In this document: one piece after another, positions 1 to 38,007 of the stretch
Numbering within the stretch: position 1 is the first letter of the stretch
Layout of the letters: every line of letters begins with the position of its first letter
IMG/VR virus record: IMGVR_UViG_2740892426_000005
Source of the DNA: a virus
Taxonomy: Duplodnaviria > Heunggongvirae > Uroviricota > Caudoviricetes
Direction: 5' to 3' (one strand)
DNA length: 38,007 nucleotides
Translations under genes and position numbers: made by a program
The notes under the pieces: generated by a model
Told to the model about the DNA's origin: nothing
Databases searched by the model: none
What the model saw: the letters and a program-made list of their open reading frames with translations, nothing else

Positions 1-1053
1 TTACGGGGTAATGCCAACCGCTGCCGCCACTTTGTCGCCACTTGGCAGCGTTGCCAGAGGATTGAAACGGAGCGCCGTTTCCAGATGATCCGGTGCCAGA
101 TGTGCGTAACGCATAGTCATTTTTATATCGTGGTGTCCGAGAATTTTTTGTAAGGCCAGAATGTTTCCACCCGACATCATGAAGTGCGCCGCAAACGTAT
201 GGCGCAGAACGTGTGTGAGTTGACCGCGAGGGAGCACGATAGACGTTTTTTCCATCACGGATAAAAATTGAAAATAGCAGTCTGTGAAGAAATTGAACCC
301 ATCAAGCGCCATGATCTCTTCGTAAAGCTCTTTACTGATAGGGATGCTTCTGTTTTTCTTCCCCTTCGTTCTGACAAAGGTAATTCGGTATTTGGTCACC
401 TGTGAGCGGGTAAGATTTACGGCTTCACGCCAGCGTGCGCCTGTGCTTAAGCATATCTTAACTACCAGTGCCAGAATTGGGTCCTGACGTTTGCAATCAG
501 CCAGCAATTCAACAATCTGCTCATGGGTAAGCCATGCCATCTCTTTTTCTGCGATGGTGAATTTTCGCATGTTCTCCAGTGGGTTCGGATACGACCATTC
601 GCCCAGACGGGATAGTTCGCTAAAAACACTACTTAGATAGCTTTGCTCCAGGTTAATGGTGACCGGGCTTGCTCCTTTCTTCCATTTCTCGCTGAAGTAG
701 ATCTCGCCTGTCAGGCGTTTATCTCGATAGTGGGCAAACATTTTAGAGGTGAGATCGGTTGCAAGAGGATTGCCCAGAGCGTCAACCATCAACAGCAATT
801 TGTCATAGACATGCTGCCCAGCTGTCAGAGATTTACCATGTAGTTTGAACCATAGCTCAACCACGTCTTTCAGTGTTCGACGATCCACTGATTCACCCAG
901 CCAGGGCTTTGCTTCGGTTTCTTCCATCGTGTGGCGCTCAAAAGCCAGTGCTTCGCCTTTGGTGGCGAATTGTTTACGCACACGACGCCCACTTCGTCCG
1001 GCGGGGTAACATTCGCAAAGCCATTTCCCAGTGGTGAGTTTTCGTACTGCCAT
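1..1053 (-). CDS. int: P2/186-type tyrosine integrase (350 aa)
   Basis: C-terminal catalytic region with HxxR and terminal Tyr context (LRHTFAAH...MTMRYAHL). Start placed at ATG 1053 (MAVRKLTTGKW) preceded by GGAGG about 9 nt upstream; the ORF-track extension to 1209 looks non-coding. Stop codon is at window nt 1-3. Confidence 0.85.
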   Translation of the reverse strand: MAVRKLTTGKWLCECYPAGRSGRRVRKQFATKGEALAFERHTMEETEAKPWLGESVDRRTLKDVVELWFKLHGKSLTAGQHVYDKLLLMVDALGNPLATDLTSKMFAHYRDKRLTGEIYFSEKWKKGASPVTINLEQSYLSSVFSELSRLGEWSYPNPLENMRKFTIAEKEMAWLTHEQIVELLADCKRQDPILALVVKICLSTGARWREAVNLTRSQVTKYRITFVRTKGKKNRSIPISKELYEEIMALDGFNFFTDCYFQFLSVMEKTSIVLPRGQLTHVLRHTFAAHFMMSGGNILALQKILGHHDIKMTMRYAHLAPDHLETALRFNPLATLPSGDKVAAAVGITP

Positions 1054-1241
1054 AAAAAATGCCCTCCAGTAGAGAGCATTTTTACTGTATGTATAACCAG
1101 TGTCAATGTATGAAATCCTACGACCATACATCTCACTGAAGCCATAATGAAGTTGGCTATTCTTTTTGCTATGTGAGCATGTAACTTTTGCGGTTAACCT
1201 GCGGCTCATTTTTATTTTAGACGCAGATATAAAAGCAAAAG

Positions 1242-1433
1242 TTATCGTGAGTTTTTAGTACAGATTTTTTTGGATTTACTAATAGTTCCATCATTGCAAA
1301 CAAATTTTCCATCGGAGGTACAGTGAGAGACACCTCCCTTTTTCCCAGAACAAGGATAATTTTTAGCATAGGTAGTTAGTGGGCTTAATAACAAAGAGCA
1401 TGATAAAACCACAAAAAATACTTTACCAAGCAT
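1242..1433 (-). CDS. small secreted cysteine-containing peptide (63-aa precursor, predicted signal peptide)
   Basis: Strong RBS GGGAGG 5 nt upstream of ATG; hydrophobic N-terminus [23 protein letters not shown] then a Lys/Ser-rich part with 4 Cys; AT-rich by eye; lies between cI and int on the same strand. Confidence 0.5.
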
Positions 1434-1448
1434 AGTTTCCTCCCGGTA

Positions 1449-2018
1449 TTATCTAACATATTTAACTGTTAAACTTATAATTTTACCAATTATTTCAATG
1501 TCTTCTATCTTACATTCGAAGGCTCTGTTTCCACCCTCGACGAAGATTCTTCCACCGGGTAAACGAGTAATGTCACGGATCGTTACTTCGCCATCAATAC
1601 TTATTACCCATTTACCATCACGTATGTCATCAAATTCTTTATCACAAATAAATTCAGAATTGTTATCTGTGATGACAAAAGGTTTTTTAAACGTAGAGGG
1701 TAGAAATCCCTTATCAAAAATATAAAAACCGTCTTCACGCAAGGCACCATCAGATAATACATATTTAGCAACTTCCATAGTATTTGTATTACCTGAAGTT
1801 TGCTTTGAACCATGTCCGGTTGTGAGCCAATTAAGCGAGGTGCCCGTTTCAAGGGCGCACTGGATTACCCATTCTGCTGGGAATGAGTCACGCATGTAGC
1901 GTGTGGCGAGTGTACTTTTAGAGATTCCTAAATGATCGCACAACGCCTGTCGAGTCTTGAATCCATAAGCTTCTACCATGCGCTCTATGGCGCCTCGTCC
2001 GCCTTTCTCCAAATTCAT
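1449..2018 (-). CDS. cI: CI-type immunity repressor (189 aa), phage 186 CI-like
   Basis: N-terminal HTH (RQALCDHLGISKSTLATRYMR), length close to 186 CI, position next to int and divergent from apl/cII. Start at ATG 2018 (RBS GGAG) rather than the GTG at 2024. Confidence 0.7.
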   Translation of the reverse strand: MNLEKGGRGAIERMVEAYGFKTRQALCDHLGISKSTLATRYMRDSFPAEWVIQCALETGTSLNWLTTGHGSKQTSGNTNTMEVAKYVLSDGALREDGFYIFDKGFLPSTFKKPFVITDNNSEFICDKEFDDIRDGKWVISIDGEVTIRDITRLPGGRIFVEGGNRAFECKIEDIEIIGKIISLTVKYVR

Positions 2019-2042
2019 GGTCACTCCGAGTGAACTTTTATC

Positions 2043-2071
2043 TTGACGATTTCACTGTGCGATCGTATGTT
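2043..2071 (+). promoter_or_regulatory. candidate rightward early promoter pR (-35 TTGACG, 17-nt spacer, -10 TATGTT)
   Basis: Sigma70-like hexamers read directly in the cI-apl intergenic region; the direct repeat CGATC(C)GTAT at about 2060 and 2092 may be operator half-sites. The convergent pL was not convincingly located. Confidence 0.4.
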
Positions 2072-2143
2072 TATGGTGTTCACAAAATACAAACGATCCG
2101 TATTCGTCCTGATTAATCATCATTAAACGAGGAATGTTGCATC

Positions 2144-2365
2144 ATGAGACCTAACATTTCAATCACTCTTACCACGCCTCATGTGACTATTGAACGCTAT
2201 AGCGAGCTGACAGGGCTATCCATCGATACCATCAATGACATGTTGGCTGATGGACGCCTTATCCGTCACCGTCTGCGCAAAGATAAAAAACGCGAAAAAG
2301 TGATGATCAACATAGCAGCAATGACCGTTGATGCGCTTTCAGAATGCAATCTAAACCTTAATTAG
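2144..2365 (+). CDS. apl: Apl/Cox-like small DNA-binding excision and switch protein (73 aa)
   Basis: First gene of the rightward operon opposite cI, small basic protein with HTH-like segment; assignment by position and size. Confidence 0.5.
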
Positions 2366-2397
2366 TTCGATTCTGAAATACATCAGAGGCATTGACC

Positions 2398-2907
2398 ATG
2401 TTTGATTACCAAGTTTCCAAACATCCACATTTTGATGAAGCCTGTCGTGCATTTGCACTGCGCCACAATCTGGTGCAACTGGCAGAACGTGCAGGCATGA
2501 ATGTGCAGATTCTGCGGAACAAGCTGAACCCAGCTCAGCCTCATTTATTAACCGCACCAGAAATCTGGCTGCTTACCGATCTGACTGAAGATTCAACGCT
2601 GGTAGATGGTTTTCTGGCACAGATTCATTGTCTGCCATGTGTACCGATTAATGAGGTGGCAAAAGAGAAACTGCCACATTACGTCATGAGTGCAACCGCA
2701 GAGATCGGGCGTGTTGCTGCAGGTGCGGTGTCTGGCGATGTAAAAACCTGTGCCGGTCGTCGTGATGCTATCAGCAGCATTAACTCTGTAACACGACTGA
2801 TGGCGCTGGCTGCTGTTTCATTGCAGGCCCGTTTACAGGCTAATCCTGCGATGGCGAGTGCAGTTGATACCGTGACTGGCCTCGGTGCTTCATTCGGTTT
2901 GCTGTGA
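2398..2907 (+). CDS. cII: CII-like establishment activator (169 aa)
   Basis: Length from ATG 2398 equals 186 CII (169 aa); follows apl; RBS AGAGG. The ORF-track start at 2392 is a TTG. Confidence 0.6.
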
Positions 2908-2914
2908 GGTGCTT

Positions 2915-3106
2915 ATGCTGACGAAAGAACCATCATTTGCATCGCTGCTGGTAAAACAAAGCCCGGCAATGCACTACGGTCACGGCTGGATCACGGGTGA
3001 GGATGGAAAACGCTGGCATCCATGTCATTCACAAGATGAATTGCTGTCTGAATTGACCACGAGGAAACGGAGAAAGTCCAAATGTATGCGGCAGAAAGTG
3101 AAGTAG
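2915..3106 (+). CDS. hypothetical early protein (63 aa)
   Basis: ATG with GAGGTG RBS; ORF in the early operon. Confidence 0.4.
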   Translation: MLTKEPSFASLLVKQSPAMHYGHGWITGEDGKRWHPCHSQDELLSELTTRKRRKSKCMRQKVK

Positions 3107-3306
3107 TTTATCAGTTTCGTTACAGAGGGGAGAGTTATTCAGTACCTGAAGATGATTTGCTCTGTTGCTATCCGTCATTGTCGGGAGATGGCAGTTACTT
3201 TTTCACGTTAAAGGATGGGACGTTTTTACGGGGAGAGCAGGTTAAAGAGACGATACGAAAAAATGTATCTCCTCTTGAGCGTTACCGTAAGAACAAAGAA
3301 CGATAG
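3082..3306 (+). CDS. hypothetical early protein (74 aa)
   Basis: ORF with upstream GGAG; early operon context. Confidence 0.4.
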   Translation: MYAAESEVVYQFRYRGESYSVPEDDLLCCYPSLSGDGSYFFTLKDGTFLRGEQVKETIRKNVSPLERYRKNKER

Positions 3307-3328
3307 CTGCGTTTGGGGAATATGAAGT

Positions 3329-3670
3329 ATGGCAATTAATGGCGCTGCAGCAACTGTTCCATTAAGCCCCGGTGAACGCCTGAATGGACTTAATCACATT
3401 GCGGAGTTAAGGGCGAAAGTTTTTGGCCTGAATATTGAGTCAGAGCTTGAGCGGTTTATTAAAGATATGCGTGATCCACGGGATATCAATAATGAACAAA
3501 ATAAACGGGCACTGGCTGCCATATTCTTTATGGCAAAAATTCCAGCTGAACGTCATAGCATCAGCATTAATGAGCTGACCACTGACGAAAAGCGGGAGCT
3601 GATTAAAGCAATGAATCATTTTCGTGCAGTGGTGAGCTTATTTCCCAGACGGCTAACCATGCCGAATTAA
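3329..3670 (+). CDS. hypothetical early protein (113 aa)
   Basis: ORF in early operon; no family recognised. Confidence 0.45.
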   Translation: MAINGAAATVPLSPGERLNGLNHIAELRAKVFGLNIESELERFIKDMRDPRDINNEQNKRALAAIFFMAKIPAERHSISINELTTDEKRELIKAMNHFRAVVSLFPRRLTMPN

Positions 3671-3737
3671 CCAACTAATGAAATTAATGGCGTAAACCCG
3701 CCGGGCATCCCTTTATCTAAATTCAGGAGAATTGATT

Positions 3738-3971
3738 ATGCGTAATATTGAAACCCTCTCGACCAAAACCGGACCGGATGACGCAGGGCTTAATATTTTA
3801 CTGACAGAGGCTCGTCTGGAAGAACGCCGGGCAAGAGCAGAGGCAATGGCTGCCCGCCTTGATAGCCTTGCGTGCCATATCACATCCCGCCAGCTAAACC
3901 ACGTCGAAGCGGCAGAACTGCTGCGCGTGACTGCTGAAGCAATCCAGAACGAAGCGCAGGAGATCCACTAA
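3738..3971 (+). CDS. hypothetical early protein (77 aa)
   Basis: ATG 3738 with AGGAGA RBS 7 nt upstream; the ORF-track start at 3732 is a TTG. Confidence 0.45.
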   Translation: MRNIETLSTKTGPDDAGLNILLTEARLEERRARAEAMAARLDSLACHITSRQLNHVEAAELLRVTAEAIQNEAQEIH

Positions 3972-4198
3972 TGGCTGATGCAATGGATCTCGTACAGCAG
4001 CGCGTTGAAGAAGAACGCCAGCGTCATATCCGTGCTGCCCGTGCCAAAACGCCGGGCGTGTCCCGCGTGCTTTGCATTGAGTGTGAAGCGCCAATTCCGC
4101 CAGCACGCCGCCGTGCCATTCCAGGTGTGCAGCTTTGCATTACCTGTCAGGAAATCGCAGAGCTGAAAGGCAAACATTACAACGGAGGTGCTGTATGA
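3971..4198 (+). CDS. TraR/DksA-family C4 zinc-finger protein (75 aa)
   Basis: CxxC-N17-CxxC (CIECEAPIPPARRRAIPGVQLCITCQ); the same position as the small zinc-finger ORF upstream of gene A in P2. Confidence 0.7.
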   Translation: MADAMDLVQQRVEEERQRHIRAARAKTPGVSRVLCIECEAPIPPARRRAIPGVQLCITCQEIAELKGKHYNGGAV

Positions 4199-5052
4199 GC
4201 ACCATCCTGAAATGGGCGGGAAATAAAACCGCCATTATGTCCGAACTGAAAAAGCATCTTCCTGCTGGCCCGCGACTGGTTGAACCTTTCGCGGGTTCCT
4301 GTGCAGTGATGATGGAGACGGAGTACCCCAGCTATCTTGTTGCGGATATTAATCCTGATTTAATCAACCTCTATAAAAAGGTTGCTGCTGATTGTGAATC
4401 GTTTATATCTCGCGCCAGAGTTTTATTTGAGATCGCAAACAGGGAGGTGGCTTATTACAACATAAGGCAGGAGTTTAATTACTCAACTGAAATTACTGAT
4501 TTCATGAAAGCGGTATATTTCCTGTATCTCAATCGTCACGGTTACCGTGGTTTATGTCGCTATAACAAGAGCGGGCATTTCAACATTCCCTACGGCAATT
4601 ATAAAAATCCGTATTTCCCTGAAAAAGAAATTCGCGCATTTGCAGAAAAAGCCCAGCGAGCAACGTTTATCTGCGCCAGCTTTGATGAAACGCTGGCGAT
4701 GTTGAAGGCGGGGGATGTGGTGTATTGCGATCCACCGTATGACGGTACGTTTTCCGGCTATCACACTGATGGTTTCACTGAAGATGACCAGTATCACCTA
4801 GCATCCGTTCTTGAACATCGGTCATCAGAAGGACATCCGGTCATTGTTTCTAACAGTGACACATCCCTGATCCGTTCGCTGTATCGCAATTTTACTCACC
4901 ACTATATCAAGGTAAAACGCAGCATCGGTGTGGCAGCTGGCGAGGGTAAATCAGCAACAGAAATCATTGCTGTTTCCGGGCCGCGCTGCTGGGTGGGATT
5001 TGATTATTCGCGTGGCGTGGATAGTTCTGCCGTGTACGGAGTACGTGCATGA
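4195..5052 (+). CDS. dam: Dam-family N6-adenine DNA methyltransferase (285 aa)
   Basis: N-terminal LKWAGNK and FAGSCAV AdoMet motif, catalytic DPPY; start ATG 4195 with GGAGGTG RBS, overlapping the TraR-like stop; stop overlaps gene A start (ATGA). Confidence 0.85.
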
Positions 5053-7463
5053 GCCATGCCGATATGAACAACTGCTGCGGCTTTAACGAGGCTGCCGCAG
5101 CGTTCTCATGGAACAGCCCGAAAAAGGCCATTAACCCTTATCTGGACCCGGCGGAAGTTGCGCCGGTTTCTGCGCTTTCAAACCTGATCACTCTGTACGC
5201 TGCCGATAACGAGCAGGAACAGTTGCGCCGCGAGGCACTGAGTGATCAGGTCTGGGAGCGTTATTTTTTTAATGAATCACGTGATCCTGTCCAGCACGAA
5301 ATGGAGCAGGATAAGCTCATTAGCCGGGCAAAGCTGGCGCATGAGCAGCAGCGTTTTAATCCGGATATGGTCATTCTGGCGGACGTCAACGCCCAGCCTT
5401 CCCATATCAGCAAGCCGCTGATGCAACGTATTGAATACTTCAGCAGCCTGGGCAGGCCAAAGGCTTATTCCCGCTATTTACGTGAGACGATTAAGCCATG
5501 TCTGGAACGACTGGAGCATGTACGCGACAGCCAGCTATCTGCATCTTTTCGTTTTATGGCAAGCCATGTAGGGCTGGACGGCCTGCTGATTCTGCCTGAA
5601 ATGAGTCAGGATCAGGTGAAACGCCTGTCTACCCTTGTCGCTGCGCATATGAGCATGTGCCTTGATGCAGCTTGTGGTGATTTGTATGCCACCGATGACG
5701 TTAAGCCAGAAGAAATCCGCAAGACATGGGAAAAGGTGGCAGCGGAAACCCTGCGTCTGGATGTCATCCCGCCTGCGTTTGAGCAACTCCGTCGGAAAAG
5801 AAACCGCCGTAAACCCGTGCCCTATGAACTCATTCCGGGTTCGCTGGCGCGTATGTTGTGCGCCGACTGGTGGTACCGGAAATTATGGAAAATGCGTTGC
5901 GAATGGCGGGAAGAGCAGTTGCGTGCTGTCTGCCTAGTCAGCAAAAAAGCATCTCCCTATGTCAGCTATGAAGCCGTGATGCATAAACGTGAGCAGCGCC
6001 GCAAGTCACTGGAGTTTTTCCGTTCTCATGAACTGGTGAACGAAGAGGGCGACACGCTGGATATGGAAGACGTGGTAAACGCCAGCAGCAGCAACCCGGC
6101 GCACCGCCGCAATGAGATGATGGCCTGTGTTAAAGGTCTGGAGCTTATCGCGGAAATGCGCGGTGACTGCGCCGTTTTCTACACCATTACCTGTCCGTCA
6201 CGTTTCCATTCCACGCTCAATAACGGCAGACCAAACCCAACCTGGACAAATGCGACGGTAAGACAAAGCAGCGATTATCTGGTCGGCATGTTTGCTGCAT
6301 TTCGTAAGGCGATGCACAAAGCCGGGTTGCGCTGGTATGGCGTGCGGGTGGCTGAGCCGCATCATGACGGTACAGTTCACTGGCACCTGTTGTGTTTTAT
6401 GCGCAAAAAAGACCGCCGCGCCATTACTGCATTGTTGCGTAAGTTTGCCATCCGTGAAGACCGCGAGGAACTGGGTAATAACACTGGTCCACGCTTTAAA
6501 TCTGAGCTGATAAACCCGCGCAAAGGAACGCCGACAAGCTACATCGCGAAATACATCAGTAAGAACATTGACGGGCGTGGTCTGGCTGGCGAGATCAGCA
6601 AGGAAACGGGTAAATCCCTGCGTGATAACGCTGAATACGTTAATGCCTGGGCGTCTCTGCATCGTGTTCAGCAATTCCGCTTCTTTGGTATTCCAGGGCG
6701 TCAGGCTTACCGTGAACTGCGGTTGTTGGCTGGTCAGGCGGCAAGGCAGCAGGGTGACAAAAAAGCAGGTGCGCCGGTACTGGATAACCCGCGCCTTGAT
6801 GCCATCCTGGCTGCTGCTGATGCTGGCTGTTTTGCCACCTACATTATGAGGCAGGGCGGCGTGCTGGTTCCTCGCAAATATCACTTGATCAGAACCGCTT
6901 ATGAAATCAATGAAGAGCCGACCGCCTATGGCGATCACGGTATTCGTATTTATGGCATCTGGTCACCCATTGCAGAAGGCAAGATCTGCACTCATGCAGT
7001 GAAGTGGAAAATGGTTCGTAAAGCCGTTGACGTTCAGGAGGCGGCAGCCGACCAGGGCGCTTGCGCCCCTTGGACTCGTGGCAATAACTGTCCCCTTGCT
7101 GAAAATTTGAACCAACAGGAGAAAGATAAATCAGCTGATGGGGACACCAGAACGGACATTACCCGCATGGATGACAAGGAGTTGCACGATTACTTGCACA
7201 GTATGAGCAAAAAAGAGCGCCGGGAACTGGCTGCAAGGTTACGCCTGGTTAAACCGAAACGGCGTAAAGACTACAAACAGCGAATTACAGACCATCAGCG
7301 ACTGCAGCTCGTCTATGAGCTGAAGTCCAGAGGATTTGATGGTAGCGAGAAAGAGGTCGATTTACTCCTTCGCGGCGGCAGTATTCCGTCAGGAGCAGGC
7401 CTGCGTATCTTCTATCGGAACCAGCGTTTGCAGGAAGATGATAAGTGGCGGAACCTGTATTAA
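5049..7463 (+). CDS. A: replication initiation protein A, rolling-circle nickase (804 aa)
   Basis: P2 gpA-like size and position; HUH-type motif region [10 protein letters not shown]; translationally coupled to dam. Confidence 0.9.
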
Positions 7464-7532
7464 TTACGCGGGTTAACAATTCGTGCTCTTAATAATACCA
7501 GGCATATCAGGCTGATGAACGTAAAAAAACGT

Positions 7533-7561
7533 TTTACATCAGTAATATTATTATATACTGT
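7533..7561 (+). promoter_or_regulatory. candidate SOS promoter (-35 TTTACA, -10 TACTGT) overlapped by the LexA box
   Basis: Hexamers read directly; the -10 overlaps the CTGT half of the LexA box. Confidence 0.45.
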
Positions 7562-7575
7562 AAATATAAACAGTG
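7556..7575 (+). promoter_or_regulatory. LexA operator (SOS box) TACTGTAAATATAAACAGTG
   Basis: Perfect CTGT-N8-ACAG with AT-rich spacer, about 40 nt upstream of the ORF at 7616. Confidence 0.7.
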
Positions 7576-7615
7576 GTTATGTATACAGTATTGATTTGGT
7601 GTCATAGGAGGAAAG

Positions 7616-7804
7616 ATGCAGGACTATTTTTTGGAGTCTTTGAAGCTCCAGCGCATTGATTTTTTTCTTAAGCTTGTAGCGGCTAGTGAGTGTAGTGATG
7701 AAGAGAAGGGGCTGGCTCTGCAGTGGGTTTCTGAACTGACAGATGAACTCATGGCAAAAATCAGAACCCACGAATACAACCGCTCAATGGATGTCATCAG
7801 CTGA
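7616..7804 (+). CDS. small SOS-controlled protein (62 aa), possible Tum-like antirepressor module
   Basis: AGGAGG RBS 5 nt upstream of ATG; directly downstream of the LexA box; 186 places its LexA-controlled tum operon at this position. Function is inferred by position only. Confidence 0.45.
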   Translation: MQDYFLESLKLQRIDFFLKLVAASECSDEEKGLALQWVSELTDELMAKIRTHEYNRSMDVIS

Positions 7805-7814
7805 GGTGACTTTT

Positions 7815-8048
7815 ATGCGCATTGAAATAATGATCGATAAAGAGCAGAAGATTAGCCAGTCTACACTGGACGCCCTTGAATCCGAGCTTTACCGCAATCT
7901 GCGCCCCCTGTATCCCAAAACGGTAATCCGTATCCGTAAAGGTAGCTCTAACGGTGTGGAACTGACCGGACTGCAACCGGACGAAGAAAGAAAACAAGTG
8001 ATGAAAATTATGCAGAAGGTGTGGGAAGACGACAGCTGGCTGCATTAA
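7815..8048 (+). CDS. dinI: DinI-family protein (77 aa)
   Basis: MRIEIMIDKEQ... start and ...MQKVWEDDSWLH C-terminus resemble DinI (MRIEV... and acidic W-containing C-terminus); GAGGTGA RBS overlapping the upstream stop. Confidence 0.7.
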   Translation: MRIEIMIDKEQKISQSTLDALESELYRNLRPLYPKTVIRIRKGSSNGVELTGLQPDEERKQVMKIMQKVWEDDSWLH

Positions 8049-8492
8049 GAAATGTTGCCCCCAGGAGGATTCATTCTAATGGGGGCTAGTTTGGGCAACG
8101 AGTGAAACGAGGCGTAAGGTGGGTAATCATTTTGATAAGTGATCGCCCACTTTGTGCCAAAAGCGGACATCGCAGATATGACAATATGTTAGTCAACCGC
8201 GATTAGATCAGTCAGTTGGAGATGGGGGGAAGTTACAAAAACTTGTCGTCCGCCATCTCCGACTACGGGTATTCTTAACTGTACATGCTCTTTCAATCGA
8301 TGATTTTTGAGTAAGTGACTAACCTATTGTTTTGATAGTAATTAAACGTATAAACGTGCGGAGTTAATTTGAAAGTTATGTGTCTATGTTTGACAAGCAA
8401 AATTTTAAAGATTGGTTTTATCCACAGGTAATTTATGCTATTAATAGCCTCAAGCCCTGTAATTATTTTTATTTAAATGGATAAATTTGAAA

Positions 8493-10613
8493 ATGAGTAC
8501 ATATCATAATGATCAGCCAATACTAGGTGGTCAAAATGACCCCGATTTATTAAACAGGCTCGATTTTGCAAATCACTTGGCAAATATTCTACTATTAAAT
8601 CACAATGATGATTGCCTTACTGTATCTATAGAGGCAGAGTGGGGATATGGTAAAACGTCAGTGATAAATCTTATAAAAGGTGCTTTGAATGAAAAGGAGT
8701 TCTTACCAATAATAATAGAATATAATCCATGGCTGGCCGGTCAACCTGAATCCTTGATTCAGGATTTTTTATTACAGTTCTCTTCACAACTAAATATTAA
8801 AGACAATTCAAAAGCTGCTTTGGAAGCTTCAAAAGAATTAATTGCATACTCCAATCTCTTCAGTGTAGCAAAACTTATTCCAGGGACAGAACCTTGGGCA
8901 TCTATCATAGAAAAAGTCCTCTCTAATTTTGGGAGTGCTACTAAAAAGATTGCTGAATTAAAAAAACTGGATCTTTTAGGTAGAAAAAAACAAGTAGAGA
9001 AGGCAATAAAAAAAATAAAAAATCCTATTGTGGTAATAATTGATGATATTGATCGATTGACTCCTACAGAAACTTTTCAAGTTTTACGATTGGTTAAAGC
9101 TGTTGCAGATTTCTCAGGAACTTCTTTTTTACTTGCATTTGATCCTAATTATTTGATTTCTGTGCTTGATAAAAATAATATCGTCAATTCTTCGGAGTAT
9201 CTTAATAAAATTGTTCAACTTCGAGTCCCACTTCCTGTAATCTCAGAAAGGGGTATGAATGAACTTGCAAATGCAGAACTGGAAAAGATAGCTAATAAAT
9301 CTTTAACTGACAGATTCGAAAGTGATCAAGAAAGACTAAGCTGGATTTATCATAATTATTTTAAAAAGCTAATTAAGAATCCGAGAGAGTTAAAAAGATT
9401 TTTTAACCATTTGAGATTCGTTTTAGAGCAAATTGAAGGGCAGGTATGTTTTTCTGATCTCTTTGCTTTATCTCTGGTCGCCACTAAATCGAGTTTGGTA
9501 TACGAGCATATTAAAAGCACACCAGAGGCATATATAGGGAAGAGATTCACTAATGATGGCCTTTTGATGGATAAACCTCAAGATATTGTGGATAGATTTA
9601 GTGATGAGCGAAATAAGAAACTGAGTAATTTTTCTGATCAAGAGCGTTCAGTGATGCAGGAACTCTTAGGAGATATTTTCCCACTTCTACAGTCAAGCGG
9701 GTATTCTCATTATGGGGTTTCTGATCCCGATACAGCAGGAAGGGTTTCTGCACCACAAAGGCTTCATATTGCGTTTCATTATAAAACTCCAGCAGGGTAT
9801 ATTTCTGATCATGATATTATCAGTTTCATTAATGGAGATGTTAAAAGAAACGAATTTCTAAGAGATGTGCTCTCGCAAAATGCAGAAGAAAGATTTTTTG
9901 AAATGATGAATAATTATTCGAGTTATTGTAAGGATAATAGTTTTGAAATATTAACGTGTATTTATGATACTTTTCTGTTTTCTCAAGAATTGAAATCCTC
10001 ATTGGAAAGAAACTATGGTTTTTTGACAAAAGATCTTTATAGAAGGATGAATTGGCTCACTAATAAGGTAATATCTGAAAGTGATGATAAATATGGGTTG
10101 ATAAAGGGGGTTGTAGGTAGGCATGAGAATGCGCCACTTGGTGCAGACGTATTATGCCAAGCTCGTAAACAGATTCAAAATGGATGGAATGACAAAATAT
10201 GGGTTAGTATTGAAGAATTGGCTGAACTTGAAGGTATCTTTCAACAGGTGGCTATTAAAGTTTTAAGTGATAAAATATATTTTGATTATCATCTTGAATC
10301 TCATATATTTTTCGAATTAAAGAGAGTTTCATCTCAATTTACATCAGAGTTTATTGCTTCTGTATTATCAAGTGATGGCCTGATTAGGATGTGTGAGATT
10401 ATTGGTGAAACAGGTAGTGATTCAACAAATGGCCCTTATTTTAAGTTTGATGAAATTTACTTCGGGGAAATACTTGATGTGAATGAACTTCGAAATAAAG
10501 CGAAAAATTTAGATTTTTCAATTTATCCCACACGCATTCAAGCTGTACTTAAGAGTATTCTGGATGGACAAAAATATTATTTGAGAGATGCAACTGTTGG
10601 TGAAGATTGGTAA
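8493..10613 (+). CDS. KAP-family P-loop NTPase (706 aa), candidate accessory/defence gene
   Basis: Walker A in KAP context (EAEWGYGKTS), Walker B (VVIIDDIDR), long helical C-terminal region; AT-rich by eye. Start at ATG 8493; the ORF-track start at 8487 is a TTG. Confidence 0.7.
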   Translation: MSTYHNDQPILGGQNDPDLLNRLDFANHLANILLLNHNDDCLTVSIEAEWGYGKTSVINLIKGALNEKEFLPIIIEYNPWLAGQPESLIQDFLLQFSSQLNIKDNSKAALEASKELIAYSNLFSVAKLIPGTEPWASIIEKVLSNFGSATKKIAELKKLDLLGRKKQVEKAIKKIKNPIVVIIDDIDRLTPTETFQVLRLVKAVADFSGTSFLLAFDPNYLISVLDKNNIVNSSEYLNKIVQLRVPLPVISERGMNELANAELEKIANKSLTDRFESDQERLSWIYHNYFKKLIKNPRELKRFFNHLRFVLEQIEGQVCFSDLFALSLVATKSSLVYEHIKSTPEAYIGKRFTNDGLLMDKPQDIVDRFSDERNKKLSNFSDQERSVMQELLGDIFPLLQSSGYSHYGVSDPDTAGRVSAPQRLHIAFHYKTPAGYISDHDIISFINGDVKRNEFLRDVLSQNAEERFFEMMNNYSSYCKDNSFEILTCIYDTFLFSQELKSSLERNYGFLTKDLYRRMNWLTNKVISESDDKYGLIKGVVGRHENAPLGADVLCQARKQIQNGWNDKIWVSIEELAELEGIFQQVAIKVLSDKIYFDYHLESHIFFELKRVSSQFTSEFIASVLSSDGLIRMCEIIGETGSDSTNGPYFKFDEIYFGEILDVNELRNKAKNLDFSIYPTRIQAVLKSILDGQKYYLRDATVGEDW

Positions 10614-10729
10614 TACTTTTATAGGCATGCTTAGAGATGATGGAGTATCTTTTTCTCCCTTTTGAGGAAGTGATTTCCAACTGGGCATGGATGCCACATC
10701 AAATGGACAGTTGTTGTCACCTGTCAGTT

Positions 10730-10753
10730 AGCTGCTATTTGTTTATAGCAGCT
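10730..10753. other. perfect 9-bp stem-loop (AGCTGCTAT / ATAGCAGCT) downstream of the KAP gene
   Basis: Inverted repeat read directly; no flanking T-run, so not a canonical intrinsic terminator. Confidence 0.3.
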
Positions 10754-11057
10754 GAAAGCCCACTACATAGTTACACCAGAAGGAGTAACAATGTAGTGGA
10801 TAGCTAAATTTGACCACCTTAACAGATATGTTAATTTCCCCCCCCTCGCTCACAGCGGACTTTCATCTTTGTAAACCCTTATAATTCGCTTTTCAGCGGT
10901 CATTCAGATACGGATTTACGCTTTCCTTGGCAGTGCATGACTATGACGCATGAGATCGCATGATCGTTTGAGGATCGTTTTTGCTGAGGCCAGCCAGAAC
11001 TGGCGTGCTTTTGCTTATGTCATGCAGGTGCATGAAAACCACTACATAAAGTGGGCA

Positions 11058-11076
11058 GGCGTGGCGGGGATACGAT
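11058..11076. other. cos cohesive-end site GGCGTGGCGGGGATACGAT (P2/186-like)
   Basis: 16/19 match to the 186 cohesive end as I recall it (GGCGTGGCGGGGAAAGCAT); lies in the expected A-to-Q interval in a locally GC-richer patch. Confidence 0.6.
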
Positions 11077-11133
11077 TGCGCGCGCAAGCTAAAGTGGCAA
11101 TAATGAGCATGTAAGGTAAAATTCAAGGAGATT

Positions 11134-11250
11134 ATGATGTATATCTGCGAAAGTCACATTGTTGAATCAAATATAAAAACTAATTTTTTCGCAAAATATA
11201 CGAGGTATTTGTGCTTTTTGTTGTGCAGATACTGTTTGTTTAGATACTGA
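11134..11250 (+). CDS. 38-codon ORF with strong RBS (AAGGAG-N4-ATGATG), out of frame with the downstream RES ORF; possible frameshifted 5' end of that gene
   Basis: Read directly; overlaps the stop-free upstream extension (11177 onward) of the RES reading frame; T6 tract at 11184-11189 and T5 at 11215-11219. Confidence 0.35.
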   Translation: MMYICESHIVESNIKTNFFAKYTRYLCFLLCRYCLFRY

Positions 11251-11269
11251 TTCTTCAGAAGTACGTAAT

Positions 11270-12286
11270 TTGTTGAAAGCTATTCTGAGATATCATTATG
11301 ATGAAGTCGATTACAATACTCATTTTGGAGGGGAGTATTACCCGAGTTTTCTATTGGAAGATGATTTTATTTTCACCAAGGATATACAGGAGCATGATGA
11401 ATCTTTTGGGGAACTCGATAGCGAATTGTGGGATATGGCATTTGATAGTGAGGGAATAAATATTTATGCAGGCTATGGATCTGATGGTCTATATAATACG
11501 CCATATATGTCTATCAGAAATGCACATCAGCCATTTTTAGATTCTCTGTCAAAACAGCTTTCAGAAAAGAATTACCATGATTTTGAAGGTGAGCTAAGAA
11601 GTATTATAAAAGGTTATGGTGATATTTTTTCGAAGATAATAGAAGGAAGTTCTGTGGTATATAGAGCCAGAGTTGGGACTGCTGGCTATAAAACAGCACT
11701 TAGAGGATTTAGCCGTGAAGGAAAGAAAATATTTGTTCCATTTAAAGATAAGGAAATAGGAGCCGTGCCACCACTAAAGGCTACTGCTGGCAGGGCTAAT
11801 AGAGCAGGCGTTTCTTACCTTTATTGTGCTACAGATAGTTATACTGCAATTGCGGAAGTTCGACCTCATCCAACAGATGTGGTTTCAATTGGTAAATTTA
11901 GAGTTGCAAAAGCATTAAAGGTATTCGATTTTTCTTATCCTAATTTTTTAGAGTTTATTGAGAGTGATGAAAGTTTATTATCCATGATACCATATGCAAA
12001 GATGGCAGGTATTTTTAATACTGCAACTCCACCTTCCTTAGAAGGAAGATATAGTGTGTCCCAACTAATATCTGATTGTATAAGGAAAGAGGGGTATGAT
12101 GGTATACAATTTTCAAGTACAGTTGGTAAAGGTAAGAACTTGGTTGTTTTTAATCCTTCATGTATGGAATTTATAGATGGTTCATCAAAAGTAATAGAAA
12201 TTGACAAGGTTCAGTATATTTACGAGGAAAAGCAGGTTGTTGGTATGAATGATCAATGGGAGATTTATTACGATGAAGTTGAATAA
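11270..12286 (+). CDS. RES-domain protein with about 165-aa N-terminal extension (338 aa as called); candidate NAD-targeting toxin/abortive-infection effector
   Basis: RES signature residues in context: GRANRAGVSYLYCATDSYTAIAEV (Arg, Glu) and GYDGIQFSSTVGKGKNLVVF (Ser). The called start is TTG with a weak RBS; the frame is open from 11177; the first in-frame ATG is at 11435. AT-rich by eye. Confidence 0.6.
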   Translation: MLKAILRYHYDEVDYNTHFGGEYYPSFLLEDDFIFTKDIQEHDESFGELDSELWDMAFDSEGINIYAGYGSDGLYNTPYMSIRNAHQPFLDSLSKQLSEKNYHDFEGELRSIIKGYGDIFSKIIEGSSVVYRARVGTAGYKTALRGFSREGKKIFVPFKDKEIGAVPPLKATAGRANRAGVSYLYCATDSYTAIAEVRPHPTDVVSIGKFRVAKALKVFDFSYPNFLEFIESDESLLSMIPYAKMAGIFNTATPPSLEGRYSVSQLISDCIRKEGYDGIQFSSTVGKGKNLVVFNPSCMEFIDGSSKVIEIDKVQYIYEEKQVVGMNDQWEIYYDEVE

Positions 12287-12291
12287 GTGAT

Positions 12292-12329
12292 AATAGCCCC
12301 ATTGAGAATTTTCATTTCTCTTGGGGCTA
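12292..12329. terminator. stem-loop between convergent RES and Q genes (TAGCCCCA...TGGGGCTA with inner GAGAA/TTCTC)
   Basis: Inverted repeat read directly; no strong T-run, so function as a terminator is uncertain. Confidence 0.3.
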
Positions 12330-12338
12330 ACTTAAATA

Positions 12339-13370
12339 TTAATCAAAGCAATATGAATTGAATGTAATTAAATCTTCACCTAGCCAATCATTGACCTCCT
12401 CCATCCTTTTTTGTAAAGGTAGCAACTCGTTTCGAACAAACACATTAGCAGCCTTCTCCACATCCCCAAATCCCCCGAGATTATTTGGCATTATCCCCAT
12501 CATCTGTGGCGGCACGCGGTGTGCTGCCATCATGTCATCGCGACTAACATTTTTGATATTCAGAAATTCATCCTTCGCCGCGACTTCTGACAACGGGATA
12601 ATCTGAAGTCCGTCCTTTTTGCCGTTCGGCGAGTACATAAACAGGTTGCGGAAGTTGCCCGGACCTTTGGCGCTTTTCATCGCATTACGGAGGTTGTTCA
12701 CATCTTCCTGGTTCTGCGCGGCATCGGTCATGTACATGATGAAGCCTGCATGACTACCGTTAATGTAATACTTCCGGCGGAACAGCGTGGCGGACTCGTT
12801 GAGCAGGGCTGACGGAATGGCAGAAAGATAACCGGGCAGGCCGTAGATCTCCTGGTTGATATCCGGTTCCATCAGGTGAAAAATGCTGCCTTTCGTGAAC
12901 TGATACGGCTGTGTAGTCATGCCGTATTGCACAAACCAGTAGGTATCCAGGTCTAACCCGCGTCGGGTGTATTTTGCCAGCGCAGGCTCAAGGGCGATAA
13001 CTTCACCGAATCGGTTCGTGCGTTTCTCCAGGTAGGCGTTACCAAATACCAGATAGTCCTGCACAAAACGTGAAAAAGCCTGCTGGCTGAGCAGCGGGTG
13101 AGGGATGTAGGTACTGGTCAGAATGTTGCACTTTACTGCAATCGGGGAACTGTGATGCACTGCAGCGCGGAAGGTGCGCGCCAGTCCGTCAAAGCTGACG
13201 GGCGGCTCATACCAACGGTCCATCTGTACGCATTCCACATAGTCCAGTAATTCTCGGCGGTCCAGAACAGGAACGGGATCGCCGAAGCTGAATGCTTCGG
13301 CTGTAGTTTGACTTTTAAGCTGGATCTGTTTCGTCGCCGCAGCGCGGTTCTTCTTACTCTTTCCCATCAA
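12339..13370 (-). CDS. Q: portal protein (343 aa)
   Basis: P2 gpQ-like size and position; coupled to P (ATGA overlap). Confidence 0.9.
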   Translation of the reverse strand: MMGKSKKNRAAATKQIQLKSQTTAEAFSFGDPVPVLDRRELLDYVECVQMDRWYEPPVSFDGLARTFRAAVHHSSPIAVKCNILTSTYIPHPLLSQQAFSRFVQDYLVFGNAYLEKRTNRFGEVIALEPALAKYTRRGLDLDTYWFVQYGMTTQPYQFTKGSIFHLMEPDINQEIYGLPGYLSAIPSALLNESATLFRRKYYINGSHAGFIMYMTDAAQNQEDVNNLRNAMKSAKGPGNFRNLFMYSPNGKKDGLQIIPLSEVAAKDEFLNIKNVSRDDMMAAHRVPPQMMGIMPNNLGGFGDVEKAANVFVRNELLPLQKRMEEVNDWLGEDLITFNSYCFD

Positions 13371-15133
13371 AAAATCTCCACAATATTGCTGGTATTGGCG
13401 GATTCGCCCTGCAGCGGTTCGTTAAACAGTGCGTGCATCGTTGCCCAGGCCAGATCGGCGTGGCTGGCTTCTTCGCTGCGGCTGGCTTCATAGGTCGGGC
13501 GGTTGCCACTGGCGGTGGTGGCGCGACGGATTGCCATGAATGACTGCGCAATGTCGGTGTGCCCGGCGTCAAACTCCAGACGGTGGTGGCTGATAATGTC
13601 GTAGGCCTTGAGTACCAGAGCGTTTTTAACGTTGGGGTTGTAGACAAACTCCCGGACGGCTGGAAAAAACGCTTTCACGTTCTCGTAAACCCCGTGGCCG
13701 ACACCTGTCGAGTCGATGCCGATGTAGGTCACGTTGTACTGCTCGGTCAGTTTTTTGATGGCGTCAGCCTGGGCGCGGAAGTCCATGCCGCGCCACTGGT
13801 GACGCTCAAGAATGCGGAACTTACCACCAGGCACGGCTGGCGGTGCCACCACCACGCATCCGGCGCTGTCGCCGTTTTGCGTACCTTTTGCCGGGTCATA
13901 ACCGATCCACACTTCGCGCCAGCCAAACGGGCGCAGAGCCAGTGCATGAAAGTCGGTCCAGACTTCCCAGCTGTCCACCATGCACGCCTGCAGCTCGCTG
14001 AGCGGAAACACGGACGCGAGATCGTCCACAAACTCGCACATCAGCAGGTTCTGGTATTCGTCCGGGCTGTACTCCATGCGTAGCTGGTCGAGGTCGAACA
14101 GGTTACAGCCGCCGCGCACCGCATCTTCCACGGTGACTATCTGGCGGTATTGCCCGTCTGCGCACAGCAGGCCGGGGGCCAGATTGCTGTGGGACAGGTC
14201 GATGTCCACCTTGTCGGCTTTGTTGCGCCCACGGTTGAACAGCGCACCGGACCAGAACGGATAAGCACTGTGTGTCAGACTGGATGGCGTGGAAAAATAG
14301 GTCTGTCGCCATTTTTTGTGAATAGCCATACCGGAAGCCACTTTGTGCAGCTCCTGGAATTTCGGTATCCAGAAATATTCATCCAGATACAGGTTGCCGT
14401 GATAACTCTGGGCCGTGCGGGCATTGGTGCCGAGGAAGTAAAGCGTGGCTCCGTTAGGAAGCATCATCGGATCGCCTTTCAGCTCCACCTCGACTTCTTT
14501 GGCGAAGTCTATGATGTACTGCTTAAAGACGTGAGCCTGTGCCTTACTGGCAGAAAGGAAAATCTGGTTACGTCCGGTAAGCAGGGCGTCAATCAGGGCT
14601 TCACGGGCAAAGTAAAAGGTCGCGCCGATCTGGCGTGACTTCAGCAGGTTGCGGATGCGGTTGTTTTTTCCGGCTTCCCACCAGTGGCGCTGGTAGTTGA
14701 ACATGGAGGAATGGAAAATTTCTTCCAGCTTCTCAATCTGTTCATCGGTGAAAACATTCTTTTCCGGCTGACGGCGTGGGCCTTTATTGCGGTTGGTGAC
14801 GTTAGGGTTTAAGTCGGCTTCGTTGCCGCCATTGTTAAACTTGCCGATCCGCGCGTGGCGCTCAGACTGGCGCGCCAGCAGGTCAATCTCTTTGAAATCT
14901 TTCCCTTCTTTGTGCTCCTTCATAATGAGCTGGCAGTAGCGTGCGGCGGTGGTGAGCTGCATCTGATCCAGCGGCCCATAGTCACCCCACTTGTCGCGTT
15001 TTTTCCAGCTGTGAACGGTTGCAACTTTCTCGCCCAGCATTTCAGCAATGCGGGCGACGCGGTATCCCTGAAAGTACAGCAGCATGGCCTGCCGACGGGG
15101 ATCGAGATCTGCGGGTGTCAGTGTGGTGTTCAT
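13367..15133 (-). CDS. P: terminase large (ATPase) subunit (588 aa)
   Basis: P2 gpP-like size and position adjacent to portal and divergent from O. Confidence 0.9.
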   Translation of the reverse strand: MNTTLTPADLDPRRQAMLLYFQGYRVARIAEMLGEKVATVHSWKKRDKWGDYGPLDQMQLTTAARYCQLIMKEHKEGKDFKEIDLLARQSERHARIGKFNNGGNEADLNPNVTNRNKGPRRQPEKNVFTDEQIEKLEEIFHSSMFNYQRHWWEAGKNNRIRNLLKSRQIGATFYFAREALIDALLTGRNQIFLSASKAQAHVFKQYIIDFAKEVEVELKGDPMMLPNGATLYFLGTNARTAQSYHGNLYLDEYFWIPKFQELHKVASGMAIHKKWRQTYFSTPSSLTHSAYPFWSGALFNRGRNKADKVDIDLSHSNLAPGLLCADGQYRQIVTVEDAVRGGCNLFDLDQLRMEYSPDEYQNLLMCEFVDDLASVFPLSELQACMVDSWEVWTDFHALALRPFGWREVWIGYDPAKGTQNGDSAGCVVVAPPAVPGGKFRILERHQWRGMDFRAQADAIKKLTEQYNVTYIGIDSTGVGHGVYENVKAFFPAVREFVYNPNVKNALVLKAYDIISHHRLEFDAGHTDIAQSFMAIRRATTASGNRPTYEASRSEEASHADLAWATMHALFNEPLQGESANTSNIVEIF

Positions 15134-15179
15134 GGCACAAACCTACAGCCTTGAATGAAGGCTTTCCCCGCCTGCGGTT

Positions 15180-15197
15180 TGTGTGGTTGTCGGTACA
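15180..15197. promoter_or_regulatory. Ogr-type late activator site TGT-N12-ACA in the P/O divergent region
   Basis: TGTGTGGTTGTCGGTACA read directly; P2 late promoters carry TGT-N12-ACA dyads upstream. Confidence 0.5.
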
Positions 15198-15275
15198 AAT
15201 ACCGCGCATTGTTTCACTGCCCCCATCACCGCAACCATAAGGCTCCAGTAAGTTTTTTCTAACGGAGCACGGCTC

Positions 15276-16109
15276 ATGACAGTGAAAGCAAAGCGTTTTC
15301 GCATCGGGGTGGAAGGTGCCACCACCGACGGACGCGAAATCCAGCGTGAATGGCTGGAACAGATGGCAGCCAGCTACAACCCGGCGGTGTATACCGCGCT
15401 GATTAACCTTGAGCACATCAAGTCTTATCTGCCGGACAGCACCTTTAACCGCTACGGCAAGGTGACGGCGCTGTTTGCTGAAGAAATCACGGAAGGTCCG
15501 CTGGCGGGCAAGATGGCACTGTATGCCGACGTTGAGCCAACGGAGTCCCTGGTGGAACTGGTGAAAAAAGGCCAGAAATTATTCACCTCTATGGAAGTCA
15601 GCCCGAAGTTTGCTGATACGGGCAAAGCCTACCTGGTCGGCCTAGCTGCCACTGATGACCCTGCCAGTCTGGGTACGGAAATGCTGACATTCAGCGCCAG
15701 TGCAGCCCATAACCCGCTGGCAAACCGCAAGCAGAATCCCGCCAATCTTTTTACCGCTGCAGAGGAAACGGTGATCGAACTGGAAGAAATCCAGGAGGAC
15801 AAGCCGTCCCTGTTTGCCCGTGTCACGGCGCTGTTTACCAAAAAAGAGCAGTCCGACGATGCCCGGTTCTCTGATGTGCATAAGGCCGTGGAGCTGGTCG
15901 CCACTGAGCAGCAAAACCTGAGCGTGCGCACCGAAAAATCCCTGTCTGAGCAGGAAGAACGCCTGTCTGAGCTGGAGACTGCTCTGCAGGAGCAGCAAAC
16001 CGCCTTTAACGAACTGGTGAATAAGCTGAGTCAAGAAGACAGCCGCCAGGACTACCGCCAGCGTGCAACAGGCGGTAACGCCCCCGCTGACACTCTGACC
16101 AATTGCTGA
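15276..16109 (+). CDS. O: capsid scaffolding protein (277 aa)
   Basis: P2 gpO-like size and position; acidic coiled-coil C-terminal half. Confidence 0.85.
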   Translation: MTVKAKRFRIGVEGATTDGREIQREWLEQMAASYNPAVYTALINLEHIKSYLPDSTFNRYGKVTALFAEEITEGPLAGKMALYADVEPTESLVELVKKGQKLFTSMEVSPKFADTGKAYLVGLAATDDPASLGTEMLTFSASAAHNPLANRKQNPANLFTAAEETVIELEEIQEDKPSLFARVTALFTKKEQSDDARFSDVHKAVELVATEQQNLSVRTEKSLSEQEERLSELETALQEQQTAFNELVNKLSQEDSRQDYRQRATGGNAPADTLTNC

Positions 16110-16125
16110 TGGAGCACAAAACCTG

Positions 16126-17184
16126 ATGAAGAAGAATACCCGCTTTGCTTTTAACGCTTACCTGCAGCAGCTGGCGCGTCTGAACGGTGTGGCAGTTGAA
16201 GAGCTGTCCAGCAAGTTCACCGTGGAGCCGTCCGTGCAGCAGACGCTGGAAGACCAGATCCAGCAGTCCGCCGCTTTCCTGACGCTGATTAATGTCACCC
16301 CGGTGACTGAACAGTCCGGTCAACTGCTGGGGCTGGGTGTTGGTAGTACCATTGCCGGAACCACTGATACCACCGCAAAAGAGCGTGAGCCTGTCGATCC
16401 GACGCTGATGGTCGATGTGGAATATAAATGCGAGCAGACCAACTTTGACACGGTGCTGACCTACGCGAAGCTGGACCTGTGGGCGAAATTTCAGGATTTC
16501 CAGGTGCGTATCCGTGACGCCATCGTGAAACGTCAGGCACTGGACCGCATCATGATCGGCTTTAACGGCGTGAAGCGTGCGAAAACCTCCAACCGTAGTG
16601 AAAACCCGCTGCTGCAGGATGTGAACAAAGGCTGGCTGCAGAAAATCCGTGAAGATGCACCGGATCACGTCATGGGTAGCACCACCACGGGCGGTGAAAC
16701 CACACCGGGTGCGGTGAAAGTCGGGAAAGGTGGCGAATATGCCAACCTGGACGCCGTGGTGATGGATGCCGTCAATGAGCTTATCGACGTGGTCTACCAG
16801 GACGATGACGATCTGGTGGTGATTTGCGGTCGTGAACTGCTGTCTGACAAATATTTCCCGCTGGTCAACAAAGAGCAGGAAAACAGTGAAAAACTGGCAG
16901 CCGATATGATTATCAGTCAGAAACGCATGGGCGGTCTGCAGGCCGTGCGTGCGCCGTTCTTCCCGCCGAATGCGCTGCTGATCACCCGTCTGGATAACTT
17001 GTCCATCTACTGGCAGGAAGACACCCGCCGCCGTTCAGTTATCGACAACCCGAAACGTGACCGGATTGAAAACTTTGAATCTGTTAACGAAGCCTATGTG
17101 GTTGAGGACTACCGCTGCGCTGCACTGGTGGAAAACATCCAGATTGGCGATTTCAGCGCCGCTGCAGCAGAAGCCGGAGCGTAA
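16126..17184 (+). CDS. N: major capsid protein (352 aa)
   Basis: P2 gpN-like size and position. Confidence 0.9.
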   Translation: MKKNTRFAFNAYLQQLARLNGVAVEELSSKFTVEPSVQQTLEDQIQQSAAFLTLINVTPVTEQSGQLLGLGVGSTIAGTTDTTAKEREPVDPTLMVDVEYKCEQTNFDTVLTYAKLDLWAKFQDFQVRIRDAIVKRQALDRIMIGFNGVKRAKTSNRSENPLLQDVNKGWLQKIREDAPDHVMGSTTTGGETTPGAVKVGKGGEYANLDAVVMDAVNELIDVVYQDDDDLVVICGRELLSDKYFPLVNKEQENSEKLAADMIISQKRMGGLQAVRAPFFPPNALLITRLDNLSIYWQEDTRRRSVIDNPKRDRIENFESVNEAYVVEDYRCAALVENIQIGDFSAAAAEAGA

Positions 17185-17187
17185 CCC

Positions 17188-17838
17188 ATGAGCCTGAGTC
17201 CCGCACGGCAGCATCGCCTGCGCGTTCAGGCTGAACAGGCCGCCCGTGAGGGCGGCAGCGTTCGCCACGCGTCGGGCTATGACCTGATGCTGCTGCAACT
17301 GGCGGAAGACCGCCGCCGTCTCAAGGGCGTTCAGTCCACGGTCAAAAAAGCGGAAATCAAGGTGGAACTGCTGCCGAAATACGCCGCCTGGGCAGAGGGT
17401 GTCCTGGCTGGCAGAGGCGCGCAACAGGATGACGTGCTGATGTACGTGATGCTGTGGCGCATTGATGCCGGAGATTATGCCGGGGCGCTGGAGATCGGGC
17501 GTCACGCCCTGCGTCATGGCTGGGTGATGCCGTTGGGTAACCGCAACGTGCAGACCGTGCTGGCAGAGGAAATGGCAGACGCGGCGCAGAGCGCAATGCT
17601 TGCCGCCACCGGCTTTGATGCTGATCTGTTGCTGCAGACGCTGGAGCTGACAGACGGTCTGGATATGCCGGACCAGTCACGGGCACGTCTGCATAAAGCG
17701 ATTGGCGCTGTCCTGAGTGAAAGCAATCCGGCTTCCGCCCTTAATCATCTCAACCATGCGTTACAGCTCGATCCCCGCTGTGGCGTGAAAAAAGACAAAC
17801 AGCAGCTGGAGCGCAGACTGCGCAATGACAGCCGCTGA
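17188..17838 (+). CDS. M: terminase small/endonuclease subunit (216 aa)
   Basis: P2 gpM-like position after N. Confidence 0.8.
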   Translation: MSLSPARQHRLRVQAEQAAREGGSVRHASGYDLMLLQLAEDRRRLKGVQSTVKKAEIKVELLPKYAAWAEGVLAGRGAQQDDVLMYVMLWRIDAGDYAGALEIGRHALRHGWVMPLGNRNVQTVLAEEMADAAQSAMLAATGFDADLLLQTLELTDGLDMPDQSRARLHKAIGAVLSESNPASALNHLNHALQLDPRCGVKKDKQQLERRLRNDSR

Positions 17839-17933
17839 CAGAACGTGCCCCCGCGCACGGGCGGCACGGGGTGGCGAAAGGCACTGCCACATCAAAACCC
17901 CGTCCACCGCCCTTTATTTCAGGAGAAAGCAGC

Positions 17934-18398
17934 ATGAAGTTTGTTGCGCCAGAACAGGCACCGGAACAGGCGGAAATCATCAGAAATACGCCGTTCTGGC
18001 CTGATGTGGACCTGTCGGAGTTTCGCAGTGTCATGCGCACTGACGGCACGGTGACGCAGCCGCGTTTAAAACAGGTTGCCCTGTCGGCAATTTCCGAGGT
18101 CAACGCTGAGCTGTATGAGTTTCGCAGACGCCAGCAGATGCTGGGGTATGCCTCGCTGGCAGAGGTTCCGGCGGAACAGCTGGACGGCAAAAGTGAGCGC
18201 ATTCAGCACTATTTCAACGCGGTTTACTGCTGGGCACGCGCCATGCTCAACGAACGTTACCAGGACTATGACGCCACGGCGTCTGGTGTGAAGCGGGGCG
18301 AGGAACTGGCGGAAGCAAGCGGTGATTTGTGGCGTGACGCCCGCTGGGCCATCAGCCGGGTGCAGGATGCGCCGCACTGCACAGTGGAGCTTATCTGA
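17934..18398 (+). CDS. L: capsid completion protein (154 aa)
   Basis: Start at ATG 17934 with AGGAG RBS; P2 gpL-like. Confidence 0.8.
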   Translation: MKFVAPEQAPEQAEIIRNTPFWPDVDLSEFRSVMRTDGTVTQPRLKQVALSAISEVNAELYEFRRRQQMLGYASLAEVPAEQLDGKSERIQHYFNAVYCWARAMLNERYQDYDATASGVKRGEELAEASGDLWRDARWAISRVQDAPHCTVELI

Positions 18399-18601
18399 TG
18401 AAAGTGCGTGCGCATCAGTATGACACGGTGGACGCGCTTTGCTGGCGTCATTACGGGCGCACGCAGGGTGTCACGGAGCAGGTACTGAAGGCAAATCCGG
18501 GGCTTGCCGAATACGGCCCCTTTTTACCTCACGGGCTGCAGGTGGAGTTGCCGGACATTCCGACCACTACCACCGTGCAGACCGTCCAGCTATGGGACTG
18601 A
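18398..18601 (+). CDS. X: tail protein X (67 aa)
   Basis: Length identical to P2 gpX (67 aa); position after L. Confidence 0.8.
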   Translation: MKVRAHQYDTVDALCWRHYGRTQGVTEQVLKANPGLAEYGPFLPHGLQVELPDIPTTTTVQTVQLWD

Positions 18602-18604
18602 ATT

Positions 18605-18820
18605 ATGACGCTTGAGCGAATCAGCGCCTTTATCACGTATTGCATCGCCGTCGTGCTGGCCTGGCTGGGCGATTTGTCCATCAAGGATGCCTCAACGCTG
18701 GGCGGCCTGATGATTGGTGTGCTGATGCTGGCTATCAACTGGTACTACAAACACAAAGCCTACCAGCTTCTGCGTGACGGGCAGATCTCGCGGGAGGACT
18801 ATGAATCCATCAATCGTTAA
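18605..18820 (+). CDS. holin (71 aa)
   Basis: Two hydrophobic segments and a charged C-terminus; immediately upstream of the endolysin. Confidence 0.65.
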   Translation: MTLERISAFITYCIAVVLAWLGDLSIKDASTLGGLMIGVLMLAINWYYKHKAYQLLRDGQISREDYESINR

Positions 18821-19691
18821 ACGCTGCCTTGTCGGGGCCGTGCTGGCTATTGCTGCCATGCTGCCGGGTTTTCAGCAGCTTCACACCTCCGTGGAAGGGC
18901 TGAAACTGATTGCCGATTACGAAGGTTGTCGCCTGCAGCCGTATCAGTGCAGCGCGGGTGTCTGGACCGACGGCATTGGTAATACGTCGGGCGTCATTCC
19001 CGGCAAAACCATTACGGAGCGACAGGCAGCAGAAGGGCTGATCTCCAACGTGCTGCGTGTGGAGCGGGCGCTGGAAAGGTGTGTGAAGCAACAGCCGCCG
19101 CAGAAGGTGTATGACGCTGCGGTGTCGTTTGCCTTCAACGTGGGTACGGGCAATGCCTGCAGTTCCACGCTGGTGAAATTGCTCAATCAGCGGCGCTGGG
19201 CGGATGCGTGCCGACAGTTGCCGCGCTGGGTTTATGTAAAAGGTGTGTTTAATCAGGGGCTGGATAACCGCCGTGCGCGGGAGATGGCCTGTGTTTACAG
19301 GGAGCAAACTGAAATGAATAAGAAATTAATCAGCGGACTGTTTCTGATGTTATGGATGGTGCTGTTAATCGCAGCAATGGTGTATCCGCAGGGGATTTTT
19401 CCGGTACTGGCAGCGTCCGGCGTTTGGGTAGCCTGTTTGCTGACATGGGCGGTAATTCCGGTAGCACTGGCTGCGTTAATTAAGAATGGCCCGCTCTGGC
19501 AGGAGTTAAGGGCATCTTTGCTGAAGACAATTACCCGAAAAGAAAACGTATTTATCAGTTGGGTGATGCGATTGCTGATTGTTGTAAGTCTCGCCTGGAC
19601 GGGGTGGGCTATTACCCTGGTCTTTTATCTACTGACCGTTATTGCCTTCTGGATCACCCGTAATCAGATGGCGCAACAGGTAGCAGCATGA
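18801..19691 (+). CDS. SAR-endolysin (lysozyme domain, about residues 1-171) continuing in-frame without a stop into a LysA-like multi-TM domain (296 aa as one ORF)
   Basis: GGGAGGA RBS before ATG 18801; N-terminal SAR-like hydrophobic stretch and lysozyme motifs (GVWTDGIGNT...FNVGTGN); no stop codon before 19689. Confidence 0.7.
   Translation: MNPSIVKRCLVGAVLAIAAMLPGFQQLHTSVEGLKLIADYEGCRLQPYQCSAGVWTDGIGNTSGVIPGKTITERQAAEGLISNVLRVERALERCVKQQPPQKVYDAAVSFAFNVGTGNACSSTLVKLLNQRRWADACRQLPRWVYVKGVFNQGLDNRRAREMACVYREQTEMNKKLISGLFLMLWMVLLIAAMVYPQGIFPVLAASGVWVACLLTWAVIPVALAALIKNGPLWQELRASLLKTITRKENVFISWVMRLLIVVSLAWTGWAITLVFYLLTVIAFWITRNQMAQQVAA
19314..19691 (+). CDS. lysA: LysA-like membrane protein (125 aa) if translated from the internal ATG
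   Basis: Internal ATG at 19314 preceded by GGGAG; 3-4 predicted TM helices; P2 has a separate lysA at this position. Confidence 0.4.
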   Translation: MNKKLISGLFLMLWMVLLIAAMVYPQGIFPVLAASGVWVACLLTWAVIPVALAALIKNGPLWQELRASLLKTITRKENVFISWVMRLLIVVSLAWTGWAITLVFYLLTVIAFWITRNQMAQQVAA

Positions 19692-20116
19692 ACCGGTTGC
19701 TGCTGGTTGTGCTGGCGTTATTACTGGCGGCGCTGGGCTGGCAGACGTGGCGGCTGGCTGATGCCAGCCAGACCATTAGCACGCAGGCAGACGAGCTGCA
19801 GAGCAAAAGCCAGGCACTGGCAAAGAGCAACAGCCAGCTTATCAGCCTGTCCATTCTGACTGAAACCAATAACCGGGAGCAGGCGCGGCTCTATGCAGAA
19901 GCAGAACAGACCAGCGCGCTGCTGAGACAACGACAACACCGGATTGAGGAACTGAAACGTGAGAACGAGGATTTACGCCGCTGGGCTGATACTCCTTTGC
20001 CTGCTGACATTATCCGGCTGCGGGAACGTCCGACGCTCACCGGAGGTGCAGCTTACCGTCAGTGGTTGTCCGCGAGTGACGCCGTGTCGGCTGGATCAGG
20101 CAGCGCCGCGCACTAA
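19688..20116 (+). CDS. lysB: LysB, Rz-like i-spanin (142 aa)
   Basis: N-terminal TM, coiled-coil periplasmic region, ATGA overlap with the preceding ORF. Confidence 0.7.
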   Translation: MNRLLLVVLALLLAALGWQTWRLADASQTISTQADELQSKSQALAKSNSQLISLSILTETNNREQARLYAEAEQTSALLRQRQHRIEELKRENEDLRRWADTPLPADIIRLRERPTLTGGAAYRQWLSASDAVSAGSGSAAH

Positions 20117-20249
20117 CGGTGATCTGAACGCGTTGCTGGATGAAACGGAGGCCGCCTGGGCGGTCTGTGCAGACAAAGTGGACATGATTATTGCGTGTCA
20201 GGAGCGAAACAGTGAACAAACCACAATCCCTGCGCCACGCCCTCAATAA
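19959..20249 (+). CDS. lysC: LysC, Rz1-like o-spanin lipoprotein (96 aa), embedded in the +1 frame of lysB
   Basis: Lipobox LTLSGC after a signal-like N-terminus, Pro-rich mature part; GTG start. Confidence 0.6.
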   Translation: MRTRIYAAGLILLCLLTLSGCGNVRRSPEVQLTVSGCPRVTPCRLDQAAPRTNGDLNALLDETEAAWAVCADKVDMIIACQERNSEQTTIPAPRPQ

Positions 20250-20643
20250 AGCGGTGCCTTATGTCCGCAATAACCCGGACAAACTGCATCTGTTTGTGGA
20301 TAACGGTTCGCTGGTTGCCACGGGGGCCAGCTCCATGTCGTGGGAGTACCGTTACACCCTGAACGCGGTGATTGAGGATTTCAGCGGCGACCAGAATCTG
20401 CTGATGGCCCCGGTTTTGCTGTGGCTGAGGGATAACCAGCCCGATGCAATCAATAACCCGGTGTTACGGGAAAAGTTATTCACCTTTGAGGTGGATATTT
20501 TGCGCAACGATGTCTGTGATATCAGCCTTAACCTGCAACTGACGGAACGTGTGCTGGTCAGCACTGACGGCACTGTGTCCAGCGTTGAAGCTGTAGCGGA
20601 ACCCGATGAACCTGAAGAAATGTGGACGGTGAAACGTGGCTGA
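20212..20643 (+). CDS. R: tail completion protein R (143 aa)
   Basis: GTG start with AGGAG 8 nt upstream (the ORF-track start at 20191 is TTG); P2 gpR-like position. Confidence 0.75.
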   Translation: MNKPQSLRHALNKAVPYVRNNPDKLHLFVDNGSLVATGASSMSWEYRYTLNAVIEDFSGDQNLLMAPVLLWLRDNQPDAINNPVLREKLFTFEVDILRNDVCDISLNLQLTERVLVSTDGTVSSVEAVAEPDEPEEMWTVKRG

Positions 20644-21082
20644 ACTGCAGAAGGTGGACGACTGGCTGAGTGCTTTGCTGGCGAATCTGGAACCAGCCGC
20701 AAGAAGCCGCATGATGCGCCAGCTGGCGCAGGAACTGCGCCGGACACAACAGCAGAATATCAGAATGCAGCGCAACCCTGACGGCAGCAGCTATGAACCT
20801 CGACGGGTAACAGCACGCAGTAAAAAGGGGCGCATCAAACGTCAGATGTTTGCAAAGCTGCGCACCACAAAATACCTGAAAACTGCAGCCAGCGCCGATT
20901 CTGCCAGCGTGCAGTTTGAAGGTAAGGTGCAGCGCATTGCCCGTGTTCACCATTACGGCCTCCGTGATCGCGTCAGTCGCAAAGGACCGGAGGTCCGCTA
21001 TGCAGAGCGCCGCCTGTTGGGTCTTAATGGTGAGTCTTATGTTCTAACTCTTGATATATTGAATAGATTCCTTCTGTCTTGA
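20636..21082 (+). CDS. S: tail completion protein S (148 aa); last ~19 codons lie in AT-rich inserted DNA
   Basis: GTG start overlapping R stop; P2 gpS-like size; 3' end overlaps the convergent membrane-protein gene by 59 nt. Confidence 0.75.
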   Translation: MAELQKVDDWLSALLANLEPAARSRMMRQLAQELRRTQQQNIRMQRNPDGSSYEPRRVTARSKKGRIKRQMFAKLRTTKYLKTAASADSASVQFEGKVQRIARVHHYGLRDRVSRKGPEVRYAERRLLGLNGESYVLTLDILNRFLLS

Positions 21083-21830
21083 ATTCACCATATGCCCAAT
21101 GAATTGCATTTTTTTGTTCAGTTAGAATATATTTCCTAACTTTTTTAGAATAGTGAATGGTCAGTATAAAACCCAAAGAAATCCATAATAGAATAAATAT
21201 AGTTGTTGGGGCAAAGGAATAGATAAAAAATTTGTCTTTAACGAAATTCTTGACTTCTTCATCAATGTAAGCATTCCCTTCATCAGTGGTTAGTAGTTTA
21301 CAAAGAATTTCTTTATGTTCGATAGTTAATGATTTGTACTTCTCTGTACTGGCAGAGGATGACTCTTCGCAATCATCCTTTGATATTTCCCAATCAGGAG
21401 TGGTTAATATTGTAGCTGCAGTCGCCATTTTTTTTGACATATAAAATGATTCACCGGACTTTATCCAATAAAGCAATGTGCTATTTGGTGGGGTTCTAAT
21501 GGCTTGGATGAAAACTGGACCAAAAAGATAAATTGCACACAAAAAAAGAAGCGAAAATAGAACCGTGATTGATTTTTCAGCCCATGTGATAGTAGGCAGC
21601 TTTTTTAATGATATTTTTATAAGAAAAAAATTTAATATAAACGCAGGTATTCCTGATTTTTTCAAAATTACATCATGAGATTTTCTATATTTGAATAGTG
21701 CTCTTATAACTATCGTCACCAAAGTTATAACAGCTCCAATAATGGAAATCCATGCGGCAAGTGCCGCTGCCGGGGTGTTTAAAAATTCAGCATTAAATAT
21801 ATTAGAACTTATTGGATTCATAACACTCAT
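21024..21830 (-). CDS. accessory membrane protein (268 aa, about 3 TM helices), AT-rich insertion between S and V
   Basis: AGGTGG RBS before ATG 21830; hydrophobic segments at about residues 20-44, 86-108 and 201-224; AT-rich by eye; this is the position of the nonessential orf30 in P2. Confidence 0.6.
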   Translation of the reverse strand: MSVMNPISSNIFNAEFLNTPAAALAAWISIIGAVITLVTIVIRALFKYRKSHDVILKKSGIPAFILNFFLIKISLKKLPTITWAEKSITVLFSLLFLCAIYLFGPVFIQAIRTPPNSTLLYWIKSGESFYMSKKMATAATILTTPDWEISKDDCEESSSASTEKYKSLTIEHKEILCKLLTTDEGNAYIDEEVKNFVKDKFFIYSFAPTTIFILLWISLGFILTIHYSKKVRKYILTEQKNAIHWAYGEFKTEGIYSIYQELEHKTHH

Positions 21831-21869
21831 TTATCCACCTATTGGTTGTTTTTTATCCTTTTGTCAATT

Positions 21870-21887
21870 TGTACCATCGATACCACA
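21870..21887 (+). promoter_or_regulatory. Ogr-type late activator site TGT-N12-ACA upstream of V
   Basis: TGTACCATCGATACCACA, ending 46 nt before the V start codon. Confidence 0.5.
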
Positions 21888-21933
21888 ATTTGCAAGAAGT
21901 TATAAACAAGTTTTCATCTGTCATCATATATCT

Positions 21934-22512
21934 ATGAACGCACAATTAACCGAAATCATGCGCCTTATCACCAATCTGATCCGCACAGGTGTAGTCACCG
22001 AAGTGGACCGGGAAAACTGGCTTTGTCGGGTGAAAACGGGCGACCTTGAAACCAACTGGATTAACTGGCTGACGCTGCGCGCGGGTAATGCCCGCACATG
22101 GTGGAAACCATCGGAAGGTGAGCAGGTGGTGCTGCTGAGTCTGGGCGGCAATCTGGAGACTGCCTTTGCGTTGCCCGCCATCTATTCGAATCAGTTCGCT
22201 CCACCGTCGACGTCGGCGGACGCCTGCGTGACAGAACATCCTGACGGCGGCTGGTTTGAATATGAACCCGCCACCGGGCGCTGGTATGTCAGGGGCATCA
22301 AATCAATGGTCATTGAGGCCGCTGACAACATCACCATGAAAACCAGTGAGTTTGTACTGGAGGCTGACCGCACGCGCATTAACAGCGAAGTGGTGATCAA
22401 TGGTGGCGTTACCCAGGGCGGCGGAGCGATGAGTTCTAACGGGATCGTGGTTGATGCGCATCAGCATACTGGCGTCCTGAAAGGCGGCGATACAACCGGA
22501 GGCCCGGTATGA
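21934..22512 (+). CDS. V: baseplate spike/assembly protein V (192 aa)
   Basis: P2 gpV-like; start at ATG 21934 (the ORF-track upstream extension reads through the promoter region). Confidence 0.85.
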   Translation: MNAQLTEIMRLITNLIRTGVVTEVDRENWLCRVKTGDLETNWINWLTLRAGNARTWWKPSEGEQVVLLSLGGNLETAFALPAIYSNQFAPPSTSADACVTEHPDGGWFEYEPATGRWYVRGIKSMVIEAADNITMKTSEFVLEADRTRINSEVVINGGVTQGGGAMSSNGIVVDAHQHTGVLKGGDTTGGPV

Positions 22513-22868
22513 CGCTTTATAGCGGGATGAACAATACCAGCGGCAAAGTCATTACTGATATTGACCATCTGTGCCAGTCGGTGCGGGACATTCTGCTGAC
22601 GCCGCAGGGTAGCCGCATTGCCCGCCGGGAATATGGTTCCCTGCTGTCGGCACTGATAGATCAGCCACAAAATCCGGCATTACGCCTGCAGGTCATGTCG
22701 GCAGTGTATGTGGCGCTGAGTCGCTGGGAGCCACGGTTGACGCTGGATTCCATCACCATCAACAGCAATTTTGACGGTTCAATGGTGGTGGAGCTGACCG
22801 GGCGGCGGAATAACGGTGTGCCTGTGTCCCTTTCCGTATCAACAGGAGCAGAGAATGGCAGTGATTGA
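22509..22868 (+). CDS. W: baseplate protein W (119 aa)
   Basis: ATGA overlap with V; P2 gpW-like size. Confidence 0.85.
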   Translation: MTLYSGMNNTSGKVITDIDHLCQSVRDILLTPQGSRIARREYGSLLSALIDQPQNPALRLQVMSAVYVALSRWEPRLTLDSITINSNFDGSMVVELTGRRNNGVPVSLSVSTGAENGSD

Positions 22869-23763
22869 CCTTTCGCAGTTGCCTGCACCGCAGATTGTGG
22901 ACGTGCCGGACTTTGAGACGCTGCTTGCCGAACGCAAGGCAGAATTTGTGGCGCTTCATCCGAAAGATGAGCAGGAAGCAGTGATCCGCACGCTGGAACT
23001 GGAATCTGAACCCGCCACTAAATTGTTGCAGGAGAACGCTTACCGTGAGTTGCTTCTGCGCCAGCGCATTAACGAAGCCGCGCAGGCGGTGATGGTGGCT
23101 TACGCGATGGGCGGCGATCTTGACCAGCTCGCTGCCAACTACAACGTGAAACGCCTGACGGTGACGCCTGCTGATAATGACGCTGTGCCGCCCGTTGCAG
23201 CTGTGATGGAAAGCGATGAAGCGTTACGCCTGCGTGTGCCTGCAGCCTTTGAAGGGCTTTCAGTTGCGGGGCCAACTGCAGCTTATGAATTTCATGCCCG
23301 AAGCGCCGACGGTCGGGTGGCGGATGCCAGTGCAACCAGCCCGGCACCTGCAGAGGTGGTGCTGACAGTCCTTAGCCGCGAAGGCGATGGAACTGCAGAA
23401 AAAGACCTGCTGGACGTGGTGGAAAAAGCTCTGAACAGTGAGAACGTCCGCCCGGTGGCTGACCGTCTTACGGTTCGCAGCGCAGAAATCATCCCGTATC
23501 GCGTGGAAGCCACCATTTTTCTCTATCCGGGACCGGAAGCAGAGCCGGTAATGGCAGCGGCAAAAGCCAGCCTGCAGAAGTACATCGCCAGTCAGACGCG
23601 TCTTGGTCGGGATATTCGCCGTAGCGCCATCTTTGCCGCCCTGCATGTTGAGGGTGTGCAGCGTGTGGAGCTGGCTTCTCCTCTGGCGGATGTGGTCCTG
23701 AACAAAACACAGGCGGCATCATGTACGCAGTGGAGCGTAACCAACGGAGGAACGGATGAATAG
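22855..23763 (+). CDS. J: baseplate protein J (302 aa)
   Basis: Length from ATG 22855 equals P2 gpJ (302 aa). Confidence 0.85.
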   Translation: MAVIDLSQLPAPQIVDVPDFETLLAERKAEFVALHPKDEQEAVIRTLELESEPATKLLQENAYRELLLRQRINEAAQAVMVAYAMGGDLDQLAANYNVKRLTVTPADNDAVPPVAAVMESDEALRLRVPAAFEGLSVAGPTAAYEFHARSADGRVADASATSPAPAEVVLTVLSREGDGTAEKDLLDVVEKALNSENVRPVADRLTVRSAEIIPYRVEATIFLYPGPEAEPVMAAAKASLQKYIASQTRLGRDIRRSAIFAALHVEGVQRVELASPLADVVLNKTQAASCTQWSVTNGGTDE

Positions 23764-24361
23764 TCTGCTGCCACCGGGTTCAACACCACTGGAGCGCCGA
23801 CTGGCGCAAACCTGCAGCGGGATTTCTGATCTGCAGGTGCCGCTTCGTGACTTGTGGAATCCGGCAACCTGTCCGGTCAGTTTCCTGCCTTATCTCGCCT
23901 GGGCGTTCTCTGTGGATCGCTGGGACGAGGGCTGGACAGAAAGCGTCAAGCGCCAGGTGGTGAAGGATGCTTTTTATATTCATCAGCATAAAGGGACCAC
24001 CAGTGCCGTGCGGCGGGTGGTGGAGCCGTTCGGCTTTCTGATCCGCATTATTGAGTGGTGGCAAACCGGAGAGGCACCGGGCACGTTTCGCCTGGATATC
24101 GGCGTGCAGGACCAGGGCATCACTGAAGATACCTATCTGGAACTTGAGCGACTGATAAGCGATGCCAAACCATGTAGCCGCCACATGATCGGCATGTCCA
24201 TCAATCTGCAGACCAGCGGCCCGCATTGGGTGGGAGCCGCCAGCTATATTGGCGAAGAAATCACGATCTATCCGTATATCAACGAAACGATTATTTCCGG
24301 TGGCACCGCGCATGAAGGCGGGGCGGTCCATGTTATTGACACAATGAGAGTGAATCCATGA
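23756..24361 (+). CDS. I: baseplate/tail protein I (201 aa)
   Basis: P2 gpI-like position, overlaps J end and H start. Confidence 0.8.
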   Translation: MNSLLPPGSTPLERRLAQTCSGISDLQVPLRDLWNPATCPVSFLPYLAWAFSVDRWDEGWTESVKRQVVKDAFYIHQHKGTTSAVRRVVEPFGFLIRIIEWWQTGEAPGTFRLDIGVQDQGITEDTYLELERLISDAKPCSRHMIGMSINLQTSGPHWVGAASYIGEEITIYPYINETIISGGTAHEGGAVHVIDTMRVNP

Positions 24362-25863
24362 GCACAAAATTTTATACCCTGCTGACGGATATTGGCGCGG
24401 CGAAACTTGCCAGCGCCGCCGCGCTCGGTGTGCCGCTAAAAATTACCCATATGGCGGTGGGCGATGGCGGCGGAGCATTGCCGACGCCGGACGCAAAGCA
24501 GACGGCACTGGTAAATGAGAAACGCCGGGCTGCGCTGAATATGCTCTATATCGACCCGCAGAACAGCAGCCAGATTATTGCTGAACAGGTGATCCCTGAA
24601 AACGAGGGCGGTTGGTGGATACGTGAAGTGGGCCTGTTTGATGAGTCAGGGGCATTGATTGCCGTGGGGAACTGCCCGGAAAGCTATAAACCGCAACTGG
24701 CTGAAGGCAGCGGGCGTACCCAGACCGTGCGCATGGTGCTGATTACCAGCAGCACGGACAATATCACCCTGAAAATCGACCCTGCCGTAGTGCTGGCAAC
24801 CCGCAAGTATGTGGATGACAAGGTACTGGAGCTGAAGGTGTACGTGGATGATCAGATGGCAAAACATCTTGCCGCACCGGACCCGCATTCACAGTATGCA
24901 CCCAAAGAAAGTCCGACGTTTACCGGGACACCAAAAGCGCCAACGCCAGCGGCAGGGAATAACACCACGCAGGTTGCGACCACCGCGTTTGTTCAGGCGG
25001 CACTGACGGCCCTGATTAATGGTGCGCCAGCCACGCTGGACACGCTGAAAGAATTAGCCGCAGCCATTAACAATGATCCGAAATTCAGTACCACCATTAA
25101 CAATGCGCTGGCACTGAAAGCGCCGCTGTCAAGTCCGGCACTCACCGGAACGCCAACAGCCCCCACTGCCGCACAGTCGGTTAACAATACACAGATTGCC
25201 ACCACGGCTTTTGTGAAATCGGCAATTGCAGCAATGGTGGGGTCAGCACCTGCTGCACTGGATACACTGAACGAACTGGCGGCGGCACTGGGGAATGATC
25301 CGAACTTTGCCACGACAATGCTTAATGCGCTGGCAGGTAAACAACCGCTGGACAATACGCTGACTAATTTGAGTGGAAAGGATGTCGCTGGTCTTCTCTC
25401 ATACCTTGGTTTGGGCGAAGGTGCTCCAGCTATTGGTGTTCCGTTCTTCTGGCCGTCCGCCGCAATGCCAGATACCGTAATCGACAGCTGGTCCGGCATG
25501 GTGTTTTTGAAGTTCAACGGCGCGAAATTCTCTGCCACTGATTACCCTGCGCTGGCGAAAGTGTTTCCTTCGCTGGTATTACCTGAAGCCCGCGGTGATT
25601 TCATTCGTATCTGGGATGACGGTCGAGGGGCGGACAGTGGGCGAGCATTATTAAGCTGGCAGGCAGCAACATCTTTATCGCAATTTGGCGGTAATTATCC
25701 AGAAGGGTCCGGTCATGCGATTGCTGATTACGATGGAATATCAGCACACCAGCCAGGTTTCTCTCGATTTCAGTACACCAGTAACTCAGTAGGAGATGGT
25801 GTTAATTTTATTGCCGTCAGACCGCGAAATATTGCATTTAACTTTCTGGTGAGGGCTAAATAA
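24358..25863 (+). CDS. H: tail fibre protein H (501 aa); C-terminal about 151 aa lie inside the invertible segment
   Basis: Conserved P2 H-like N-terminus; repeated Gln/Thr-rich ...QVATTAFV... motifs; a cix-like site is embedded at codons 346-354. Confidence 0.85.
   Translation: MSTKFYTLLTDIGAAKLASAAALGVPLKITHMAVGDGGGALPTPDAKQTALVNEKRRAALNMLYIDPQNSSQIIAEQVIPENEGGWWIREVGLFDESGALIAVGNCPESYKPQLAEGSGRTQTVRMVLITSSTDNITLKIDPAVVLATRKYVDDKVLELKVYVDDQMAKHLAAPDPHSQYAPKESPTFTGTPKAPTPAAGNNTTQVATTAFVQAALTALINGAPATLDTLKELAAAINNDPKFSTTINNALALKAPLSSPALTGTPTAPTAAQSVNNTQIATTAFVKSAIAAMVGSAPAALDTLNELAAALGNDPNFATTMLNALAGKQPLDNTLTNLSGKDVAGLLSYLGLGEGAPAIGVPFFWPSAAMPDTVIDSWSGMVFLKFNGAKFSATDYPALAKVFPSLVLPEARGDFIRIWDDGRGADSGRALLSWQAATSLSQFGGNYPEGSGHAIADYDGISAHQPGFSRFQYTSNSVGDGVNFIAVRPRNIAFNFLVRAK
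25394..25419. repeat. cix/gix/hix-like inversion site 1 (TTCTCTCATACC-TT-GGTTTGGGCGAA)
   Basis: 26-bp site resembling the Hin/Gin/Cin crossover consensus; inverted relative to site 2; encodes SYLGLGE at the constant/variable junction of H. Confidence 0.6.
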
Positions 25864-26456
25864 TGAAACCTGTTTTTGATGAAAATGGGCTGGCTACAGT
25901 GCCGGGCGATATGCGTTGTTTTTATTATAATGCAGTAACGTATGAATATACCGGCTGGTCTGATGAATATATTAATACTGGCGTAAGTATGCCCGCCTGT
26001 TCCACTGGTATTGACCCGAGCGAAAACATTCCGGGAAAAGTGGCAGTATTTACGGGTAAGGGATGGAGCCATGAAGAAGACCATCGCAATGAGACCGTTT
26101 ACTCAACTGAAAATGGCGCAGCTGTTACAGTGGATTATATCGGTGCCATCAAAGACGGTTATGTCACGCTTTCACCGTTAACGCCATACGATAAATGGGA
26201 TGGTGAGAAATGGGTGACGGATACCGAGGCACAGCATAGCGCCGCAGTAGAAGCGGCAGAAGCACAGCGCCAGTCGCTGATTGATGCTGCAATGGCTTCC
26301 ATCAGTCTGATTCAACTGAAATTACAGGCCGGGCGGAAGCTGACGCAGCCAGAAAACACCCGACTTAACGCTGTGCTGGATTATATTGACGCGGTGACGG
26401 CAACAGATACCAGCACAGCGCCGGACGTCATCTGGCCTGAACTGCCGGAGGCGTAG
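25863..26456 (+). CDS. G: tail fibre assembly protein (197 aa), currently expressed orientation
   Basis: Tfa-like; 1-nt overlap with H stop. Confidence 0.8.
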   Translation: MKPVFDENGLATVPGDMRCFYYNAVTYEYTGWSDEYINTGVSMPACSTGIDPSENIPGKVAVFTGKGWSHEEDHRNETVYSTENGAAVTVDYIGAIKDGYVTLSPLTPYDKWDGEKWVTDTEAQHSAAVEAAEAQRQSLIDAAMASISLIQLKLQAGRKLTQPENTRLNAVLDYIDAVTATDTSTAPDVIWPELPEA

Positions 26457-26868
26457 GCCATTCAATATCTGGCGCACCGGAAGTATCGACCAGCTCCAGT
26501 GCGTCCAGATAATCCAGCCACAAATTATATTGCGCCAGTTCCTCACCTTTCAGGCGACCAATCGCCGCTTTACCAGGCCATTGCTTACTGTTTATGTATT
26601 CGTTGACCTGATTAATCAATTGCTGCTTTTCCAGTTCGGCTGCGGCAATTTGTTCCTCATGAGTTGGCGGTGGAATATCAATCCATGCAGGCATTCCGTC
26701 GATGACACCTCTGTATTTTCCTTCTGGTGCTTCCTTCATAAATTCGGCGGCAACAGTGTCGTCAATTTCGATTCCATCACCGGGCCATTCGCCGGATTCC
26801 TGATAAGCGATTTTAAGCTCCACAGGGAAAAACGCATTTTTATCGGCACTGAAAATATATTTCTGCAT
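26428..26868 (-). CDS. alternative tail fibre assembly protein (146 aa), silent orientation
   Basis: Tfa-like on the opposite strand inside the invertible segment; convergent 29-nt overlap with G. Confidence 0.75.
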   Translation of the reverse strand: MQKYIFSADKNAFFPVELKIAYQESGEWPGDGIEIDDTVAAEFMKEAPEGKYRGVIDGMPAWIDIPPPTHEEQIAAAELEKQQLINQVNEYINSKQWPGKAAIGRLKGEELAQYNLWLDYLDALELVDTSGAPDIEWPTPPAVQAR

Positions 26869-26870
26869 TT

Positions 26871-27227
26871 CTACCGTCCTATCGAAATATAACTGAATCT
26901 GTATTGCTGTGAGATATCACTGGTTGCCACACGCCACGCTGAATTACTGATATGTTCAAAATTTACAGACAAAACCTGCAGGGCAGGATTCGACGGGTCT
27001 GACTGAACGGCATCAGACATAACACTGACTGAAACCATCGGCTGATTAGGGAATGGTATAGGGAAGTGTCCACTGATAAAGCGGGTCGTGTTTCCTGAAA
27101 AAGTGCCAAACTGAACAATATATCCACCTGGTAGCCTGAACCATCCCGAACCAGAAGCGAATGCTCCCATATCCGGTATCTGATTATCTCCTGTGCCCAC
27201 ATCCCTTTTCGCCGCTTCTCCTAAACC
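26871..27227 (-). CDS. promoterless alternative tail-fibre C-terminal cassette (about 118 aa), fused to H only after inversion
   Basis: Minus-strand reading from site 2 begins GLGEAAKRD..., matching the GLGEG... junction of the current H; the ORF-track start at 27269 lies beyond the crossover site and is not a real start. Confidence 0.65.
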   Translation of the reverse strand, partial: GLGEAAKRDVGTGDNQIPDMGAFASGSGWFRLPGGYIVQFGTFSGNTTRFISGHFPIPFPNQPMVSVSVMSDAVQSDPSNPALQVLSVNFEHISNSAWRVATSDISQQYRFSYISIGR

Positions 27228-27241
27228 AACGTTTAAGAAAA
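27216..27241. repeat. cix/gix/hix-like inversion site 2 (TTCTCCTAAACC-AA-CGTTTAAGAAAA)
   Basis: Reverse complement TTTTCTTAAACG-TT-GGTTTAGGAGAA matches site 1 in 10/12 right-arm positions with the same central TT; about 55 nt upstream of the invertase gene. Confidence 0.6.
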
Positions 27242-27296
27242 TGCAGCGATTACGACTAACTGGCATCATCCCCGATTTTTATTCAAGGAGATGATC

Positions 27297-27863
27297 ATGC
27301 TTATTGGCTATGTACGCGTGTCAACAAATGACCAGAACACCGATTTGCAACGTAGTGCGCTGAACTGCGCGGGATGTGAGCGGATTTTTGAGGATAAAAT
27401 CAGCGGCACTAAGTCCGACAGACCGGGGCTGAAAAAACTGCTCAGGACACTATCGGCAGGTGACACACTGGTTGTCTGGAAGCTGGACAGGTTGGGGCGC
27501 AGTATGCGGCATCTTGTTACGCTGATAGAAGAGTTACGCCAGCGTGGTGTGAATTTCAGAAGCCTGACTGACAGTATTGATACCAGTACCCCAATGGGCC
27601 GTTTCTTTTTTCATGTCATGGGTGCCCTGGCTGAAATGGAACGCGAACTGATAGTTGAACGTACCAGGGCAGGGCTGGCTGCAGCTCGCGCCAAAGGCAG
27701 AGTAGGTGGACGCCGTCCTAAGTTGACCACCGAACAGTGGGCACAGATTGGGCGTTTACTCGAGGCCGGAGAATCAAGACAGCGTATTGCACTGATTTTT
27801 GATGTAGGCGTTTCTACCATTTATAGAAAATTTCCGGCAAATAAGATCAATGAATCCTCCTGA
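27297..27863 (+). CDS. serine DNA invertase, Hin/Gin/Cin/Pin family (188 aa)
   Basis: MLIGYVRVSTNDQNTDLQRSAL N-terminus (catalytic Ser), C-terminal HTH; start at the third Met (ATG 27297), which has AAGGAG 6 nt upstream. Confidence 0.9.
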   Translation: MLIGYVRVSTNDQNTDLQRSALNCAGCERIFEDKISGTKSDRPGLKKLLRTLSAGDTLVVWKLDRLGRSMRHLVTLIEELRQRGVNFRSLTDSIDTSTPMGRFFFHVMGALAEMERELIVERTRAGLAAARAKGRVGGRRPKLTTEQWAQIGRLLEAGESRQRIALIFDVGVSTIYRKFPANKINESS

Positions 27864-27911
27864 ATCAGCATTAAGTTGATTATCCCTGCAAGCAGACAAA
27901 TACCGTTATTT

Positions 27912-27929
27912 TGTGTGAATAACGACACA
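27912..27929 (+). promoter_or_regulatory. Ogr-type late activator site TGT-N12-ACA upstream of FI
   Basis: TGTGTGAATAACGACACA, ending 76 nt before the FI start codon. Confidence 0.5.
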
Positions 27930-28005
27930 ACTGCGCTTAGCTGTTTGTCAGGCACAATCACTTCAACATAGGGCGAAGCCTAATCCAATCAGGAGGTTCG
28001 CCACT

Positions 28006-29178
28006 ATGGCTCAGGATTACCACCACGGGGTGCGCGTTGTTGAAGTCAACGAAGGTACCCGATCCATTACCACGGTGAGCACCGCCATCGTGGGCATGGT
28101 CTGCACGGGCGATGATGCCGATGCAAAAATGTTTCCTCTTAATAAACCCGTGCTGATCACTGATGTGCTGAGTGCCAGCGGTAAAGCGGGTGAGTCCGGC
28201 ACGCTGGCCCGTTCGCTGGATGCCATCTCTGACCAGGCAAAACCCGTGACCGTTGTTGTGCGTGTGCCGCAGGGTGAAACGGAAGAAGAAACCACGACCA
28301 ATATCATCGGCGCAGTGACTGCTGAAGGTAAAAAAACAGGCATGAAAGCCCTGTTATCTGCCCAGACACAGCTCGGCGTTAAACCGCGCATTCTCGGCGT
28401 GCCAGGTCACGATAACAAAGCCGTTGCTACTGAGTTGCTGAGTGTGGCGCAAAGCCTGCGTGGGTTTGCTTACCTGTCAGCGTATGGCTGCAAGACGGTG
28501 CAGGAGGCGATCACTTACCGTGAAAACTTCAGCCAGCGCGAAGGAATGCTGATCTGGCCCGACTTTACTGGCTGGGACACGGTGCTGAATGCCGAAGCAA
28601 CGGCATATGCCACCGCCCGTGCGCTTGGTCTGCGTGCCAAAATTGATGAGCAGACCGGGTGGCACAAAAGCCTGTCCAACGTGGGCGTGAACGGTGTCAC
28701 CGGAATTTCTGCAGATGTGTTCTGGGATCTGCAGGACCCGGCAACCGATGCAGGTCTGCTGAACCAGAACGACGTCACCACGCTTGTGCGTAAAGACGGT
28801 TTCCGCTTCTGGGGTTCCCGCTGCCTGAGTGATGACCCGCTCTTTGCCTTCGAAAACTACACCCGCACGGCGCAGGTGCTGACGGACACAATGGCAGAAG
28901 CGCACATGTGGGCAGTGGACAAACCGCTGAACCCGTCGCTGGCGCGCGACATTATCGAGGGCATCCGCGCCAAAATGCGCAGCCTGGTCAGTCAGGGGTA
29001 TCTCATTGGTGGTGATTGCTGGCTGGACGAGTCGGTGAACGACAAAGACACTCTGAAAGCCGGAAAACTCACCATCGACTACGACTACACGCCAGTGCCG
29101 CCACTTGAAAACCTGATGTTGCGTCAGCGCATCACCGATCAGTACCTGGTGAATTTCGCCAGCCAGGTCAGCGCGTAA
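28006..29178 (+). CDS. FI: tail sheath protein FI (390 aa)
   Basis: Strong resemblance to P2 FI as recalled (MxxDYHHGV..., ...[12 protein letters not shown]...). Confidence 0.9.
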
Positions 29179-29187
29179 GGGGACAAC

Positions 29188-29703
29188 ATGGCTTTACCAC
29201 GCAAATTAAAACACCTGAACCTGTTTAACGACGGGAACAACTGGCAGGGGATCGTTGAGTCGCTGACGCTGCCGAAATTCACCCGCAAATATGAGAAGTA
29301 TCGCGGCGGCGGAATGCCGGGGGCAGTGGATGTGGATCTGGGGCTTGATGACAGTGCGCTGGACACAGAATTTTCCATTGGTGGTACTGAACTGCTGCTG
29401 TTTAAGCAGATGGGCAAAGCCACGGTGGATGGCATCCAGTTGCGCTTTACCGGCTCTATCCAGCGTGACGATACCGGGGAAGTGCAGGCCGTGGAGCTTG
29501 TGGTGCGTGGACGTCACAAAGAAGTGGATTCCGGCGAGTGGAAGACGGGCGAAAGCAACACCACCAAAGTGACCAGTACCAACAGCTACGCGAAGCTGAC
29601 CATCAATGGTGAGGTGCTCTATGAAGTGGACCTTATCAACATGGTGGAAATTGTGGACGGTGTGGACCTGATGGAAGCGCACCGCAACGCCCTCGGCCTC
29701 TGA
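29188..29703 (+). CDS. FII: tail tube protein FII (171 aa)
   Basis: P2 gpFII-like size and position. Confidence 0.85.
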   Translation: MALPRKLKHLNLFNDGNNWQGIVESLTLPKFTRKYEKYRGGGMPGAVDVDLGLDDSALDTEFSIGGTELLLFKQMGKATVDGIQLRFTGSIQRDDTGEVQAVELVVRGRHKEVDSGEWKTGESNTTKVTSTNSYAKLTINGEVLYEVDLINMVEIVDGVDLMEAHRNALGL

Positions 29704-29757
29704 TATATCTGAACGGCGCGGGATACCGCGCCAGAACCCAATTTACAGGACAGCAAA

Positions 29758-30060
29758 ATGAGCGATAAGCAGACTGAAAAGACCATTCAACTGGATACCC
29801 CTATCAAGCGCGGTAAAACAGAAATTACCGAAATTGTGCTGCGTAAACCGCAGTCCGGTGCGCTGCGCGGTACACGCCTGCAGGCCATTATGGATATGGA
29901 TGTCAACGCGATGATGACCGTGATCCCCCGCATCTCCAGTCCGGCACTGACTGCACAGGAAATTGCAGAGATGGACCCGGCAGATCTCACTGCCATGTCG
30001 GTTGAGGTTGTCACTTTTTTGTTGAAGAAGTCGGTGCTTGCCGGTTTACCGACAGCCTGA
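29758..30060 (+). CDS. E: tail assembly chaperone E (100 aa)
   Basis: P2 gpE-like; contains the slippery heptamer near its 3' end. Confidence 0.8.
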   Translation: MSDKQTEKTIQLDTPIKRGKTEITEIVLRKPQSGALRGTRLQAIMDMDVNAMMTVIPRISSPALTAQEIAEMDPADLTAMSVEVVTFLLKKSVLAGLPTA

Positions 30061-30194
30061 CGGTTGACGATCTGGTGGCAGATATCGCCACCATTTTTCA
30101 CTGGCCGCCATCCGTTACTGACGTTATGCCGCTGACCGAAGTGCTGGAATGGCGGTATAAAGCGATTCAGAGAAGCGGGGCCAACGATGAGTGA
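29758..30194 (+). CDS. E+E' frameshift fusion chaperone (about 146 aa; -1 shift at 30015-30021)
   Basis: The -1 frame continues ...HWPPSVTDVMPLTEVLEWRYKAIQRSGANDE and ends overlapping the T start, as for P2 E+E' (lambda G/GT analogue). Confidence 0.55.
30015..30021 (+). other. programmed -1 ribosomal frameshift slippery site T-TTT-TTG
   Basis: X_XXY_YYZ heptamer in the E frame; the -1 frame is open from here to a stop at 30192-30194. Confidence 0.6.
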
Positions 30195-33100
30195 TAACAA
30201 CCTGCGGCTGCAGGTCATTCTTAATGCGGTTGACAAACTCACCCGCCCATTCCGTGCTGCACAGGCCAGTTCGAAAGAGCTGGCTGGCGCAATCAGAAAC
30301 TCCCGTGACGCATTAAAGCAACTCAATCAGGCGGGTAACAGCCTGGAAAAATTTCGCAAGCTGCAGGCCGATAACAAGAAGTTAGGCGACAGGCTGAACT
30401 ATGCCAGACAGAAGGCTAATTTACTTAGCTCTGAGCTGGAGTCGATGGAACAATCATCACAACGGCACCTTGTGGCTTTAGGTCGGCAAACGCTGGCAGT
30501 CCAACGTCTGGAAGAACAACAAAAATATTTGCAGAAGCAAACGGCGCTTGTGCGTGCAGAACTGTACCGGGCGGGAATTTCTGCGAAAGATGATGCGGGA
30601 GCAACTGCCCGTTTAGCCCGTGAAACATCACGTTATAACCAGGAACTGTCGAAACAGGAGGCGCGGCTGAAGCGACTGGGGGAAGCTCAGCGCAGGATGA
30701 ATGCAGCGCGTGCCAGTTATGCCCGTTCGCTGGAGGTGCGCGATCGCATCGCAGGAGCCGGAGCCACCACCACGGCTGCAGGGCTGGCAATGGGGGCGCC
30801 AGTGATGGCGGCAGTAAAAAGCTATACCAGCATGGAAGATGCCATGAAAGGTGTGGCAAAGCAGGTCAATGGTCTGCGTGACGATAATGGCAACCGCACT
30901 GCACGTTTTTATGAAATGCAGGATGCCATCAAGGCTGCCAGCGAACAGTTGCCGATGGAAAACGGTGCGGTGGACTTCGCTGCACTGGTTGAAGGAGGTG
31001 CGCGCATGAACGTCGCAAACCCTGACGACAGCTGGGAAGACCAGAAACGTGACCTGCTGGCCTTCGCCAGTACGGCAGCAAAGGCGGCAACAGCCTTTGA
31101 GCTGCCAGCGGATGAACTGTCAGAAAGTCTGGGGAAAATCGCCCAGCTCTACAAAATACCTACCCGCAATATTGAACAGCTCGGCGATGCGCTGAACTAT
31201 CTGGATGATAACGCCATGTCGAAAGGGGCGGACATCATTGATGTGATGCAACGTCTGGGCGGTGTGGCTGACCGTCTGGATTATCGTAAAGCGGCGGCAC
31301 TGGGTTCCACCTTTCTGACACTGGGCGCTGCGCCGGAGGTTGCAGCCAGTGCAGCAAACGCGATGGTGCGTGAATTGTCCATTGCCACCATGCAAAGCAA
31401 GAGTTTCTTTGAAGGGATGAATCTGCTGAAACTCAATCCTGAAGTGATTGAAAAGCAGATGACGAAGGATGCGATGGGAACTATCCAGCGTGTACTGGAG
31501 AAGGTGAACGCACTGCCGCAGGATAAGCGCCTGTCTGCCATGACCATGTTGTTTGGTAAAGAGTTTGGTGATGACGCGGCGAAACTGGCAAACAACCTGC
31601 CGGAACTACAGCGCCAGCTAAAACTGACAGCGGGCAATGATGCGCTCGGTTCCATGCAGAAAGAATCCGACATCAACAAGGACTCACTTTCTGCTCAGTG
31701 GTTGCTGGTTAAAACCGGAGCGCAGAATACCTTCAGCAGCCTGGGCGAAACGCTGCGCCAGCCGCTGATGGATATTCTGTACACGGTGAAAAGCGTTACG
31801 GGAGCGTTGCGTCGCTGGGTGGAAGCTAACCCGGAACTGACGGGCACACTGATGAAAGTAGCGGCTGTGGTGGCTGCCGTTACCGTGGGCCTCGGCACCT
31901 TAGCGGTGGCGCTGGCTGCAGTGCTGGGGCCGCTGGCAGTCATCCGTCTGGGATTCTCTGTGCTGGGTATCAAAACGTTACCTTCCGTTACGGCAGCAGT
32001 AACCCGAACCAGCAACGCGTTGTCCTGGTTGGCTGGCGCACCACTGGCACTGCTGCGACGCGGGCTTGCTTCATCGGGCAACGCCGCAGGTTTACTTACT
32101 GCGCCGTTGTCGTCTTTGCGCCGCACGGCATCACTGACGGGAAATGTCCTGAAAACTGTAGCAGGTGCGCCAGTTGCACTTTTGCGGTCTGGATTATTCG
32201 GTTTACGTGCGGTTGCTGTGATGTTTATGAATCCTCTGGCGGTACTGCGCGGTGGACTGACCGCCGCAGGTACGGTGCTGCGAGTACTGGCATCTGGTCC
32301 ACTGGCGATGCTGCGCGTTGCCCTGTATGCCATATCTGGTCTGTTAGGTGCTCTGCTCAGTCCGATAGGTCTTGTGGTTACTGCACTGGCAGGCGTGGCG
32401 CTGGTTGTCTGGAAATACTGGCAACCCATCATCGCATTTCTCGGTGGCGTGGTGGAAGGATTCAAAGCGGCGGCAGGTCCCGTCAGTGCAGCATTCGAAC
32501 CACTTAAGCCTGTGTTTCAGTGGATTGGCGACAAAGTGCAGGCGCTGTGGGGCTGGTTTACTGATCTGCTGACACCCGTTAAGTCGACCTCTGCCGAACT
32601 GCAGAGCGCAGCGGCAATGGGGCGGAGATTCGGGGAGGCACTGGCGGAAGGGCTGAATATGGTCATGCATCCGCTGGACTCCCTGAAATCCGGTGTTTCC
32701 TGGTTGCTGGATAAACTCGGCATTGTCAGTAAAGAGGCTGCAAAGGCGAAACTGCCGGAAAGCGTGACGCGTCAGCAACCTGCGACGGTGAATGCAGACG
32801 GTAAAGTGATGATGCCATCGGGTGGTTTTCCGTCATGGGGATATGGCTTTGCGGGGATGTATGACAGCGGCGGGTATATCCCGCGCGGGCAGTTTGGCAT
32901 TGTCGGTGAAAACGGGCCTGAAATTGTCAACGGCCCGGCAAACGTGACCAGCCGGAGAAATACCGCTGCACTGGCTGCGGTTGTCGCCGGAATGATGGGC
33001 GTTGCTGCCGCGCCAGCAGAGCTTCCACCGTTGCATCCTTTGGCGCTTCCCGCGAAAGGCGGTGAAGCGATGGTGAGTCGCGCAGTCACTGTGCCGCCCG

Positions 33101-33264
33101 TTTACCAGATTGAGGCACCAACGCAGATCATCATCCAGACGCAGCCAGGACAAAGTGCGCAGGATATTGCACGGGAGGTGGCCCGCCAGCTTGATGAACG
33201 TGAACGCAGGCTGAAGGCAAAAGCCAGGAGTAACTACAGCGATCAGGGGGGATACGACGCATGA
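30187..33264 (+). CDS. T: tail tape measure protein T (1025 aa)
   Basis: Long alpha-helical protein after E/E'; internal about 21-aa hydrophobic repeats at residues about 612-722. Confidence 0.85.
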   Translation: MSDNNLRLQVILNAVDKLTRPFRAAQASSKELAGAIRNSRDALKQLNQAGNSLEKFRKLQADNKKLGDRLNYARQKANLLSSELESMEQSSQRHLVALGRQTLAVQRLEEQQKYLQKQTALVRAELYRAGISAKDDAGATARLARETSRYNQELSKQEARLKRLGEAQRRMNAARASYARSLEVRDRIAGAGATTTAAGLAMGAPVMAAVKSYTSMEDAMKGVAKQVNGLRDDNGNRTARFYEMQDAIKAASEQLPMENGAVDFAALVEGGARMNVANPDDSWEDQKRDLLAFASTAAKAATAFELPADELSESLGKIAQLYKIPTRNIEQLGDALNYLDDNAMSKGADIIDVMQRLGGVADRLDYRKAAALGSTFLTLGAAPEVAASAANAMVRELSIATMQSKSFFEGMNLLKLNPEVIEKQMTKDAMGTIQRVLEKVNALPQDKRLSAMTMLFGKEFGDDAAKLANNLPELQRQLKLTAGNDALGSMQKESDINKDSLSAQWLLVKTGAQNTFSSLGETLRQPLMDILYTVKSVTGALRRWVEANPELTGTLMKVAAVVAAVTVGLGTLAVALAAVLGPLAVIRLGFSVLGIKTLPSVTAAVTRTSNALSWLAGAPLALLRRGLASSGNAAGLLTAPLSSLRRTASLTGNVLKTVAGAPVALLRSGLFGLRAVAVMFMNPLAVLRGGLTAAGTVLRVLASGPLAMLRVALYAISGLLGALLSPIGLVVTALAGVALVVWKYWQPIIAFLGGVVEGFKAAAGPVSAAFEPLKPVFQWIGDKVQALWGWFTDLLTPVKSTSAELQSAAAMGRRFGEALAEGLNMVMHPLDSLKSGVSWLLDKLGIVSKEAAKAKLPESVTRQQPATVNADGKVMMPSGGFPSWGYGFAGMYDSGGYIPRGQFGIVGENGPEIVNGPANVTSRRNTAALAAVVAGMMGVAAAPAELPPLHPLALPAKGGEAMVSRAVTVPPVYQIEAPTQIIIQTQPGQSAQDIAREVARQLDERERRLKAKARSNYSDQGGYDA

Positions 33265-33746
33265 TGATGGTGCTGGGATTGTACGTGTTTATGCTGCGCA
33301 CCGTACCGTATCAGGAGCTGCAGTATCAACGCAGCTGGCGACATGCGGCAAACAGTCGGGTAAATCGTCGTCCGTCCACGCAGTTTCTGGGACCGGACAA
33401 CGACATGCTGACGCTTTCTGGTGTTCTTATGCCGGAGATAACAGGCGGCAGGCTGTCGTTGCTGGCACTGGAGCAGATGGCAGAACAGGGGAAAGCATGG
33501 CCCCTGATTGAAGGCAGCGGCACGATTTATGGCATGTATGTGATTGAGGGACTGAATCAGACTAAAACGGAGTTTTTTCGCGATGGTATGCCGCGCCGGA
33601 TTGAGTTCACCCTGTTGCTCAAACGGGTGGATGAATCCCTGTCCGATATGTTCGGTGATCTCAGTGCGCAGCTGAATAATCTGCAGGATACGGCAACGTC
33701 TGCATTAAGCGATATCAGTAAAACTGTGGGAGGGCTGCTGTCGTGA
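33261..33746 (+). CDS. U: tail protein U (161 aa)
   Basis: ATGA overlap with T; P2 gpU-like. Confidence 0.85.
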   Translation: MMMVLGLYVFMLRTVPYQELQYQRSWRHAANSRVNRRPSTQFLGPDNDMLTLSGVLMPEITGGRLSLLALEQMAEQGKAWPLIEGSGTIYGMYVIEGLNQTKTEFFRDGMPRRIEFTLLLKRVDESLSDMFGDLSAQLNNLQDTATSALSDISKTVGGLLS

Positions 33747-34843
33747 ATTTCAGTTCTGAACTGCTTAACAAAGGCAACAAAACTCCGGCATTCAGCATCA
33801 GTATTGAAGGGAGGGATATCACCACTGTGCTGGACAACCGCCTGATGGGGCTGACGCTGACGGATAACCGGAGCTTTGAAGCAGACCAGCTTGATCTGGA
33901 GCTGGACGACGCCGACGGAAAAATCGTGCTGCCGCGCCGTGGTGCGGTCATTACGCTGGCGCTGGGCTGGAAGGGGCAGCCGCTTTTCCCGAAAGGGGCA
34001 TTCACGGTGGACGAGATTGAACACACTGGCGCACCGGACCGCCTGAACATCCGGGCGCGAAGTGCTGATTTTCGGGAAACGCTGAATACCCGCCGTGAAA
34101 AATCGTGGCACAAGACCACGGTCGGGGAAGTGGTGAAGGAAATAGCTGCGCGTCACAAACTGAAGATGGCACTGGGTAAAGACCTGTCGGATAAACCCGT
34201 GGATCATATAGACCAGACTAATGAGAGTGACGGCAGTTTTCTGATGCGGCTGGCGCGCCAGTACGGTGCTATTGCGTCGGTGAAAAATGGCAATCTGTTA
34301 TTCATCCGGCAGGGACAGGGTAAAAGTGCCAGCGGTAAACCACTGCCGGTGATCACTATCACACGTAAGGACGGCGACAGTCACCGCTTTACCCTGGCAG
34401 ATCGCGGAGCCTATACGGGCGTAATTGCCAGCTGGTTGCATACCCGCGAACCTGCGAAGAAAGAAAGCACCACGGTGAAGCGTAAGCGCAGAACTAAGAA
34501 GCAGAAGAAAGAGCCAGAAGCGAAGCAGGGCGATTACCTGGTGGGTACGGATGAAAACGTGCTGGTACTTAATCGCACTTATGCCAACCGGAGCAACGCC
34601 GAACGAGCGGCGAAAATGCAGTGGGAACGCCTGCAACGCGGCGTTGCGTCATTTTCGCTACAACTGGCAGAAGGGCGGGCAGATCTCTACACGGAAATGC
34701 CTGTGAAGGTCAGTGGTTTTAAACAGCCGATAGATGATGCGGAATGGACCATTACGACTCTGACGCATACCGTCAGCCCGGATAACGGTTTTACGACCAG
34801 TCTGGAGCTTGAAGTGAGGATTGATGATTTCGAAATGGAATGA
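33743..34843 (+). CDS. D: tail protein D (366 aa)
   Basis: P2 gpD-like size and position before ogr. Confidence 0.85.
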   Translation: MNFSSELLNKGNKTPAFSISIEGRDITTVLDNRLMGLTLTDNRSFEADQLDLELDDADGKIVLPRRGAVITLALGWKGQPLFPKGAFTVDEIEHTGAPDRLNIRARSADFRETLNTRREKSWHKTTVGEVVKEIAARHKLKMALGKDLSDKPVDHIDQTNESDGSFLMRLARQYGAIASVKNGNLLFIRQGQGKSASGKPLPVITITRKDGDSHRFTLADRGAYTGVIASWLHTREPAKKESTTVKRKRRTKKQKKEPEAKQGDYLVGTDENVLVLNRTYANRSNAERAAKMQWERLQRGVASFSLQLAEGRADLYTEMPVKVSGFKQPIDDAEWTITTLTHTVSPDNGFTTSLELEVRIDDFEME

Positions 34844-34933
34844 TTCTTCGCAATGGAGAACTTTTAAGTTTGCAAAATGGAATAATGCGGTATCATTATT
34901 GTGAATTTAGCAAAAATGGGGAGAACTCGAAAA

Positions 34934-35152
34934 ATGATGATTTGCCCACTGTGTGGAAGTGCCGCCCATACTCGCAGCAGTTTTCAGGTATCTTCATTGA
35001 CCAAAGAGCGTTACAACCAGTGCCAGAACATTAACTGCAGCCATACTTTTGTTACCCATGAAACTTTTGTTCGTTCGATTGCAACGCCAAAAGAGTCAAA
35101 TCCGGTTCAGCCGCATCCAATGAAATCAGGACAGGTGGCGCTCTCTCTTTGA
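34934..35152 (+). CDS. ogr: Ogr-type zinc-finger late transcription activator (72 aa)
   Basis: CPLCGSAAH...CQNINCSHTF C4 pattern; length from ATG 34934 equals P2 Ogr (72 aa). The ORF-track start at 34901 is a GTG. Confidence 0.8.
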   Translation: MMICPLCGSAAHTRSSFQVSSLTKERYNQCQNINCSHTFVTHETFVRSIATPKESNPVQPHPMKSGQVALSL

Positions 35153-35230
35153 CGCTGCCGCCATTTTGTCGCCATCGTTAAAAAACAGTGCTTCTAACAT
35201 CATGATTTTAAACAGCTTAAATTTCAGGCA

Positions 35231-35276
35231 ACAAAAAACCCATCAACCTTGAACCGAAATGGCGGGGTTGATGGGC
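35231..35276 (-). terminator. rho-independent terminator-like hairpin (CCCATCAACC/GGTTGATGGG + T-run on minus strand)
   Basis: 10-bp stem followed by TTTTTTG on the minus strand, downstream of ybjL; lies within the prophage/host junction interval. Confidence 0.5.
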
Positions 35277-35387
35277 TCCACAAAATGGGGACATCAAAGA
35301 AAAGCAGTGGCACTAATTAAGACTGATGCCCTGCGGAAAAGTTCTGCGGTTGTGCAAAAAAATTTCATTTTCAGGGCAACTTCAGTT

Positions 35388-37073
35388 TTATCCTAATCCT
35401 GGCCATACCATGACGATGATTGTCCCTGCCAGCGTCAGCAGGACGTTGGCGATTGCATAGGTGCCCGCATAGCCCAGCGCCGGGATGTTACTGCGAGCTG
35501 TATCACTGATGATCTCCATTGCCGGCGCGCAGGTGCGTGCGCCCATCATTGCGCCGAACAACAGTGCGCGGTTCATTCGCAATACATAAGCACCGAACAA
35601 GAAACAGATAACCACTGGCACAAGACTGACAATCAATCCGGCAATCAACATCTGACCGCCAATCGCGCCCAGGCCGTTATTAATACCGCTACCGGCGCTC
35701 AGACCAACGCCTGCCATAAACACCATTAAGCCGAACTCTTTCACCATGCTTAATGCACCCTGCGGAATGTAACCGAAGGTCGGGTGGTTAGCGCGCATAA
35801 ATCCCAGCATAATTCCGGCGAATAACAACCCGGCAGCGTTCCCCATGCCGAAACTGAATGTGCTGAACTGGAAGGTGATCATCCCGATCATCAGCCCAAT
35901 AACAAAGAAGGCGCAGAATGCCAGCAAGTCAGTGACCTGGCTGTGAATCGAGATAAAGCCGATGCGATCGGCGATGGTTTTTACGCGACGGGCATCGCCG
36001 CTGACTTGTAAAACGTCACCTTTGTTAAGCACGACGTTGTCATCTATCGGCATCTCAATCTGGCTACGAATGACGCGGTTAAGGAAGCAACCGTGATCGG
36101 TCAACTTCAGTTGTGCGAGACGTTTGCCCACGGCGTTATGGTTTTTAACGACCACTTCTTCAGTGACGATACGCATGTCGAGAAGGTCACGATCGAAAAC
36201 TTCTTTGCCGTTACGGAAGCTGGGATCGAGTCGTGCGTGGGCGTCGGGATAGCCTACCAACGCTATTTCATCGCCCATTTGTAGCACAGCATCACCGTCT
36301 GGATTCGCCAGAATCCCGTTACGTCGAATACGTTCAATGTAGCAGCCAGTTTGTCGATAAATACCCAGTTCACGCAGATTTTTGCCGTCGGTCCAGGCCA
36401 CCAGCTCCGGGCCGACGCGGTAGGCGCGGATCACCGGTAAATAAACCTTACGGTTGGCATCAGTGTCCAGGCCACGTTCGCGGGCGATTTGCTGGGCGCT
36501 GGTCTGTAAGTCCTGATGCTGCAATTTCGGCAAGTAACGCGCACCAACAATCAAACTCACCAGACCGATTAAATAGGTTAAGGCATACCCGAGGCTCAGA
36601 TTATCCAGTGCCAGTGAGAGCTGCCTGCTTTCCATGCCGGAATGACGCAGTGTATCGCCAGCACCGACCAGAACCGGTGTCGACGTCATAGAGCCAGCTA
36701 ACATACCGGCCGTCAGGCCAATATCCCAGCCAAACAGCTTACCTAACCCTAAGGCGATCACCAGCGCACTGCCAACCATCACCAGTGCTAACATTAGGTA
36801 ATTTTTCCCATCGCGAAAAAAAATGGAAAAAAAGTTCGGTCCGGCTTCGACCCCGACGCAGAAAATAAACAGCATAAAGCCAAGATTAAGCGCGTCGGTG
36901 TTAATGCTGAAATGTTGTTGGCCTAATAACAGCGATACGACTAAAACGCCAATGGAATTACCCAGTTGGATCGAACCAAGTCGTAATTTCCCGAGACATA
37001 GCCCAAGCGCGAGGACCACAAATAATAACAGAATGTAATTCCCATTTAACAATTCGGCGACGTTTATATTCAC
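35388..37073 (-). CDS. ybjL: YbjL-type putative transporter (561 aa), host gene
   Basis: Recognised as E. coli YbjL by length and sequence character (two multi-TM halves with central TrkA-C-like domains); from memory. Confidence 0.8.
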
Positions 37074-37342
37074 GGAGGCTAACTTCTTGTTTACTAGTAA
37101 GCTGTTGAAAGAAATGGTAATTTACGATAATGTTTTTTACCAGAATTCAGGGCGCAGATTCATTCAGCGCACCTAAACGATAGTAAAGTAACAATATATT
37201 TTACTAGTGTAATCACATTAGGTATCAACGGCTATATGAATTGCGTTGGCCTATATTAGCATGGAATGCGAAGCGGCTTTATCTTACTGAACGCCACACT
37301 GGCGAAAAATGTGTTCGATAGACGCAGTGTCAGGAGGAACGA

Positions 37343-37720
37343 GTGAAACATAAACAACGTTGGGCGGGGGCAATCTGCTGTTTTGTCCTCTTCATTGTGG
37401 TGTGTCTTTTTCTGGCGACGCACATGAAAGGCGCTTTTCGGGCTGCCGGGCATCCTGAAATCGGTTTGCTATTTTTCATTCTTCCTGGTGCAGTTGCCAG
37501 CTTCTTTTCACATCGTAGAGAAGTCCTGAAACCTCTGTTTGGCGCAATGCTGGCGGCACCCTGTTCGATGCTCATTATGCGGCTGTTTTTTTCACCGACG
37601 CGCTCATTCTGGCAAGAGCTGGCATGGTTATTAAGTGCGGTGTTCTGGTGTGCGCTGGGGGCATTGTGTTTCTTATTTATCAGTAGCTTGTTTAAACCAC
37701 AGCACAGAAAAAATCAATAA
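37343..37720 (+). CDS. ybjM: inner membrane protein YbjM (125 aa), host gene
   Basis: Size and neighbourhood (between ybjL and grxA) as in E. coli. Confidence 0.75.
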   Translation: MKHKQRWAGAICCFVLFIVVCLFLATHMKGAFRAAGHPEIGLLFFILPGAVASFFSHRREVLKPLFGAMLAAPCSMLIMRLFFSPTRSFWQELAWLLSAVFWCALGALCFLFISSLFKPQHRKNQ

Positions 37721-37739
37721 AGCCCTCAACGCGAGGGCT
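37721..37739. terminator. bidirectional terminator hairpin AGCCCTC-AACGC-GAGGGCT between ybjM and grxA
   Basis: 7-bp GC-rich stem read directly between convergent genes. Confidence 0.5.
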
Positions 37740-37749
37740 TGTCAGACGA

Positions 37750-38007
37750 TCAGGCGTCCAGATTCTCTTTCACCCATGCAGCAAAATCGGTATAGCCGCC
37801 GATATGTTGCTGATCGACAAAAATCTGCGGCACGGTTTCTACGGGTTTACCTGCCTTTTGTTGTAGATCTTCTTTAGTGATCCCTTCCGCACGAATATCT
37901 ACATACTGATACTGGAAATCATCGCGCTCATTGCTCAATTTCTCGGCCAGATCTTTTGCACGCACACAGTAAGGGCAACCCGGACGACCAAAAATAACGG
38001 TTTGCAT
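37750..38007 (-). CDS. grxA: glutaredoxin 1 (85 aa), host gene
   Basis: CPYC active site (MQTVIFGRPGCPYCVRAKDLAEK...); matches E. coli GrxA almost throughout as recalled; start codon at the window edge. Confidence 0.85.
   Translation of the reverse strand: MQTVIFGRPGCPYCVRAKDLAEKLSNERDDFQYQYVDIRAEGITKEDLQQKAGKPVETVPQIFVDQQHIGGYTDFAAWVKENLDA

What the first reader, a model, noticed from the sequence alone, without database searches (positions are those of the whole stretch)
1242..1433. Small secreted cysteine peptide embedded in the cI-int lysogenic operon
A 63-codon ORF with a strong RBS (GGGAGG-N5-ATG) sits 15 nt downstream of cI and upstream of int on the same strand, so it should be co-transcribed from the lysogenic promoter in the prophage state. 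The product has a signal-peptide-like N-terminus and a Lys/Ser-rich mature part of about 40 aa with four Cys (two potential disulfides). Phage 186 has no gene here, and the segment is AT-rich. This looks like a lysogenic-conversion moron: a secreted peptide made constitutively by lysogens.
Basis: partly seen in the sequence, partly recalled or inferred. Interest (0 to 1): 0.55.

Follow-up and report, generated by a model that had tools for sequence, protein, structure and literature searches.

The report
Prophage YdcA-like periplasmic mini-protein behind cI
The ORF is a real, strongly conserved gene for a tiny, positively charged, disulfide-bonded periplasmic protein of the already annotated YdcA family, which many P2/186-like prophages (including the one in E. 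coli BL21) carry directly behind their repressor gene; its function is untested but is most likely defence or exclusion at the cell envelope.

Summary
A 63-codon ORF (1242..1433, minus strand) lies 15 nt after the cI stop, behind GGGAGG-N5-ATG, in an AT-rich segment. Phage 186 has no gene at this position.

The ORF is not unknown. It passes the curated NCBIfam YdcA model, RefSeq calls it "YdcA family protein", and it is a paralogue of core E. coli ydcA. It occurs in 632 of 5426 complete E. coli genomes, including BL21(DE3).

It is under strong purifying selection: 80 prophage copies are all intact, with 14 synonymous and 0 non-synonymous changes in the four-cysteine core.

Homologues sit just downstream of unrelated repressor types in other P2-like phages. 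One is an unannotated gene in Haemophilus phage HP2 whose ATG overlaps the cI stop.

Sister prophages with the same integrase carry other cargo in this slot, including the defence gene PD-Lambda-1.

The domain is homologous to each lobe of Legionella Dis2, a disulfide-pinned subunit under the outer membrane in the Dot/Icm secretion machine. Elsewhere it is fused to secreted nucleases.

Best reading: a repressor-operon moron making a periplasmic mini-protein, probably for superinfection exclusion or defence, as with Glo in vibriophage K139. Function is inferred, not shown. Moderate interest.

The parts
1242..1433 (-). YdcA-family ORF: 63 codons plus stop. Precursor sequence: [63 protein letters not shown]
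   Evidence: ORF. NCBIfam NF007463, 115.3 bits against cut-off 93; phrog_6000, 9e-34. RefSeq product name 'YdcA family protein'; purifying selection.
1365..1433 (-). Predicted Sec signal peptide, codons 1-23, with the cut after T-Y-A (Ala23).
   Evidence: hydropathy. Ala23 is invariant and the N-termini are otherwise variable; 69 of 72 homologue N-termini are signal-peptide-like. Inference only; no SignalP run and no experiment.
1245..1364 (-). Mature 40-aa peptide (K24-R63), net charge about +7. Core motif [12 protein letters not shown]-x7[13 protein letters not shown] with four invariant Cys, probably forming two disulfides.
   Evidence: invariant columns; 0 non-synonymous and 14 synonymous changes in codons 27-58 among 80 copies; homology to the disulfide-pinned lobes of Dis2.
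1439..1444 (-). Shine-Dalgarno sequence GGGAGG, 5 nt upstream of the ATG, within the 15-nt cI-to-ORF spacer (1434..1448).
   Evidence: read directly; kept in 78 of 80 prophage copies.
1449..2024 (-). 186-type CI repressor gene (RefSeq start at 2018), the upstream gene of the same transcription unit.
   Evidence: Phage_CI_repr and Phage_CI_C..
2134..2162 (-). pL-like lysogenic promoter: TTGAAA (2162..2157), 17-nt spacer, CAACAT (2139..2134). Positionally homologous to the mapped pL of 186 (TTGCGA-17-CATGAT), straddling the start of the apl/cox-like gene.
   Evidence: side-by-side sequences. (186 annotation). Promoter activity in this phage is inferred.
1182..1244 (-). Long imperfect hairpin that begins at the ORF stop codon. 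It has no U-tract. It may be a 3' stabiliser or processing element of the cassette.
   Evidence: -13 to -20.5 kcal/mol in both allele groups of 80 copies.
1055..1083 (-). 13-bp hairpin followed by U6 directly before the int AUG. The int Shine-Dalgarno sequence (GGAGGG) lies in the 3' arm. It looks like a terminator or a translation block between the cargo and int.
   Evidence: -14.5 kcal/mol, z = -5.4. Equivalent hairpins occur in a sister prophage with other cargo (L092) and in Yersinia prophages.
1078..1106 (-). Promoter-like site TTGACA-17-AAAAAT upstream of int. Its -10 element overlaps the 5' arm of the hairpin.
   Evidence: 10 of 12 consensus matches. The count of such sites in the region is not above shuffles, so this is weak evidence.
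1..1053 (-). Tyrosine integrase of the prophage inserted next to rcdA. It forms the downstream border of the cargo slot.
   Evidence: this integrase type occurs in 1135 of 5426 E. coli genomes.

Best explanation
The ORF is a cargo gene (moron) of the immunity module of a 186-like prophage.

Shown or strongly supported:
- It encodes a YdcA-family pre-protein.
- It lies 15 nt behind cI with its own strong Shine-Dalgarno sequence and no intervening signal.

Inferred:
- It is transcribed with cI from the pL-like promoter in lysogens, and from the CII-activated establishment promoter after infection.
- The Sec system exports it and the signal peptide is cut after Ala23.
- The four cysteines are oxidised to two disulfides, giving a 40-residue mini-domain with a net charge of about +7 that stays in the periplasm.
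- By analogy with its solved homologue Dis2, the domain docks on lipoprotein-rich assemblies just under the outer membrane.

Most likely role, not tested: the lysogen uses it as an envelope-level exclusion or defence factor against incoming foreign DNA. The main target would be superinfecting phage, and possibly conjugative transfer. This is the role that periplasmic Glo has in the cI-int interval of vibriophage K139.

Transcription probably stops or is damped at the hairpin in front of int. The working unit would then be cI plus this gene rather than cI-peptide-int.
For: Real gene and family:
- NCBIfam 115 bits against cut-off 93, phrog_6000, and the RefSeq product name.
- All 80 IMG/VR copies are intact, with 19 synonymous and 4 non-synonymous changes and none of the latter in the core.
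- Against Yersinia alleles, synonymous sites are saturated with only 2 non-synonymous differences over 66.5 sites.

Export:
-.
- Dis2 residues 40-115 are resolved in the periplasmic outer-membrane cap with five disulfides.

Operon:
- The 15-nt spacer and the pL homologue.
- In HP2 the homologue's ATG overlaps the cI stop (TAATG).

Repeated placement behind repressors of different types:
- 186-type CI in Escherichia, Yersinia and Buttiauxella. Here cI is only 32-37% identical and int 48% identical, while the core of this protein stays about 90% identical.
- HP2 and S2.
- An XRE-type HTH repressor in Iodobacter and an S24-type repressor in Oceanisphaera.
- At least 16 of 79 species-level loci lie in P2-like prophages.

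Cargo or defence slot:
- The same integrase and attachment site occur with PD-Lambda-1 (PADLOC 3e-120) or other unknown genes in place of this ORF.
- A published survey lists a minor P2 defence hotspot between integrase and primase (PMC13586616).

Association with mobile elements:
- Moraxella and Acinetobacter phages, and plasmids of 3.9-5.4 kb.

Docking under the outer membrane:
- Dis2 homology: hmmsearch 8.6e-5, Foldseek top hits at probability 0.96 and 0.75, hhalign 91%.
- Dis2 contacts DotK, DotC and DotD near the outer membrane.

Precedent:
- K139 has cI-orf2-glo-int, and Glo is annotated as periplasmic and involved in phage exclusion.
Against: - There is no expression, localisation or phenotype data for this gene.
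- There is no match to any PADLOC defence model.
- There is no homology to Glo (hhalign probability 0.1).
- A chromosomal paralogue (ydcA) is core in E. coli and is linked in the literature to acid and 3-hydroxypropionate tolerance, not to phage. That fits a host-fitness role at least as well.
- Many family members are chromosomal: in T6SS clusters, in the rplS neighbourhood, and at cybB-ydcA-hokB.
- Dis2 is dispensable for its machine and its own role is unknown.
- The promoter and terminator calls are consensus or energy based only.
Confidence: 0.4

Rival explanations
1. Host-fitness moron. The prophage supplies an extra, repressor-linked copy of the host envelope protein YdcA. This copy improves tolerance of the lysogen to acid, organic acid or other envelope stress, and has no direct effect on other phages.
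For: - The core is 73% identical to core E. coli YdcA.
- Deleting ydcA makes E. coli W sensitive to 3-hydroxypropionate, and that paper reports ydcA as acid-induced under YdcI (PMC7642389).
- The gene is retained intact in decayed prophages: BL21(DE3) with the cII-to-gpA deletion, and K_EC180 with a frameshifted cI. This suits a benefit to the host.
- Many homologues are chromosomal.
Against: - The host already has ydcA.
- The slot alternates with a known defence gene.
- The family recurs on very small plasmids and several phage types, where stress genes are unusual.
- The published ydcA phenotype is a single growth test with no mechanism.
Confidence: 0.3
2. Protection against, or modulation of, contact-dependent machines. 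The mini-domain would bind parts of type IV or type VI secretion systems. It would serve as an orphan immunity or adaptor protein in the periplasm rather than as an anti-phage factor.
For: - Dis2 is a stoichiometric subunit of the Dot/Icm outer-membrane cap (13 copies).
- A 134-aa form of the family sits at a fixed place inside T6SS clusters of 16 enterobacterial species, after TssF, TssG, TssE and a 156-aa gene.
- UniRef labels the exact protein 'Conjugal transfer protein'.
- On a 3.9-kb plasmid a homologue is next to a TraD-like gene.
Against: - The E. coli hosts have no Dot/Icm system.
- The T6SS-cluster form has an extra C-terminal part that is lacking here.
- No effector gene is adjacent in the prophage.
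- The UniRef name is automatic and unsupported.
Confidence: 0.1
3. The gene serves the phage's own cycle, for example lysogeny control, int expression, lysis or virion assembly, rather than lysogenic conversion.
For: It is tightly linked to cI in several phage lineages. In HP2 it is translationally coupled to cI.
Against: - It is absent from 186 and from about 45% of prophages with the same integrase, which carry unrelated genes in the slot.
- An exported 4-kDa peptide is an unlikely regulator of cytoplasmic steps.
- Homologues occur outside phages.
Confidence: 0.07
4. It is an exported cationic, disulfide-stabilised antimicrobial peptide (bacteriocin- or defensin-like) used against competitors.
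For: The peptide is 40 aa, carries about +7 net charge and probably has two disulfides.
Against: - There is only a Sec signal peptide and no dedicated exporter, so the peptide has no route across the outer membrane.
- No immunity gene is adjacent.
- The same domain is a structural subunit in Legionella and a core chromosomal gene in E. coli.
Confidence: 0.04
5. It is a chance ORF or an annotation artefact in AT-rich DNA.
For: It is short and AT-rich. Older records annotate it only as 'hypothetical protein'.
Against: - It scores above the curated family cut-off.
- There are 442 family clusters at E<=1e-3 among 1.84 billion representatives.
- There are 0 non-synonymous and 14 synonymous changes in the core, with no disrupted copy among 80.
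Confidence: 0.01

Closest known systems
E. coli YdcA (b1419) and the YdcA family (NCBIfam NF007462-NF007464 / PRK10040, Pfam PF27300, phrog_6000)
   Same: - Same architecture: a signal peptide plus a core of about 35 aa, PCSG-KGG-x-x-x-C...F-x-C-x-DG-x-x-S-x-SK-x-x-C, with four Cys.
- It scores above the curated cut-off.
- The mature parts are 73% identical.
   Different: - It is encoded in a prophage immunity module behind cI, not between cybB and hokB on the chromosome.
- The signal peptide is different.
- The mature part is more basic.
- The family itself has no established function.
Glo (and orf2) of Vibrio cholerae phage K139, a P2/HP1-like phage
   Same: - Same position and strand, between cI and int in the pL lysogenic operon.
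- It carries a signal peptide.
- Glo is annotated as periplasmic and involved in phage exclusion. The primary paper is Nesper et al. 1999, J Bacteriol 181:2902. It is cited and was not readable here, so details come from my own knowledge.
   Different: - No sequence relationship (hhalign probability 0.1).
- Glo is 137 aa, against 63 aa here.
- An exclusion phenotype has been shown for Glo but not for this gene.
[quoted passage not shown]
   Same: - Homologous domain: hmmsearch 8.6e-5, hhalign 91%, and Foldseek top hits.
- A Dis2 homologue carries the same precomputed Pfam PF27300.
- It is exported and disulfide-pinned, and sits beneath the outer membrane.
   Different: - Dis2 has two tandem lobes with five disulfides and is built into a 13-fold machine.
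- This protein is a single free lobe in a host without Dot/Icm.
- The role of Dis2 is itself unknown, and Dis2 is dispensable.
Cargo hotspots of P2-like prophages (old, tin and fun in P2; hotspots described by Rousset et al. 2022 and in PMC13586616)
   Same: - It is a variable slot bounded by conserved phage genes.
- Sister prophages carry a validated defence gene (PD-Lambda-1) at the same place.
- The 2026 survey lists a minor hotspot between integrase and primase.
   Different: - This gene matches no known defence model.
- The cargo changes together with the cI allele, so the swapped unit appears to be the whole immunity module.
Small envelope exclusion proteins of mobile elements (Cor and Llp lipoproteins, RP4 TrbK, T4 Sp)
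   Same: It is a small exported protein made by a resident element. It could act on incoming DNA at the envelope.
   Different: - It is not a lipoprotein. Cys12 is not in a lipobox and is not conserved.
- No sequence relationship was tested or seen.
- The comparison is by analogy only, from my own knowledge.

Membership tests
YdcA family (NCBIfam NF007463 / Pfam PF27300) | Score above the curated family cut-off | tested here: met
   115.3 bits against cut-off 93, covering residues 5-63; all close relatives carry precomputed PF27300. The local Pfam copy lacks this model.
YdcA family (NCBIfam NF007463 / Pfam PF27300) | N-terminal signal peptide followed by a conserved four-Cys core of about 35 aa | tested here: met
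   P27, C28, S29, K32, G33, G34, C38, F44, C46, D48, G49, S52, S54, K55 and C58 are invariant; signal-peptide-like N-termini in 69 of 72.
Lysogenic-operon exclusion genes of P2-like phages (K139 Glo type) | Encoded between cI and int on the lysogenic strand, downstream of pL | tested here: met
Lysogenic-operon exclusion genes of P2-like phages (K139 Glo type) | Periplasmic product | tested here: inconclusive
   The signal peptide is predicted from sequence and family behaviour, and the homologue Dis2 is periplasmic. There is no localisation experiment.
Lysogenic-operon exclusion genes of P2-like phages (K139 Glo type) | Sequence homology to Glo | tested here: not met
   hhalign probability 0.1.
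Lysogenic-operon exclusion genes of P2-like phages (K139 Glo type) | Blocks superinfection at an early step | not testable with these tools
   Needs plating, adsorption and injection assays.
Dis2-type subunit of the Dot/Icm T4SS | Homologous disulfide-pinned domain | tested here: met
   (E 8.6e-5). (mature-only profile, E 0.0079, still the best PDB hit). (Foldseek ranks 1-2, probability 0.96 and 0.75). (hhalign 90.9%).
Dis2-type subunit of the Dot/Icm T4SS | Two tandem lobes, and a host that encodes a Dot/Icm machine | tested here: not met
   There is a single lobe of 40 aa. The host is E. coli and the context is a prophage.
Known anti-phage defence systems (PADLOC-DB v2) | Match to a defence protein model | tested here: not met
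   0 families. The alternative cargo in vB_EcoM-813R9 matches PD-Lambda-1 at 3e-120.
Outer-membrane lipoprotein exclusion factors (Cor/Llp type) | Lipobox with the lipidated Cys at the cleavage site | tested here: not met
   The only N-terminal Cys (C12, in the context V-L-S-C) lies inside the hydrophobic core at position 12 and is absent from most homologues. The conserved cut site is A-x-A type.
Exported bacteriocin or antimicrobial peptide | Dedicated exporter and immunity gene nearby | tested here: not met
   The neighbours are only cI and int.

The most novel reading that the evidence does not exclude
YdcA-type mini-domains could be a widespread, so far unrecognised class of periplasmic entry-exclusion factors carried by mobile elements. 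In this reading a 4-kDa, disulfide-stapled, cationic module docks under the outer membrane and interferes with DNA-injecting machines or with the incoming DNA itself. That would explain four observations together:
- its repeated placement behind prophage repressors;
- its presence on plasmids of about 4 kb;
- its fusion to three unrelated families of secreted nucleases;
- its incorporation into the Dot/Icm cap as Dis2.

The core E. coli ydcA would then be a domesticated copy.
Probability: 0.2. Interest if true: 0.7.

Novelty: new member of a known kind. Interest (0 to 1): 0.4.

Why it matters
The gene is common. It is in about 12% of complete E. coli genomes, including BL21(DE3), E. coli B and ATCC 8739, and in at least 532 IMG/VR viral contigs. 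Its protein core is kept unchanged while the flanking repressor and integrase genes diverge to 32-48% identity. Nobody has assigned it a function.

If it is an exclusion or defence factor, it would be among the smallest known, and it would act in the periplasm rather than the cytoplasm. It would also give a first functional handle on three other unknowns: core E. coli YdcA, the 134-aa form in T6SS clusters, and Legionella Dis2.

Dis2 is described in the literature as specific to Legionellales with no obvious homologues. Here it turns out to be a tandem pair of YdcA domains.

If the gene instead only adds envelope stress tolerance, it is an ordinary lysogenic-conversion gene. Either way, it can be tested directly in a standard laboratory strain.

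Tried and rejected
Searches that found nothing useful:
- The local Pfam copy gives no real hit for the ORF or for the HP2 homologue. Only a sub-threshold GULLO2 match appears. The family model PF27300 is newer than that copy.
- PADLOC has no model for the ORF.
- Foldseek against viral structures (BFVD) found nothing significant.
- The afdb50 library was unavailable.
- Rfam found nothing significant across 800-2400.
- Paper searches by protein accession found nothing.
- The primary K139 paper is not held in the library.

Leads that turned out empty:
- The 'plasmid' hits in E. coli are chromosome pieces or mislabelled chromosomes carrying the same prophage or the core ydcA. They are not true plasmid copies.
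- The pS88 gene named 'ydcA' is an unrelated methylase.
- The IMG/VR scan returned only near-identical E. coli copies. It was useful for polymorphism counts but not for diversity.

Weak or rejected structural readings:
- RNAalifold on six int leaders did not recover the hairpin, because the alignment was poor. Single-sequence folds do show it.
- The plus-strand terminator-like site at 1188-1204 relies on G-T pairs and has no gene to terminate. I treat it as chance.
- A lipoprotein reading of Cys12 is rejected, because it has no lipobox and is not conserved.
- The weak NCBIfam hit to the lpg1681 family (E 0.09) is ignored as sub-threshold.

Full report
1. WHAT IS IN THE SEQUENCE

On the minus strand the window carries int (1..1053), a 188-nt gap, a 63-codon ORF (1242..1433), a 15-nt spacer and cI (1449..2024).
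- cI matches Pfam Phage_CI_repr and Phage_CI_C. int matches Int_N and Phage_integrase.
- The spacer reads TACCGGGAGGAAACT-ATG, so GGGAGG lies 5 nt before the start codon.
- The ORF has 33.9% GC against 50.2% for the window. The low-GC stretch (about 1100-1800) also covers the 3' half of cI.
- In phage 186, cI and int overlap by one base and nothing lies between them.

2. THE PRODUCT

The precursor is [23 protein letters not shown]|[40 protein letters not shown].
- The N-terminus has a basic residue, a 12-residue hydrophobic core and a T-Y-A cut site.
- In an alignment of 26-28 homologues the N-termini vary freely, but the Ala at -1 is invariant or nearly so. Fifteen core positions are invariant, including four Cys.
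- A simple n/h/c-region test is passed by 69 of 72 distinct homologue N-termini.
- The mature peptide has 40 residues and a net charge of about +7.
- No SignalP run was available, so export is an inference, though a strong one.

3. IT IS A KNOWN FAMILY OF UNKNOWN FUNCTION

- The ORF scores 115.3 bits against NCBIfam NF007463 (curated cut-off 93) and 9e-34 against phrog_6000, whose function is listed as unknown.
- Newer RefSeq records call it 'YdcA family protein'.
- Relatives carry the precomputed Pfam PF27300.
- The chromosomal E. coli ydcA lies between cybB and hokB and encodes a mature part that is 73% identical.
- The literature on ydcA is thin. It lists unknown function, sensitivity of a deletion mutant to 3-hydroxypropionate, and reported acid induction under YdcI.

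4. ABUNDANCE AND SELECTION

- The ORF DNA is present in 632 of 5426 complete E. coli genomes, and 628 of these cover at least 80% of it.
- The integrase type is present in 1135 genomes. Roughly 55% of prophages with this integrase therefore carry the gene.
- E. coli B/BL21(DE3) and ATCC 8739 have it. In BL21 the prophage is defective (a deletion from cII to gpA), yet cI, the ORF and int are intact.
- At least 532 IMG/VR contigs encode a relative.
- Among the 80 best of those, all copies are intact. There are 19 synonymous and 4 non-synonymous changes. None of the non-synonymous changes, and 14 of the synonymous ones, fall in codons 27-58.
- Against the Yersinia prophage alleles, synonymous sites are saturated (about 15 of 17.5) with only 2 non-synonymous differences over 66.5 sites.

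This is a functional gene under strong constraint.

5. POSITION IS CONSERVED ACROSS DISTANT PHAGES

- In prophages of three Yersinia species and an Escherichia species, the order is cI, homologue, int. In Buttiauxella it is cI, a 133-aa exported protein, then the homologue.
- Between these phages and the window, cI is 32-37% identical and int 48% identical, while the core of the small protein stays near 90%.
- Haemophilus phages HP2 and S2 carry an unannotated 60-codon homologue whose ATG overlaps the cI stop (TAATG). It is followed by orf1(S) and int.
- In P2-like prophages of Iodobacter and Oceanisphaera, the homologue follows an XRE-type or an S24-type repressor on the same strand.
- At least 16 of 79 species-level loci lie in P2-like prophages.
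- Other homologues sit among the structural genes of Moraxella and Acinetobacter phages, and on plasmids as small as 3.9 and 5.4 kb.

6. THE SLOT IS A CARGO SLOT

Prophages with the same integrase at the same rcdA site carry other cargo between cI and int:
- PD-Lambda-1 in vB_EcoM-813R9 (PADLOC 3e-120);
- a 349-aa gene, with or without a 201-aa gene;
- a 314-aa gene.

In each case the cI allele is also different. A recent survey of P2-like prophages lists a minor defence hotspot between integrase and primase. The ORF itself matches no PADLOC model.

7. TRANSCRIPTION

- A sequence positionally homologous to the mapped pL of 186 is present: TTGAAA-17-CAACAT, against TTGCGA-17-CATGAT in 186. It straddles the start of the apl-like gene.
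- No promoter-like or terminator-like site lies between cI and the ORF. Co-transcription with cI is the simplest reading.
- Downstream, a long hairpin starts at the ORF stop codon.
- A 13-bp hairpin followed by U6 directly abuts the int AUG, with the int Shine-Dalgarno sequence in its 3' arm (-14.5 kcal/mol, z = -5.4).
- A TTGACA-17-AAAAAT site lies just upstream of that hairpin.
- Equivalent hairpins precede int in a sister prophage with other cargo and in the Yersinia prophages.

int may therefore be largely uncoupled from the cI transcript.

8. WHAT THE DOMAIN DOES ELSEWHERE

Homology to Dis2:
- A profile of the family finds Legionella Dis2 (Lpg0823, PDB 7MUC chain AN) as the best PDB hit, at E 8.6e-5. 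With a mature-only profile the value is E 0.0079, and Dis2 is still first.
- The AF2 model (pLDDT 77) has the Dis2 chains as its top two Foldseek hits, at probability 0.96 and 0.75.
- A Dis2 homologue carries PF27300 and aligns to the YdcA core at hhalign probability 90.9%.
- Dis2 consists of two similar lobes pinned by five disulfides. It sits next to the outer membrane in the Dot/Icm cap, contacts DotK, DotC and DotD, and is dispensable for the machine.
- The published papers describe Dis2 as without structural relatives or obvious homologues outside Legionellales. The link to the YdcA family seems not to have been drawn there.

Wider family:
- In the 1.84-billion-representative library the family has 442 clusters at E<=1e-3.
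- Among 62 longer members, the domain is fused N-terminally to Endonuclease_NS (3 members), SNase (1) and a PLD-type nuclease (1).
- A 134-aa form occupies a fixed place in the T6SS clusters of 16 enterobacterial species.
- In 10 of those 16 it is followed by inserted PD-Lambda-1-like and NERD/UvrD genes.

9. MECHANISM

Shown: the gene, the family, the constraint, the position and the homology to a periplasmic disulfide-pinned domain.

Inferred: transcription with cI, Sec export, two disulfides, and docking under the outer membrane.

Hypothesised: the phenotype. I favour exclusion or defence against incoming DNA (confidence about 0.4 for the full statement). The reasons are:
- the repressor-linked placement in many phages;
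- the cargo or defence nature of the slot;
- the association with mobile elements;
- the precedent of K139. There, cI-orf2-glo-int is the lysogenic operon, and Glo is a periplasmic exclusion protein that is not homologous to this one.

The main rival (0.3) is a host-fitness role that copies the chromosomal ydcA. It is supported by the only published phenotype and by retention of the gene in decayed prophages.

10. VERDICT

The gene is an already annotated member of a known family, placed in a known kind of phage locus, so it is not categorically new. It is still an abundant, strongly constrained and experimentally accessible unknown, with a new structural link to Dis2. Interest is moderate.

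Noticed in passing
window 1055-1106 (minus strand): The int leader has a 13-bp hairpin plus U6 ending at the int AUG, with the int Shine-Dalgarno sequence buried in the 3' arm. A TTGACA-17-AAAAAT promoter-like site overlaps its 5' arm. The same design, with different arm sequences, occurs in a sister prophage with other cargo (L092) and in Yersinia prophages (L014, L026). This suggests int is uncoupled from the cI transcript, unlike in 186, where int overlaps cI.
   Followed up: partly
window 1182-1244 (minus strand): A long imperfect hairpin starts exactly at the stop codon of the small ORF. It has no U-tract. It is kept (-13 to -20.5 kcal/mol) in both allele groups among 80 prophage copies. 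Its role is unknown.
   Followed up: partly
   Followed up: yes
window 8487-10613 (plus strand): A 708-aa PifA-like protein (PADLOC PifA, 1.3e-64) lies in the classical P2 hotspot between the replication gene and the portal gene. A 338-aa ORF beside it (11270-12286) has no defence match.
   Followed up: partly
L099 (E. coli BL21(DE3), NZ_CP081489.1 875294-883173): BL21(DE3)/E. coli B carries the same cI, YdcA-like gene and int module in a defective prophage (deleted from cII into the replication gene). The same prophage also holds the retron (St85-family effector and reverse transcriptase). A standard laboratory strain therefore has the gene.
   Followed up: partly
L024 1623-9121, L035 and 14 other loci (enterobacterial T6SS clusters): A 134-aa protein with an N-terminal YdcA domain sits at a fixed place after TssF, TssG, TssE and a 156-aa gene. 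In 10 of 16 species, a PD-Lambda-1-like gene (414 aa) and often a NERD/UvrD gene (608 aa) are inserted between it and the TssA/VasL gene. Defence genes thus appear inside a T6SS cluster.
   Followed up: partly
P0212, P0161, P0119, P0209 (proteins); L045, L063: A signal peptide plus YdcA domain is fused to three unrelated secreted nuclease families: Endonuclease_NS, SNase and a PLD-type nuclease. This hints that the domain targets, or binds near, DNA or a DNA entry site.
   Followed up: partly
PDB 7MUC chain AN; P0229, P0230: Legionella Dis2 is described in the literature as species-specific, with no structural or sequence relatives. It is in fact two tandem YdcA-type domains. The second lobe even keeps the motif CNDGSIS.
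   Followed up: yes
L093 (E. coli K_EC180, NZ_CP062203.1 3268459-3276511): This prophage is decayed, with a frameshifted cI, a truncated cII and a large internal deletion. It still has an intact copy of the small ORF.
   Followed up: no
L095 (pApiMCR53a, 3916 bp) and L096 (Psychrobacter pA40P1, 5371 bp): YdcA homologues are one of only five genes on very small mobilizable plasmids. In one plasmid the gene follows a TraD-like gene. In the other it lies in an operon of lipoprotein, homologue and a 319-aa gene.
   Followed up: no
L010 (JAEWTL010000113.1): A 3-kb contig labelled 'Bacillota bacterium' MAG carries the E. coli-type cI, YdcA-like gene and int module at 97% protein identity. It is probably a binning contaminant.
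   Followed up: no
L012 5588-6180 (Buttiauxella brennerae): Here the repressor is followed by a 133-aa exported protein of unknown family. Its stop codon overlaps the start of the YdcA homologue, making a two-gene exported cargo. No integrase follows.
   Followed up: no

Follow-up and report, generated by a model that had tools for sequence, protein, structure and literature searches.

In phage 186, the Tum protein binds the CI repressor and blocks its binding to the operator (Shearwin et al. 1998, as cited in PMC3121763); the tum gene is annotated with 'expression repressed by LexA; inhibits CI DNA binding'. In Fels-2 and PSP3 (PsP3 below), tum is split in two by a stop codon (Lemire et al., PMC3121763). 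The first of the two PsP3 genes, tumA, codes for 60 amino acids and is annotated as 'similar to 5' end 186 tum; UV induction of prophage', while the second, tumB, is annotated as 'similar to dinI and 3' end of 186 tum'. The Fels-2 layout consists of STM2728 (62 amino acids), followed by a DinI-family gene (STM2726.1/STM2727) whose record mentions a similarity to PsP3 TumB. Exposure of the Fels-2 lysogen Salmonella TA100 to the mutagen MX raises STM2727 5.5- to 14.8-fold, and STM2726–STM2728 are scored as one operon (PMC2225428). The prophage of E. coli HS that the Phollow study examined (PMC12055606; preprint PMC11195241) is called DuoHS. When treated with mitomycin C, its delta-tum and lexA(Ind-) lysogens show neither lysis nor viral foci, while the host SOS reporter is still responsive in the delta-tum strain (PMC12055606, PMC11195241).

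The whole stretch of DNA analysed here, called the window, measures 38,007 nucleotides and belongs, as a prophage of the 186/Fels-2 type (Peduoviridae), to the P2 family. Its early genes are arranged in the order int (1–1209, minus strand), CI (1449–2024, minus strand), apl/cox (2144–2365), cII (2392–2907), dam methylase and gene A. The gap between gene A and the next open reading frame, of 62 codons, is 152 nt long and holds a promoter with a LexA box; a DinI-family gene follows. We are confident that this region is the SOS operon (tumA-tumB) of a 186/Fels-2-type prophage, coding for a LexA-repressed antirepressor and a DinI-like protein. The sequence features, the conservation and the homologies behind this assignment were observed here; the need for tumA and for a cleavable LexA, and the induction by SOS, come from near-identical modules in the literature. 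The elements of the region and its presumed target are the following.

1449–2024, minus strand: 186-type CI immunity repressor, presumed target of TumA, containing the Pfam domains Phage_CI_repr and Phage_CI_C, the same two as 186 CI
5049–7463, upstream of the operon: gene A (replication), Pfam Phage_GPA, E = 2e-127
7533–7538, plus strand: -35 hexamer TTTACA of the p95-like promoter, matching the annotated p95 -35 of 186 and located 17 nt upstream of TACTGT
7556–7561, plus strand: -10 hexamer TACTGT, the first six bases of LexA box 1, assigned by analogy with the annotated 186 p95 -10
7556–7575, unstranded: LexA box 1, TACTGTAAATATAAACAGTG, with the CTGT-N8-ACAG core at 7558–7573
7571–7590, unstranded: LexA box 2, CAGTGGTTATGTATACAGTA, overlapping box 1 by 5 bases
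7606–7611, plus strand: AGGAGG, the tumA ribosome-binding site, separated by 4 nt from the ATG at 7616
7616–7804, plus strand: tumA-like gene, putative antirepressor of 62 amino acids, an open reading frame matching PHROG 698, whose orthologue was deleted as 'tum' in DuoHS
7793–7810, plus strand: hairpin over the tumA stop codon and the tumB ribosome-binding site, called by the terminator-like scan, with a probable role in coupling
7815–8048, plus strand: tumB-like gene, 77 amino acids, DinI family (Pfam DinI, E = 1e-22)
8057–8086, plus strand: GC-rich hairpin after tumB, candidate weak terminator, with a 7 bp outer stem GCCCCCA/UGGGGGC

The initial annotation, made from the sequence alone, had described a module downstream of gene A with a perfect LexA box overlapping the -10 about 40 nt before the 62-amino-acid reading frame, a consensus ribosome-binding site, an overlap between the stop codon and the second ribosome-binding site, and a 77-amino-acid DinI-family gene. 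All of these are present, box 1 ending 40 nt before the ATG at 7616. It had also proposed an SOS induction module at the position of 186 tum, and the layout agrees with 186 p95/tum, with PsP3 tumA/tumB and with the gene pair of Fels-2.

The motif CTGT-N8-ACAG occurs once in the window, where shuffled sequences give a chance expectation of 0.36 per window and about 0.0014 per 152-nt gap; LexA box 1 is more than a chance occurrence. Scored with a rough position weight matrix, built from E. coli LexA sites, box 1 reaches 23.3 bits and is ranked first among all 20-mers of the window (the median of the training sites being 20.9), which bears out the reading of this site as a LexA box in the initial annotation. 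It is a 20-bp palindrome containing CTGT-N8-ACAG, has a score in the range of known sites, lies over the core promoter and is conserved, as is expected of a LexA operator. In a nine-promoter alignment, the box is kept at the same place in the eight homologous promoters examined, with differing spacers and flanks. The -35 is TTCCCA in PsP3 and TT(T/C)ACA in the other aligned promoters, and the spacing of 17 to 18 nt is kept. The p95-like promoter is not called by a consensus promoter and terminator scan, in which the hairpin between tumA and tumB is the only call; it is missed because its -10, TACTGT, is weak, with three of six matches to the consensus.

A second LexA box, overlooked in the initial annotation, overlaps the first at 7571–7590. 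On the same rough matrix it scores 15.3 bits and is ranked third in the window. It is kept in six Fels-2-type promoters (window, Fels-2, SEN8, Klebsiella phi4.1, Yersinia MLG42 and E. coli HS) and, in the promoter alignment, is absent from 186, PsP3 and ESSI-2. The overlap has the spacing found in the double operators of colicin and pesticin genes. A search of plasmids with a 53-nt stretch containing the operator led to the sequences directly preceding the genes for colicin N and pesticin (AACTGTATATAAAACCAGTGGTTATGTGTACAGTATT and TACTGTACATAAAAACAGTGGTTTTATGTACAGTATT), which have the same layout as the double box of the window. The plasmid sites read CTGT-N8-xCAGTGGTTATGTGTACAGTATT and the window site reads CTGT-N8-ACAGTGGTTATGTATACAGTATT, alike in architecture and spacing, although the double box controls toxin genes in the colicin and pesticin systems and a prophage antirepressor in the window. 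Overlapping SOS boxes bind two LexA dimers, leading to very tight repression (PMC2994835). By analogy, both boxes of the window would be occupied by LexA, and the double box may keep the antirepressor silent until the SOS response is strong. Elsewhere in the window, a further LexA-like box is located in the promoter just upstream of int (about 1077–1106, minus strand), and a hairpin after this int-side promoter should stop read-through from cI.

The two genes of the operon are closely packed. The TGA stop codon of tumA (7802–7804) overlaps the sequence GAGGTGA (7803–7809), which is the ribosome-binding site of tumB, and the hairpin at 7793–7810 pairs the last codons of tumA with the Shine-Dalgarno sequence of tumB. 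HS and Fels-2 have the same stem, and Klebsiella phi4.1 has one with another sequence at this position; on comparison with the 7793–7810 hairpin, no clear stem is seen at the junction in SEN8 and PsP3. Judged from its pairing and position, the hairpin is probably a translational-coupling element. The GC-rich hairpin at 8057–8086, beyond tumB, does not form significantly more stably than in shuffled sequence (z-score only -1.46) and has a poor U-tract. The 637 bases around the module are matched with at least 80% coverage in 54 phage records, and it is found in 1125 of 5426 complete E. coli genomes (about 21%).

The 62-amino-acid protein matches PHROG families 698 (E = 4e-38), 8554 (2e-8) and 1993 (2e-3). 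The amino-terminus of 186 Tum matches the same three families with the opposite ranking (1993, 2e-23; 8554, 3e-12; 698, 6e-6), through the same residues, 7–44. Pairwise BLASTP of the 62-amino-acid protein against PsP3 TumA and 186 Tum gives no alignment. When a profile of 15 sequences of its type was compared with one of 186 Tum (residues 1–69) and PsP3 TumA using hhalign, columns 5–43 were aligned to columns 5–43 without gaps, at E = 6.7e-5 and a probability of only 64%. The likeness to 186 Tum for which the initial annotation had looked to alignment is thus found by profile comparison and not by pairwise search; at the profile level only, it can be recognised as a distant homologue of the Tum amino-terminus. 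The motif common to TumA and Tum consists of a hydrophobic helix and a conserved cysteine, followed by (L/I)A(L/I)xW/L(V/I)xE(L/I). As in the Tum/TumA family, the gene is located right after gene A, behind a promoter with a LexA box. In the AlphaFold2 model of TumA (pLDDT 91), the chain forms a hairpin of two helices (residues 2–23 and 28–61), with the cysteine in the turn. A sequence search of the PDB returned no match to the protein, and a Foldseek search of BFVD with the model returned nothing at E < 0.5, the two-helix hairpin being a non-discriminating fold. Among the 120 matches listed in a large protein search there are only close relatives (at least 81% identity) and no fused forms. A literature search for TumA and TumB by name retrieved only unrelated papers.

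The second protein, TumB, covers the full Pfam DinI domain (PF06183, profile positions 1–63 of 63). It can be aligned end to end with E. coli DinI (PDB entry 1GHH; residues 1–75 against 1–77, E = 2.5e-6), including the acidic carboxy-terminal helix and the conserved tryptophan. It shares 77% sequence identity with PsP3 TumB and 41% with the carboxy-terminal half of 186 Tum. From this homology, TumB most likely acts on RecA filaments and tunes the strength or duration of the SOS response.

The experiments on DuoHS bear directly on the window. From int through tumB, the two prophages have about 97% DNA identity; CI is the same in both, and TumA and TumB differ by one residue each. The primers used for the delta-tum deletion (NHR24/NHR28, PMC12055606) join ...ATAGGAGGAAAGATG to TGAGGTGACTTTTATGCGCATTG, and these parts match exactly window positions 7604–7618 and 7802–7824. 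The gene called tum in DuoHS is therefore the orthologue of the 62-amino-acid reading frame, which is removed exactly, from start codon to stop codon, and the DinI-like gene is kept. With tumB left intact in the non-inducible deletion strain, the experiment shows that tumB is insufficient for induction. The initial annotation had taken the 62-amino-acid protein for a short antirepressor, and the profile link to the Tum amino-terminus, the presence of a 186-type CI and the block of induction in the DuoHS deletion all agree with this.

Together, the two proteins (62 and 77 amino acids) are about as long as 186 Tum (146 amino acids) and co-linear with it, and the initial annotation had also considered a single Tum-like gene split by a frameshift. 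The two reading frames would then be the remnants of one 186-like tum after a recent frameshift, either a decaying pseudogene or a gene with one half still working. The DinI frame of the window is indeed open back to an ATG at 7743 (101 amino acids), as had been described, overlapping the end of the first reading frame by about 60 nt. However, SEN8, MLG42 and PsP3 lack this extension and the Klebsiella relative has a shorter one; a 101-amino-acid reading frame from 7743 as the true DinI-like gene was for this reason rejected as incidental. The split, on the other hand, is kept across phages of Escherichia, Salmonella, Klebsiella and Yersinia, with a separate ribosome-binding site for each cistron. 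With dS reaching about 1 or more, the dN/dS ratios are 0.04–0.12 for tumA and 0.03–0.10 for tumB, and as judged from these ratios both cistrons are under strong purifying selection. Deletion of the first cistron alone abolishes induction of DuoHS, and in ESSI-2-type phages the small gene exists without a DinI gene. A recent or disabling frameshift is in our view highly improbable, and the conserved split, the dN/dS ratios, the separate ribosome-binding sites and the varying offsets between the genes speak against this part of the initial annotation. These offsets also bear on a programmed +1 frameshift or stop codon read-through near 7743–7804, by which an active TumA-TumB fusion like 186 Tum would be made. 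The frames overlap by about 60 nt in the window and in Fels-2, and PsP3 and MLG42 have both genes in one frame with a stop codon between them. However, the distance between the start codons ranges from 186 nt in PsP3 through 199 nt in the window and Fels-2 and 200 nt in SEN8 and Klebsiella phi4.1 to 201 nt in Yersinia MLG42, so that no single conserved mechanism would serve these close relatives. Moreover, tumB is equipped with a Shine-Dalgarno sequence and an ATG of its own, and its homologues share their starting methionine with E. coli DinI. We consider recoding scarcely credible. Since the relative frame of the two genes changes from one relative to another, a stable operon of two cistrons is favoured over a broken or recoded gene.

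A different role could be envisaged for the operon, in which it is SOS-induced but mainly modulates the host SOS response through the DinI-like protein, as cargo of benefit to the host, with TumA not acting directly on CI. DinI homologues are found in many unrelated prophages, for example Gifsy-2 and PY54, and near-identical TumA proteins are paired with rather different repressors: in phages with a TumA 98–100% identical to that of the window, CI is only 40–57% identical to the window CI. The differences are unevenly distributed over the repressor, however. In the amino-terminal DNA-binding domain, the CI partners of the window TumA type share 68–78% identity, against 41% for 186, while the carboxy-terminal domain has 25–42% identity for all the CIs aligned. 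The TumA type tracks the amino-terminal domain of CI, which fits a contact there, in what is a small sample of related phages. Deletion of the small reading frame blocks induction while the host SOS reporter stays normal, and within 186 Tum the homology to the small protein falls outside the DinI-like half; both argue against an operon that mainly serves the host, which we judge improbable. The repressor itself is 32% identical to 186 CI (E = 7e-38), and Peptidase_S24 is seen in it with a score below threshold only. Binding of TumA to CI in the window may be expected by analogy with the biochemistry of 186 Tum.

In the tumA-tumB operon as we understand it, LexA bound to the double overlapping operator (7556–7590) would cover the -10 and the start in the uninduced lysogen and keep the p95-like promoter shut. 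Upon DNA damage, activated RecA would stimulate self-cleavage of LexA and the promoter would fire. From one transcript, TumA (the helical hairpin of 62 amino acids) and TumB (77 amino acids) would be made, the latter probably by translational coupling. TumA would bind the 186-type CI, which is not expected to cleave itself, and stop it from binding its operators; with CI off the operators, the early lytic promoter would open, leading to excision and replication of the prophage. TumB would meanwhile modulate RecA filaments, tuning the SOS signal. A more elaborate version, in which the double operator sets a high threshold and makes tumA late, LexA controls excision directly at int, and TumA recognises the amino-terminal domain of CI, all three acting together, is put forward only tentatively, and we think it rather unlikely as a whole. 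If it were true, one TumA allele could induce co-resident prophages with CIs only 40–57% identical overall. In the papers searched, no description was found of the double operator, of the LexA-like box at int or of the link between TumA and the CI amino-terminal domain.

As stated, the module is already known and has been experimentally tested in near-identical prophages, and it contains no new biology. Its sequence marks the prophage of the window as a presumably SOS-inducible 186/Fels-2-type element with an intact induction switch. There is also a value for annotation: in public records, the 62-amino-acid gene is almost always called 'hypothetical protein' or, wrongly, 'levan regulatory protein', where it should be read as the antirepressor deciding the inducibility of the prophage.

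When the known systems are compared with the window, DuoHS has the same double-box operator, with a few base differences in box 2, and carries other cargo genes after tumB. In Fels-2, the region has 97% DNA identity to that of the window, TumA and TumB are each 98% identical and the double SOS box is present, while the downstream cargo is different. In RE2010, from the same genus as Fels-2, CI is only about 41% identical to the window CI. PsP3 has the same arrangement of two cistrons after gene A, behind a LexA box, but its TumA is alike only at the profile level, there is a single SOS box, and the genes are in frame and 3 nt apart. In 186, the operon occupies the same position, a LexA site covers the -10 TACTGT of p95 (with a -35 of TTCACA) and the repressor is again a 186-type CI. 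However, Tum is one 146-amino-acid fusion of both domains, with internal starts, there is a single SOS box, and tum is followed by orf97, which has no counterpart at this place in the window. The ESSI-2-type phages have a LexA box and a tumA-like gene (41–49% identical), but no DinI gene follows. The Gifsy operons also contain an SOS-controlled small antirepressor, cotranscribed with a DinI homologue and directed at a repressor that is not cleaved (PMC3121763). In these lambdoid phages, though, the order is reversed, with the dinI homologue first and gfoA or gftA after it, and the antirepressor and repressor belong to unrelated families.

The likely start codon of int is the ATG at position 1053, directly 5' of which a promoter-like site is located, with a LexA-like box inside its spacer. 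A small ORF is inserted between int and cI, the gene for the immunity repressor.

1054–1106, minus strand: promoter-like site upstream of int, made up of TTGACA (1106–1101), a 17-nt spacer and AAAAAT
1083–1102, minus strand: LexA-like box CACTGGTTATACATACAGTA, within the spacer of this site
1242–1433, minus strand: 63-aa ORF between cI and int

The box is strongly LexA-like, scoring 23.2 bits with a rough LexA position weight matrix and ranking second in the window. The ribosome-binding site of int lies within a terminator-like hairpin (AAAAATGCTCTCTACTGGAGGGCATTTTTT, -14.5 kcal/mol) downstream of the promoter-like site. The same layout of promoter, box and hairpin is kept in E. coli HS, Klebsiella phage 4LV2017 and phage 813R9, in all of which cI and int are set apart by cargo; SEN8 and RE2010, where int abuts cI, lack it. 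Such a layout suggests that expression of int may be SOS-controlled. The 63-aa ORF, which is shared with E. coli HS, has a signal-peptide-like amino-terminus and several cysteines; a Pfam search with it returned zero matches.

When the CI protein of the window (encoded by 1449–2024) is compared with those of the related phage sequences L015–L020 and L004, the amino-terminal helix-turn-helix domain shows 68–78% identity among phages with a TumA of the ORF62 type, while the carboxy-terminal domain shows 25–42%, far lower. Such a pattern is unusual if the DNA-binding domain holds the immunity specificity.

Regions with a tumA-like gene are also present in two ESSI-2-type phages.

ESSI2_ev015, 701–913: tumA-like gene region
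Cronobacter phage ESSI-2, about 680–925: tumA-like gene region

In both phages a single LexA box precedes the tumA-like gene, and a DinI-like gene is absent 3' of it. The gene is wholly unannotated in the record of Cronobacter phage ESSI-2. Annotation in the matched public records is problematic: the 62-aa antirepressor is called 'hypothetical protein' or 'levan regulatory protein', and the RefSeq label for full-length 186 Tum is 'RecA filament binding protein DinI'.

A variable slot separates tumB from the portal gene; in the window it contains two cargo genes. Further to the right, a host small RNA gene is found.

8487–10613: KAP-family P-loop NTPase gene, matching PifA (PADLOC, E = 1e-64) and KAP_NTPase (Pfam, E = 2e-46)
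11270–12286: gene for a RES-domain protein of 338 aa (Pfam, E = 2e-18)
35230–35308, minus strand: rybB (Rfam, 105 bits)

The KAP NTPase and RES-domain genes probably represent cargo of an anti-phage or toxin kind; the slot is occupied by other genes in E. coli HS and Fels-2. Because rybB is present, the window must at its right end consist of host chromosome, past the prophage.

The operator of tumA, with its second box at 7571–7590, is a double overlapping SOS box of the colicin/pesticin type, whereas phage 186 and PsP3 have a single SOS box.

What the first reader, a model, noticed from the sequence alone, without database searches (positions are those of the whole stretch)
8049..12338. AT-rich accessory island replacing old/tin in the P2 A-to-Q hotspot, spanning cos
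Between the conserved replication gene A / dinI-like gene and the portal gene Q, about 4.3 kb is visibly AT-rich compared with flanking phage genes. It carries two large ORFs with no role in P2 morphogenesis or replication (a KAP NTPase and a RES-domain protein), plus 438 bp and 656 bp of non-coding DNA with hairpins and the cos site. In P2 this interval holds old and tin, and P2-like phages are known to exchange anti-phage cargo here. The specific pairing seen here is not one I recognise as a described system.
Basis: partly seen in the sequence, partly recalled or inferred. Interest (0 to 1): 0.7.

Follow-up and report, generated by a model that had tools for sequence, protein, structure and literature searches.

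The report
Two independent phage cargo genes flanking cos
The AT-rich stretch is the known cargo hotspot of a 186/P2-like prophage. It is really two separately swappable slots either side of the packaging site cos: one holds a PifA-like KAP ATPase, the other a stand-alone RES toxin gene that is frameshifted in this copy. It is an untested example of a known kind, not a new two-gene system.

Summary
Window 8049-12338 has 35.5% GC, against at least 45.4% in every other 4.3-kb window. It carries a KAP NTPase gene (8493-10613) and a RES-domain gene, and cos lies between them at 11058-11076.

The "one island, one pairing" reading does not hold. A backbone block with normal GC (10846-11085, 49.6%) contains cos and splits the region into two slots. 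Slot A (8169-10845) holds the KAP gene. Slot B (11086-12338) holds the RES gene and is empty in P2 and 186.

The slots reassort freely. Among 5,426 complete E. coli genomes, KAP occurs in 20, RES in 6, and both in 2. Neither gene has a conserved partner elsewhere.

KAP shares only its ATPase module with F-plasmid PifA (26% identity) and has its own C-terminal domain. The RES protein is a 384-aa fusion of a zinc-ribbon N-terminal domain to a RES domain, with no antitoxin. Here a 2-bp deletion in an A-run truncates it after 38 codons.

This exact gene arrangement is already listed, untested, in Rousset et al. 2022. Both genes are most likely independent single-gene abortive-infection candidates. 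That function is inferred, not shown.

The parts
7556..7574 (+). LexA box (TACTGTAAATATAAACAGT). It is the equivalent of the SOS promoter p95 of phage 186, upstream of the tum/dinI-like operon that leads into slot A.
   Evidence: Exact match to CTGT-N8-ACAG: 3 matches in the window against 0.35 expected. Phage 186 annotates p95, a LexA site, tum, the partial terminator t95a and orf97 at the same place.
7616..7804 (+). 62-aa backbone ORF (phrog_698), conserved among sister prophages.
   Evidence: PHROG hit at 3.6e-38. Annotated as WP_001154434 in all sister loci.
7815..8048 (+). DinI-like gene (backbone).
   Evidence: Pfam DinI at 2e-22. Annotated in the sister loci.
8057..8086 (+). Hairpin just after dinI, still in backbone, at the position of phage 186 partial terminator t95a.
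   Evidence: Inverted repeat with 14-nt arms. Homology with sister phages runs on to 8148/8168. t95a is annotated in 186.
8169..10845 (.). Cargo slot A (dinI to cos block), GC 0.341, replaced wholesale in sister prophages.
   Evidence: blastn breakpoints are 8168/10846 (L003) and 8148/10919 (L004). GC.
8493..10613 (+). KAP-family P-loop NTPase, 706 aa from the ATG at 8493 (708 aa from the TTG at 8487). It has a PifA-type ATPase module (about aa 1-475) and a family-specific helical C-terminal domain (about aa 475-708). It is soluble.
10730..10799 (+). Two hairpins downstream of the KAP stop, inside slot A. They are putative terminators of the cargo gene.
   Evidence: Inverted repeats at 10730-10753 (9-nt arms, perfect) and 10760-10799 (18-nt arms, 89%).
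10846..11085 (.). Conserved cos block (backbone), GC 0.496. It holds the terminase recognition region on the right-arm side plus the cohesive-end sequence.
   Evidence: Shared with all sister loci. 87-93% identical over 10932-11087 in 79 phage records from Klebsiella, Yersinia and Salmonella, including Fels-2. Aligns to the right end of 186. GC.
11058..11076 (+). cos cohesive-end sequence, 19 nt.
   Evidence: Unique exact match. 186 has GGCGTGGCGGGGAAAGCAT and P2 has GGCGAGGCGGGGAAAGCAC, both annotated as cos and both followed by TGCGCGC as here.
11086..12338 (.). Cargo slot B (cos to the portal stop), GC 0.345. It is empty (about 170 bp, terminator only) in P2 and 186, and holds DprA(-PRTase) in sister prophages.
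   Evidence: Breakpoints 11085/12360 against L002. P2 and 186 annotation. DprA at this place in L002 and in 34 E. coli genomes.
11134..12286 (+). Stand-alone RES-domain gene. It encodes a zinc-ribbon/helical N-terminal domain of about 165 aa fused to a RES ADP-ribosyltransferase-fold domain, and is 384 aa when intact. In this window it is frameshifted: the A7 run is A5 at 11175-11179, a stop falls at 11248-11250 after 38 codons, and the rest reads as the 338-aa ORF at 11270-12286.
12294..12329 (.). Hairpin between the convergent RES and portal stops, at the position of tQ/tW.
   Evidence: 8-nt perfect arms. P2 tQ and 186 tW are annotated just downstream of the portal gene.
12339..13370 (-). 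Portal gene Q/W, the right border of the hotspot (backbone).
   Evidence: 99.7% identical to the annotated portal in L001.

Best explanation
The region is the cos-proximal accessory hotspot of a 186-like (P2-family) prophage. It consists of two independent, horizontally exchanged single-gene cargo modules, one on each side of the conserved cos block.

Shown: two slots that assort independently.
- Each slot has sharp breakpoints against sister prophages.
- Slot A (right genome end) carries a soluble KAP-family NTPase. It has a PifA-type ATPase module and its own C-terminal domain.
- Slot B lies 9 bp beyond the cohesive end, at the extreme left end of packaged DNA. It carries a stand-alone RES-domain protein whose catalytic residues are conserved. 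In this copy a 2-bp homopolymer deletion breaks the gene.
- Neither gene has a conserved neighbour elsewhere.

Inferred: function and regulation.
- Both are lysogen-expressed abortive-infection or exclusion genes that protect the host and prophage from other phages.
- The KAP protein would act as an NTP-driven switch. Its variable C-terminal domain would recognise a phage product and trigger a growth-arresting activity, as PifA does for T7.
- The intact RES protein would be held inactive by its fused zinc-ribbon N-terminal domain, which would stand in for the separate Xre antitoxin of RES-Xre modules. On a phage cue it would degrade or phosphorolyse NAD+, or ADP-ribosylate a target, and arrest the cell.
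- The low GC marks foreign origin and probably places both genes under H-NS silencing.
- Slot A may also receive SOS-induced read-through from the LexA-controlled tum/dinI promoter, as orf97 does in phage 186.
For: Composition: slot A 0.341 GC, cos block 0.496, slot B 0.345, rest of the prophage 0.526.

Breakpoints: L002 shares 7001-11085 and then 12360 onward. L003 shares 7001-8168 and 10846 onward. L004 shares 7001-8148 and 10919 onward.

cos was identified by homology to the annotated cos of 186 and P2.

Reassortment among 5,426 complete E. coli genomes:
- KAP occurs in 20, RES in 6, and both in 2.
- The DprA slot-B cargo occurs in 34 genomes, 5 of which also carry KAP.
- RES sits next to six different slot-A states: KAP; an unrelated 630-aa KAP; a 141-aa ORF; unknown ORFs of 395 and 178 aa; a 901-aa HSDR_N+S1 protein; or nothing.

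No conserved partner:
- In 41 full-length RES loci from many phyla, the only conserved neighbours are P2 core genes. No KAP lies within 8 kb outside the two E. coli arrangements.
- KAP copies are solitary in Vibrio and Enterobacter chromosomal islets, and in a different P2 slot (gpD-ogr) in E. coli 100181.

Defence context:
- The gpA-gpQ hotspot is rich in validated defence systems, including DprA-PRTase, which here occupies slot B.
- The KAP protein matches the PADLOC PifA model at 1.3e-64.
- Single proteins made of a KAP NTPase plus an unknown C-terminal region were shown to be antiphage (PMC13552941).
- The best structural matches of the KAP model are RdrA of RADAR.
- Relatives keep residues 1 to about 475 but vary in the C-terminal ~230 aa.

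RES protein:
- The fold and catalytic residues are conserved.
- 3 of 45 aligned family members match Pfam HEPN_RES_NTD1.

Regulation: AT-rich P2-like cargo is bound by H-NS (preprint 10.64898/2026.09.05.749240).
Against: - No experiment shows antiphage activity for either protein family. The RES protein matches no PADLOC model even at E <= 10 and no PHROG. I found no paper validating a solo RES defence.
- The RES gene is broken in this window, so at most one of the two modules works here, unless the deletion is a sequencing error.
- KAP similarity to F PifA is limited to the ATPase module (26% identity, aa 45-362), and pifC is absent.
- The KAP family is unusually well conserved, at least 68% identical from Escherichia to Vibrio and Aeromonas. 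That is atypical for fast-evolving defence genes and could point to another role.
- The ATPase half of the KAP model has low confidence: pLDDT 67.6 overall and below 50 for 190 residues.
- Promoters were not identified convincingly. The promoter scan found no more hits than shuffled sequence.
Confidence: 0.7

Rival explanations
1. KAP and RES form one two-gene system that works across cos. The KAP NTPase would be the sensor or regulator and RES the NAD+-targeting effector, which is the pairing the first reader suspected.
For: Both genes are on the same strand and only 520 bp apart, counting from the true RES start. Five of the six RES-carrying complete E. coli genomes have a KAP-family NTPase in slot A, and these belong to two unrelated KAP families. 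NTPase-plus-effector pairs are common in defence; RADAR RdrA is the best fold match.
Against: - 16 of the 18 slot-A KAP genomes lack RES, and 5 of them carry DprA instead.
- RES occurs with four non-KAP slot-A states.
- None of 33 non-P2 full-length RES loci has a KAP within 8 kb.
- KAP is solitary in Vibrio, Enterobacter and another P2 slot.
- The two genes are separated by the conserved cos block and lie at opposite ends of packaged DNA.
- KAP_NTPase is frequent in this hotspot: 69 entries against 495 DinI entries in the stored part of Table S5A. Two KAP partners among about 7 RES arrangements is therefore expected by chance (P about 0.26, my estimate).
Confidence: 0.05
2. The cargo is not antiphage. 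The genes would be selfish addiction or toxin modules, or morons with another host-directed role such as persistence (as for NatT) or stress response, that merely ride in a permissive insertion site.
For: RES toxins are best known from toxin-antitoxin modules that cause NAD+ depletion, stasis and persistence. About a quarter of P2-like hotspots carry non-defence cargo such as partition systems. The KAP family is strongly conserved across genera. There is no experimental link to phage for either protein.
Against: There is no antitoxin gene next to RES in 41 loci, so classical addiction is unlikely. The same slots hold validated defence systems in sister phages. The KAP architecture matches proteins validated as defences, and the PADLOC PifA model hits strongly.
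Confidence: 0.15
3. The RES frameshift is an assembly or sequencing error in an A-homopolymer, and the gene is intact in the organism.
For: The only difference is A5 against A7 in a homopolymer. The rest of the 5.1-kb region is 99.9% identical to strain K56-43-un, where the gene is intact. All five near-identical (>=99.6%) copies in complete genomes are intact.
Against: A 2-bp loss is larger than the usual 1-bp homopolymer error. Decay of this cargo is seen elsewhere: KAP is split and an IS1 is inserted in SCU-176, and KAP is split in C21. Loss of a potentially toxic gene is plausible.
Confidence: 0.35

Closest known systems
P2/186-family gpA-gpQ cos-proximal defence hotspot (old/tin in P2, orf97 in 186; Rousset et al. 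2022, PMC9122126)
   Same: Same position between the replication gene A/dinI and portal Q, next to cos. It is low in GC and swapped between otherwise syntenic prophages. This very arrangement, with the same protein accessions, is listed in their Table S5A.
   Different: The literature treats the interval as one hotspot. Here it resolves into two slots that swap independently, separated by the conserved cos block. P2's old and tin and 186's orf97 are all on the slot-A side, and slot B is empty in both reference phages. Neither gene here was among the systems tested.
PifA of the F plasmid (phage T7 exclusion protein)
   Same: KAP-family P-loop NTPase of about 700-740 aa with no transmembrane helix. 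The N-terminal ATPase module is homologous (26% identity over aa 45-362, E 3e-21; PADLOC PifA model 1.3e-64).
   Different: There is no detectable similarity in the C-terminal ~340 residues. The PADLOC profile is matched only over positions 2-456 of 720. No pifC repressor gene lies upstream. Trigger and phage specificity are unknown.
Single-protein defences made of a KAP NTPase fused to an unknown C-terminal region (EF_KAP and relatives; PLoS Biol 2026, PMC13552941)
   Same: N-terminal KAP NTPase with intact Walker motifs, followed by a long C-terminal region without known domains. It is a stand-alone gene on mobile DNA, and the C-terminal part varies among relatives.
   Different: EF_KAP is modelled with two transmembrane helices, whereas this protein has none. 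No close sequence relationship was established. The host range is Gammaproteobacteria rather than Firmicutes.
RES-Xre type II toxin-antitoxin toxins (MbcT, ParT, NatT, Res of P. putida)
   Different: There is no adjacent Xre/DUF2384 antitoxin in any of 41 loci. The protein is twice as long, with a fused zinc-ribbon plus helical N-terminal domain of about 165 aa that has no solved structural relative. Its NCBIfam ParT score is far below cut-off (12 against 110 bits).
RdrA of the RADAR defence system
   Different: Only 11% identity, with a large rmsd on a low-confidence part of the model. No RdrB deaminase partner is present.

Membership tests
P2-family gpA-gpQ cargo hotspot | Located between replication gene A (plus tum/dinI) and portal gene Q, next to cos | tested here: met
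   gpA at 5049-7463, DinI at 7815-8048, cos at 11058-11076, portal at 12339-13370.
P2-family gpA-gpQ cargo hotspot | Content differs between otherwise syntenic prophages, with sharp breakpoints | tested here: met
   Breakpoints at 8148/8168, 10846/10919, 11085 and 12360 against L002-L004. 1,144 genomes match the flanks, but only 2 match more than 80% of the interval.
P2-family gpA-gpQ cargo hotspot | Cargo has anti-phage activity | not testable with these tools
   Only homology and context are available. This arrangement is listed but was not tested in Rousset 2022.
PifA (F plasmid T7 exclusion) | KAP-family P-loop NTPase domain with Walker A and B motifs | tested here: met
   Pfam KAP_NTPase 2e-46. 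WGYGKTS at 52-58 and IVVIIDD at 181-187, invariant in 30 homologues.
PifA (F plasmid T7 exclusion) | Full-length homology to F PifA, including the C-terminal half | tested here: not met
   BLASTP gives 26% identity over aa 45-362 only and nothing beyond. The PADLOC profile is matched over positions 2-456 of 720.
PifA (F plasmid T7 exclusion) | pifC repressor gene immediately upstream in one operon | tested here: not met
   F-type plasmid locus L129 has pifC-pifA. Here the upstream gene is dinI, followed by 438 bp without an ORF.
PifA (F plasmid T7 exclusion) | Aborts T7 infection in response to gp1.2 or gp10 | not testable with these tools
   Needs a plaque assay.
KAP NTPase + unknown C-terminal region single-protein defences (PMC13552941) | N-terminal KAP NTPase fused to a long C-terminal region without known domains, both parts needed | tested here: met
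   The architecture criterion is met. Pfam hits lie only in aa 27-311. The C-terminal 440-708 is confidently folded (pLDDT 85-95) and has no family or PDB match. The requirement for both parts was not tested.
KAP NTPase + unknown C-terminal region single-protein defences (PMC13552941) | Transmembrane helices at the N-terminus and within the NTPase domain (as modelled for EF_KAP) | tested here: not met
   The highest 19-residue Kyte-Doolittle mean is 1.48, so no transmembrane segment is predicted.
KAP NTPase + unknown C-terminal region single-protein defences (PMC13552941) | Acts as a stand-alone gene | tested here: met
   Solitary in Vibrio and Enterobacter islets and in the gpD-ogr slot of another P2-like prophage.
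RES-Xre type II toxin-antitoxin | RES-domain fold with conserved catalytic Arg, Glu and Ser | tested here: met
RES-Xre type II toxin-antitoxin | Adjacent Xre/DUF2384 antitoxin gene | tested here: not met
   Only 57 bp separate cos from the ATG, and the convergent portal gene lies downstream. There is no conserved neighbour in 41 full-length loci.
RES-Xre type II toxin-antitoxin | NAD+ degradation or phosphorolysis, or ADP-ribosylation, that arrests growth | not testable with these tools
   Needs an enzyme assay or a toxicity assay.
HEPN/RES-NTD1 + RES fusion proteins (Pfam PF18870 + PF08808) | N-terminal HEPN_RES_NTD1 domain | tested here: inconclusive
   The E. coli protein has no direct Pfam hit even at E <= 10. 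However, 3 of 45 full-length aligned family members match PF18870 (best 6.5e-9) and share the invariant Cys4, Cys26 and Cys29.
RADAR (RdrA/RdrB) | RdrA ATPase paired with an RdrB adenosine deaminase gene | tested here: not met

The most novel reading that the evidence does not exclude
The ~385-aa proteins that fuse a zinc-ribbon N-terminal domain (a divergent HEPN/RES-NTD1) to a RES domain, without any antitoxin, would be an unrecognised family of single-gene NAD+-targeting abortive-infection defences. Their fused N-terminal domain would serve as both sensor and autoinhibitor. P2-family phages would carry them in a previously unremarked second cargo slot. That slot lies between cos and the portal gene, at the very left end of the packaged genome.
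Probability: 0.4. Interest if true: 0.55.

Novelty: new member of a known kind. Interest (0 to 1): 0.35.

Why it matters
The hotspot itself and this gene arrangement are already catalogued, so the finding is mostly ordinary. Three points have some value.

1. The gpA-gpQ hotspot is two slots separated by cos, and they recombine independently. This bears on how defence repertoires are counted and how "systems" are delimited in P2-like phages: adjacent genes there need not belong together.

2. The RES gene represents a widespread, antitoxin-less RES architecture with no validated function. It has about 120 homologues, from Enterobacteria to Flavobacteria. It is a cheap candidate for a new NAD+-based single-gene defence.

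3. The KAP protein belongs to a large family (933 clusters at E <= 1e-30) with a conserved PifA-type ATPase module and variable C-terminal domains. This fits the recently validated idea that KAP NTPases are modular antiphage switches.

Tried and rejected
- Searching the window for the P2 cos sequence with up to 3 mismatches found nothing. The cos here differs in its 3' third and was found by eye, then confirmed by exact search and alignment.
- PADLOC at E <= 10, PHROGs and NCBIfam gave no useful hit for the RES protein.
- Profile searches of PDB sequences found nothing for either protein.
- Foldseek against viral structures (BFVD) gave only low TM-scores, about 0.2.
- The afdb50 fold library was unavailable.
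- Literature searches for RES domains in antiphage defence returned no validated solo-RES system. One PifA/KAP search was swamped by unrelated acronyms.
- The 54-aa ORF 10950-11114, annotated WP_164965840 in RefSeq, was considered as a possible antitoxin or partner. I rejected it because it lies in the conserved cos block, which is present whatever the cargo, and it is cut by cos.
- I looked for a conserved partner of RES in 41 loci and of KAP in Vibrio and Enterobacter. There is none.
- A functional KAP-RES link, suggested by 5 of 6 RES genomes having some KAP, was rejected as the main reading. KAP is common in this hotspot and the two KAPs are unrelated.
- The sigma-70 promoter scan was uninformative: 19 sites against 19.5 in shuffles.

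Full report
**1. Observation**

The window is a 186-like, P2-family prophage. It has a CI repressor, CII/CP76, a Dam methylase, replication gene A, a tum/dinI-like operon, portal and terminase genes and tail genes. It ends next to ybjL and ybjM.

The finding's interval 8049-12338 has GC 0.355. All 252 other windows of the same length have GC of at least 0.454, with mean 0.529.

- A KAP-family NTPase (Pfam 2e-46).
- A RES-domain protein (Pfam 2e-18).

It also contains the stated non-coding stretches, with several inverted repeats. Terminator-like hairpins are more frequent than in shuffled sequence, 7 against 2.4 +/- 1.6.

**2. Where cos is, and what that implies**

The P2 cos sequence is not present within 3 mismatches. 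However, GGCGTGGCGGGGATACGAT occurs once, at 11058-11076.
- The annotated cos of phage 186 is GGCGTGGCGGGGAAAGCAT, and that of P2 is GGCGAGGCGGGGAAAGCAC. Both are followed by TGCGCGC, as here.
- Window 10930-11057 aligns to the right end of the 186 genome up to its last base.
- A block at about 10932-11087 is 87-93% identical in 79 P2-like phage records from Klebsiella, Yersinia and Salmonella.

cos therefore lies between the two ORFs. In packaged DNA the KAP gene sits at the right end and the RES gene at the extreme left end.

In P2 and 186 the interval from cos to the portal stop is about 170 bp and holds only the terminator tQ/tW. Here it is 1.26 kb.

**3. Two slots, not one island**

blastn against sister prophages gives sharp breakpoints:
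- A prophage with the same KAP but DprA instead of RES (L002) shares 7001-11085 and then 12360 onward.
- Prophages with the same or a related RES but different upstream cargo (L003, L004) share 7001-8168/8148 and then 10846/10919 onward.

This defines three segments, with GC:

| Segment | Coordinates | GC |
|---|---|---|
| Slot A | 8169-10845 | 0.341 |
| cos block (backbone) | 10846-11085 | 0.496 |
| Slot B | 11086-12338 | 0.345 |

The literature treats gpA-gpQ as a single hotspot next to cos.

**4. Independence of the two genes**

Counts among 5,426 complete E. coli genomes:
- The KAP gene occurs in 20 genomes. Eighteen are in slot A, and two are at 79% identity in a different P2 slot between gpD and ogr.
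- The RES gene occurs in 6.
- Both occur together in 2.
- The DprA slot-B cargo occurs in 34 genomes, 5 of which also carry KAP. DprA is part of the DprA-PRTase system validated by Rousset et al.

Across E. coli and metagenomic P2-like loci, RES sits next to six different slot-A states:
- this KAP;
- an unrelated 630-aa KAP NTPase, with no BLASTP similarity beyond Walker A;
- a 141-aa ORF;
- two unknown ORFs;
- a 901-aa HSDR_N+S1 protein;
- nothing.

Further evidence:
- In 41 full-length RES loci from Enterobacteria, Flavobacteria, Rhizobia, Paenibacillus and others, the only conserved neighbours are P2 core genes in the P2-like subset. No KAP lies within 8 kb outside the two E. coli arrangements.
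- KAP homologues in Vibrio parahaemolyticus and Enterobacter cloacae are solitary genes in small chromosomal islets.
- Five of six RES genomes do carry some KAP, which is suggestive. But KAP_NTPase is common in this hotspot: 69 entries against 495 DinI entries in the stored part of Rousset Table S5A. Two KAP partners among about seven independent RES arrangements is unremarkable.

I conclude the pairing is a by-product of two adjacent slots.

**5. The KAP protein**

The RefSeq start is the ATG at 8493, giving 706 aa.

Sequence features:
- Walker A (WGYGKTS, 52-58) and Walker B (IVVIIDD, 181-187) are intact and invariant in homologues. No transmembrane segment is predicted.
- The PADLOC PifA model matches at 1.3e-64, but only over profile positions 2-456 of 720.
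- Direct comparison with F-plasmid PifA gives 26% identity over aa 45-362 and nothing in the C-terminal half. pifC is absent.

Family:
- It is about 707 aa long and at least 68% identical from Escherichia to Vibrio, Aeromonas and Shewanella.
- An exhaustive search found 933 50%-identity clusters at E <= 1e-30. Many ~710-aa proteins match only residues 1 to about 475, so the last ~230 residues are a variable module.

Structure:
- The AlphaFold model is poor for the ATPase half and good for 440-708 (mean pLDDT 67.6).

A 2026 study showed that single proteins made of a KAP NTPase plus an unknown C-terminal region protect Enterococcus from phage, and that they need both the Walker B motif and the C-terminal region (PMC13552941).

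The protein therefore works like PifA or those KAP defences in architecture. It fails full membership of PifA: the C-terminal half and pifC criteria are not met.

**6. The RES protein**

The intact gene (WP_077758113, 384 aa) starts at the ATG that corresponds to window 11134.

In this window the A7 run is A5 at 11175-11179.
- The other five near-identical copies in complete genomes are intact.
- Whether this is decay or a sequencing error cannot be decided here.
- Decay of this cargo does occur. In SCU-176 the KAP gene is split and an IS1A sits between KAP and cos. In C21 the KAP gene is split.

Domain structure:
- A 45-sequence alignment shows invariant Cys4, Cys26 and Cys29, with Cys or His at position 7. 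This is a zinc-ribbon signature.
- It also shows invariant RES residues R177, R179, G219, R220, N222, Y230, E241, R243, S328 and N335.
- The model is confident (pLDDT 91.8, pTM 0.87).
- Three distant family members match Pfam HEPN_RES_NTD1, so the N-terminal domain is probably a divergent member of that domain.

No Xre-type antitoxin is present. No defence-system model or PHROG recognises the protein. I found no paper validating a solo RES defence.

**7. Mechanism (inferred)**

Both genes are probably lysogen-expressed exclusion or abortive-infection genes.

For KAP, NTP-dependent switching would be coupled to recognition of a phage product by the variable C-terminal domain.

For RES, the fused N-terminal domain would replace the antitoxin as an intramolecular inhibitor and sensor. 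On activation the RES domain would deplete or phosphorolyse NAD+, which is established biochemistry for MbcT and Res, or ADP-ribosylate a target as ParT does.

Regulation:
- A perfect LexA box at 7556-7574 precedes the tum/dinI-like operon. In 186 the slot-A gene orf97 is reached from the equivalent SOS promoter through the partial terminator t95a. The hairpin 8057-8086 is at that position.
- AT-rich cargo of a P2-like prophage is bound and silenced by H-NS (preprint).
- I could not identify promoters reliably.

**8. Known or new**

The hotspot is known. This exact arrangement, with the same protein accessions, is listed in Rousset et al. 2022 Table S5A (NZ_KE699321), but it was not among the systems tested.

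The finding is therefore a new, untested member of a known kind.

The parts worth keeping:
- The two-slot structure around cos.
- The antitoxin-less RES fusion as a defence candidate.
- The modular PifA-type KAP family.

Noticed in passing
window 21024-21830 (-), within the low-GC patch 21001-22000: A third AT-rich cargo gene (268 aa, Pfam DUF6216 at 4e-13, GC about 0.34) sits inside the tail-gene cluster. From memory, this is roughly where P2 has orf30. A preprint reports an H-NS peak on a DUF6216 gene in the P2-like prophage of BL21.
   Followed up: partly
window 26428-27863: There is an apparent invertible tail-fibre segment. A tail-fibre assembly gene (Caudo_TAP, 26428-26868) and a tail-fibre C-terminal ORF (Gp53-like_C, 26871-27269) lie on the minus strand. 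A 190-aa Resolvase+HTH_7 invertase of the Gin/Cin/Hin type follows at 27291-27863 (+).
   Followed up: no
window 7556-7574 and 1083-1101: A perfect LexA box lies upstream of the 62-aa ORF and dinI-like operon, the equivalent of phage 186 p95/tum. A second LexA-like site with one mismatch lies near the integrase end.
   Followed up: partly
window 10950-11114 (+): A 54-aa ORF annotated in RefSeq as hypothetical protein WP_164965840 spans the cos cleavage site inside the conserved cos block. It is probably a spurious call.
   Followed up: partly
L119 (E. coli 100181, NZ_CM128595.1) 5993-8128: A 79%-identical copy of the KAP gene is the sole cargo in a different slot of another P2-like prophage, between the gpD-like gene and ogr. 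This shows the gene moves between hotspots.
   Followed up: partly
L130 (E. coli SCU-176) 1594-4613; E. coli C21: Cargo decay occurs in sister prophages. In SCU-176 the KAP gene is split in two, and an IS1A is inserted between KAP and the cos block. In C21 the KAP gene is split.
   Followed up: no
L003 (E. coli KE47) 2472-4364: A second, unrelated KAP-family NTPase (630 aa, Pfam KAP_NTPase at 5e-20) occupies slot A next to the identical RES allele in three complete genomes. The coincidence of two different KAPs beside RES is judged to be chance, but it was not formally tested.
   Followed up: partly
L020, L021, L028 (IMG/VR contigs), just upstream of distant RES homologues: In these three loci with distant RES relatives (24-27% identity), a conserved 176-aa ORF ends 44-296 bp upstream. 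This branch may have a partner protein.
   Followed up: no
window 4135-5052 (+): A D12-class Dam methyltransferase gene lies just upstream of replication gene A (Pfam at 3.5e-76).
   Followed up: no

What the first reader, a model, noticed from the sequence alone, without database searches (positions are those of the whole stretch)
8493..10613. KAP-family P-loop NTPase as candidate defence gene at the old position
The 706-aa protein has Walker A in the KAP context (AEWGYGKTS) and Walker B (VVIIDDIDR), followed by a long, largely helical C-terminal region with no recognisable effector domain. It sits on the right side of cos, where P2 encodes the Old nuclease/ATPase. It could act alone or as a sensor for a separately encoded effector, such as the RES protein 656 bp downstream. 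Whether the two act together cannot be decided from sequence.
Basis: partly seen in the sequence, partly recalled or inferred. Interest (0 to 1): 0.75.

Follow-up and report, generated by a model that had tools for sequence, protein, structure and literature searches.

The report
PifA-like defence ATPase in P2 prophage
This gene encodes a stand-alone ATPase distantly related to PifA, the F-plasmid protein that aborts phage T7 infection, carried as cargo in the known defence hotspot of a P2-like prophage; it is a plausible but untested new member of a known kind of anti-phage protein and does not work with the neighbouring RES gene.

Summary
Window 8493-10613 (+) is an intact 706-aa ORF with a strong KAP P-loop NTPase domain (Pfam E 2e-46), Walker A A48-S56, Walker B V180-R188, and an all-helical C-terminal half with no Pfam domain.

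It is a distant, full-length homologue of F-plasmid PifA (PADLOC PifA model E 2e-64; profile comparison 99.9%, E 4e-37). Its closest solved fold is the ring-forming RADAR ATPase RdrA. It sits in low-GC cargo between replication gene A and cos, the slot where P2 carries tin/old.

The family (~707 aa) is spread across Gammaproteobacteria as a single gene with no conserved neighbour, so it most likely acts alone.

The RES link is not supported:
- cos (11058-11076) lies between the two genes.
- They are separate cassettes: 18 E. coli genomes carry this KAP allele, 6 a RES homologue, and 2 both.
- RES homologues elsewhere lack KAP neighbours.
- Stand-alone RES proteins (aRES) are a published defence.
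- The RES gene here carries a 2-base deletion.

Single-gene KAP defences are already published (PifA, EF_KAP, Reve), so this is a new member of a known kind. Phage targets and killing mechanism remain untested. Interest is moderate to low.

The parts
8169..8492 (+). Cassette-specific AT-rich upstream region; the gene's own promoter is presumed to lie here but was not located.
   Evidence: Similarity to other P2-like prophages with different cargo ends at 8148-8168. GC is about 36-41%. The consensus promoter scan over 7440-12400 gave no excess over shuffles, 19 found against 18.5 expected. The 79% paralogue in another phage slot shares only 25 bp upstream of the ATG.
8493..10613 (+). PifA-family KAP P-loop NTPase gene, 706 aa (WP_021521997.1).
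8565..9419 (+). KAP NTPase domain (aa 25-309). Walker A is at nt 8634-8660 and Walker B at nt 9030-9056.
8871..8966 (+). Insert between Walker A and B (aa 127-158) carrying the conserved motif K-L-[IV]-P-G-[AT]-E-P-W-A-S. It occupies the position where a characterised KAP NTPase (EF_KAP) has a transmembrane helix inside the NTPase domain. There is no TM helix here.
   Evidence: This is the only segment with pLDDT below 50 in the good model, yet the motif is conserved across the family. The maximum 19-residue Kyte-Doolittle hydrophobicity in the protein is 1.48. EF_KAP has a TM helix within its KAP domain (PMC13552941), and PifA lacks TM helices (PMC13001434).
9813..10610 (+). Fast-evolving all-helical C-terminal domain (aa 441-706); proposed sensor or specificity module.
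   Evidence: pLDDT is about 90. Mean pairwise identity is 20%, against 40-42% for the NTPase. Most distant relatives of about 700 aa match only aa ~5-475. Almost no invariant residues. No Pfam domain.
10760..10799 (+). 18-nt-arm hairpin about 150 bp after the KAP stop codon, inside the KAP cassette; possibly a terminator. Not tested.
   Evidence: Inverted repeat I2, 89% complementary, 4-nt loop.
10846..11085 (.). Conserved cos segment that separates the two cargo slots. The 19-nt cohesive end GGCGTGGCGGGGATACGAT is at 11058-11076. This is a boundary, not part of the KAP system.
   Evidence: 85% identity over 65 nt to the end-to-end junction of phage 186, whose record starts with an annotated cos, and a weaker match to the P2 junction. 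The segment is shared by prophages that carry different cargo on either side. It is present in 833 of 5426 E. coli genomes and in P2-like phages of Klebsiella, Salmonella and Yersinia.
11134..12286 (+). Neighbouring RES-domain gene (aRES-like). It is a separate cassette in the cos-gpQ slot, frameshifted in this window, and not part of the KAP system.
   Evidence: Pfam RES, E 2e-18. It is intact at 384 aa in NZ_CP053079. The window lacks 2 A's at 11175-11179. Independent distribution is shown.

Best explanation
The gene encodes a stand-alone, single-protein anti-phage system of the PifA type, carried as moron cargo in the gpA-cos slot of a P2-like prophage.

Proposed mechanism:
1. The N-terminal KAP P-loop NTPase (aa ~25-350) is an ATP-driven switch. 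Like its closest solved relative RdrA, it probably assembles into a ring-shaped oligomer.
2. The rapidly diverging helical C-terminal domain (aa ~441-706) recognises one or a few proteins of an infecting phage. For F PifA the determinants are T7 gp1.2 and the capsid protein gp10.
3. Recognition changes the nucleotide or oligomer state and stops the infection.
4. No enzymatic effector domain is present. The output is therefore most likely PifA-like, meaning a lesion at the inner membrane with depolarisation and nucleotide leakage that aborts infection. The conserved PGAEPWAS insert may mediate this; it sits where a characterised KAP NTPase (EF_KAP) has a transmembrane helix.

Status of each step:
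- Shown here: domain identity, intact catalytic motifs, full-length homology to PifA, fold similarity to RdrA, the hotspot location, solitary inheritance, and the conservation gradient along the protein.
- Inferred: the defence function itself, the sensor role of the C-terminus, oligomerisation, and the membrane output.
For: Homology and fold:
- Pfam KAP_NTPase, E 2e-46.
- PADLOC PifA model, E 2e-64, aa 3-447.
- BLASTP to an F-type plasmid PifA encoded next to pifC: 26% identity over aa 43-360, E 3e-21.
- hhalign of a 41-sequence family profile against PifA: probability 99.94%, E 3.9e-37, columns 28-700 against 29-737.
- Walker A and B residues are invariant.

Location:
- Low-GC cargo in the published P2 defence hotspot between gpA and gpQ (PMC9122126; PMC13586616).
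- A 74-79% paralogue sits in a different slot (gpD-ogr) of other P2-like prophages.

Solitary inheritance:
- Homologues at 68% identity or more, full length, occur in Vibrio, Aeromonas, Shewanella, Enterobacter, Serratia and others.
- They are inserted as a single gene between unrelated housekeeping or plasmid genes, with no shared neighbour.

Conservation gradient:
- The C-terminal third evolves fastest.

Published precedent:
- PifA aborts T7 infection with membrane depolarisation and nucleotide leakage, and lacks TM helices (PMC8594841; PMC13001434).
- KAP NTPases fused to unknown C-terminal regions defend Enterococcus and need both Walker B and the C-terminal region (PMC13552941).
- Reve, a single-gene KAP system from a P4 hotspot, protects E. 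coli (PMC13586616).
Against: - No experiment exists for this protein or its ~707-aa clade. The accession numbers appear in no held paper.
- The protein is far from F PifA. It scores 216 bits over two-thirds of the PADLOC PifA profile, against 963 bits full length for PifA itself. Pairwise BLASTP sees no C-terminal similarity. Phage target and output may therefore differ.
- EF_KAP was reported not to act by abortive infection (PMC13552941).
- Maffei et al. question whether defence is PifA's primary role (PMC8594841).
- No membrane-binding element was demonstrated, and there is no TM helix.
- tblastn found no copy in 50,697 deposited phage genomes, so carriage is documented only for prophages.
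- 3 of the 18 near-identical E. coli copies look disrupted, each annotated as two CDSs.
Confidence: 0.62

Rival explanations
1. Two-gene system: the KAP NTPase senses infection and activates the downstream RES NAD+ phosphorylase as its effector.
For: - The genes are adjacent and co-oriented in the prophage.
- In 5 of the 6 E. coli genomes with a RES homologue, the gpA-side slot holds a KAP-type NTPase. That is this one in 2 genomes and an unrelated PADLOC PDC-S49 protein in 3.
Against: - cos (11058-11076) lies between the genes, so they sit at opposite ends of the packaged genome.
- The cassette boundaries coincide with the cos segment.
- 16 of the 18 genomes with this KAP allele lack RES. The one opened (NCTC9041) carries Shosta in the cos-Q slot instead.
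- RES homologues occur without any KAP gene in E. coli, Proteus and Flavobacterium.
- KAP homologues in other genera have no RES neighbour.
- Stand-alone RES proteins defend on their own (bioRxiv 10.64898/2026.01.28.702374).
- The RES gene is frameshifted here while the KAP gene is intact.
- The 5-of-6 count may represent as few as two lineages (three genomes share 99.6% RES identity with the same PDC-S49 arrangement, two share 99.8%; relatedness not tested).
Confidence: 0.04
2. The protein needs a host-encoded partner or target, such as a membrane protein, rather than being fully self-contained. It is a sensor and switch whose effector is chromosomal.
For: - No effector domain is recognisable.
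- Its nearest structural relative RdrA works with a separate effector, RdrB (PDB 8hr7, 'RdrA-RdrB complex', listed).
- From my own knowledge, not checked here: overproduction of the host membrane protein FxsA suppresses PifA exclusion of T7 (Molineux laboratory).
Against: - The gene moves between distant genera (Vibrio, Aeromonas, Shewanella, Enterobacterales) at 68% identity or more. Any partner would have to be universally conserved.
- EF_KAP-type proteins from other genera worked when expressed in E. faecalis (PMC13552941).
Confidence: 0.17
3. It is not an anti-phage system. The ATPase would serve the prophage or host in another way, for example exclusion of plasmids or satellites, DNA or membrane housekeeping, or another lysogenic-conversion trait.
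For: - Maffei et al. suggest PifA may primarily have another function, given its very narrow phage range (PMC8594841).
- Many homologues sit between housekeeping genes rather than in obvious defence islands.
Against: - It occupies two different cargo slots of P2-like prophages, one of which is dominated by defence systems (PMC9122126).
- In most E. coli copies it is paired with Shosta across cos.
- All tested single-gene KAP proteins of this architecture were defensive (PMC13552941; PMC13586616).
- The patchy, horizontally transferred distribution and fast-evolving C-terminus fit a conflict system.
Confidence: 0.13
4. It is decaying or inert cargo with no current function.
For: - 3 of the 18 near-identical E. 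coli copies appear split, each annotated as two CDSs.
- The neighbouring RES gene is frameshifted.
Against: - A 706-codon intact ORF in AT-rich DNA.
- Identical or 99.6-100% identical copies in 18 genomes.
- Full-length conservation with invariant catalytic residues across hundreds of homologues.
Confidence: 0.04

Closest known systems
PifA of the F plasmid (phage inhibition by F; abortive infection of T7)
   Same: - Single large protein of similar size, 706 against 741 aa.
- KAP P-loop NTPase at the N-terminus and a helical C-terminal half.
- No transmembrane helices.
- Carried on a mobile element.
- Full-length profile homology: hhalign 99.9%, E 3.9e-37. The best PADLOC model is PifA.
   Different: - Only 26% identity in the NTPase and about 18% overall. 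The C-terminal similarity is invisible to BLASTP.
- 216 bits against 963 bits on the PifA profile.
- No pifC repressor gene upstream.
- Prophage-borne, not plasmid-borne.
- Phage specificity and output are untested.
RdrA, the ATPase of the RADAR defence system (PDB 8fnt, 8fnu, 8hr8)
   Same: - One RdrA entry is itself named 'KAP NTPase domain-containing protein'.
- RdrA forms heptameric rings, which suggests how this protein may assemble.
   Different: - RdrA works with the partner RdrB (PDB 8hr7, RdrA-RdrB complex). No comparable gene is nearby here.
- Sequence identity is 11-15%.
- The global TM-score is only about 0.3.
Recently validated single-gene KAP defences: EF_KAP and three metagenomic KAP proteins (PMC13552941); Reve from a P4 satellite hotspot (PMC13586616)
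   Same: - Same design: a KAP NTPase fused to a C-terminal region of unknown function, acting as one gene.
- Reve also comes from the P2/P4 hotspot world.
   Different: - EF_KAP has two TM helices and was reported as not abortive.
- The sequences of these proteins were not available to me (no supplements held), so relatedness to this clade is untested.
P2 Old (and Tin), the genes at this position in P2 itself
   Same: - Same slot between gene A and cos.
- Old is also an ATPase that excludes another phage, according to the P2 record's annotation.
   Different: - The P2 record calls Old an 'AAA family ATPase' and exonuclease. No OLD-family model appeared among the Pfam or PADLOC hits of this protein.
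- old and tin are annotated on the opposite strand to gene A.
- The resemblance is positional only.
QatA of QatABCD and PADLOC candidates PDC-S20 and PDC-S49
   Same: All contain KAP-type NTPase domains. There are weak partial hits to the QatA and PDC-S20 models.
   Different: - QatA NCBIfam score is 38.5 bits against a cut-off of 600, and no qatBCD genes are present.
- PDC-S49 is the unrelated KAP protein found next to RES in other prophages.

Membership tests
KAP family P-loop NTPases (Pfam PF07693) | Match to the family profile above the curated threshold | tested here: met
   159 bits against a cut-off of 20, E 2e-46, profile positions 4-288 of 293.
KAP family P-loop NTPases (Pfam PF07693) | Intact Walker A ([AG]xxxxGK[ST]) and Walker B (hhhhDD) motifs | tested here: met
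   A48-EWGYGKT-S56 and V180-VIIDDIDR188. G51, G53, K54, D184, D185, D187 and R188 are invariant in 41 diverse homologues.
KAP family P-loop NTPases (Pfam PF07693) | Transmembrane helices associated with the NTPase domain (described for the family and for EF_KAP, but absent from PifA) | tested here: not met
   The maximum 19-residue Kyte-Doolittle score is 1.48, so no TM segment is predicted. The insert aa 127-158 is not hydrophobic enough. PifA likewise lacks TM helices (PMC13001434), so this does not exclude membership.
PifA (F plasmid) family | Full-length sequence homology to F PifA | tested here: met
   hhalign probability 99.94%, E 3.9e-37, over 653 columns. BLASTP alone covers only aa 43-360 at 26% identity.
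PifA (F plasmid) family | Full-length match to the PADLOC PifA model at a score comparable to PifA | tested here: inconclusive
   It is the best PADLOC hit, but at 216.5 bits over profile 4-456 of 720. F PifA gives 963 bits over 2-718. This places the protein as a superfamily member outside the core PifA clade.
PifA (F plasmid) family | pif operon context (pifC repressor immediately upstream) | tested here: not met
   Upstream are a 62-aa ORF and a DinI-like gene, followed by 444 bp of non-coding DNA. pifC is adjacent in the F-type plasmid.
PifA (F plasmid) family | Abortive exclusion of T7 determined by gp1.2 and gp10, with membrane permeability lesions | not testable with these tools
   This needs phage challenge and membrane assays. 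The published behaviour of PifA is described in PMC8594841 and PMC13001434.
RADAR (RdrA/RdrB) | RdrA-like ATPase fold | tested here: met
   [not shown]
RADAR (RdrA/RdrB) | Adjacent RdrB partner gene | tested here: not met
   No further ORF of 60 aa or more lies between 8049 and 11133 apart from the KAP gene, and homologues elsewhere have no such neighbour. The protein is therefore not RADAR.
QatABCD (QatA) | Score above the NCBIfam QatA equivalog cut-off, with qatBCD neighbours | tested here: not met
   38.5 bits against a cut-off of 600. The neighbours are a DinI-like gene and RES.
aRES (for the neighbouring RES gene only) | Stand-alone protein of 300-600 aa with a RES domain plus an N-terminal PF18870 domain | tested here: inconclusive
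   The RES domain is met at E 2.8e-18, the intact length is 384 aa, and the gene is stand-alone in other contexts. PF18870 is not detected by hmmscan, although distant full-length homologues carry PF18870 plus PF08808. The HHsearch criterion of the paper was not runnable here. In this window the gene is frameshifted.

The most novel reading that the evidence does not exclude
This ~707-aa clade may be a soluble KAP ATPase with no effector domain that becomes the effector itself. On binding a phage protein through its variable C-terminal domain, an RdrA-like ring would use the strictly conserved but structurally undefined PGAEPWAS insert to engage and breach the inner membrane. That insert occupies the position where a characterised KAP NTPase (EF_KAP) has a transmembrane helix. 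If so, the clade would give the first tractable structural model for how PifA-type abortive infection works, a question open since the 1980s-90s.
Probability: 0.15. Interest if true: 0.6.

Novelty: new member of a known kind. Interest (0 to 1): 0.35.

Why it matters
- PifA was one of the first abortive-infection proteins described, yet its mechanism is still unknown. KAP NTPases have only just been shown to be a broad class of single-gene defences.
- This clade is small, soluble, strongly conserved across Gammaproteobacteria, confidently modelled, and native to E. coli prophages. That makes it a convenient experimental entry point.
- The locus also shows how the P2 hotspot is really two slots separated by cos, each exchanging cassettes independently. 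This matters when deciding which neighbouring genes form one system.
- Beyond that, the finding is an expected kind of cargo in an expected place.

Tried and rejected
1. Partnership with RES. Rejected on the cos position, cassette boundaries, co-occurrence counts and RES contexts.
2. Conserved partner gene elsewhere. None was found in six further contexts.
3. Transmembrane helices. None predicted.
4. Own promoter or terminator. The consensus promoter scan was no better than shuffles, 19 against 18.5. Terminator-like sites were 7 against 2.6 expected, but none is convincingly placed right after the gene.
5. Structured RNA in 7400-12400. No Rfam match at E up to 0.1.
6. Repeats around the cassette. 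Only short chance-level matches and one hairpin.
7. Copies in deposited phage genomes. tblastn found none.
8. Solved structures by sequence. None found.
9. First AlphaFold2 run with close homologues only. It gave a poor NTPase model (pLDDT 66) and only weak fold hits. It was redone with diverse representatives.
10. AFDB50 fold search. The library was not available, so a direct structural comparison with PifA's C-terminal domain was not possible.
11. Aravind et al. 2004 (PMC416466). Not held.
12. Supplements of PMC13586616. Not held, so the Reve sequence could not be compared.
13. Accession numbers of the KAP and RES proteins. They appear in no held paper.
14. DefensePredictor paper. It does not mention KAP or PifA.
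Full report
**The locus**

The window is a P2/186-like prophage of E. coli. Its features are:
- integrase, 1-1209 (-)
- 186-type CI repressor, 1449-2024 (-)
- Dam-type methylase, 4135-5052
- replication gene A, 5049-7463
- a 62-aa ORF, 7616-7804
- a DinI-like gene, 7815-8048
- the finding, 8493-10613
- a RES-domain gene
- portal gpQ, 12339-13370 (-)
- terminase gpP, 13367-15133 (-)

GC content falls from 53-58% in the phage backbone to 33-39% between about 8000 and 12500. The KAP and RES genes are therefore foreign cargo.

**Check of the observation**

The ORF runs from ATG 8493 to the stop at 10613 and encodes 706 aa. It is identical to RefSeq WP_021521997.1 in E. coli K56-43-un.

Pfam gives KAP_NTPase at E 2e-46 for aa 25-309. 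Walker A (A48-S56) and Walker B (V180-R188) are present. Their key residues are invariant in 41 homologues that go down to 22% identity.

The rest of the protein is helical and has no Pfam domain.

**What it is**

The best PADLOC model is PifA, at E 2e-64 for aa 3-447. I compared the protein directly with a PifA encoded next to pifC on an F-type plasmid. That gave 26% identity over aa 43-360 (E 3e-21) and nothing detectable in the C-terminal half.

A profile built from 41 diverse full-length relatives aligns with PifA over essentially the whole length. hhalign gives 99.94% probability and E 3.9e-37, with columns 28-700 aligned to 29-737.

Calibration shows the distance. F PifA scores 963 bits over the whole PADLOC profile, while this protein scores 216 bits over the first two-thirds. 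It belongs to the PifA superfamily but lies outside the core clade.

An exhaustive HMMER search of 1.84 billion cluster representatives found 14,428 relatives at E ≤ 1e-3 and 929 at E ≤ 1e-30. About a quarter of the best 150 match from end to end. Most of the others are also about 700 aa long but match only aa ~5-475.

Mean pairwise identity is 40-42% in the NTPase, 25% in the middle region and 20% in aa 441-706. The same gradient is seen among close homologues, at 85-87% against 63-69%. The C-terminal domain has almost no invariant residues. This argues for a recognition surface rather than an enzyme.

**Structure**

With close homologues only, AlphaFold2 modelled the C-terminal domain well but the NTPase poorly (pLDDT 66). 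With the diverse alignment the model reached pLDDT 85.7 and pTM 0.78. Only aa 127-158 stayed below 50.

That segment lies between Walker A and B. It carries the strongly conserved motif K-L-[IV]-P-G-[AT]-E-P-W-A-S and sits where a characterised KAP NTPase (EF_KAP) has a transmembrane helix within the NTPase domain (PMC13552941). No transmembrane helix is predicted here. PifA lacks them as well (PMC13001434).

**Context and distribution**

Among 5,426 complete E. coli genomes:
- 18 carry this allele at 99.6% identity or more, all in the same prophage slot.
- 2 carry a 79% paralogue located between gpD and ogr of another P2-like prophage.

Full-length homologues at 68% identity or more occur in Vibrio, Aeromonas, Shewanella, Serratia, Enterobacter, Klebsiella, Yersinia and Salmonella. 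In the contexts I opened, the gene is inserted singly between unrelated housekeeping genes, or next to ParA/ParB genes. It shares no neighbour across these contexts. This is the pattern of a self-sufficient, horizontally mobile single-gene cassette.

**The RES gene and cos**

1. The cohesive-end site is at 11058-11076 (GGCGTGGCGGGGATACGAT). Window 11019-11083 aligns at 85% to the right-end/left-end junction of phage 186, whose record begins with an annotated cos. It aligns more weakly to the P2 junction. The KAP gene therefore lies in the gpA-cos slot, where P2 has tin and old. The RES gene lies in the cos-gpQ slot. In packaged DNA they are at opposite ends of the genome.

2. Cassette boundaries follow this division.
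   - Backbone similarity ends at 8148-8168.
   - Prophages with KAP plus a different right-hand cassette share 7400-11085.
   - Prophages with a different left-hand cassette plus RES share 10846-12400.
   - The overlap is the cos segment. It is present in 833 of 5,426 genomes and in P2-like phages of several genera.
   - A RES homologue is in 6 genomes, and only 2 of these also have this KAP gene.
   - 16 of the 18 genomes with the KAP allele lack RES. In the one I opened (NCTC9041), KAP is followed across cos by a Shosta system with a PRTase and a DprA-like protein.
   - RES relatives sit without any KAP gene in another E. coli P2 hotspot, after ogr in a Proteus prophage, and in a Flavobacterium defence island.

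3. The RES gene of intact relatives starts at ATG 11134 and encodes 384 aa. The window lacks two A's in the run 11175-11179. The frame therefore closes after 38 codons, and the 338-aa ORF from TTG 11270 is a remnant.

Stand-alone RES proteins of 300-600 aa have been shown to defend by NAD+ phosphorolysis and are named aRES (bioRxiv 10.64898/2026.01.28.702374). Distant full-length homologues of this RES protein have the aRES domain pair PF18870 plus PF08808. hmmscan does not see PF18870 in this protein itself.

One weak hint remains in favour of a link. In 5 of the 6 RES-carrying genomes the other slot holds a KAP-type NTPase: this one in two genomes, and an unrelated PDC-S49 protein in three. 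These may represent as few as two lineages, judging from near-identical RES sequences and shared arrangements; I did not test relatedness. I consider the pattern coincidental.

**Mechanism**

The best-supported reading is a PifA-type single-protein defence with three parts:
- an ATP-dependent switch, probably a ring-forming one
- a fast-evolving C-terminal sensor for a phage protein
- an output at the membrane

For PifA the published picture is abortive infection of T7, with sensitivity depending on gp1.2 and gp10, accompanied by depolarisation and nucleotide leakage (PMC8594841; PMC13001434).

For KAP proteins of the same design in Enterococcus, Walker B and the C-terminal region were both required. 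EF_KAP itself was reported as not abortive (PMC13552941). A single-gene KAP system from a P4 hotspot, Reve, protects E. coli strongly (PMC13586616).

Domain identity, motifs, homology, fold, location and solitary inheritance are shown here. The defence function, sensor role, oligomerisation and membrane output are inferred.

**Novelty and score**

This is a new, untested member of a known kind. The family is already captured by a PADLOC model, the hotspot is published, and single-gene KAP defences have been validated. What remains open is the mechanism of the whole PifA class, for which this soluble, well-modelled clade could be a useful model.

Interest is 0.35. The most novel reading not excluded is that the conserved insert makes the ATPase itself the membrane effector. 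I give that a probability of about 0.15.

Noticed in passing
window 11134-12286 (A-run 11175-11179): The RES-domain gene is broken by a 2-base deletion in a homopolymer A-run, compared with the intact 384-aa gene of NZ_CP053079 and four other E. coli genomes. This is either a real pseudogene or a homopolymer sequencing error. The intact protein has a Cys/His-rich N-terminus (YICESH...GICAFCCADTVC) and looks like an aRES-type stand-alone NAD+ phosphorylase.
   Followed up: partly
window 10846-11087, cos at 11058-11076: The cos site lies in the middle of the gpA-gpQ 'hotspot' and divides it into two cargo slots that exchange independently. The ~155-240-bp cos segment is the shared sequence at the cassette junctions and occurs in 833 of 5426 E. 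coli genomes. RefSeq annotates a 54-aa 'hypothetical protein' (10950-11114) across it, which is probably spurious.
   Followed up: yes
L002 (NZ_LR134296) 6808-8347, equivalent to the cos-gpQ slot: In a relative (NCTC9041) that carries the same KAP gene, the slot on the other side of cos holds a Shosta system: a 191-aa PRTase-like ORF, unannotated in RefSeq, plus a DprA-like ShosA.
   Followed up: partly
L003 (NZ_CP141089) 2472-4364: A different 630-aa KAP-type NTPase (PADLOC candidate PDC-S49, E 4e-156) occupies the gpA-cos slot in the three other E. coli prophages that carry the same RES gene. Two unrelated KAP-type proteins thus sit next to RES in 5 of 6 genomes. This is probably coincidence but was not tested statistically.
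   Followed up: partly
L006 and L018-L021, 5001-7103: A 74-79% paralogue of the KAP gene sits between gpD and ogr in other P2-like prophages integrated near ihfA/pheST. This is a further cargo position at the right end of the tail operon.
   Followed up: partly
window 21024-21830 (-): A second low-GC island (about 34% GC) inside the late genes holds a 268-aa DUF6216 protein on the opposite strand. It has no PADLOC hit and may be cargo of the second P2 hotspot.
   Followed up: partly
window 26428-27863: A Hin/Cin-type serine invertase (27291-27863) lies next to oppositely oriented tail-fibre C-terminus and assembly genes (26871-27269 and 26428-26868). This suggests an invertible host-range segment in this P2-like prophage.
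   Followed up: no
window 10760-10799: A strong hairpin (18-nt arms, 89% complementary, 4-nt loop) lies about 150 bp downstream of the KAP stop codon, inside the KAP cassette. It has no T-run, and its function is unknown.
   Followed up: no
window 8871-8966 (aa 127-158 of the KAP protein): The motif K-L-[IV]-P-G-[AT]-E-P-W-A-S is conserved in the family down to about 25% overall identity, yet it is the only part AlphaFold2 cannot place. It lies between Walker A and B, where the characterised KAP NTPase EF_KAP has a transmembrane helix.
   Followed up: partly

Follow-up and report, generated by a model that had tools for sequence, protein, structure and literature searches.

RES-domain toxins and the cargo slots of P2-like prophages

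Among described systems, the best structural match to the RES protein analysed here is MbcT (Rv1989c; 6fkg), the NAD+ phosphorylase toxin of the M. tuberculosis MbcTA system, which is matched with a Foldseek E value of 2e-5 and a target-normalised TM-score of 0.55-0.58. MbcT is a protein of about 180 aa that is neutralised by the adjacent MbcA, whereas the RES protein comprises 384 aa, has no antitoxin-like neighbour and carries an extra N-terminal extension of about 210 residues that includes a predicted zinc-knuckle module. The Xre-RES system of P. putida (6gw6/9r35) and ParST (6d0h) also have the RES fold in common with this protein; both are type II toxin-antitoxin systems, but no Xre or DUF2384 gene lies upstream of the RES gene described here. 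Because an antitoxin-type neighbour is lacking, the gene falls outside the Xre-RES/MbcTA type II toxin-antitoxin class, although the toxin fold is still common to both. A further described element, HEPN/RES N-terminal domain 1 (PF18870), has the N-terminal Cxx[CH]…CxxC pattern in common with the family and is matched by three of 40 aligned members, the most distant ones, whereas the comparison with the E. coli RES protein does not reach E <=0.01.

A second point of comparison is positional. Rousset et al. (2022, PMC9122126) described the cos-proximal interval between gpA and gpQ as a hotspot for defence genes in P2-like phages, and the AT-rich RES gene likewise lies between gpA and gpQ next to cos, sharing its locus with a PifA-like KAP NTPase. 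The old and tin genes of P2 occupy the other side of cos, whereas the RES gene is on the Q side. Among P2 pseudogenes, those resembling defence genes are rare, at about 2% (2026 survey, PMC13586616), so that a frameshifted copy such as the one described below represents an uncommon but expected state. The third comparison is mutational: phase-variable contingency genes and slippage pseudogenes likewise carry an indel in a mononucleotide run of the 5' coding region, with a polymorphic tract length. Unlike in contingency genes, however, the A run of the RES gene is short and not conserved, and its OFF alleles are rare.

Genomic context of the RES gene

The window, that is, the whole 38,007-nt stretch of DNA analysed, is 99.98% identical to a P2-like prophage of strain K56-43-un, and its RES gene is P2-like prophage cargo flanked by cos on one side and the portal gene on the other (Table 1). 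The P2 cos junction aligns to window positions 11026-11083 with 78% identity (E 9e-9), and the space from cos to the portal gene Q, which in P2 measures only about 170 nt, is taken up here by the RES gene. The GC content of the gene is 34.5%, against 50.2% for the window. A two-gene system composed of the KAP NTPase and the RES protein was considered and rejected, since cos separates the two genes and the RES gene is not tied to this NTPase elsewhere, another one being present in NRZ14408 and none in 19KM2415N.

In other hosts, the Proteus homologue follows ogr in a P2-like prophage, the Yersinia homologue lies beside a P2-like integrase, and the Flavobacterium homologue is located in an island with NERD, OLD-like, Mrr and DUF4238 genes; the homologues occur as solitary cargo, with neighbours that are unrelated from one homologue to the next. 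At the present locus no antitoxin-type neighbour (Xre, DUF2384/MbcA) is found, the 5' side being occupied by the cos region and a 54-codon ORF that has no significant Pfam match, only a sub-threshold one to Amidohydro_2. Additionally, PADLOC 2.0 returns no match for the RES protein, a literature search found no paper describing a Zn-knuckle/RES family as a defence system, and none of the INPHARED phages carries the RES gene, their matches being confined to a cos-proximal segment of about 155 nt.

Table 1. Features of the RES locus and its surroundings, in window coordinates
Feature	Position	Strand	Basis or remark
PifA-like KAP-family NTPase	8487-10613		Other side of cos
cos-like site (GGCGTGGCGGGGATACGAT)	11058-11076	+	P2 cos junction alignment
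AAGGAG Shine-Dalgarno sequence of the authentic RES start	11125-11130	+	Read from the sequence
5' fragment ORF, 38 codons	11134-11250	+	Start position equivalent to the CDS start of intact orthologues
C5 codon; H8 codon	11146-11148; 11155-11157	+	Predicted zinc ligands, in codons 1-15
A5 run, site of the 2-nt deletion	11175-11179	+	Junction alignment, whole-window comparison, tract census
3' part of the RES gene, shifted frame	11177-12286	+	Authentic residues 16-384 plus stop
T6 tract, not the lesion	11184-11189	+	T6 in every allele, intact or frameshifted
C27 (11210-11212) and C30 (11219-11221) codons, second knuckle	11210-11221	+	Invariant in 40 homologues
T5 tract, not the lesion	11215-11219	+	T5 in every allele
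Tandem TTGs	11270-11275	+	Gene-caller starts of the shortened ORF; L47 and L48 of the intact protein
RES domain (intact-protein residues 213-347)	11768-12172	+	Pfam PF08808, 66.9 bits vs cutoff 23.2
Portal gene Q	12339-13370	-	Gene list; convergent, 3' of RES
Terminase	13367-15133	-	Gene list

A 2-nt contraction divides the RES gene between two frames

The frame that encodes the RES domain contains a TAA at 11174-11176, is free of stops from 11177 until its terminator at 12284-12286, and reaches its first ATG at 11435, with no GTG before that position. The ORF-list call begins at TTG 11270 and gives a product of 338 aa (OAO48288.1), for which a 337-aa PGAP version also exists (WP_149024798.1); the 20 nt 5' of this TTG (ATTCTTCAGAAGTACGTAAT) contain no GGAG-like (Shine-Dalgarno-like) motif. 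Reading of the sequence agrees in this respect with the first-pass annotation, which had described an open frame from 11177, the lack of ATG or GTG before 11435 and a TTG start with a poor ribosome-binding site. That annotation had also recognised an AAGGAG motif followed by ATGATG at 11134; the motif and the start are confirmed, but the four-nucleotide spacer assigned to them is not, the ATGATG at 11134-11139 being separated from AAGGAG by 3 nt (ATT) to the ATG at 11134 and by 6 nt to the ATG at 11137. The 38-codon ORF opened by this start shares 74 nt (11177-11250) with the open RES frame, and the ORF, its overlap, the T6 and T5 tracts and the encoded Cys cluster CAFCCADTVC are all present as originally reported. 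At the 5' edge of the stop-free region sits the run of five A residues, which the first-pass annotation had overlooked and which is the lesion itself.

Comparison with intact alleles reveals the origin of this arrangement. A megablast search of the locus against complete E. coli genomes recovers the whole locus in six, and in all six the RES gene is one 1155-nt CDS (384 aa), named 'RES family NAD+ phosphorylase' in RefSeq, that starts at the equivalent of 11134. Five near-identical genomes encode WP_077758113.1, and the sixth encodes WP_233039108.1, a sister allele that is 82% identical. In the junction alignment the intact allele reads AATAT-AAAAAAA-CTAA and the window AATAT-AAAAA-CTAA, the A7 run being reduced to A5. 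Within the intact gene this run falls in codons 14-16 (ATA AAA AAA CTA), and it is both the longest homopolymer and the sole run of at least 7 nt. When the two A's are put back, the sequence encodes MMYICESHIVESNIKKLIFSQNIRGICAFCCADTVC…, an uninterrupted 384-aa protein. Measured against the K56-43-un prophage, the gene differs solely by A7 versus A5, the RES DNA being otherwise identical to the intact allele. The two-frame layout thus follows from one lesion relative to intact orthologues, and chance is not at issue; moreover, because no further change is found downstream of the lesion, the pseudogene is young.

The fragments account for the intact protein in a simple manner. Codons 1-15 of the 38-codon ORF (MMYICESHIVESNIK) constitute the authentic N-terminus of the RES protein, and after the A run this ORF is out-of-frame read-through that ends in TGA, while the product of the 338-codon ORF corresponds to the intact protein from residue 47 onward. 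The authentic gene comprises 384 codons, or probably 383 when counted from the second ATG (11137), with which the single Met of most homologues aligns in an alignment of 40 sequences. The proposal that homologues might instead begin at the TTG or at the first ATG of the RES frame finds no parallel among them, since their starts correspond to the upstream ATG.

The T6 and T5 tracts, to which an indel had first been assigned, were compared across about 20 alleles; an indel in either was rejected, both being unchanged in intact and frameshifted alleles alike. The earlier suggestion of a homopolymer indel that conceals a protein of about 380 aa from 11134 is therefore upheld for the indel and for the start (11134/11137), and it is replaced for the size (2 nt rather than 1 nt), the site (A7 to A5 rather than T6 or T5) and the cause, the lesion being recurrent rather than a sequencing error. 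The suggested comparison with homologous loci gives a single intact CDS from the 11134 equivalent, with constant T6 and T5 tracts.

On this evidence it is highly probable that the RES copy in the window is a frameshift pseudogene that arose by slippage in the longest homopolymer of the gene, its strong ribosome-binding site driving only a 38-residue peptide. Replication slippage would have removed two A's from codons 14-16, converting ATA AAA AAA to ATA AAA A. Ribosomes that initiate at the strong ribosome-binding site and ATG would then make only a 38-residue peptide of 15 authentic and 23 out-of-frame residues, and the 369 codons that follow, the undamaged RES catalytic domain among them, would be left in the +1 frame without an efficient start. 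Single-ORF orthologues with an upstream start, a single lesion and its independent recurrence are all found, as in a frameshift pseudogene. Of the three readings originally offered, a pseudogene best describes this copy, given the A7 to A5 lesion and the intact orthologues; the copy is most likely a recently inactivated one. The A7 run is a mutational hotspot, and an ordinary hotspot fits the data.

Recurrence and spread of the A5 allele

Outside an inverted tail-fibre segment, the window departs from the K56-43-un prophage by the A-run deletion, a G/C substitution at 12479 and a 1-nt deletion at 19291. Homopolymer indels are a classic error type, and this balance of two indels to about one substitution (one or two) relative to the closest complete relative is what a sequencing or assembly error might produce, in which case the strain would really carry A7 and an intact gene. 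Such an error is, however, hard to reconcile with the recurrence of the identical A5 allele in at least eight independent datasets at the assembly level, three of them NCBI assemblies and five of them SRA runs that were each assembled on their own, the named carriers being GCA_001651725.1, GCA_011881705.1, GCA_013339985.1, SRR29423798, SRR11426067, SRR11822874 and SRR30348651. The indel at 19291 is likewise reproduced, in at least 24 contigs. Furthermore, the 17 other homopolymers of at least 7 nt in the window all agree with K56-43-un (0/17 differ), and a 2-nt undercall recurring solely at the A7 run is implausible. An exact look-up also places the shortened products OAO48288.1 and WP_149024798.1 in public data already. 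Because A5 recurs in independent datasets, it is very unlikely to be a sequencing artefact, and the deletion appears to be a fixed mutation of one sub-lineage; that the strain in truth carries an intact gene is scarcely credible.

The contigs that carry A5 are identical to the window across the shared span (5.0-13.5 kb) and all carry 12479G, and the 1-nt deletion at 19291, in the lysozyme gene, is present in all four A5 loci that reach this position. The haplotype that combines 12479G with the 19291 deletion is common together with an intact A7 RES gene (loci L022-L026), which places A5 as the derived state, arising inside that haplotype. As the A5 copies are all on a single haplotype, only one mutational event can be counted for them. 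An A6 allele is found in ERR3831838 on the other haplotype (12479C, intact lysozyme); judged from this single Logan assembly, it would be an independent contraction of the same run, bringing the independent tract-length events seen to two (A5 in one lineage, A6 in one dataset). Among the listed cluster members, intact forms account for about 275 contigs and shortened forms for 9 (about 3%). Exact-pattern scans tolerant of tract length, run on viral, metagenome and genome contig collections, gave 0 matches and no extra alleles.

Two further candidate variants were rejected. A 368-aa form of the sister allele had the appearance of a second N-terminal truncation, but its upstream ATG is intact, the change is an in-frame AAC-to-AAG, and the shorter length reflects a different start call. 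Cluster members of 383 aa, considered as delta-K revertants, are start-site or substitution variants.

The predicted N-terminal zinc-knuckle module is divided by the lesion

A search of 5.8 billion proteins yields about 120 clusters, most of them aligning over the full length of the query, with sizes of about 380-390 aa; their taxonomic range runs from Enterobacteria to Flavobacterium, Pedobacter and Chryseobacterium. Among 40 aligned homologues, with identities as low as 23%, every sequence has C5, C27 and C30, and either H or C stands at position 8, whereas C31 and C36 are not conserved. The Cys cluster that had been taken as a clue is therefore informative in part, C27 and C30 being invariant across the family and C31 and C36 not. 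Paired Cxx[H/C]…CxxC motifs of this kind are typical of a zinc knuckle or ribbon. The AF2 model built on the 40-homologue alignment (pLDDT 92.6, pTM 0.87) places residues 1-40 in a small beta/alpha module with strands at 3-5, 24-27 and 33-38, followed by a helix at 42-55.

Mapped onto this model, the frameshift falls between the two predicted knuckles, with C5/H8 on one side and C27/C30 on the other, and the C27 and C30 codons now lie 3' of the frameshift and 5' of any usable start. The lesion would thus split the zinc-knuckle module and leave it missing from the TTG-initiated product, which starts at residue 47, inside the predicted helix 42-55, without any invariant zinc ligand. Loss of the invariant zinc ligands, together with the lack of a Shine-Dalgarno sequence before the TTG, points to loss of function in this copy.

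The RES domain is preserved in the shifted frame

Pfam PF08808 is matched by 40/40 aligned homologues. The top Foldseek matches of the protein are MbcT (6fkg), Xre-RES (6gw6/9r35) and ParT (6d0h), with target-normalised TM-scores of 0.45-0.58, and the family profile gives no match to PDB sequences, so that the link to RES toxins comes solely by fold search. Specifically, R221, E242 and S329 are invariant in the 40 homologues, as are R178, R180, N223 and Y231, and all seven residues are kept in the shifted frame of the window. By their conservation, R221, E242 and S329 probably form the canonical R-E-S triad. The intact protein is accordingly best regarded as a putative stand-alone RES-domain protein of the NAD+-degrading type, with a presumed defence or NADase role, and as a candidate NAD+-depleting abortive-infection effector whose anti-phage role is suggested by its context.

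Possible residual expression from the A5 allele

A rival reading is that active RES protein continues to be made from the A5 allele, either as an N-terminally truncated form by reinitiation at a TTG or as a near-full-length delta-K protein through +1 slippage at AAA-A (11176-11179) or at the T6 tract. The 38-codon ORF stops 20 nt before the TTGs at 11270/11273, the 369 downstream codons carry no further lesion, and AAA-A and TTT-TTC permit tRNA re-pairing in the +1 frame (tRNA-Lys on AAA-A). In addition, a moderately stable hairpin (11194-11241, -17.4 kcal/mol) begins 5 nt after T6. This hairpin is, however, marginal (z -1.88; 9/200 shuffles fold as well) and is also present in intact alleles that need no recoding. 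Neither TTG is preceded by a Shine-Dalgarno sequence, and their product would lack the invariant zinc ligands and begin within a predicted helix. All homologues are single ORFs, no conserved recoding signal is seen among them, and no slow codon or stop is found that would stimulate a +1 shift, nor an Rfam element: a search of 10600-12400 returned only chance-level snoRNA matches and no frameshift element. An active product of the A5 allele is quite unlikely.

Programmed ribosomal frameshifting was rejected, given that the two-frame organisation is not conserved, that an Rfam element is lacking and that the hairpin is marginal.

Possible phase variation of the A run

Slipped-strand phase variation, the second of the readings originally offered, would make the A run a contingency tract through which a costly or toxic defence gene is switched reversibly ON (A7, A4) and OFF (A5, A6). 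The tract does lie near the 5' end of the coding sequence, at codons 14-16, and the gene is of a toxin type; three tract lengths, A5, A6 and A7, are represented on two haplotypes of prophages that are otherwise near-identical; and both known loss-of-function alleles affect the same 7 nt out of 1155. Against this, the tract is not conserved, the sister allele, at 82% identity, reading AAAAAC or AAAAAG in its place. By the standards of contingency tracts in mismatch-repair-proficient E. coli, seven A's make a short run, and the window holds 17 other runs of at least 7 nt. Furthermore, OFF alleles make up about 3% of the listed contigs, all A5 copies belong to one lineage, and no revertant, such as an in-frame A4 (delta-K) allele, is present among the listed cluster members. 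Reversible switching is therefore quite unlikely, ordinary slippage in the longest homopolymer remaining the preferred reading.

Annotation consequences and candidate function

As a frameshift pseudogene, the RES copy represents an event of an ordinary, already-annotated kind, with no unusual start mechanism. OAO48288.1 (338 aa) and WP_149024798.1 (337 aa), both named 'RES family NAD+ phosphorylase', represent parts of a frameshifted gene, and both entries need a pseudogene flag; functional work should use the 384-aa WP_077758113.1. The locus provides a concrete, datable case of in-situ inactivation of a candidate defence cargo gene in the P2-like hotspot. The intact Zn-knuckle plus RES family, which has no antitoxin partner and recurs in prophage cargo slots and defence islands, is a reasonable candidate for experiment. 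The annotation consequence and this uncharacterised family are the only parts worth carrying forward.

A bolder reading, which must be counted a long shot, combines two separate proposals: that the A run acts as a crude evolutionary off-switch for a costly prophage NADase effector and, independently, that the Zn-knuckle/RES family is an undescribed single-gene abortive-infection system. Under the first proposal, the gene would be shut down in sub-lineages by A5 and A6, +1 slippage (A5) or -1 slippage (A6) on the residual run may still supply small amounts of near-full-length protein, and a single further slip from A5 to A4, giving the in-frame delta-K form, could restore the gene. In the A6 allele, the site for -1 slippage reads A AAA AAC and is followed by TAA.

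RES homologues as prophage cargo

The Zn-knuckle/RES homologues (loci L027-L033) are carried as solitary cargo at three different positions in P2-like prophages, and the Flavobacterium gene resides in an island that also holds NERD, OLD-like, Mrr and DUF4238 genes. Their solitary occurrence at varied prophage positions, together with the Flavobacterium island, suggests that the Zn-knuckle/RES proteins are a candidate, undescribed single-gene defence family.

The KAP-family NTPase gene is a second cargo gene of the hotspot occupied by the RES gene, the cos-proximal gpA-to-gpQ interval. Its product matches the PADLOC PifA model strongly but partially (E 1e-64), through the first ~450 residues. 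In one dataset, ERR10430858, the gene carries an in-frame 9-nt deletion (9005-9013) inside a cluster of A7/A8 runs.

Features of the prophage and of related loci (window coordinates unless stated)
Feature	Position	Detail
KAP-family P-loop NTPase, 706-708 aa	8487-10613	PADLOC PifA model match
54-codon ORF	10950-11114	Labelled hypothetical in some genomes
cos-like site GGCGTGGCGGGGATACGAT	11058-11076	Aligned to P2 cohesive end GGCGAGGCGGGGAAAGCAC
1-nt deletion, GG to G	19291	Within ORF 18801-19691
Tail-fibre segment, inverted relative to strain K56-43-un	25394-27229	Aligns reversed, at 99.7% identity
A AAA AAC with TAA immediately after it	9891-9910 (locus coordinates, ERR3831838)	Residual run of the A6 allele
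Zn-knuckle/RES genes in P2-like prophages	E. coli: cos-Q; Proteus: after ogr; Yersinia: beside integrase	

The cos-proximal region and the RES reading frame

The 54-codon ORF is probably not a gene but non-coding packaging sequence; it overlaps a conserved cos-proximal segment shared by over 800 E. coli genomes and many P2-like phages. The RES ribosome-binding site starts ~50 nt past the cos-like site, so any RES promoter must be situated at cos or next to it; the stretch 11094-11122, upstream of the gene, holds a weak -35/-10 match. One homologue, P0019 (446 aa), has the region of the 54-codon ORF called as part of the RES protein, extending its N-terminus.

The A6 allele of the RES gene, seen in a single dataset (ERR3831838), forms a textbook -1 slippery heptamer with a stop codon, at which a -1 slip would bring back the correct RES frame.

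Variation elsewhere in the prophage

The deletion at 19291 falls in the P2-type lysozyme gene, seven codons from its 3' end, and joins this gene in frame with the LysA gene 3' of it, generating a 296-aa product; PGAP makes no lysozyme call in two assemblies. The deletion allele is widespread (48 index blocks; at least 24 contigs read), and it is older than the RES frameshift.

The tail-fibre segment, inverted relative to the nearly identical prophage of E. coli K56-43-un, adjoins a recombinase-family (invertase-type) gene, an arrangement like that of the P2/Mu-type host-range switch.

Follow-up and report, generated by a model that had tools for sequence, protein, structure and literature searches.

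The window (the whole 38,007-nt stretch of DNA analysed here) is a 186-type prophage of the P2 family, in which Int, CI, CII, the gpA replication endonuclease and DinI are followed by Q, P, O, N and M. Between the cos region and Q lies a gene whose product carries a RES domain; it is convergent with Q (12339..13370, minus strand), with 52 bp between the RES stop codon and the Q stop codon. An earlier, sequence-only reading of the window had drawn attention to this position, to the opposite orientation of Q and to the AT-richness of the gene, all of which hold: GC content is 0.35–0.37 at the RES gene region and 0.32–0.41 over approximately 8.0–12.5 kb, versus 0.52–0.60 in the phage core and structural genes. 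The cos block includes GGCGTGGCGGGGATACGAT at 11058–11076, a putative cohesive-end core by comparison with the cos sequences of P2 and 186, and the interval from cos to the start codon has space for a promoter-like site and a Shine-Dalgarno sequence only. The features of the locus are as follows:

8487..10613, plus strand, PifA-like KAP P-loop NTPase, across cos from the RES gene (Pfam KAP_NTPase, 2e-46; PADLOC PifA, 1e-64)
10932..11087, no strand, cos region common to P2-like phages, a block showing 91–95% identity across P2-like phages as well as hundreds of RES-less E. coli prophages
10950..11114, 54-aa ORF annotated in some records, within the cos block, mostly unannotated in RES-less prophages and with no significant family match
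11094..11122, plus strand, weak sigma-70-like promoter match (GTGGCA-17-TAAAAT) just before the Shine-Dalgarno sequence, a consensus match alone, shuffled sequences having given more sites
11125..11130, plus strand, Shine-Dalgarno sequence AAGGAG, 3 or 6 nt before the tandem ATG ATG, read from the sequence and kept in two aligned intact genomes
11134..12286, plus strand, aRES-like gene (zinc ribbon, helical N-terminal domain, RES), 384 aa when intact (WP_077758113), with a −2 frameshift in the window
11134..11239, plus strand, zinc-ribbon coding part (C5-x2-H8 ... C27-x2-C30/C31 ... C36), split by the frameshift
11175..11179, plus strand, homopolymer A5 and frameshift site, where alignment shows A7 in the intact alleles and A6 in a single further assembly
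11249..11629, plus strand, mostly helical N-terminal domain, residues ~40–166 (alignment, AF2 model, hhalign)
11270..12286, plus strand, program-called ORF of 338 aa, corresponding to residues 47–384 of the intact protein, its product identical to OAO48288.1
11630..12199, plus strand, RES/ADP-ribosyltransferase-fold domain (Pfam RES match, active-site codons)
11663–11665 (R178), 11669–11671 (R180), 11792–11794 (R221), 11822–11824 (Y231), 11855–11857 (E242) and 12116–12118 (S329), plus strand, active-site codons

The sequence-only reading took 11270..12286 to be a functional gene. The 338-aa ORF is present in the window as described, starting from a TTG; however, this TTG is merely the first start codon past a stop, as a program calls it, with no Shine-Dalgarno sequence before it, and the start is an artefact. 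The frame is open upstream to 11177, and a cysteine-rich segment is encoded there. The native start is instead the tandem ATG ATG at 11134–11139 (ATG 11134 or 11137), from which near-identical prophages have a gene of 1155 nt encoding 384 aa. The annotation of five complete E. coli genomes has a 1155-nt gene for a 384-aa ‘RES family NAD+ phosphorylase’ at the locus (WP_077758113 in four of the five), and a sixth genome has an 82%-identical allele (WP_233039108); the two proteins begin MMYICESH and MFICENH, respectively, each behind AAGGAG. The 338-aa ORF lacks residues 1–46 of the intact protein.

The window carries a 2-bp deletion in what is otherwise an A7 tract, and translation from ATG 11134 ends after 38 codons. 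Compared over 13.8 kb with E. coli K56-43-un, the window shows only two differences, one substitution and the 2-bp deletion. Gene calls on at least five independent contigs, from different samples, give exactly the same truncated product; the aligned truncated loci have A5 in four cases and A6 in a fifth, and both lengths are out of frame. Clustering at 90% identity groups ~275 public contigs with intact 383/384-aa alleles and ~9 with truncated ones, that is, ~97% and ~3% of carriers. The A5-bearing contigs could be a single clone. Sequencing error was rejected as the cause of the frameshift, since the A5 allele recurs in independent assemblies and A6 in another, and programmed frameshifting was rejected because the 82%-identical allele does not conserve the tract and most alleles are plainly in frame.

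Because contraction of A7 splits the start codon and first zinc knuckle from the remainder of the gene, the window allele is unlikely to yield a functional protein. We consider the window copy to be a minority loss-of-function allele that arose at a slippage-prone tract and is most likely non-functional, the 338-aa ORF being its truncated remnant and best annotated as such; some residual function of that ORF is conceivable.

Assignment of the protein to the RES family, which had been made from motifs, is borne out by profile search: Pfam RES (PF08808) matches with 67.2 bits against a cutoff of 23.2 (E = 2.1e-18), as it does in 42 of 42 aligned homologues, and the RES/ART three-dimensional fold is present. 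The signature segments GRANRAG, YLY, AIAEV, QFSS and NLVVF can all be found, and their key residues are invariant in the 42 homologues. Indeed, R178, R180, R221, Y231, E242 and S329 (384-aa numbering) are invariant throughout the 42 sequences and correspond to positions in the toxin MbcT: R27 (R178/R180), R47 (R221), Y58 (Y231), E69 (E242) and S126 (S329), of which R27, R47 and Y58 are essential in MbcT. In the numbering of the 42-member alignment (P0001), the invariant RES positions are R177, R179, G219, R220, N222, R223, Y230, E241, R243, S328 and N335; invariant positions outside the RES domain are C4, C26 and C29 of the zinc ribbon, then R52, E57, Y60 and G65, which belong to the motif RYHYxEWxYNxHxGG, and N146.

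The intact protein has a more elaborate N-terminal half than the 338-aa ORF suggested. Approximately 165 residues do precede the structural RES domain, as had been proposed, but a zinc ribbon lost from the window ORF comes in addition, modelled by AF2 as a beta-hairpin/helix knuckle with pLDDT of ~95. Nor is the fold of the extension unrecognised, as the sequence-only reading had it. The helical domain, which has an invariant motif (R-Y-H-Y-x-E-x-x-Y-N-x-H-x-G-G) and an invariant N147 (384-aa numbering), resembles HEPN/RES-NTD1, a mostly helical domain of ~100 aa that was described in fusion with RES and corresponds to Pfam PF18870 (Anantharaman et al. 2013, Biol Direct 8:15, PMC3710099). The layout of that fusion matches the gene at the window locus and distant full-length homologues carry PF18870; the N-terminal domain is likely a divergent HEPN/RES-NTD1. 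It differs from HEPN/RES-NTD1 at large in that, among the best-scoring N-terminal matches examined, the window version occurs with RES only, never with HEPN or other effectors.

The family is broadly distributed. A search with the intact protein returned 123 relatives, ~80 of them full-length (~375–410 aa) and spanning the whole query, from hosts including E. coli, Yersinia, Proteus, Serratia, Aeromonas, Flavobacterium, Pedobacter and Chryseobacterium. When a profile of the N-terminal 175 residues was compared with 1.84 billion representatives, 262 clusters were found; 141 of the 150 best-scoring representatives were newly retrieved, and every one of these that is at least 270 aa long also carries RES, with no fusion to other effectors (HEPN, TIR, nucleases) among those 141. 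The N-terminal module therefore appears, from these best-scoring representatives, to be dedicated to RES. Profile search of PDB sequences gave chance matches only, a BFVD fold search gave low-TM matches to ART domains only, and kinship with the RES toxins is apparent by fold alone. Among 50,697 phage records searched by tblastn and megablast there was no full-length copy of the gene, the matches being the cos block and two RES-only hits. PADLOC-DB (2023) likewise has no match for either the protein or aRES of the validated type (see below), which is uninformative given that the database is older than aRES.

The RES toxins so far characterised pair with Xre-type antitoxins. The Xre-RES toxins (MbcT of M. 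tuberculosis, Res of P. putida, ParT of Sphingobium and NatT of P. aeruginosa) differ from the protein studied here in several respects. They have an Xre/DUF2384 antitoxin, which is absent beside the window gene; they are single-domain proteins of ~150–250 aa, whereas the intact protein has 384 aa, its N-terminus being longer by ~165 residues and a zinc ribbon; and they lie in toxin–antitoxin operons, whereas the window gene lies in a prophage hotspot and its relatives in defence islands. The sequence-only reading was correct on the first of these points: no Xre/DUF2384 (COG5642) ORF occurs between cos and Q.

That reading also knew of no such characterised system, a view that is out of date. 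The domain architecture was published in 2013 (Anantharaman et al. 2013), and the exact arrangement of the RES locus is listed in Table S5A of Rousset et al. (2022), who recognised a defence hotspot in the gpA-cos-gpQ region of P2-like phages and validated a PRTase+DprA gene pair from it as a defence system; the RES arrangement was too rare for curation or assay there. Most directly, stand-alone RES proteins with PF18870 have been named ‘aRES’ (Osterman et al., bioRxiv 28 January 2026, 10.64898/2026.01.28.702374). In E. coli, three enterobacterial aRES proteins gave protection from diverse phages, accompanied by growth arrest; upon T7 infection NAD+ fell and ADPR-1''-phosphate rose, aRES turning NAD+ on infection into nicotinamide and ADPR-1''-phosphate; and point mutations in the active site ended defence, the plasmid table listing R182A, R184A, R215A, Y225A, E236A and S334A in the UC5 protein (Osterman et al. 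2026). The same authors describe phage countermeasures (NARP2, a NARP1-linked Macro phosphatase and aRad1 inhibitors) and report no trigger, and an aRES gene alone has been reported to be clonable and maintained without a growth defect.

How closely the window family is related to aRES depends on the sensitivity of the comparison. Pairwise BLASTP against UC5 aRES aligns the RES domain only (31% identity over 157 aa, E = 1e-12), leaving the N-terminal domain unaligned. Aligned by hhalign, however, the full family matches the aRES family end to end, with 100% probability (E = 8.4e-41) over 330 collinear columns (positions 1–354 against 1–364), and the N-terminal regions alone, including the whole zinc ribbon, match aRES N-termini with 97.6% probability (E = 3.5e-12). 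The PF18870-equivalent segment gives 67.9% (E = 4.8e-5) versus 1.1% for a reversed control, and the N-terminus without any zinc knuckle gives 1–6% (E = 0.046 and 0.006), which is not significant. The operational filter of the aRES preprint is an N-terminal PF18870 match by hhsearch with probability >80%. By hmmscan there is no PF18870 match in the intact protein and one in a single member of the 42 (E = 0.03), and the closest relatives of UC5 aRES are likewise without an hmmscan match. R178, R180, R221, Y231, E242 and S329 align to UC5 aRES R182, R184, R215, Y225, E236 and S334, which are the positions substituted in the preprint, and the aRES family has invariant cysteines (C8, C11, C31 and C34) equivalent to those of the zinc ribbon. 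In an AF2 model of a 98%-identical UC5-type aRES, the first ~170 residues show the same order and spacing of secondary structure as the shorter proteins of the window family (herein referred to as the short clade).

The two groups share the order of their parts, namely a zinc ribbon (CxxC/H...CxxC), a helical N-terminal domain and RES, and they share a genomic setting, that of a stand-alone gene without antitoxin in defence islands or hotspots, as at the window locus. With 384 aa when intact and with neighbours that vary, the gene also agrees with the description of aRES as proteins of 300–600 aa with no operon partner. They differ in that UC5-type aRES proteins are ~459 aa rather than ~384 aa long, having a beta-rich C-terminal extension of ~100 aa that the short clade lacks; in that the helical N-terminal region of the short clade has diverged past pairwise detection; and in that the RAR strand and the GR.N motif are linked by a beta-hairpin in the short clade in place of a helical insert. 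All three assayed aRES proteins lie outside the short clade, and the window copy, being frameshifted, does not have an intact reading frame. The architecture and catalytic residues are common to both, and profile comparison places the gene family as an apparent divergent, shorter sister clade of aRES.

The surroundings of the gene are consistent with defence cargo. The P2 gpA-cos-gpQ hotspot also houses old, tin, DprA-PRTase, DUF4238 and others (Rousset et al. 2022), likewise in the form of small, AT-rich inserts of one or a few genes, but from different families with different mechanisms. In Yersinia, a 186-like prophage has the RES gene beside its integrase; a P2-like prophage of Proteus has it after ogr, beside a HamC-like DUF3223 gene; and in defence islands of Flavobacterium and Pedobacter it lies amid Shedu, OLD-like ATPase-Toprim, NERD, Mrr, DUF4238 and AbiEii. 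Beyond cos, NRZ14408 has a PDC-S49 P-loop NTPase and 19KM2415N a 141-aa hypothetical protein, while a 55%-identical RES allele lies beside PDC-S42 and a 148-aa protein. No neighbour of the RES gene is conserved in nine loci from five genera (E. coli, Yersinia, Proteus, Flavobacterium and Pedobacter). Because its neighbours differ from locus to locus, the RES gene is an autonomous single-gene cargo of defence hotspots.

The KAP NTPase across cos had been put forward as a possible partner on which RES activity might depend, a suggestion that does not survive comparison among genomes. Many E. coli genomes have this KAP gene and no RES gene, and the RES gene is also found at loci without any NTPase; in E. 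coli NCTC9041 the KAP gene is present and the cos-Q slot holds PRTase+DprA (ShosT/ShosA-like by PADLOC), not RES. A two-gene system of KAP NTPase and RES was rejected on the grounds that the genes assort independently and cos lies between them, and the KAP NTPase is separate hotspot cargo, outside the RES system.

Taken as a whole, we favour the reading that an aRES-type, single-gene anti-phage module was acquired horizontally and occupies the cos-Q slot of the P2/186-like prophage defence hotspot, with a loss-of-function allele in the window (probability of approximately 0.68). The zinc ribbon and helical domain, to judge from their anatomy, would presumably hold the enzyme silent and sense infection. 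The C-terminal RES domain would then, by homology, cleave NAD+ to nicotinamide and ADPR-1P once infection triggers it, and the resulting depletion of NAD+ would arrest the infected cell in an abortive infection, as homology to aRES, MbcT and Res suggests. We propose that no antitoxin is needed because control is intramolecular; the intact gene occurs on ~275 contigs without an antitoxin, and the full-length protein is therefore not constitutively toxic. The sequence-only reading had envisaged a self-contained regulatory module joined to an NAD-consuming abortive-infection effector, and for the family this idea agrees with the aRES experiments, the end-to-end homology and the hotspot context; it fails for the window allele itself, which is frameshifted and has lost the invariant zinc ribbon.

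Several other explanations were weighed against this reading. ParT, itself a RES protein, ADP-ribosylates Prs. The RES domain encoded here might similarly ADP-ribosylate a protein, as ParT does, or act simply as an NAD(P)+ glycohydrolase, in which case the gene would still be a single-gene defence system or toxin with another chemistry and target; we regard this as unlikely, given that the aRES proteins, which are the closest full-length relatives to have been characterised, make ADPR-1P and that all six active-site residues mutated in aRES are kept. The choice among phosphorolysis, hydrolysis and protein ADP-ribosylation is a matter of chemistry beyond what sequence can tell.

A related suggestion, and a speculative one to which we give little credence, is that the short clade may have branched off from aRES with a function of its own, its divergent N-terminal domain sensing another phage cue or its enzyme having another product or target, and that the A-tract may be an on/off switch that spares a P2-like prophage the cost of an abortive-infection NADase, for example by avoiding self-triggering on induction.

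It is improbable that the 338-aa ORF, or a product from another internal start, is expressed as a truncated RES protein that is deregulated or senses differently, making the window copy functional. The ORF is open for 338 codons and the same on at least five independent contigs, and a second promoter-like consensus match (11273–11302) overlaps its start; however, TTG 11270 has no Shine-Dalgarno sequence, the lost segment holds three invariant zinc-ribbon cysteines, and the truncated allele is confined to ~3% of carriers, with A5 and A6 both out of frame as inactivation predicts.

The occurrence of A7, A6 and A5 at one site in otherwise near-identical prophages, with both frameshift alleles recurring in public assemblies, would also be expected if the tract were a phase-variation (contingency) switch that relieves lysogens of a costly abortive-infection gene, for example against self-triggering on induction. 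We hold this to be quite improbable: the 82%-identical allele does not conserve the tract, ~97% of contigs are intact, and the recurrence of A5 may reflect one clone. A tract of A7 is, moreover, short for a contingency locus.

Finally, that the gene is the toxin of a TA or addiction module with an unrecognised antitoxin (a small ORF, an sRNA, the 54-aa ORF or the KAP NTPase) is very improbable, for although characterised RES toxins do have Xre-type partners and some records place the 54-aa ORF immediately upstream, that ORF was rejected as an antitoxin by its location in the cos block, its retention in hundreds of RES-less prophages and its lack of a significant family match, the 52 bp between the RES and Q stop codons leave little else, neighbours differ per lineage, and KAP and RES assort independently.

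The class of gene to which this locus belongs has thus largely been explained already by the work of 2013, 2022 and 2026, and what remains of interest is the divergent N-terminal domain, the recurring A-tract alleles and the existence of a second clade. If the intact allele defends, the aRES mechanism (NAD+ phosphorolysis, beyond phage NARP1 repair) would reach this second, shorter clade, which P2/186-like prophages carry in three or more different accessory positions and which is also present in defence islands of Bacteroidota. A comparison of the N-terminal domains of both clades could help to find what aRES senses. Additionally, genes annotated as ‘RES family NAD+ phosphorylase’ that have no antitoxin are better interpreted as aRES-like genes than as orphan TA toxins.

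The RES gene carries an A-tract at codons 14–16 (window 11175–11179; positions 2905–2911 of the comparison locus L015; also in the comparison loci L016–L019), the length of which is A7 in the intact allele and A6 or A5 in others, among otherwise near-identical prophages that come from independent samples. The presence of A7, A6, and A5 at one site therefore means that at least two separate out-of-frame alleles exist there.

Further features of the window are as follows:

7743–8048, +, DinI-like ORF, 101 aa counted from the first ATG
8487–10613, +, KAP P-loop NTPase, 706/708 aa, PADLOC PifA match
10950–11114, +, ORF of 54 aa, called as a "hypothetical protein" (WP_164965840) by certain RefSeq entries
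20636–21082, +, flanking ORF, 148 aa
21024–21830, −, AT-rich insert (GC 0.34) between the two flanking ORFs
21691–22512, +, flanking ORF, 273 aa

Relatives have the DinI-like gene annotated at 77 aa (234 nt), whereas it is listed at 101 aa in the window, where the Pfam DinI match covers only residues 38–100. The 54-aa ORF lies entirely inside the conserved cos packaging region and is probably a spurious call. The RES domain itself has the Pfam accession PF08808, printed as PF00808 in the Methods of the aRES preprint (doi 10.64898/2026.01.28.702374), such that PF08808 is needed to repeat its filter.

The AT-rich insert sits between what we take to be, by their place in the P2 gene order, tail-completion gene S (148 aa) and baseplate gene V (273 aa). 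It encodes a hydrophobic 268-aa protein that matches DUF6216 (E = 4e-13), is probably membrane-associated, and found no match in a PADLOC search; the insert may be another moron.

On the gpA side of cos, the PADLOC PifA model matches the KAP NTPase with E = 1e-64, covering the N-terminal 450 residues only. This gene is widespread without RES among E. coli P2-like prophages, and we consider it an independent candidate defence gene.

Three loci from other genomes are relevant here:

L014 (E. coli NCTC9041), 3108–4647, PRTase (191 aa) and DprA, in the cos–Q slot
L006 (Proteus mirabilis), 5254–7176, RES-gene homologue that follows ogr and adjoins a HamC-like DUF3223 gene
L004 (Yersinia proxima), 6001–7143, RES-gene homologue outside the integrase

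The NCTC9041 pair is ShosT/ShosA-like (PADLOC) and adjoins the same KAP NTPase, showing that the slot exchanges defence cargo; its PRTase is unannotated in RefSeq. The P. mirabilis and Y. proxima homologues (45–50% identity) occupy two further accessory positions in P2/186-like prophages, so the RES-gene family moves between prophage hotspots.

Follow-up and report, generated by a model that had tools for sequence, protein, structure and literature searches.

The window analyzed here, a 38,007-nt stretch of DNA recorded as IMG/VR virus IMGVR_UViG_2740892426_000005, carries a complete P2-like prophage and, on the far right, the host genes ybjL, ybjM and grxA. As in the P2 cassette Y-K-lysA-lysB-lysC, its lysis genes follow the order holin, endolysin, LysA and overlapping spanins (Table 1), with the LysA-like protein placed between the endolysin gene and lysB as expected for its family. 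In P2 and in every relative of this prophage that we examined, lysA is a cistron of its own, whereas in the window no in-frame stop precedes it and the two genes are fused. A single frame extends over 296 codons from the ATG at 18801 to the TGA at 19689–19691 (305 aa counting from a GTG at 18774), and the lysA ATG lies within it, in frame, as codon 172. The initial annotation had reported this uninterrupted frame, its two domains and an internal ATG with its own ribosome-binding site, and the description is accurate on each point.

Table 1. Features of the lysis region in window coordinates
Feature	Position	Strand	Evidence or remark
Holin, 71 aa, HP1 family (class II, pinholin-type family)	18605..18820	+	20-nt overlap with endolysin start
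Fused ORF (endolysin, 8-residue frameshift linker, LysA-like protein)	18801..19691	+	exact product called on 24–30 contigs
P1-Lyz-type SAR endolysin, authentic codons 1–163	18801..19289	+	PF00959, 1XJT/1XJU, hydropathy, alignment A2
75-nt G-rich target for single-base deletions	19237..19311	+	simulation on intact twin
Eight frameshift-derived codons (CVYREQTE), linker in place of the conserved WCLQGAN C-terminus	19290..19313	+	
1-bp deletion site	19291	+	alignment A1 against four relatives; whole-window comparison with K56-43-un prophage
Shine–Dalgarno-like AGGGAG, 9 nt before the LysA-like ATG	19299..19304	+	same in all relatives; motif unaltered by the deletion
Former endolysin stop TGA, present but out of frame	19310..19312	+	
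LysA-family membrane protein, 125 aa in relatives, intact; also tail of the fused ORF	19314..19691	+	
lysB (Rz-like i-spanin)	19688..20116	+	TIGR03495, E = 9.8e-52; PGAP call in the twin; start overlaps LysA-like stop (ATGA); no effect of the deletion
lysC (Rz1-like o-spanin), lipobox LSGC	19959..20249	+	start called by PGAP in the twin lies at the equivalent of window 20001; no effect of the deletion

The first half of the fused product contains a GH24 (T4-lysozyme-type) catalytic domain. Residues 39–161 match the whole Pfam model Phage_lysozyme (PF00959, E = 1.9e-39), and the closest solved relatives are the P1 lysozyme structures 1XJT and 1XJU (E = 7e-27). The Glu-8X-Cys-5X-Thr triad that defines these enzymes (PMC3556154) is present as E41-8X-C50-5X-T56, aligned to EGCRRDPYMCPAGVWT of P1 Lyz. 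All three residues are invariant in alignment A2, which draws on eight relatives from other enterobacterial genera, including Citrobacter, Salmonella, Klebsiella, Mixta, Pantoea, Trabulsiella and Dryocola. The SAR segment occupies approximately residues 5–24 (IVKRCLVGAVLAIAAMLPGF), where the basic residues K7 and R8 are followed by CLVGAVLAIAAMLPGF, a weakly hydrophobic, Gly/Ala-rich run with a Kyte–Doolittle peak of 1.78. In the same alignment C9 and C50 are invariant and C43 nearly so, observations that concern the presence of these cysteines only. Cys9 and Cys43 are candidates for disulfide control, and the lysozyme bears the sequence hallmarks of a disulfide-regulated SAR endolysin.

Comparison with P1 Lyz shows both shared and differing features. 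Both proteins combine a GH24 domain, a triad with a central Cys, a second Cys two residues past the Glu, a Cys within a weakly hydrophobic Gly/Ala-rich N-terminal TM segment, and a C-terminal CLxG motif. The last of these is strongly conserved: W164-C165-L166-x-G168 is identical in 9 of 9 intact sequences of A2 and aligns with LCLTG of P1 Lyz. The SAR Cys, in contrast, is residue 9 and falls out of alignment with Cys13 of P1, and the window allele, unlike P1 Lyz, lacks its last seven residues and continues into a membrane protein. AlphaFold2 modelling of the intact lysozyme from 10 aligned sequences gave a poor result (mean pLDDT 55); the C-terminal helix it suggested at residues 152–169 carries no weight in our reading.

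The second half of the product, residues 172–295, matches the whole NCBIfam model NF038378 ('DNZ54_00345 family') with E = 6.5e-34, and with E = 7.4e-35 for the LysA-like protein. It falls into PHROG 162 (E = 1.8e-42), the same PHROG as P2 LysA (E = 1.8e-67), with a full-length profile match to the P2 LysA family; precomputed hits also include PF28015 (LysA). A BLASTP comparison with P2 LysA gave a weak match (E = 0.002 over 35 residues), a search of the LysA-like protein against a local Pfam copy gave none, and a PADLOC search with this protein found nothing. Homology to LysA is settled by the PHROG 162 assignment together with the precomputed PF28015 match. Hydropathy of the fused protein peaks weakly near the N-terminus (1.78), then strongly at three to four places in the tail: residues 176–194 and 209–227 and a 39-residue hydrophobic stretch at 249–287 that is compatible with a hairpin. 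By its hydropathy this is a small polytopic membrane protein of the kind represented by P2 LysA, a separately encoded antiholin with four TM segments (PMC3091744). Four predicted TM segments in a native N-in/C-in topology, with a central loop of charge +5 in the cytoplasm, fit the profile. Delay of lysis by antiholin activity is known for P2 LysA alone (PMC3091744).

The remaining cassette genes place the locus only partly with P2. Rather than a P2 Y-type protein, the holin belongs to the HP1 family (PF16080, E = 4.3e-9; PHROG 20, E = 1.9e-26; weaker match to P21 holin S, PF04971), and PGAP names its counterpart in an intact relative 'HP1 family phage holin'. The family prototype, a pinholin, has a SAR endolysin as its partner (PMC7312051). 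The lysozyme has no significant similarity to P2 K. The earlier assignments of a SAR endolysin and of a LysA-like protein with three to four TM segments hold up against the hydropathy profile, the P1 lysozyme match and PHROG 162, while the proposed analogy to P2 K and lysA carries over to the gene order and to LysA but not to K, which is non-homologous to this enzyme.

The origin of the fusion became apparent in alignment A1, which compares the window with E. coli K56-43-un, E. coli HS, Klebsiella phage 4LV2017 and Escherichia phage 500465-1. Among these five sequences the window alone lacks one G of CCTGGTG, reading CCTGTG instead, and the 296-codon frame exists because of this missing base at 19291. 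From codon 164 on, TGG TGT becomes TGT GTT, with loss of the Trp and a shift of frame by −1. In the relatives the lysozyme has 170 aa, ending in RRAREMAWCLQGAN (REMAWCLQGAN*) at a TGA, and a separate gene for the 125-aa LysA-like protein follows with its ATG one base past that stop (TGA-A-ATG). The deletion lies seven codons ahead of the endolysin stop, so that ribosomes enter the LysA-like frame and bypass a stop codon that is itself unmutated. The initial annotation had suggested that the K stop was lost, by fusion or decay; its substance survives, but the TGA is still there and the mechanism is a 1-bp deletion upstream of it. The lysozyme domain had been drawn to about codon 171, but the last eight residues quoted for it (CVYREQTE) are frameshift products and the authentic end in relatives is WCLQGAN*. 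A check of the deletion site for signals of slippage or programmed frameshifting was negative: CCTGGTG does not form a slippery heptamer, and there is no support for a programmed event.

The prophage of E. coli K56-43-un (NZ_CP053079.1), which we call the intact twin, occupies the same chromosomal location as the window prophage, has 0 mismatches to it in the surrounding 3.9 kb and remains near-identical across 38 kb. With the G present, it encodes a lysozyme (WP_021522003.1) and a DNZ54_00345 family protein (WP_021522004.1) as two genes. Over the 38 kb, the differences comprise this G, one 2-bp poly-A deletion (A7 to A5 at about 11175), approximately 3–5 substitutions, mainly at the borders of the invertible tail-fibre segment, and one segment inversion. 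Phages of Wadgaonvirus and Elveevirus (Escherichia phage 500465-1 and Klebsiella phage 4LV2017) are more distant, at 96.9–97.5% identity over the 891-nt query, and like the intact twin they have the extra G and two genes where the window prophage has one fused ORF.

Broader searches returned the same picture. All 30 phage records covering most of the query have 892 nt against the 891 of the window, as do the best 30 E. coli records listed. An 80-nt query spanning the deleted junction found 0 exact matches among the 786 finished E. coli records in which the whole junction is covered, the best match at 98.8% amounting to one gap. Neither IMG/VR nor the GTDB species representatives contain the deleted 25-mer junction (0 occurrences in each), whereas at least 120 IMG/VR contigs have the intact 26-mer junction. 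The arrangement of two genes split by TGA-A-ATG is ancestral and almost universal.

These counts bear directly on the proposal, raised in the initial annotation, that the locus encodes a natural SAR endolysin with an evolved C-terminal multi-TM tail. Enc34 ORF39, from a Hafnia phage, and M4Lys likewise join a muralytic domain to C-terminal TM sequence; such endolysins are lytic, and a tether-and-release model has been proposed for them (PMC8943055). Moreover, both domains of the window hybrid are complete by profile match. However, Enc34 ORF39 and M4Lys belong to another catalytic family, have no SAR domain and carry a single TM helix within a conserved single ORF, whereas the tail here is a whole neighbouring four-TM protein joined by a frameshift in one lineage. 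Conservation of a single-ORF architecture across related phages, as in the Enc34 type, is not found. That annotation had called for homologous phages to be compared at the junction, with shared in-frame continuity marking the fusion as normal, and the comparison yielded two cistrons instead. The reading fails on precisely this ground, that homologous phages and prophages lack the continuity: the deleted junction of the window, like that of a second deletion (GGG to GG) described below, is absent from the searched finished E. coli genomes, phage records, IMG/VR and GTDB representatives, and the close relatives examined have two cistrons. Furthermore, the genes are separate in a prophage whose 3.9-kb lysis region is identical, and whose 38 kb as a whole are near-identical, to those of the window; at the junction, frameshift products take the place of a conserved motif; and the LysA part retains its own Shine–Dalgarno sequence and ATG. 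We therefore reject a conserved natural fusion, to which we assign next to no probability.

A sequencing or assembly error in the window, with two genes in the true genome, was also considered. The private A7-to-A5 homopolymer indel in the same record points that way, as does the resemblance of many other fused database versions to homopolymer indel errors. Against this, the deletion site is a GG dinucleotide rather than a long homopolymer, and the exact 296-aa product was recovered repeatedly, on 24 contigs read (48 index blocks) or, by the cluster table, on 30. Different samples are represented among the carrier contigs, which stem from NCBI, ENA and Logan and were in part assembled with MEGAHIT or SPAdes; the counts are drawn from heterogeneous public assemblies in which one clone may be over-sampled. 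In 5 of 5 carriers whose DNA was examined, the deletion is present with a few private SNPs and full-length neighbouring genes, and one carrier shows patches of substitutions, including three synonymous changes within the lysozyme. The intact parental lysozyme allele is found on 218 contigs versus 30 for the fused allele, and the intact LysA-like allele on 232. Since the same fused protein recurs in independent assemblies with intact neighbours, a read error in the window was dismissed as highly improbable, and the deletion is a heritable allele of one narrow E. coli prophage lineage.

Overall, we conclude with a probability of roughly 90% that the fusion arose when a single base was recently and genuinely deleted from the endolysin gene of a P2-like (Peduoviridae) E. 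coli prophage that is intact in other respects. The indel changes the frame relative to intact, near-identical relatives, and the resulting state is derived and rare in the family. The most fitting label for the allele is frameshift lesion of a lysis gene (a pseudogene in annotation terms) rather than designed fusion, and the 296-aa ORF should be annotated as a frameshifted endolysin gene followed by lysA, with no new fusion enzyme. It is an ordinary finding in that sense: a frameshift has altered two well-known lysis genes of a P2-like prophage family common in E. coli and Klebsiella, and no new system is involved.

The deletion would probably have consequences for lysis. Translation would run via the 8-residue CVYREQTE linker into the LysA ATG and on to the LysA stop, producing the 296-aa hybrid, and the conserved C-terminal WCLxG motif would be destroyed. 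Every endolysin molecule would end in strongly hydrophobic TM helices, in effect a permanent membrane anchor, and no free 170-aa endolysin would form unless the linker were cleaved. SAR endolysins act once they are out of the membrane, and their tethered form is reported to be catalytically inactive (PMC9239132, PMC7312051). With hydropathy values of 2.64, 2.33 and 1.97 for the LysA segments versus 1.78 for the SAR segment, the tail helices are far more hydrophobic and should therefore keep the enzyme tethered through a stretch of about 12 residues; they could not exit the membrane as the weak N-terminal SAR helix does. The C-terminal TM tail is accordingly predicted to prevent release of the fused endolysin as a soluble enzyme. 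The LysA moiety would suffer as well: because its N-terminus would lie behind a periplasmic domain, its first helix would cross from outside to inside, against the positive-inside rule, leaving the moiety inverted with the +5 loop facing the periplasm. Some LysA may still arise by internal initiation at the intact AGGGAG-N9-ATG, which is plausible given that the Shine–Dalgarno sequence and ATG are untouched, and read-through ribosomes arriving from upstream could disturb it. Lysis after induction would be abolished or delayed. We infer that lysis is probably impaired, and a clear lysis defect is the outcome towards which we lean. The prophage is otherwise complete, and its carriers may form particles yet fail normal lysis on induction, with possible bearing on prophage transmissibility.

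A mild effect on lysis, or none, is a lesser but real possibility. We regard as similarly tentative the corresponding account of the protein, in which the deletion is genuine and the hybrid is still lytic or near-neutral, exit of the SAR segment on depolarisation activating the domain, nearby murein being cut on the tether or after clipping of the linker, and LysA being supplied by internal initiation. The catalytic domain (residues 39–161), the triad and the SAR Cys are untouched, and the lysA start signals are intact. The SAR helix could still exit the bilayer and activate the tethered domain, and a periplasmic protease might cut the linker. The C-terminal anchor alone is no proof of inactivity, since Enc34 ORF39 and M4Lys are lytic with a C-terminal TM domain (PMC8943055). 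On the other hand, the invariant WCLxG end is gone, the tether of about 12 residues precedes a strongly hydrophobic helix, and tethered forms of SAR endolysins have been reported inactive (PMC9239132, PMC7312051). Persistence of the allele can be read both ways. With about 30 carrier contigs and slight diversity among them, the allele is evidently not lost rapidly, and its persistence with some diversification within the lineage counts in favour of a lytic or near-neutral hybrid; a lesion in a repressed prophage, however, can persist without function. Persistence fits a silent prophage lesion, and would also fit a tolerated or functional protein.

To place the window allele among other endolysin–LysA fusions, we compared the hybrid with a large protein collection and obtained about 44 proteins of 276–300 aa bearing both domains. 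The window-type junction REMACVYREQTE accounts for three sequences on 32 contigs. A larger class, with the junction RRARRWPG[VA]YREQTE, reflects loss of a G in a CGGGAG run (GGG to GG) and comprises 30 sequences on about 35 contigs. The junction AWCLQEQTE corresponds to a deletion in a CAGGGAG run and NQGWITAVRGRWPG to one in a GGGG run, and several further junction types occur once each. Because the junction peptides differ, the deletions must have arisen at different G-runs, which rules out a common origin of all database fusions. In the intact twin no stop codon interrupts the lysA frame over the 25 codons that precede its ATG, and simulation of every 1-bp deletion on that sequence showed that any such deletion within a 75-nt stretch (about 19237–19311; 75 of 513 gene positions) yields the 296-aa fusion. 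At least seven different one-base deletions within this target are represented in public data.

Such recurrence invites the suggestion that the G-rich gene end is a contingency (phase-variable) switch, or a repeatedly selected target for disarming prophage lysis. Seven or more distinct deletions lead to the same fusion, and lesions that disable lysis would spare lysogens from death on induction. Nevertheless, the alleles other than that of the window are mostly singletons, eleven of them with further frameshifts; the GGG-to-GG and window deletions are both absent from approximately 783 finished RefSeq genomes; and runs of 2–4 bases are too short for classical slippage switches. We consider a switch or recurrent selected target very unlikely. 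The related view of the lesion itself, namely that it was selected for disarming lysis or that the anchored hybrid is newly active in holin-independent or localised murein cleavage, with the 75-nt end as a recurrent target, strikes us as improbable too, if a shade less so.

Two chromosome-scale GenBank assemblies with the GGG-to-GG deletion were checked, and both contain many split or fused phage genes nearby, as expected of indel-ridden sequence. Given these broken neighbours and the absence of the deletion from the finished RefSeq genomes, the GGG-to-GG class is probably mostly artefact. Most of the roughly 40 fusions other than the window allele read as homopolymer indel errors or sporadic lesions, and not as a selected architecture. 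Caution is thus warranted with database entries of this type, where some 40 'lysozyme–LysA fusion' proteins trace to one-base deletions in the same 75-nt stretch, many of them in indel-prone assemblies.

The variable region of the prophage, with the portal gene on one side and replication genes on the other, contains a KAP-family P-loop NTPase gene and a RES-family NAD+ phosphorylase gene. Because the KAP NTPase matches PADLOC PifA (E=2e-64), its sequence suggests that the two genes may form a cargo pair of the abortive-infection type in this P2-like prophage. The PifA-like gene also varies among contigs carrying the endolysin-LysA fusion: in one of these, L008, a 9-bp in-frame deletion (AATAAAAAA) affords a product of 703 aa versus 706 aa. 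In the window, the RES-family gene has lost 2 bp from a poly-A run (A7 to A5) around codon 15, and its ORF ends after 39 codons. The A5 run is private to the window; A7 is present in K56-43-un, the E. coli with a near-identical prophage and separate endolysin and lysA genes, and in five of five other fusion carriers. The deletion may be a second, genuine lesion; slippage or a homopolymer error could also account for it.

A further cargo slot is probably occupied by a DUF6216-family gene, which lies at the position of P2 orf30 on the strand opposite to its S-like and V-like tail gene neighbours. No match to this gene was found in PADLOC. Elsewhere in the tail region, a 1.8-kb tail-fibre segment adjoining a recombinase-family (invertase) gene has opposite orientations in the window versus K56-43-un and the fusion carriers L005 and L006. 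This arrangement looks like a Cin/Gin-type host-range switch, of which the window would hold the other orientation.

Coordinates and sizes of the features discussed
Feature	Location	Strand	Remark
KAP-family P-loop NTPase, 706 aa	window ~8800-10920 (= L010:28850-30970)	minus in L010	adjoins RES gene
9-bp in-frame deletion, PifA-like KAP NTPase gene	L008:~200-220 (= window 9005-9013)
RES-family NAD+ phosphorylase gene, indel region	window ~11134-11260		indel ~11175
DUF6216-family gene	window ~21024-21830	minus	between S-like and V-like tail genes
Tail-fibre and tail-fibre-assembly genes, inverted segment	window 25394-27229
Broken phage genes, L012/L013			scaffold gene 136+77 aa; terminase 125+461 aa; small-terminase-GpL fusion 402 aa

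In the chromosome-scale E. coli assemblies L012 and L013 (GCA_951658385.1, GCA_951660265.1), many phage genes are split or fused inside 13 kb, which indicates that the sequence is indel-prone; fusion proteins predicted from such assemblies are therefore not to be trusted. The LysA-family membrane protein, which has no muralytic domain, is called 'endolysin' in the RefSeq phage records L003 and L004 (NC_047818, NC_049342) and in PHROG 162, a misnomer that is spreading.
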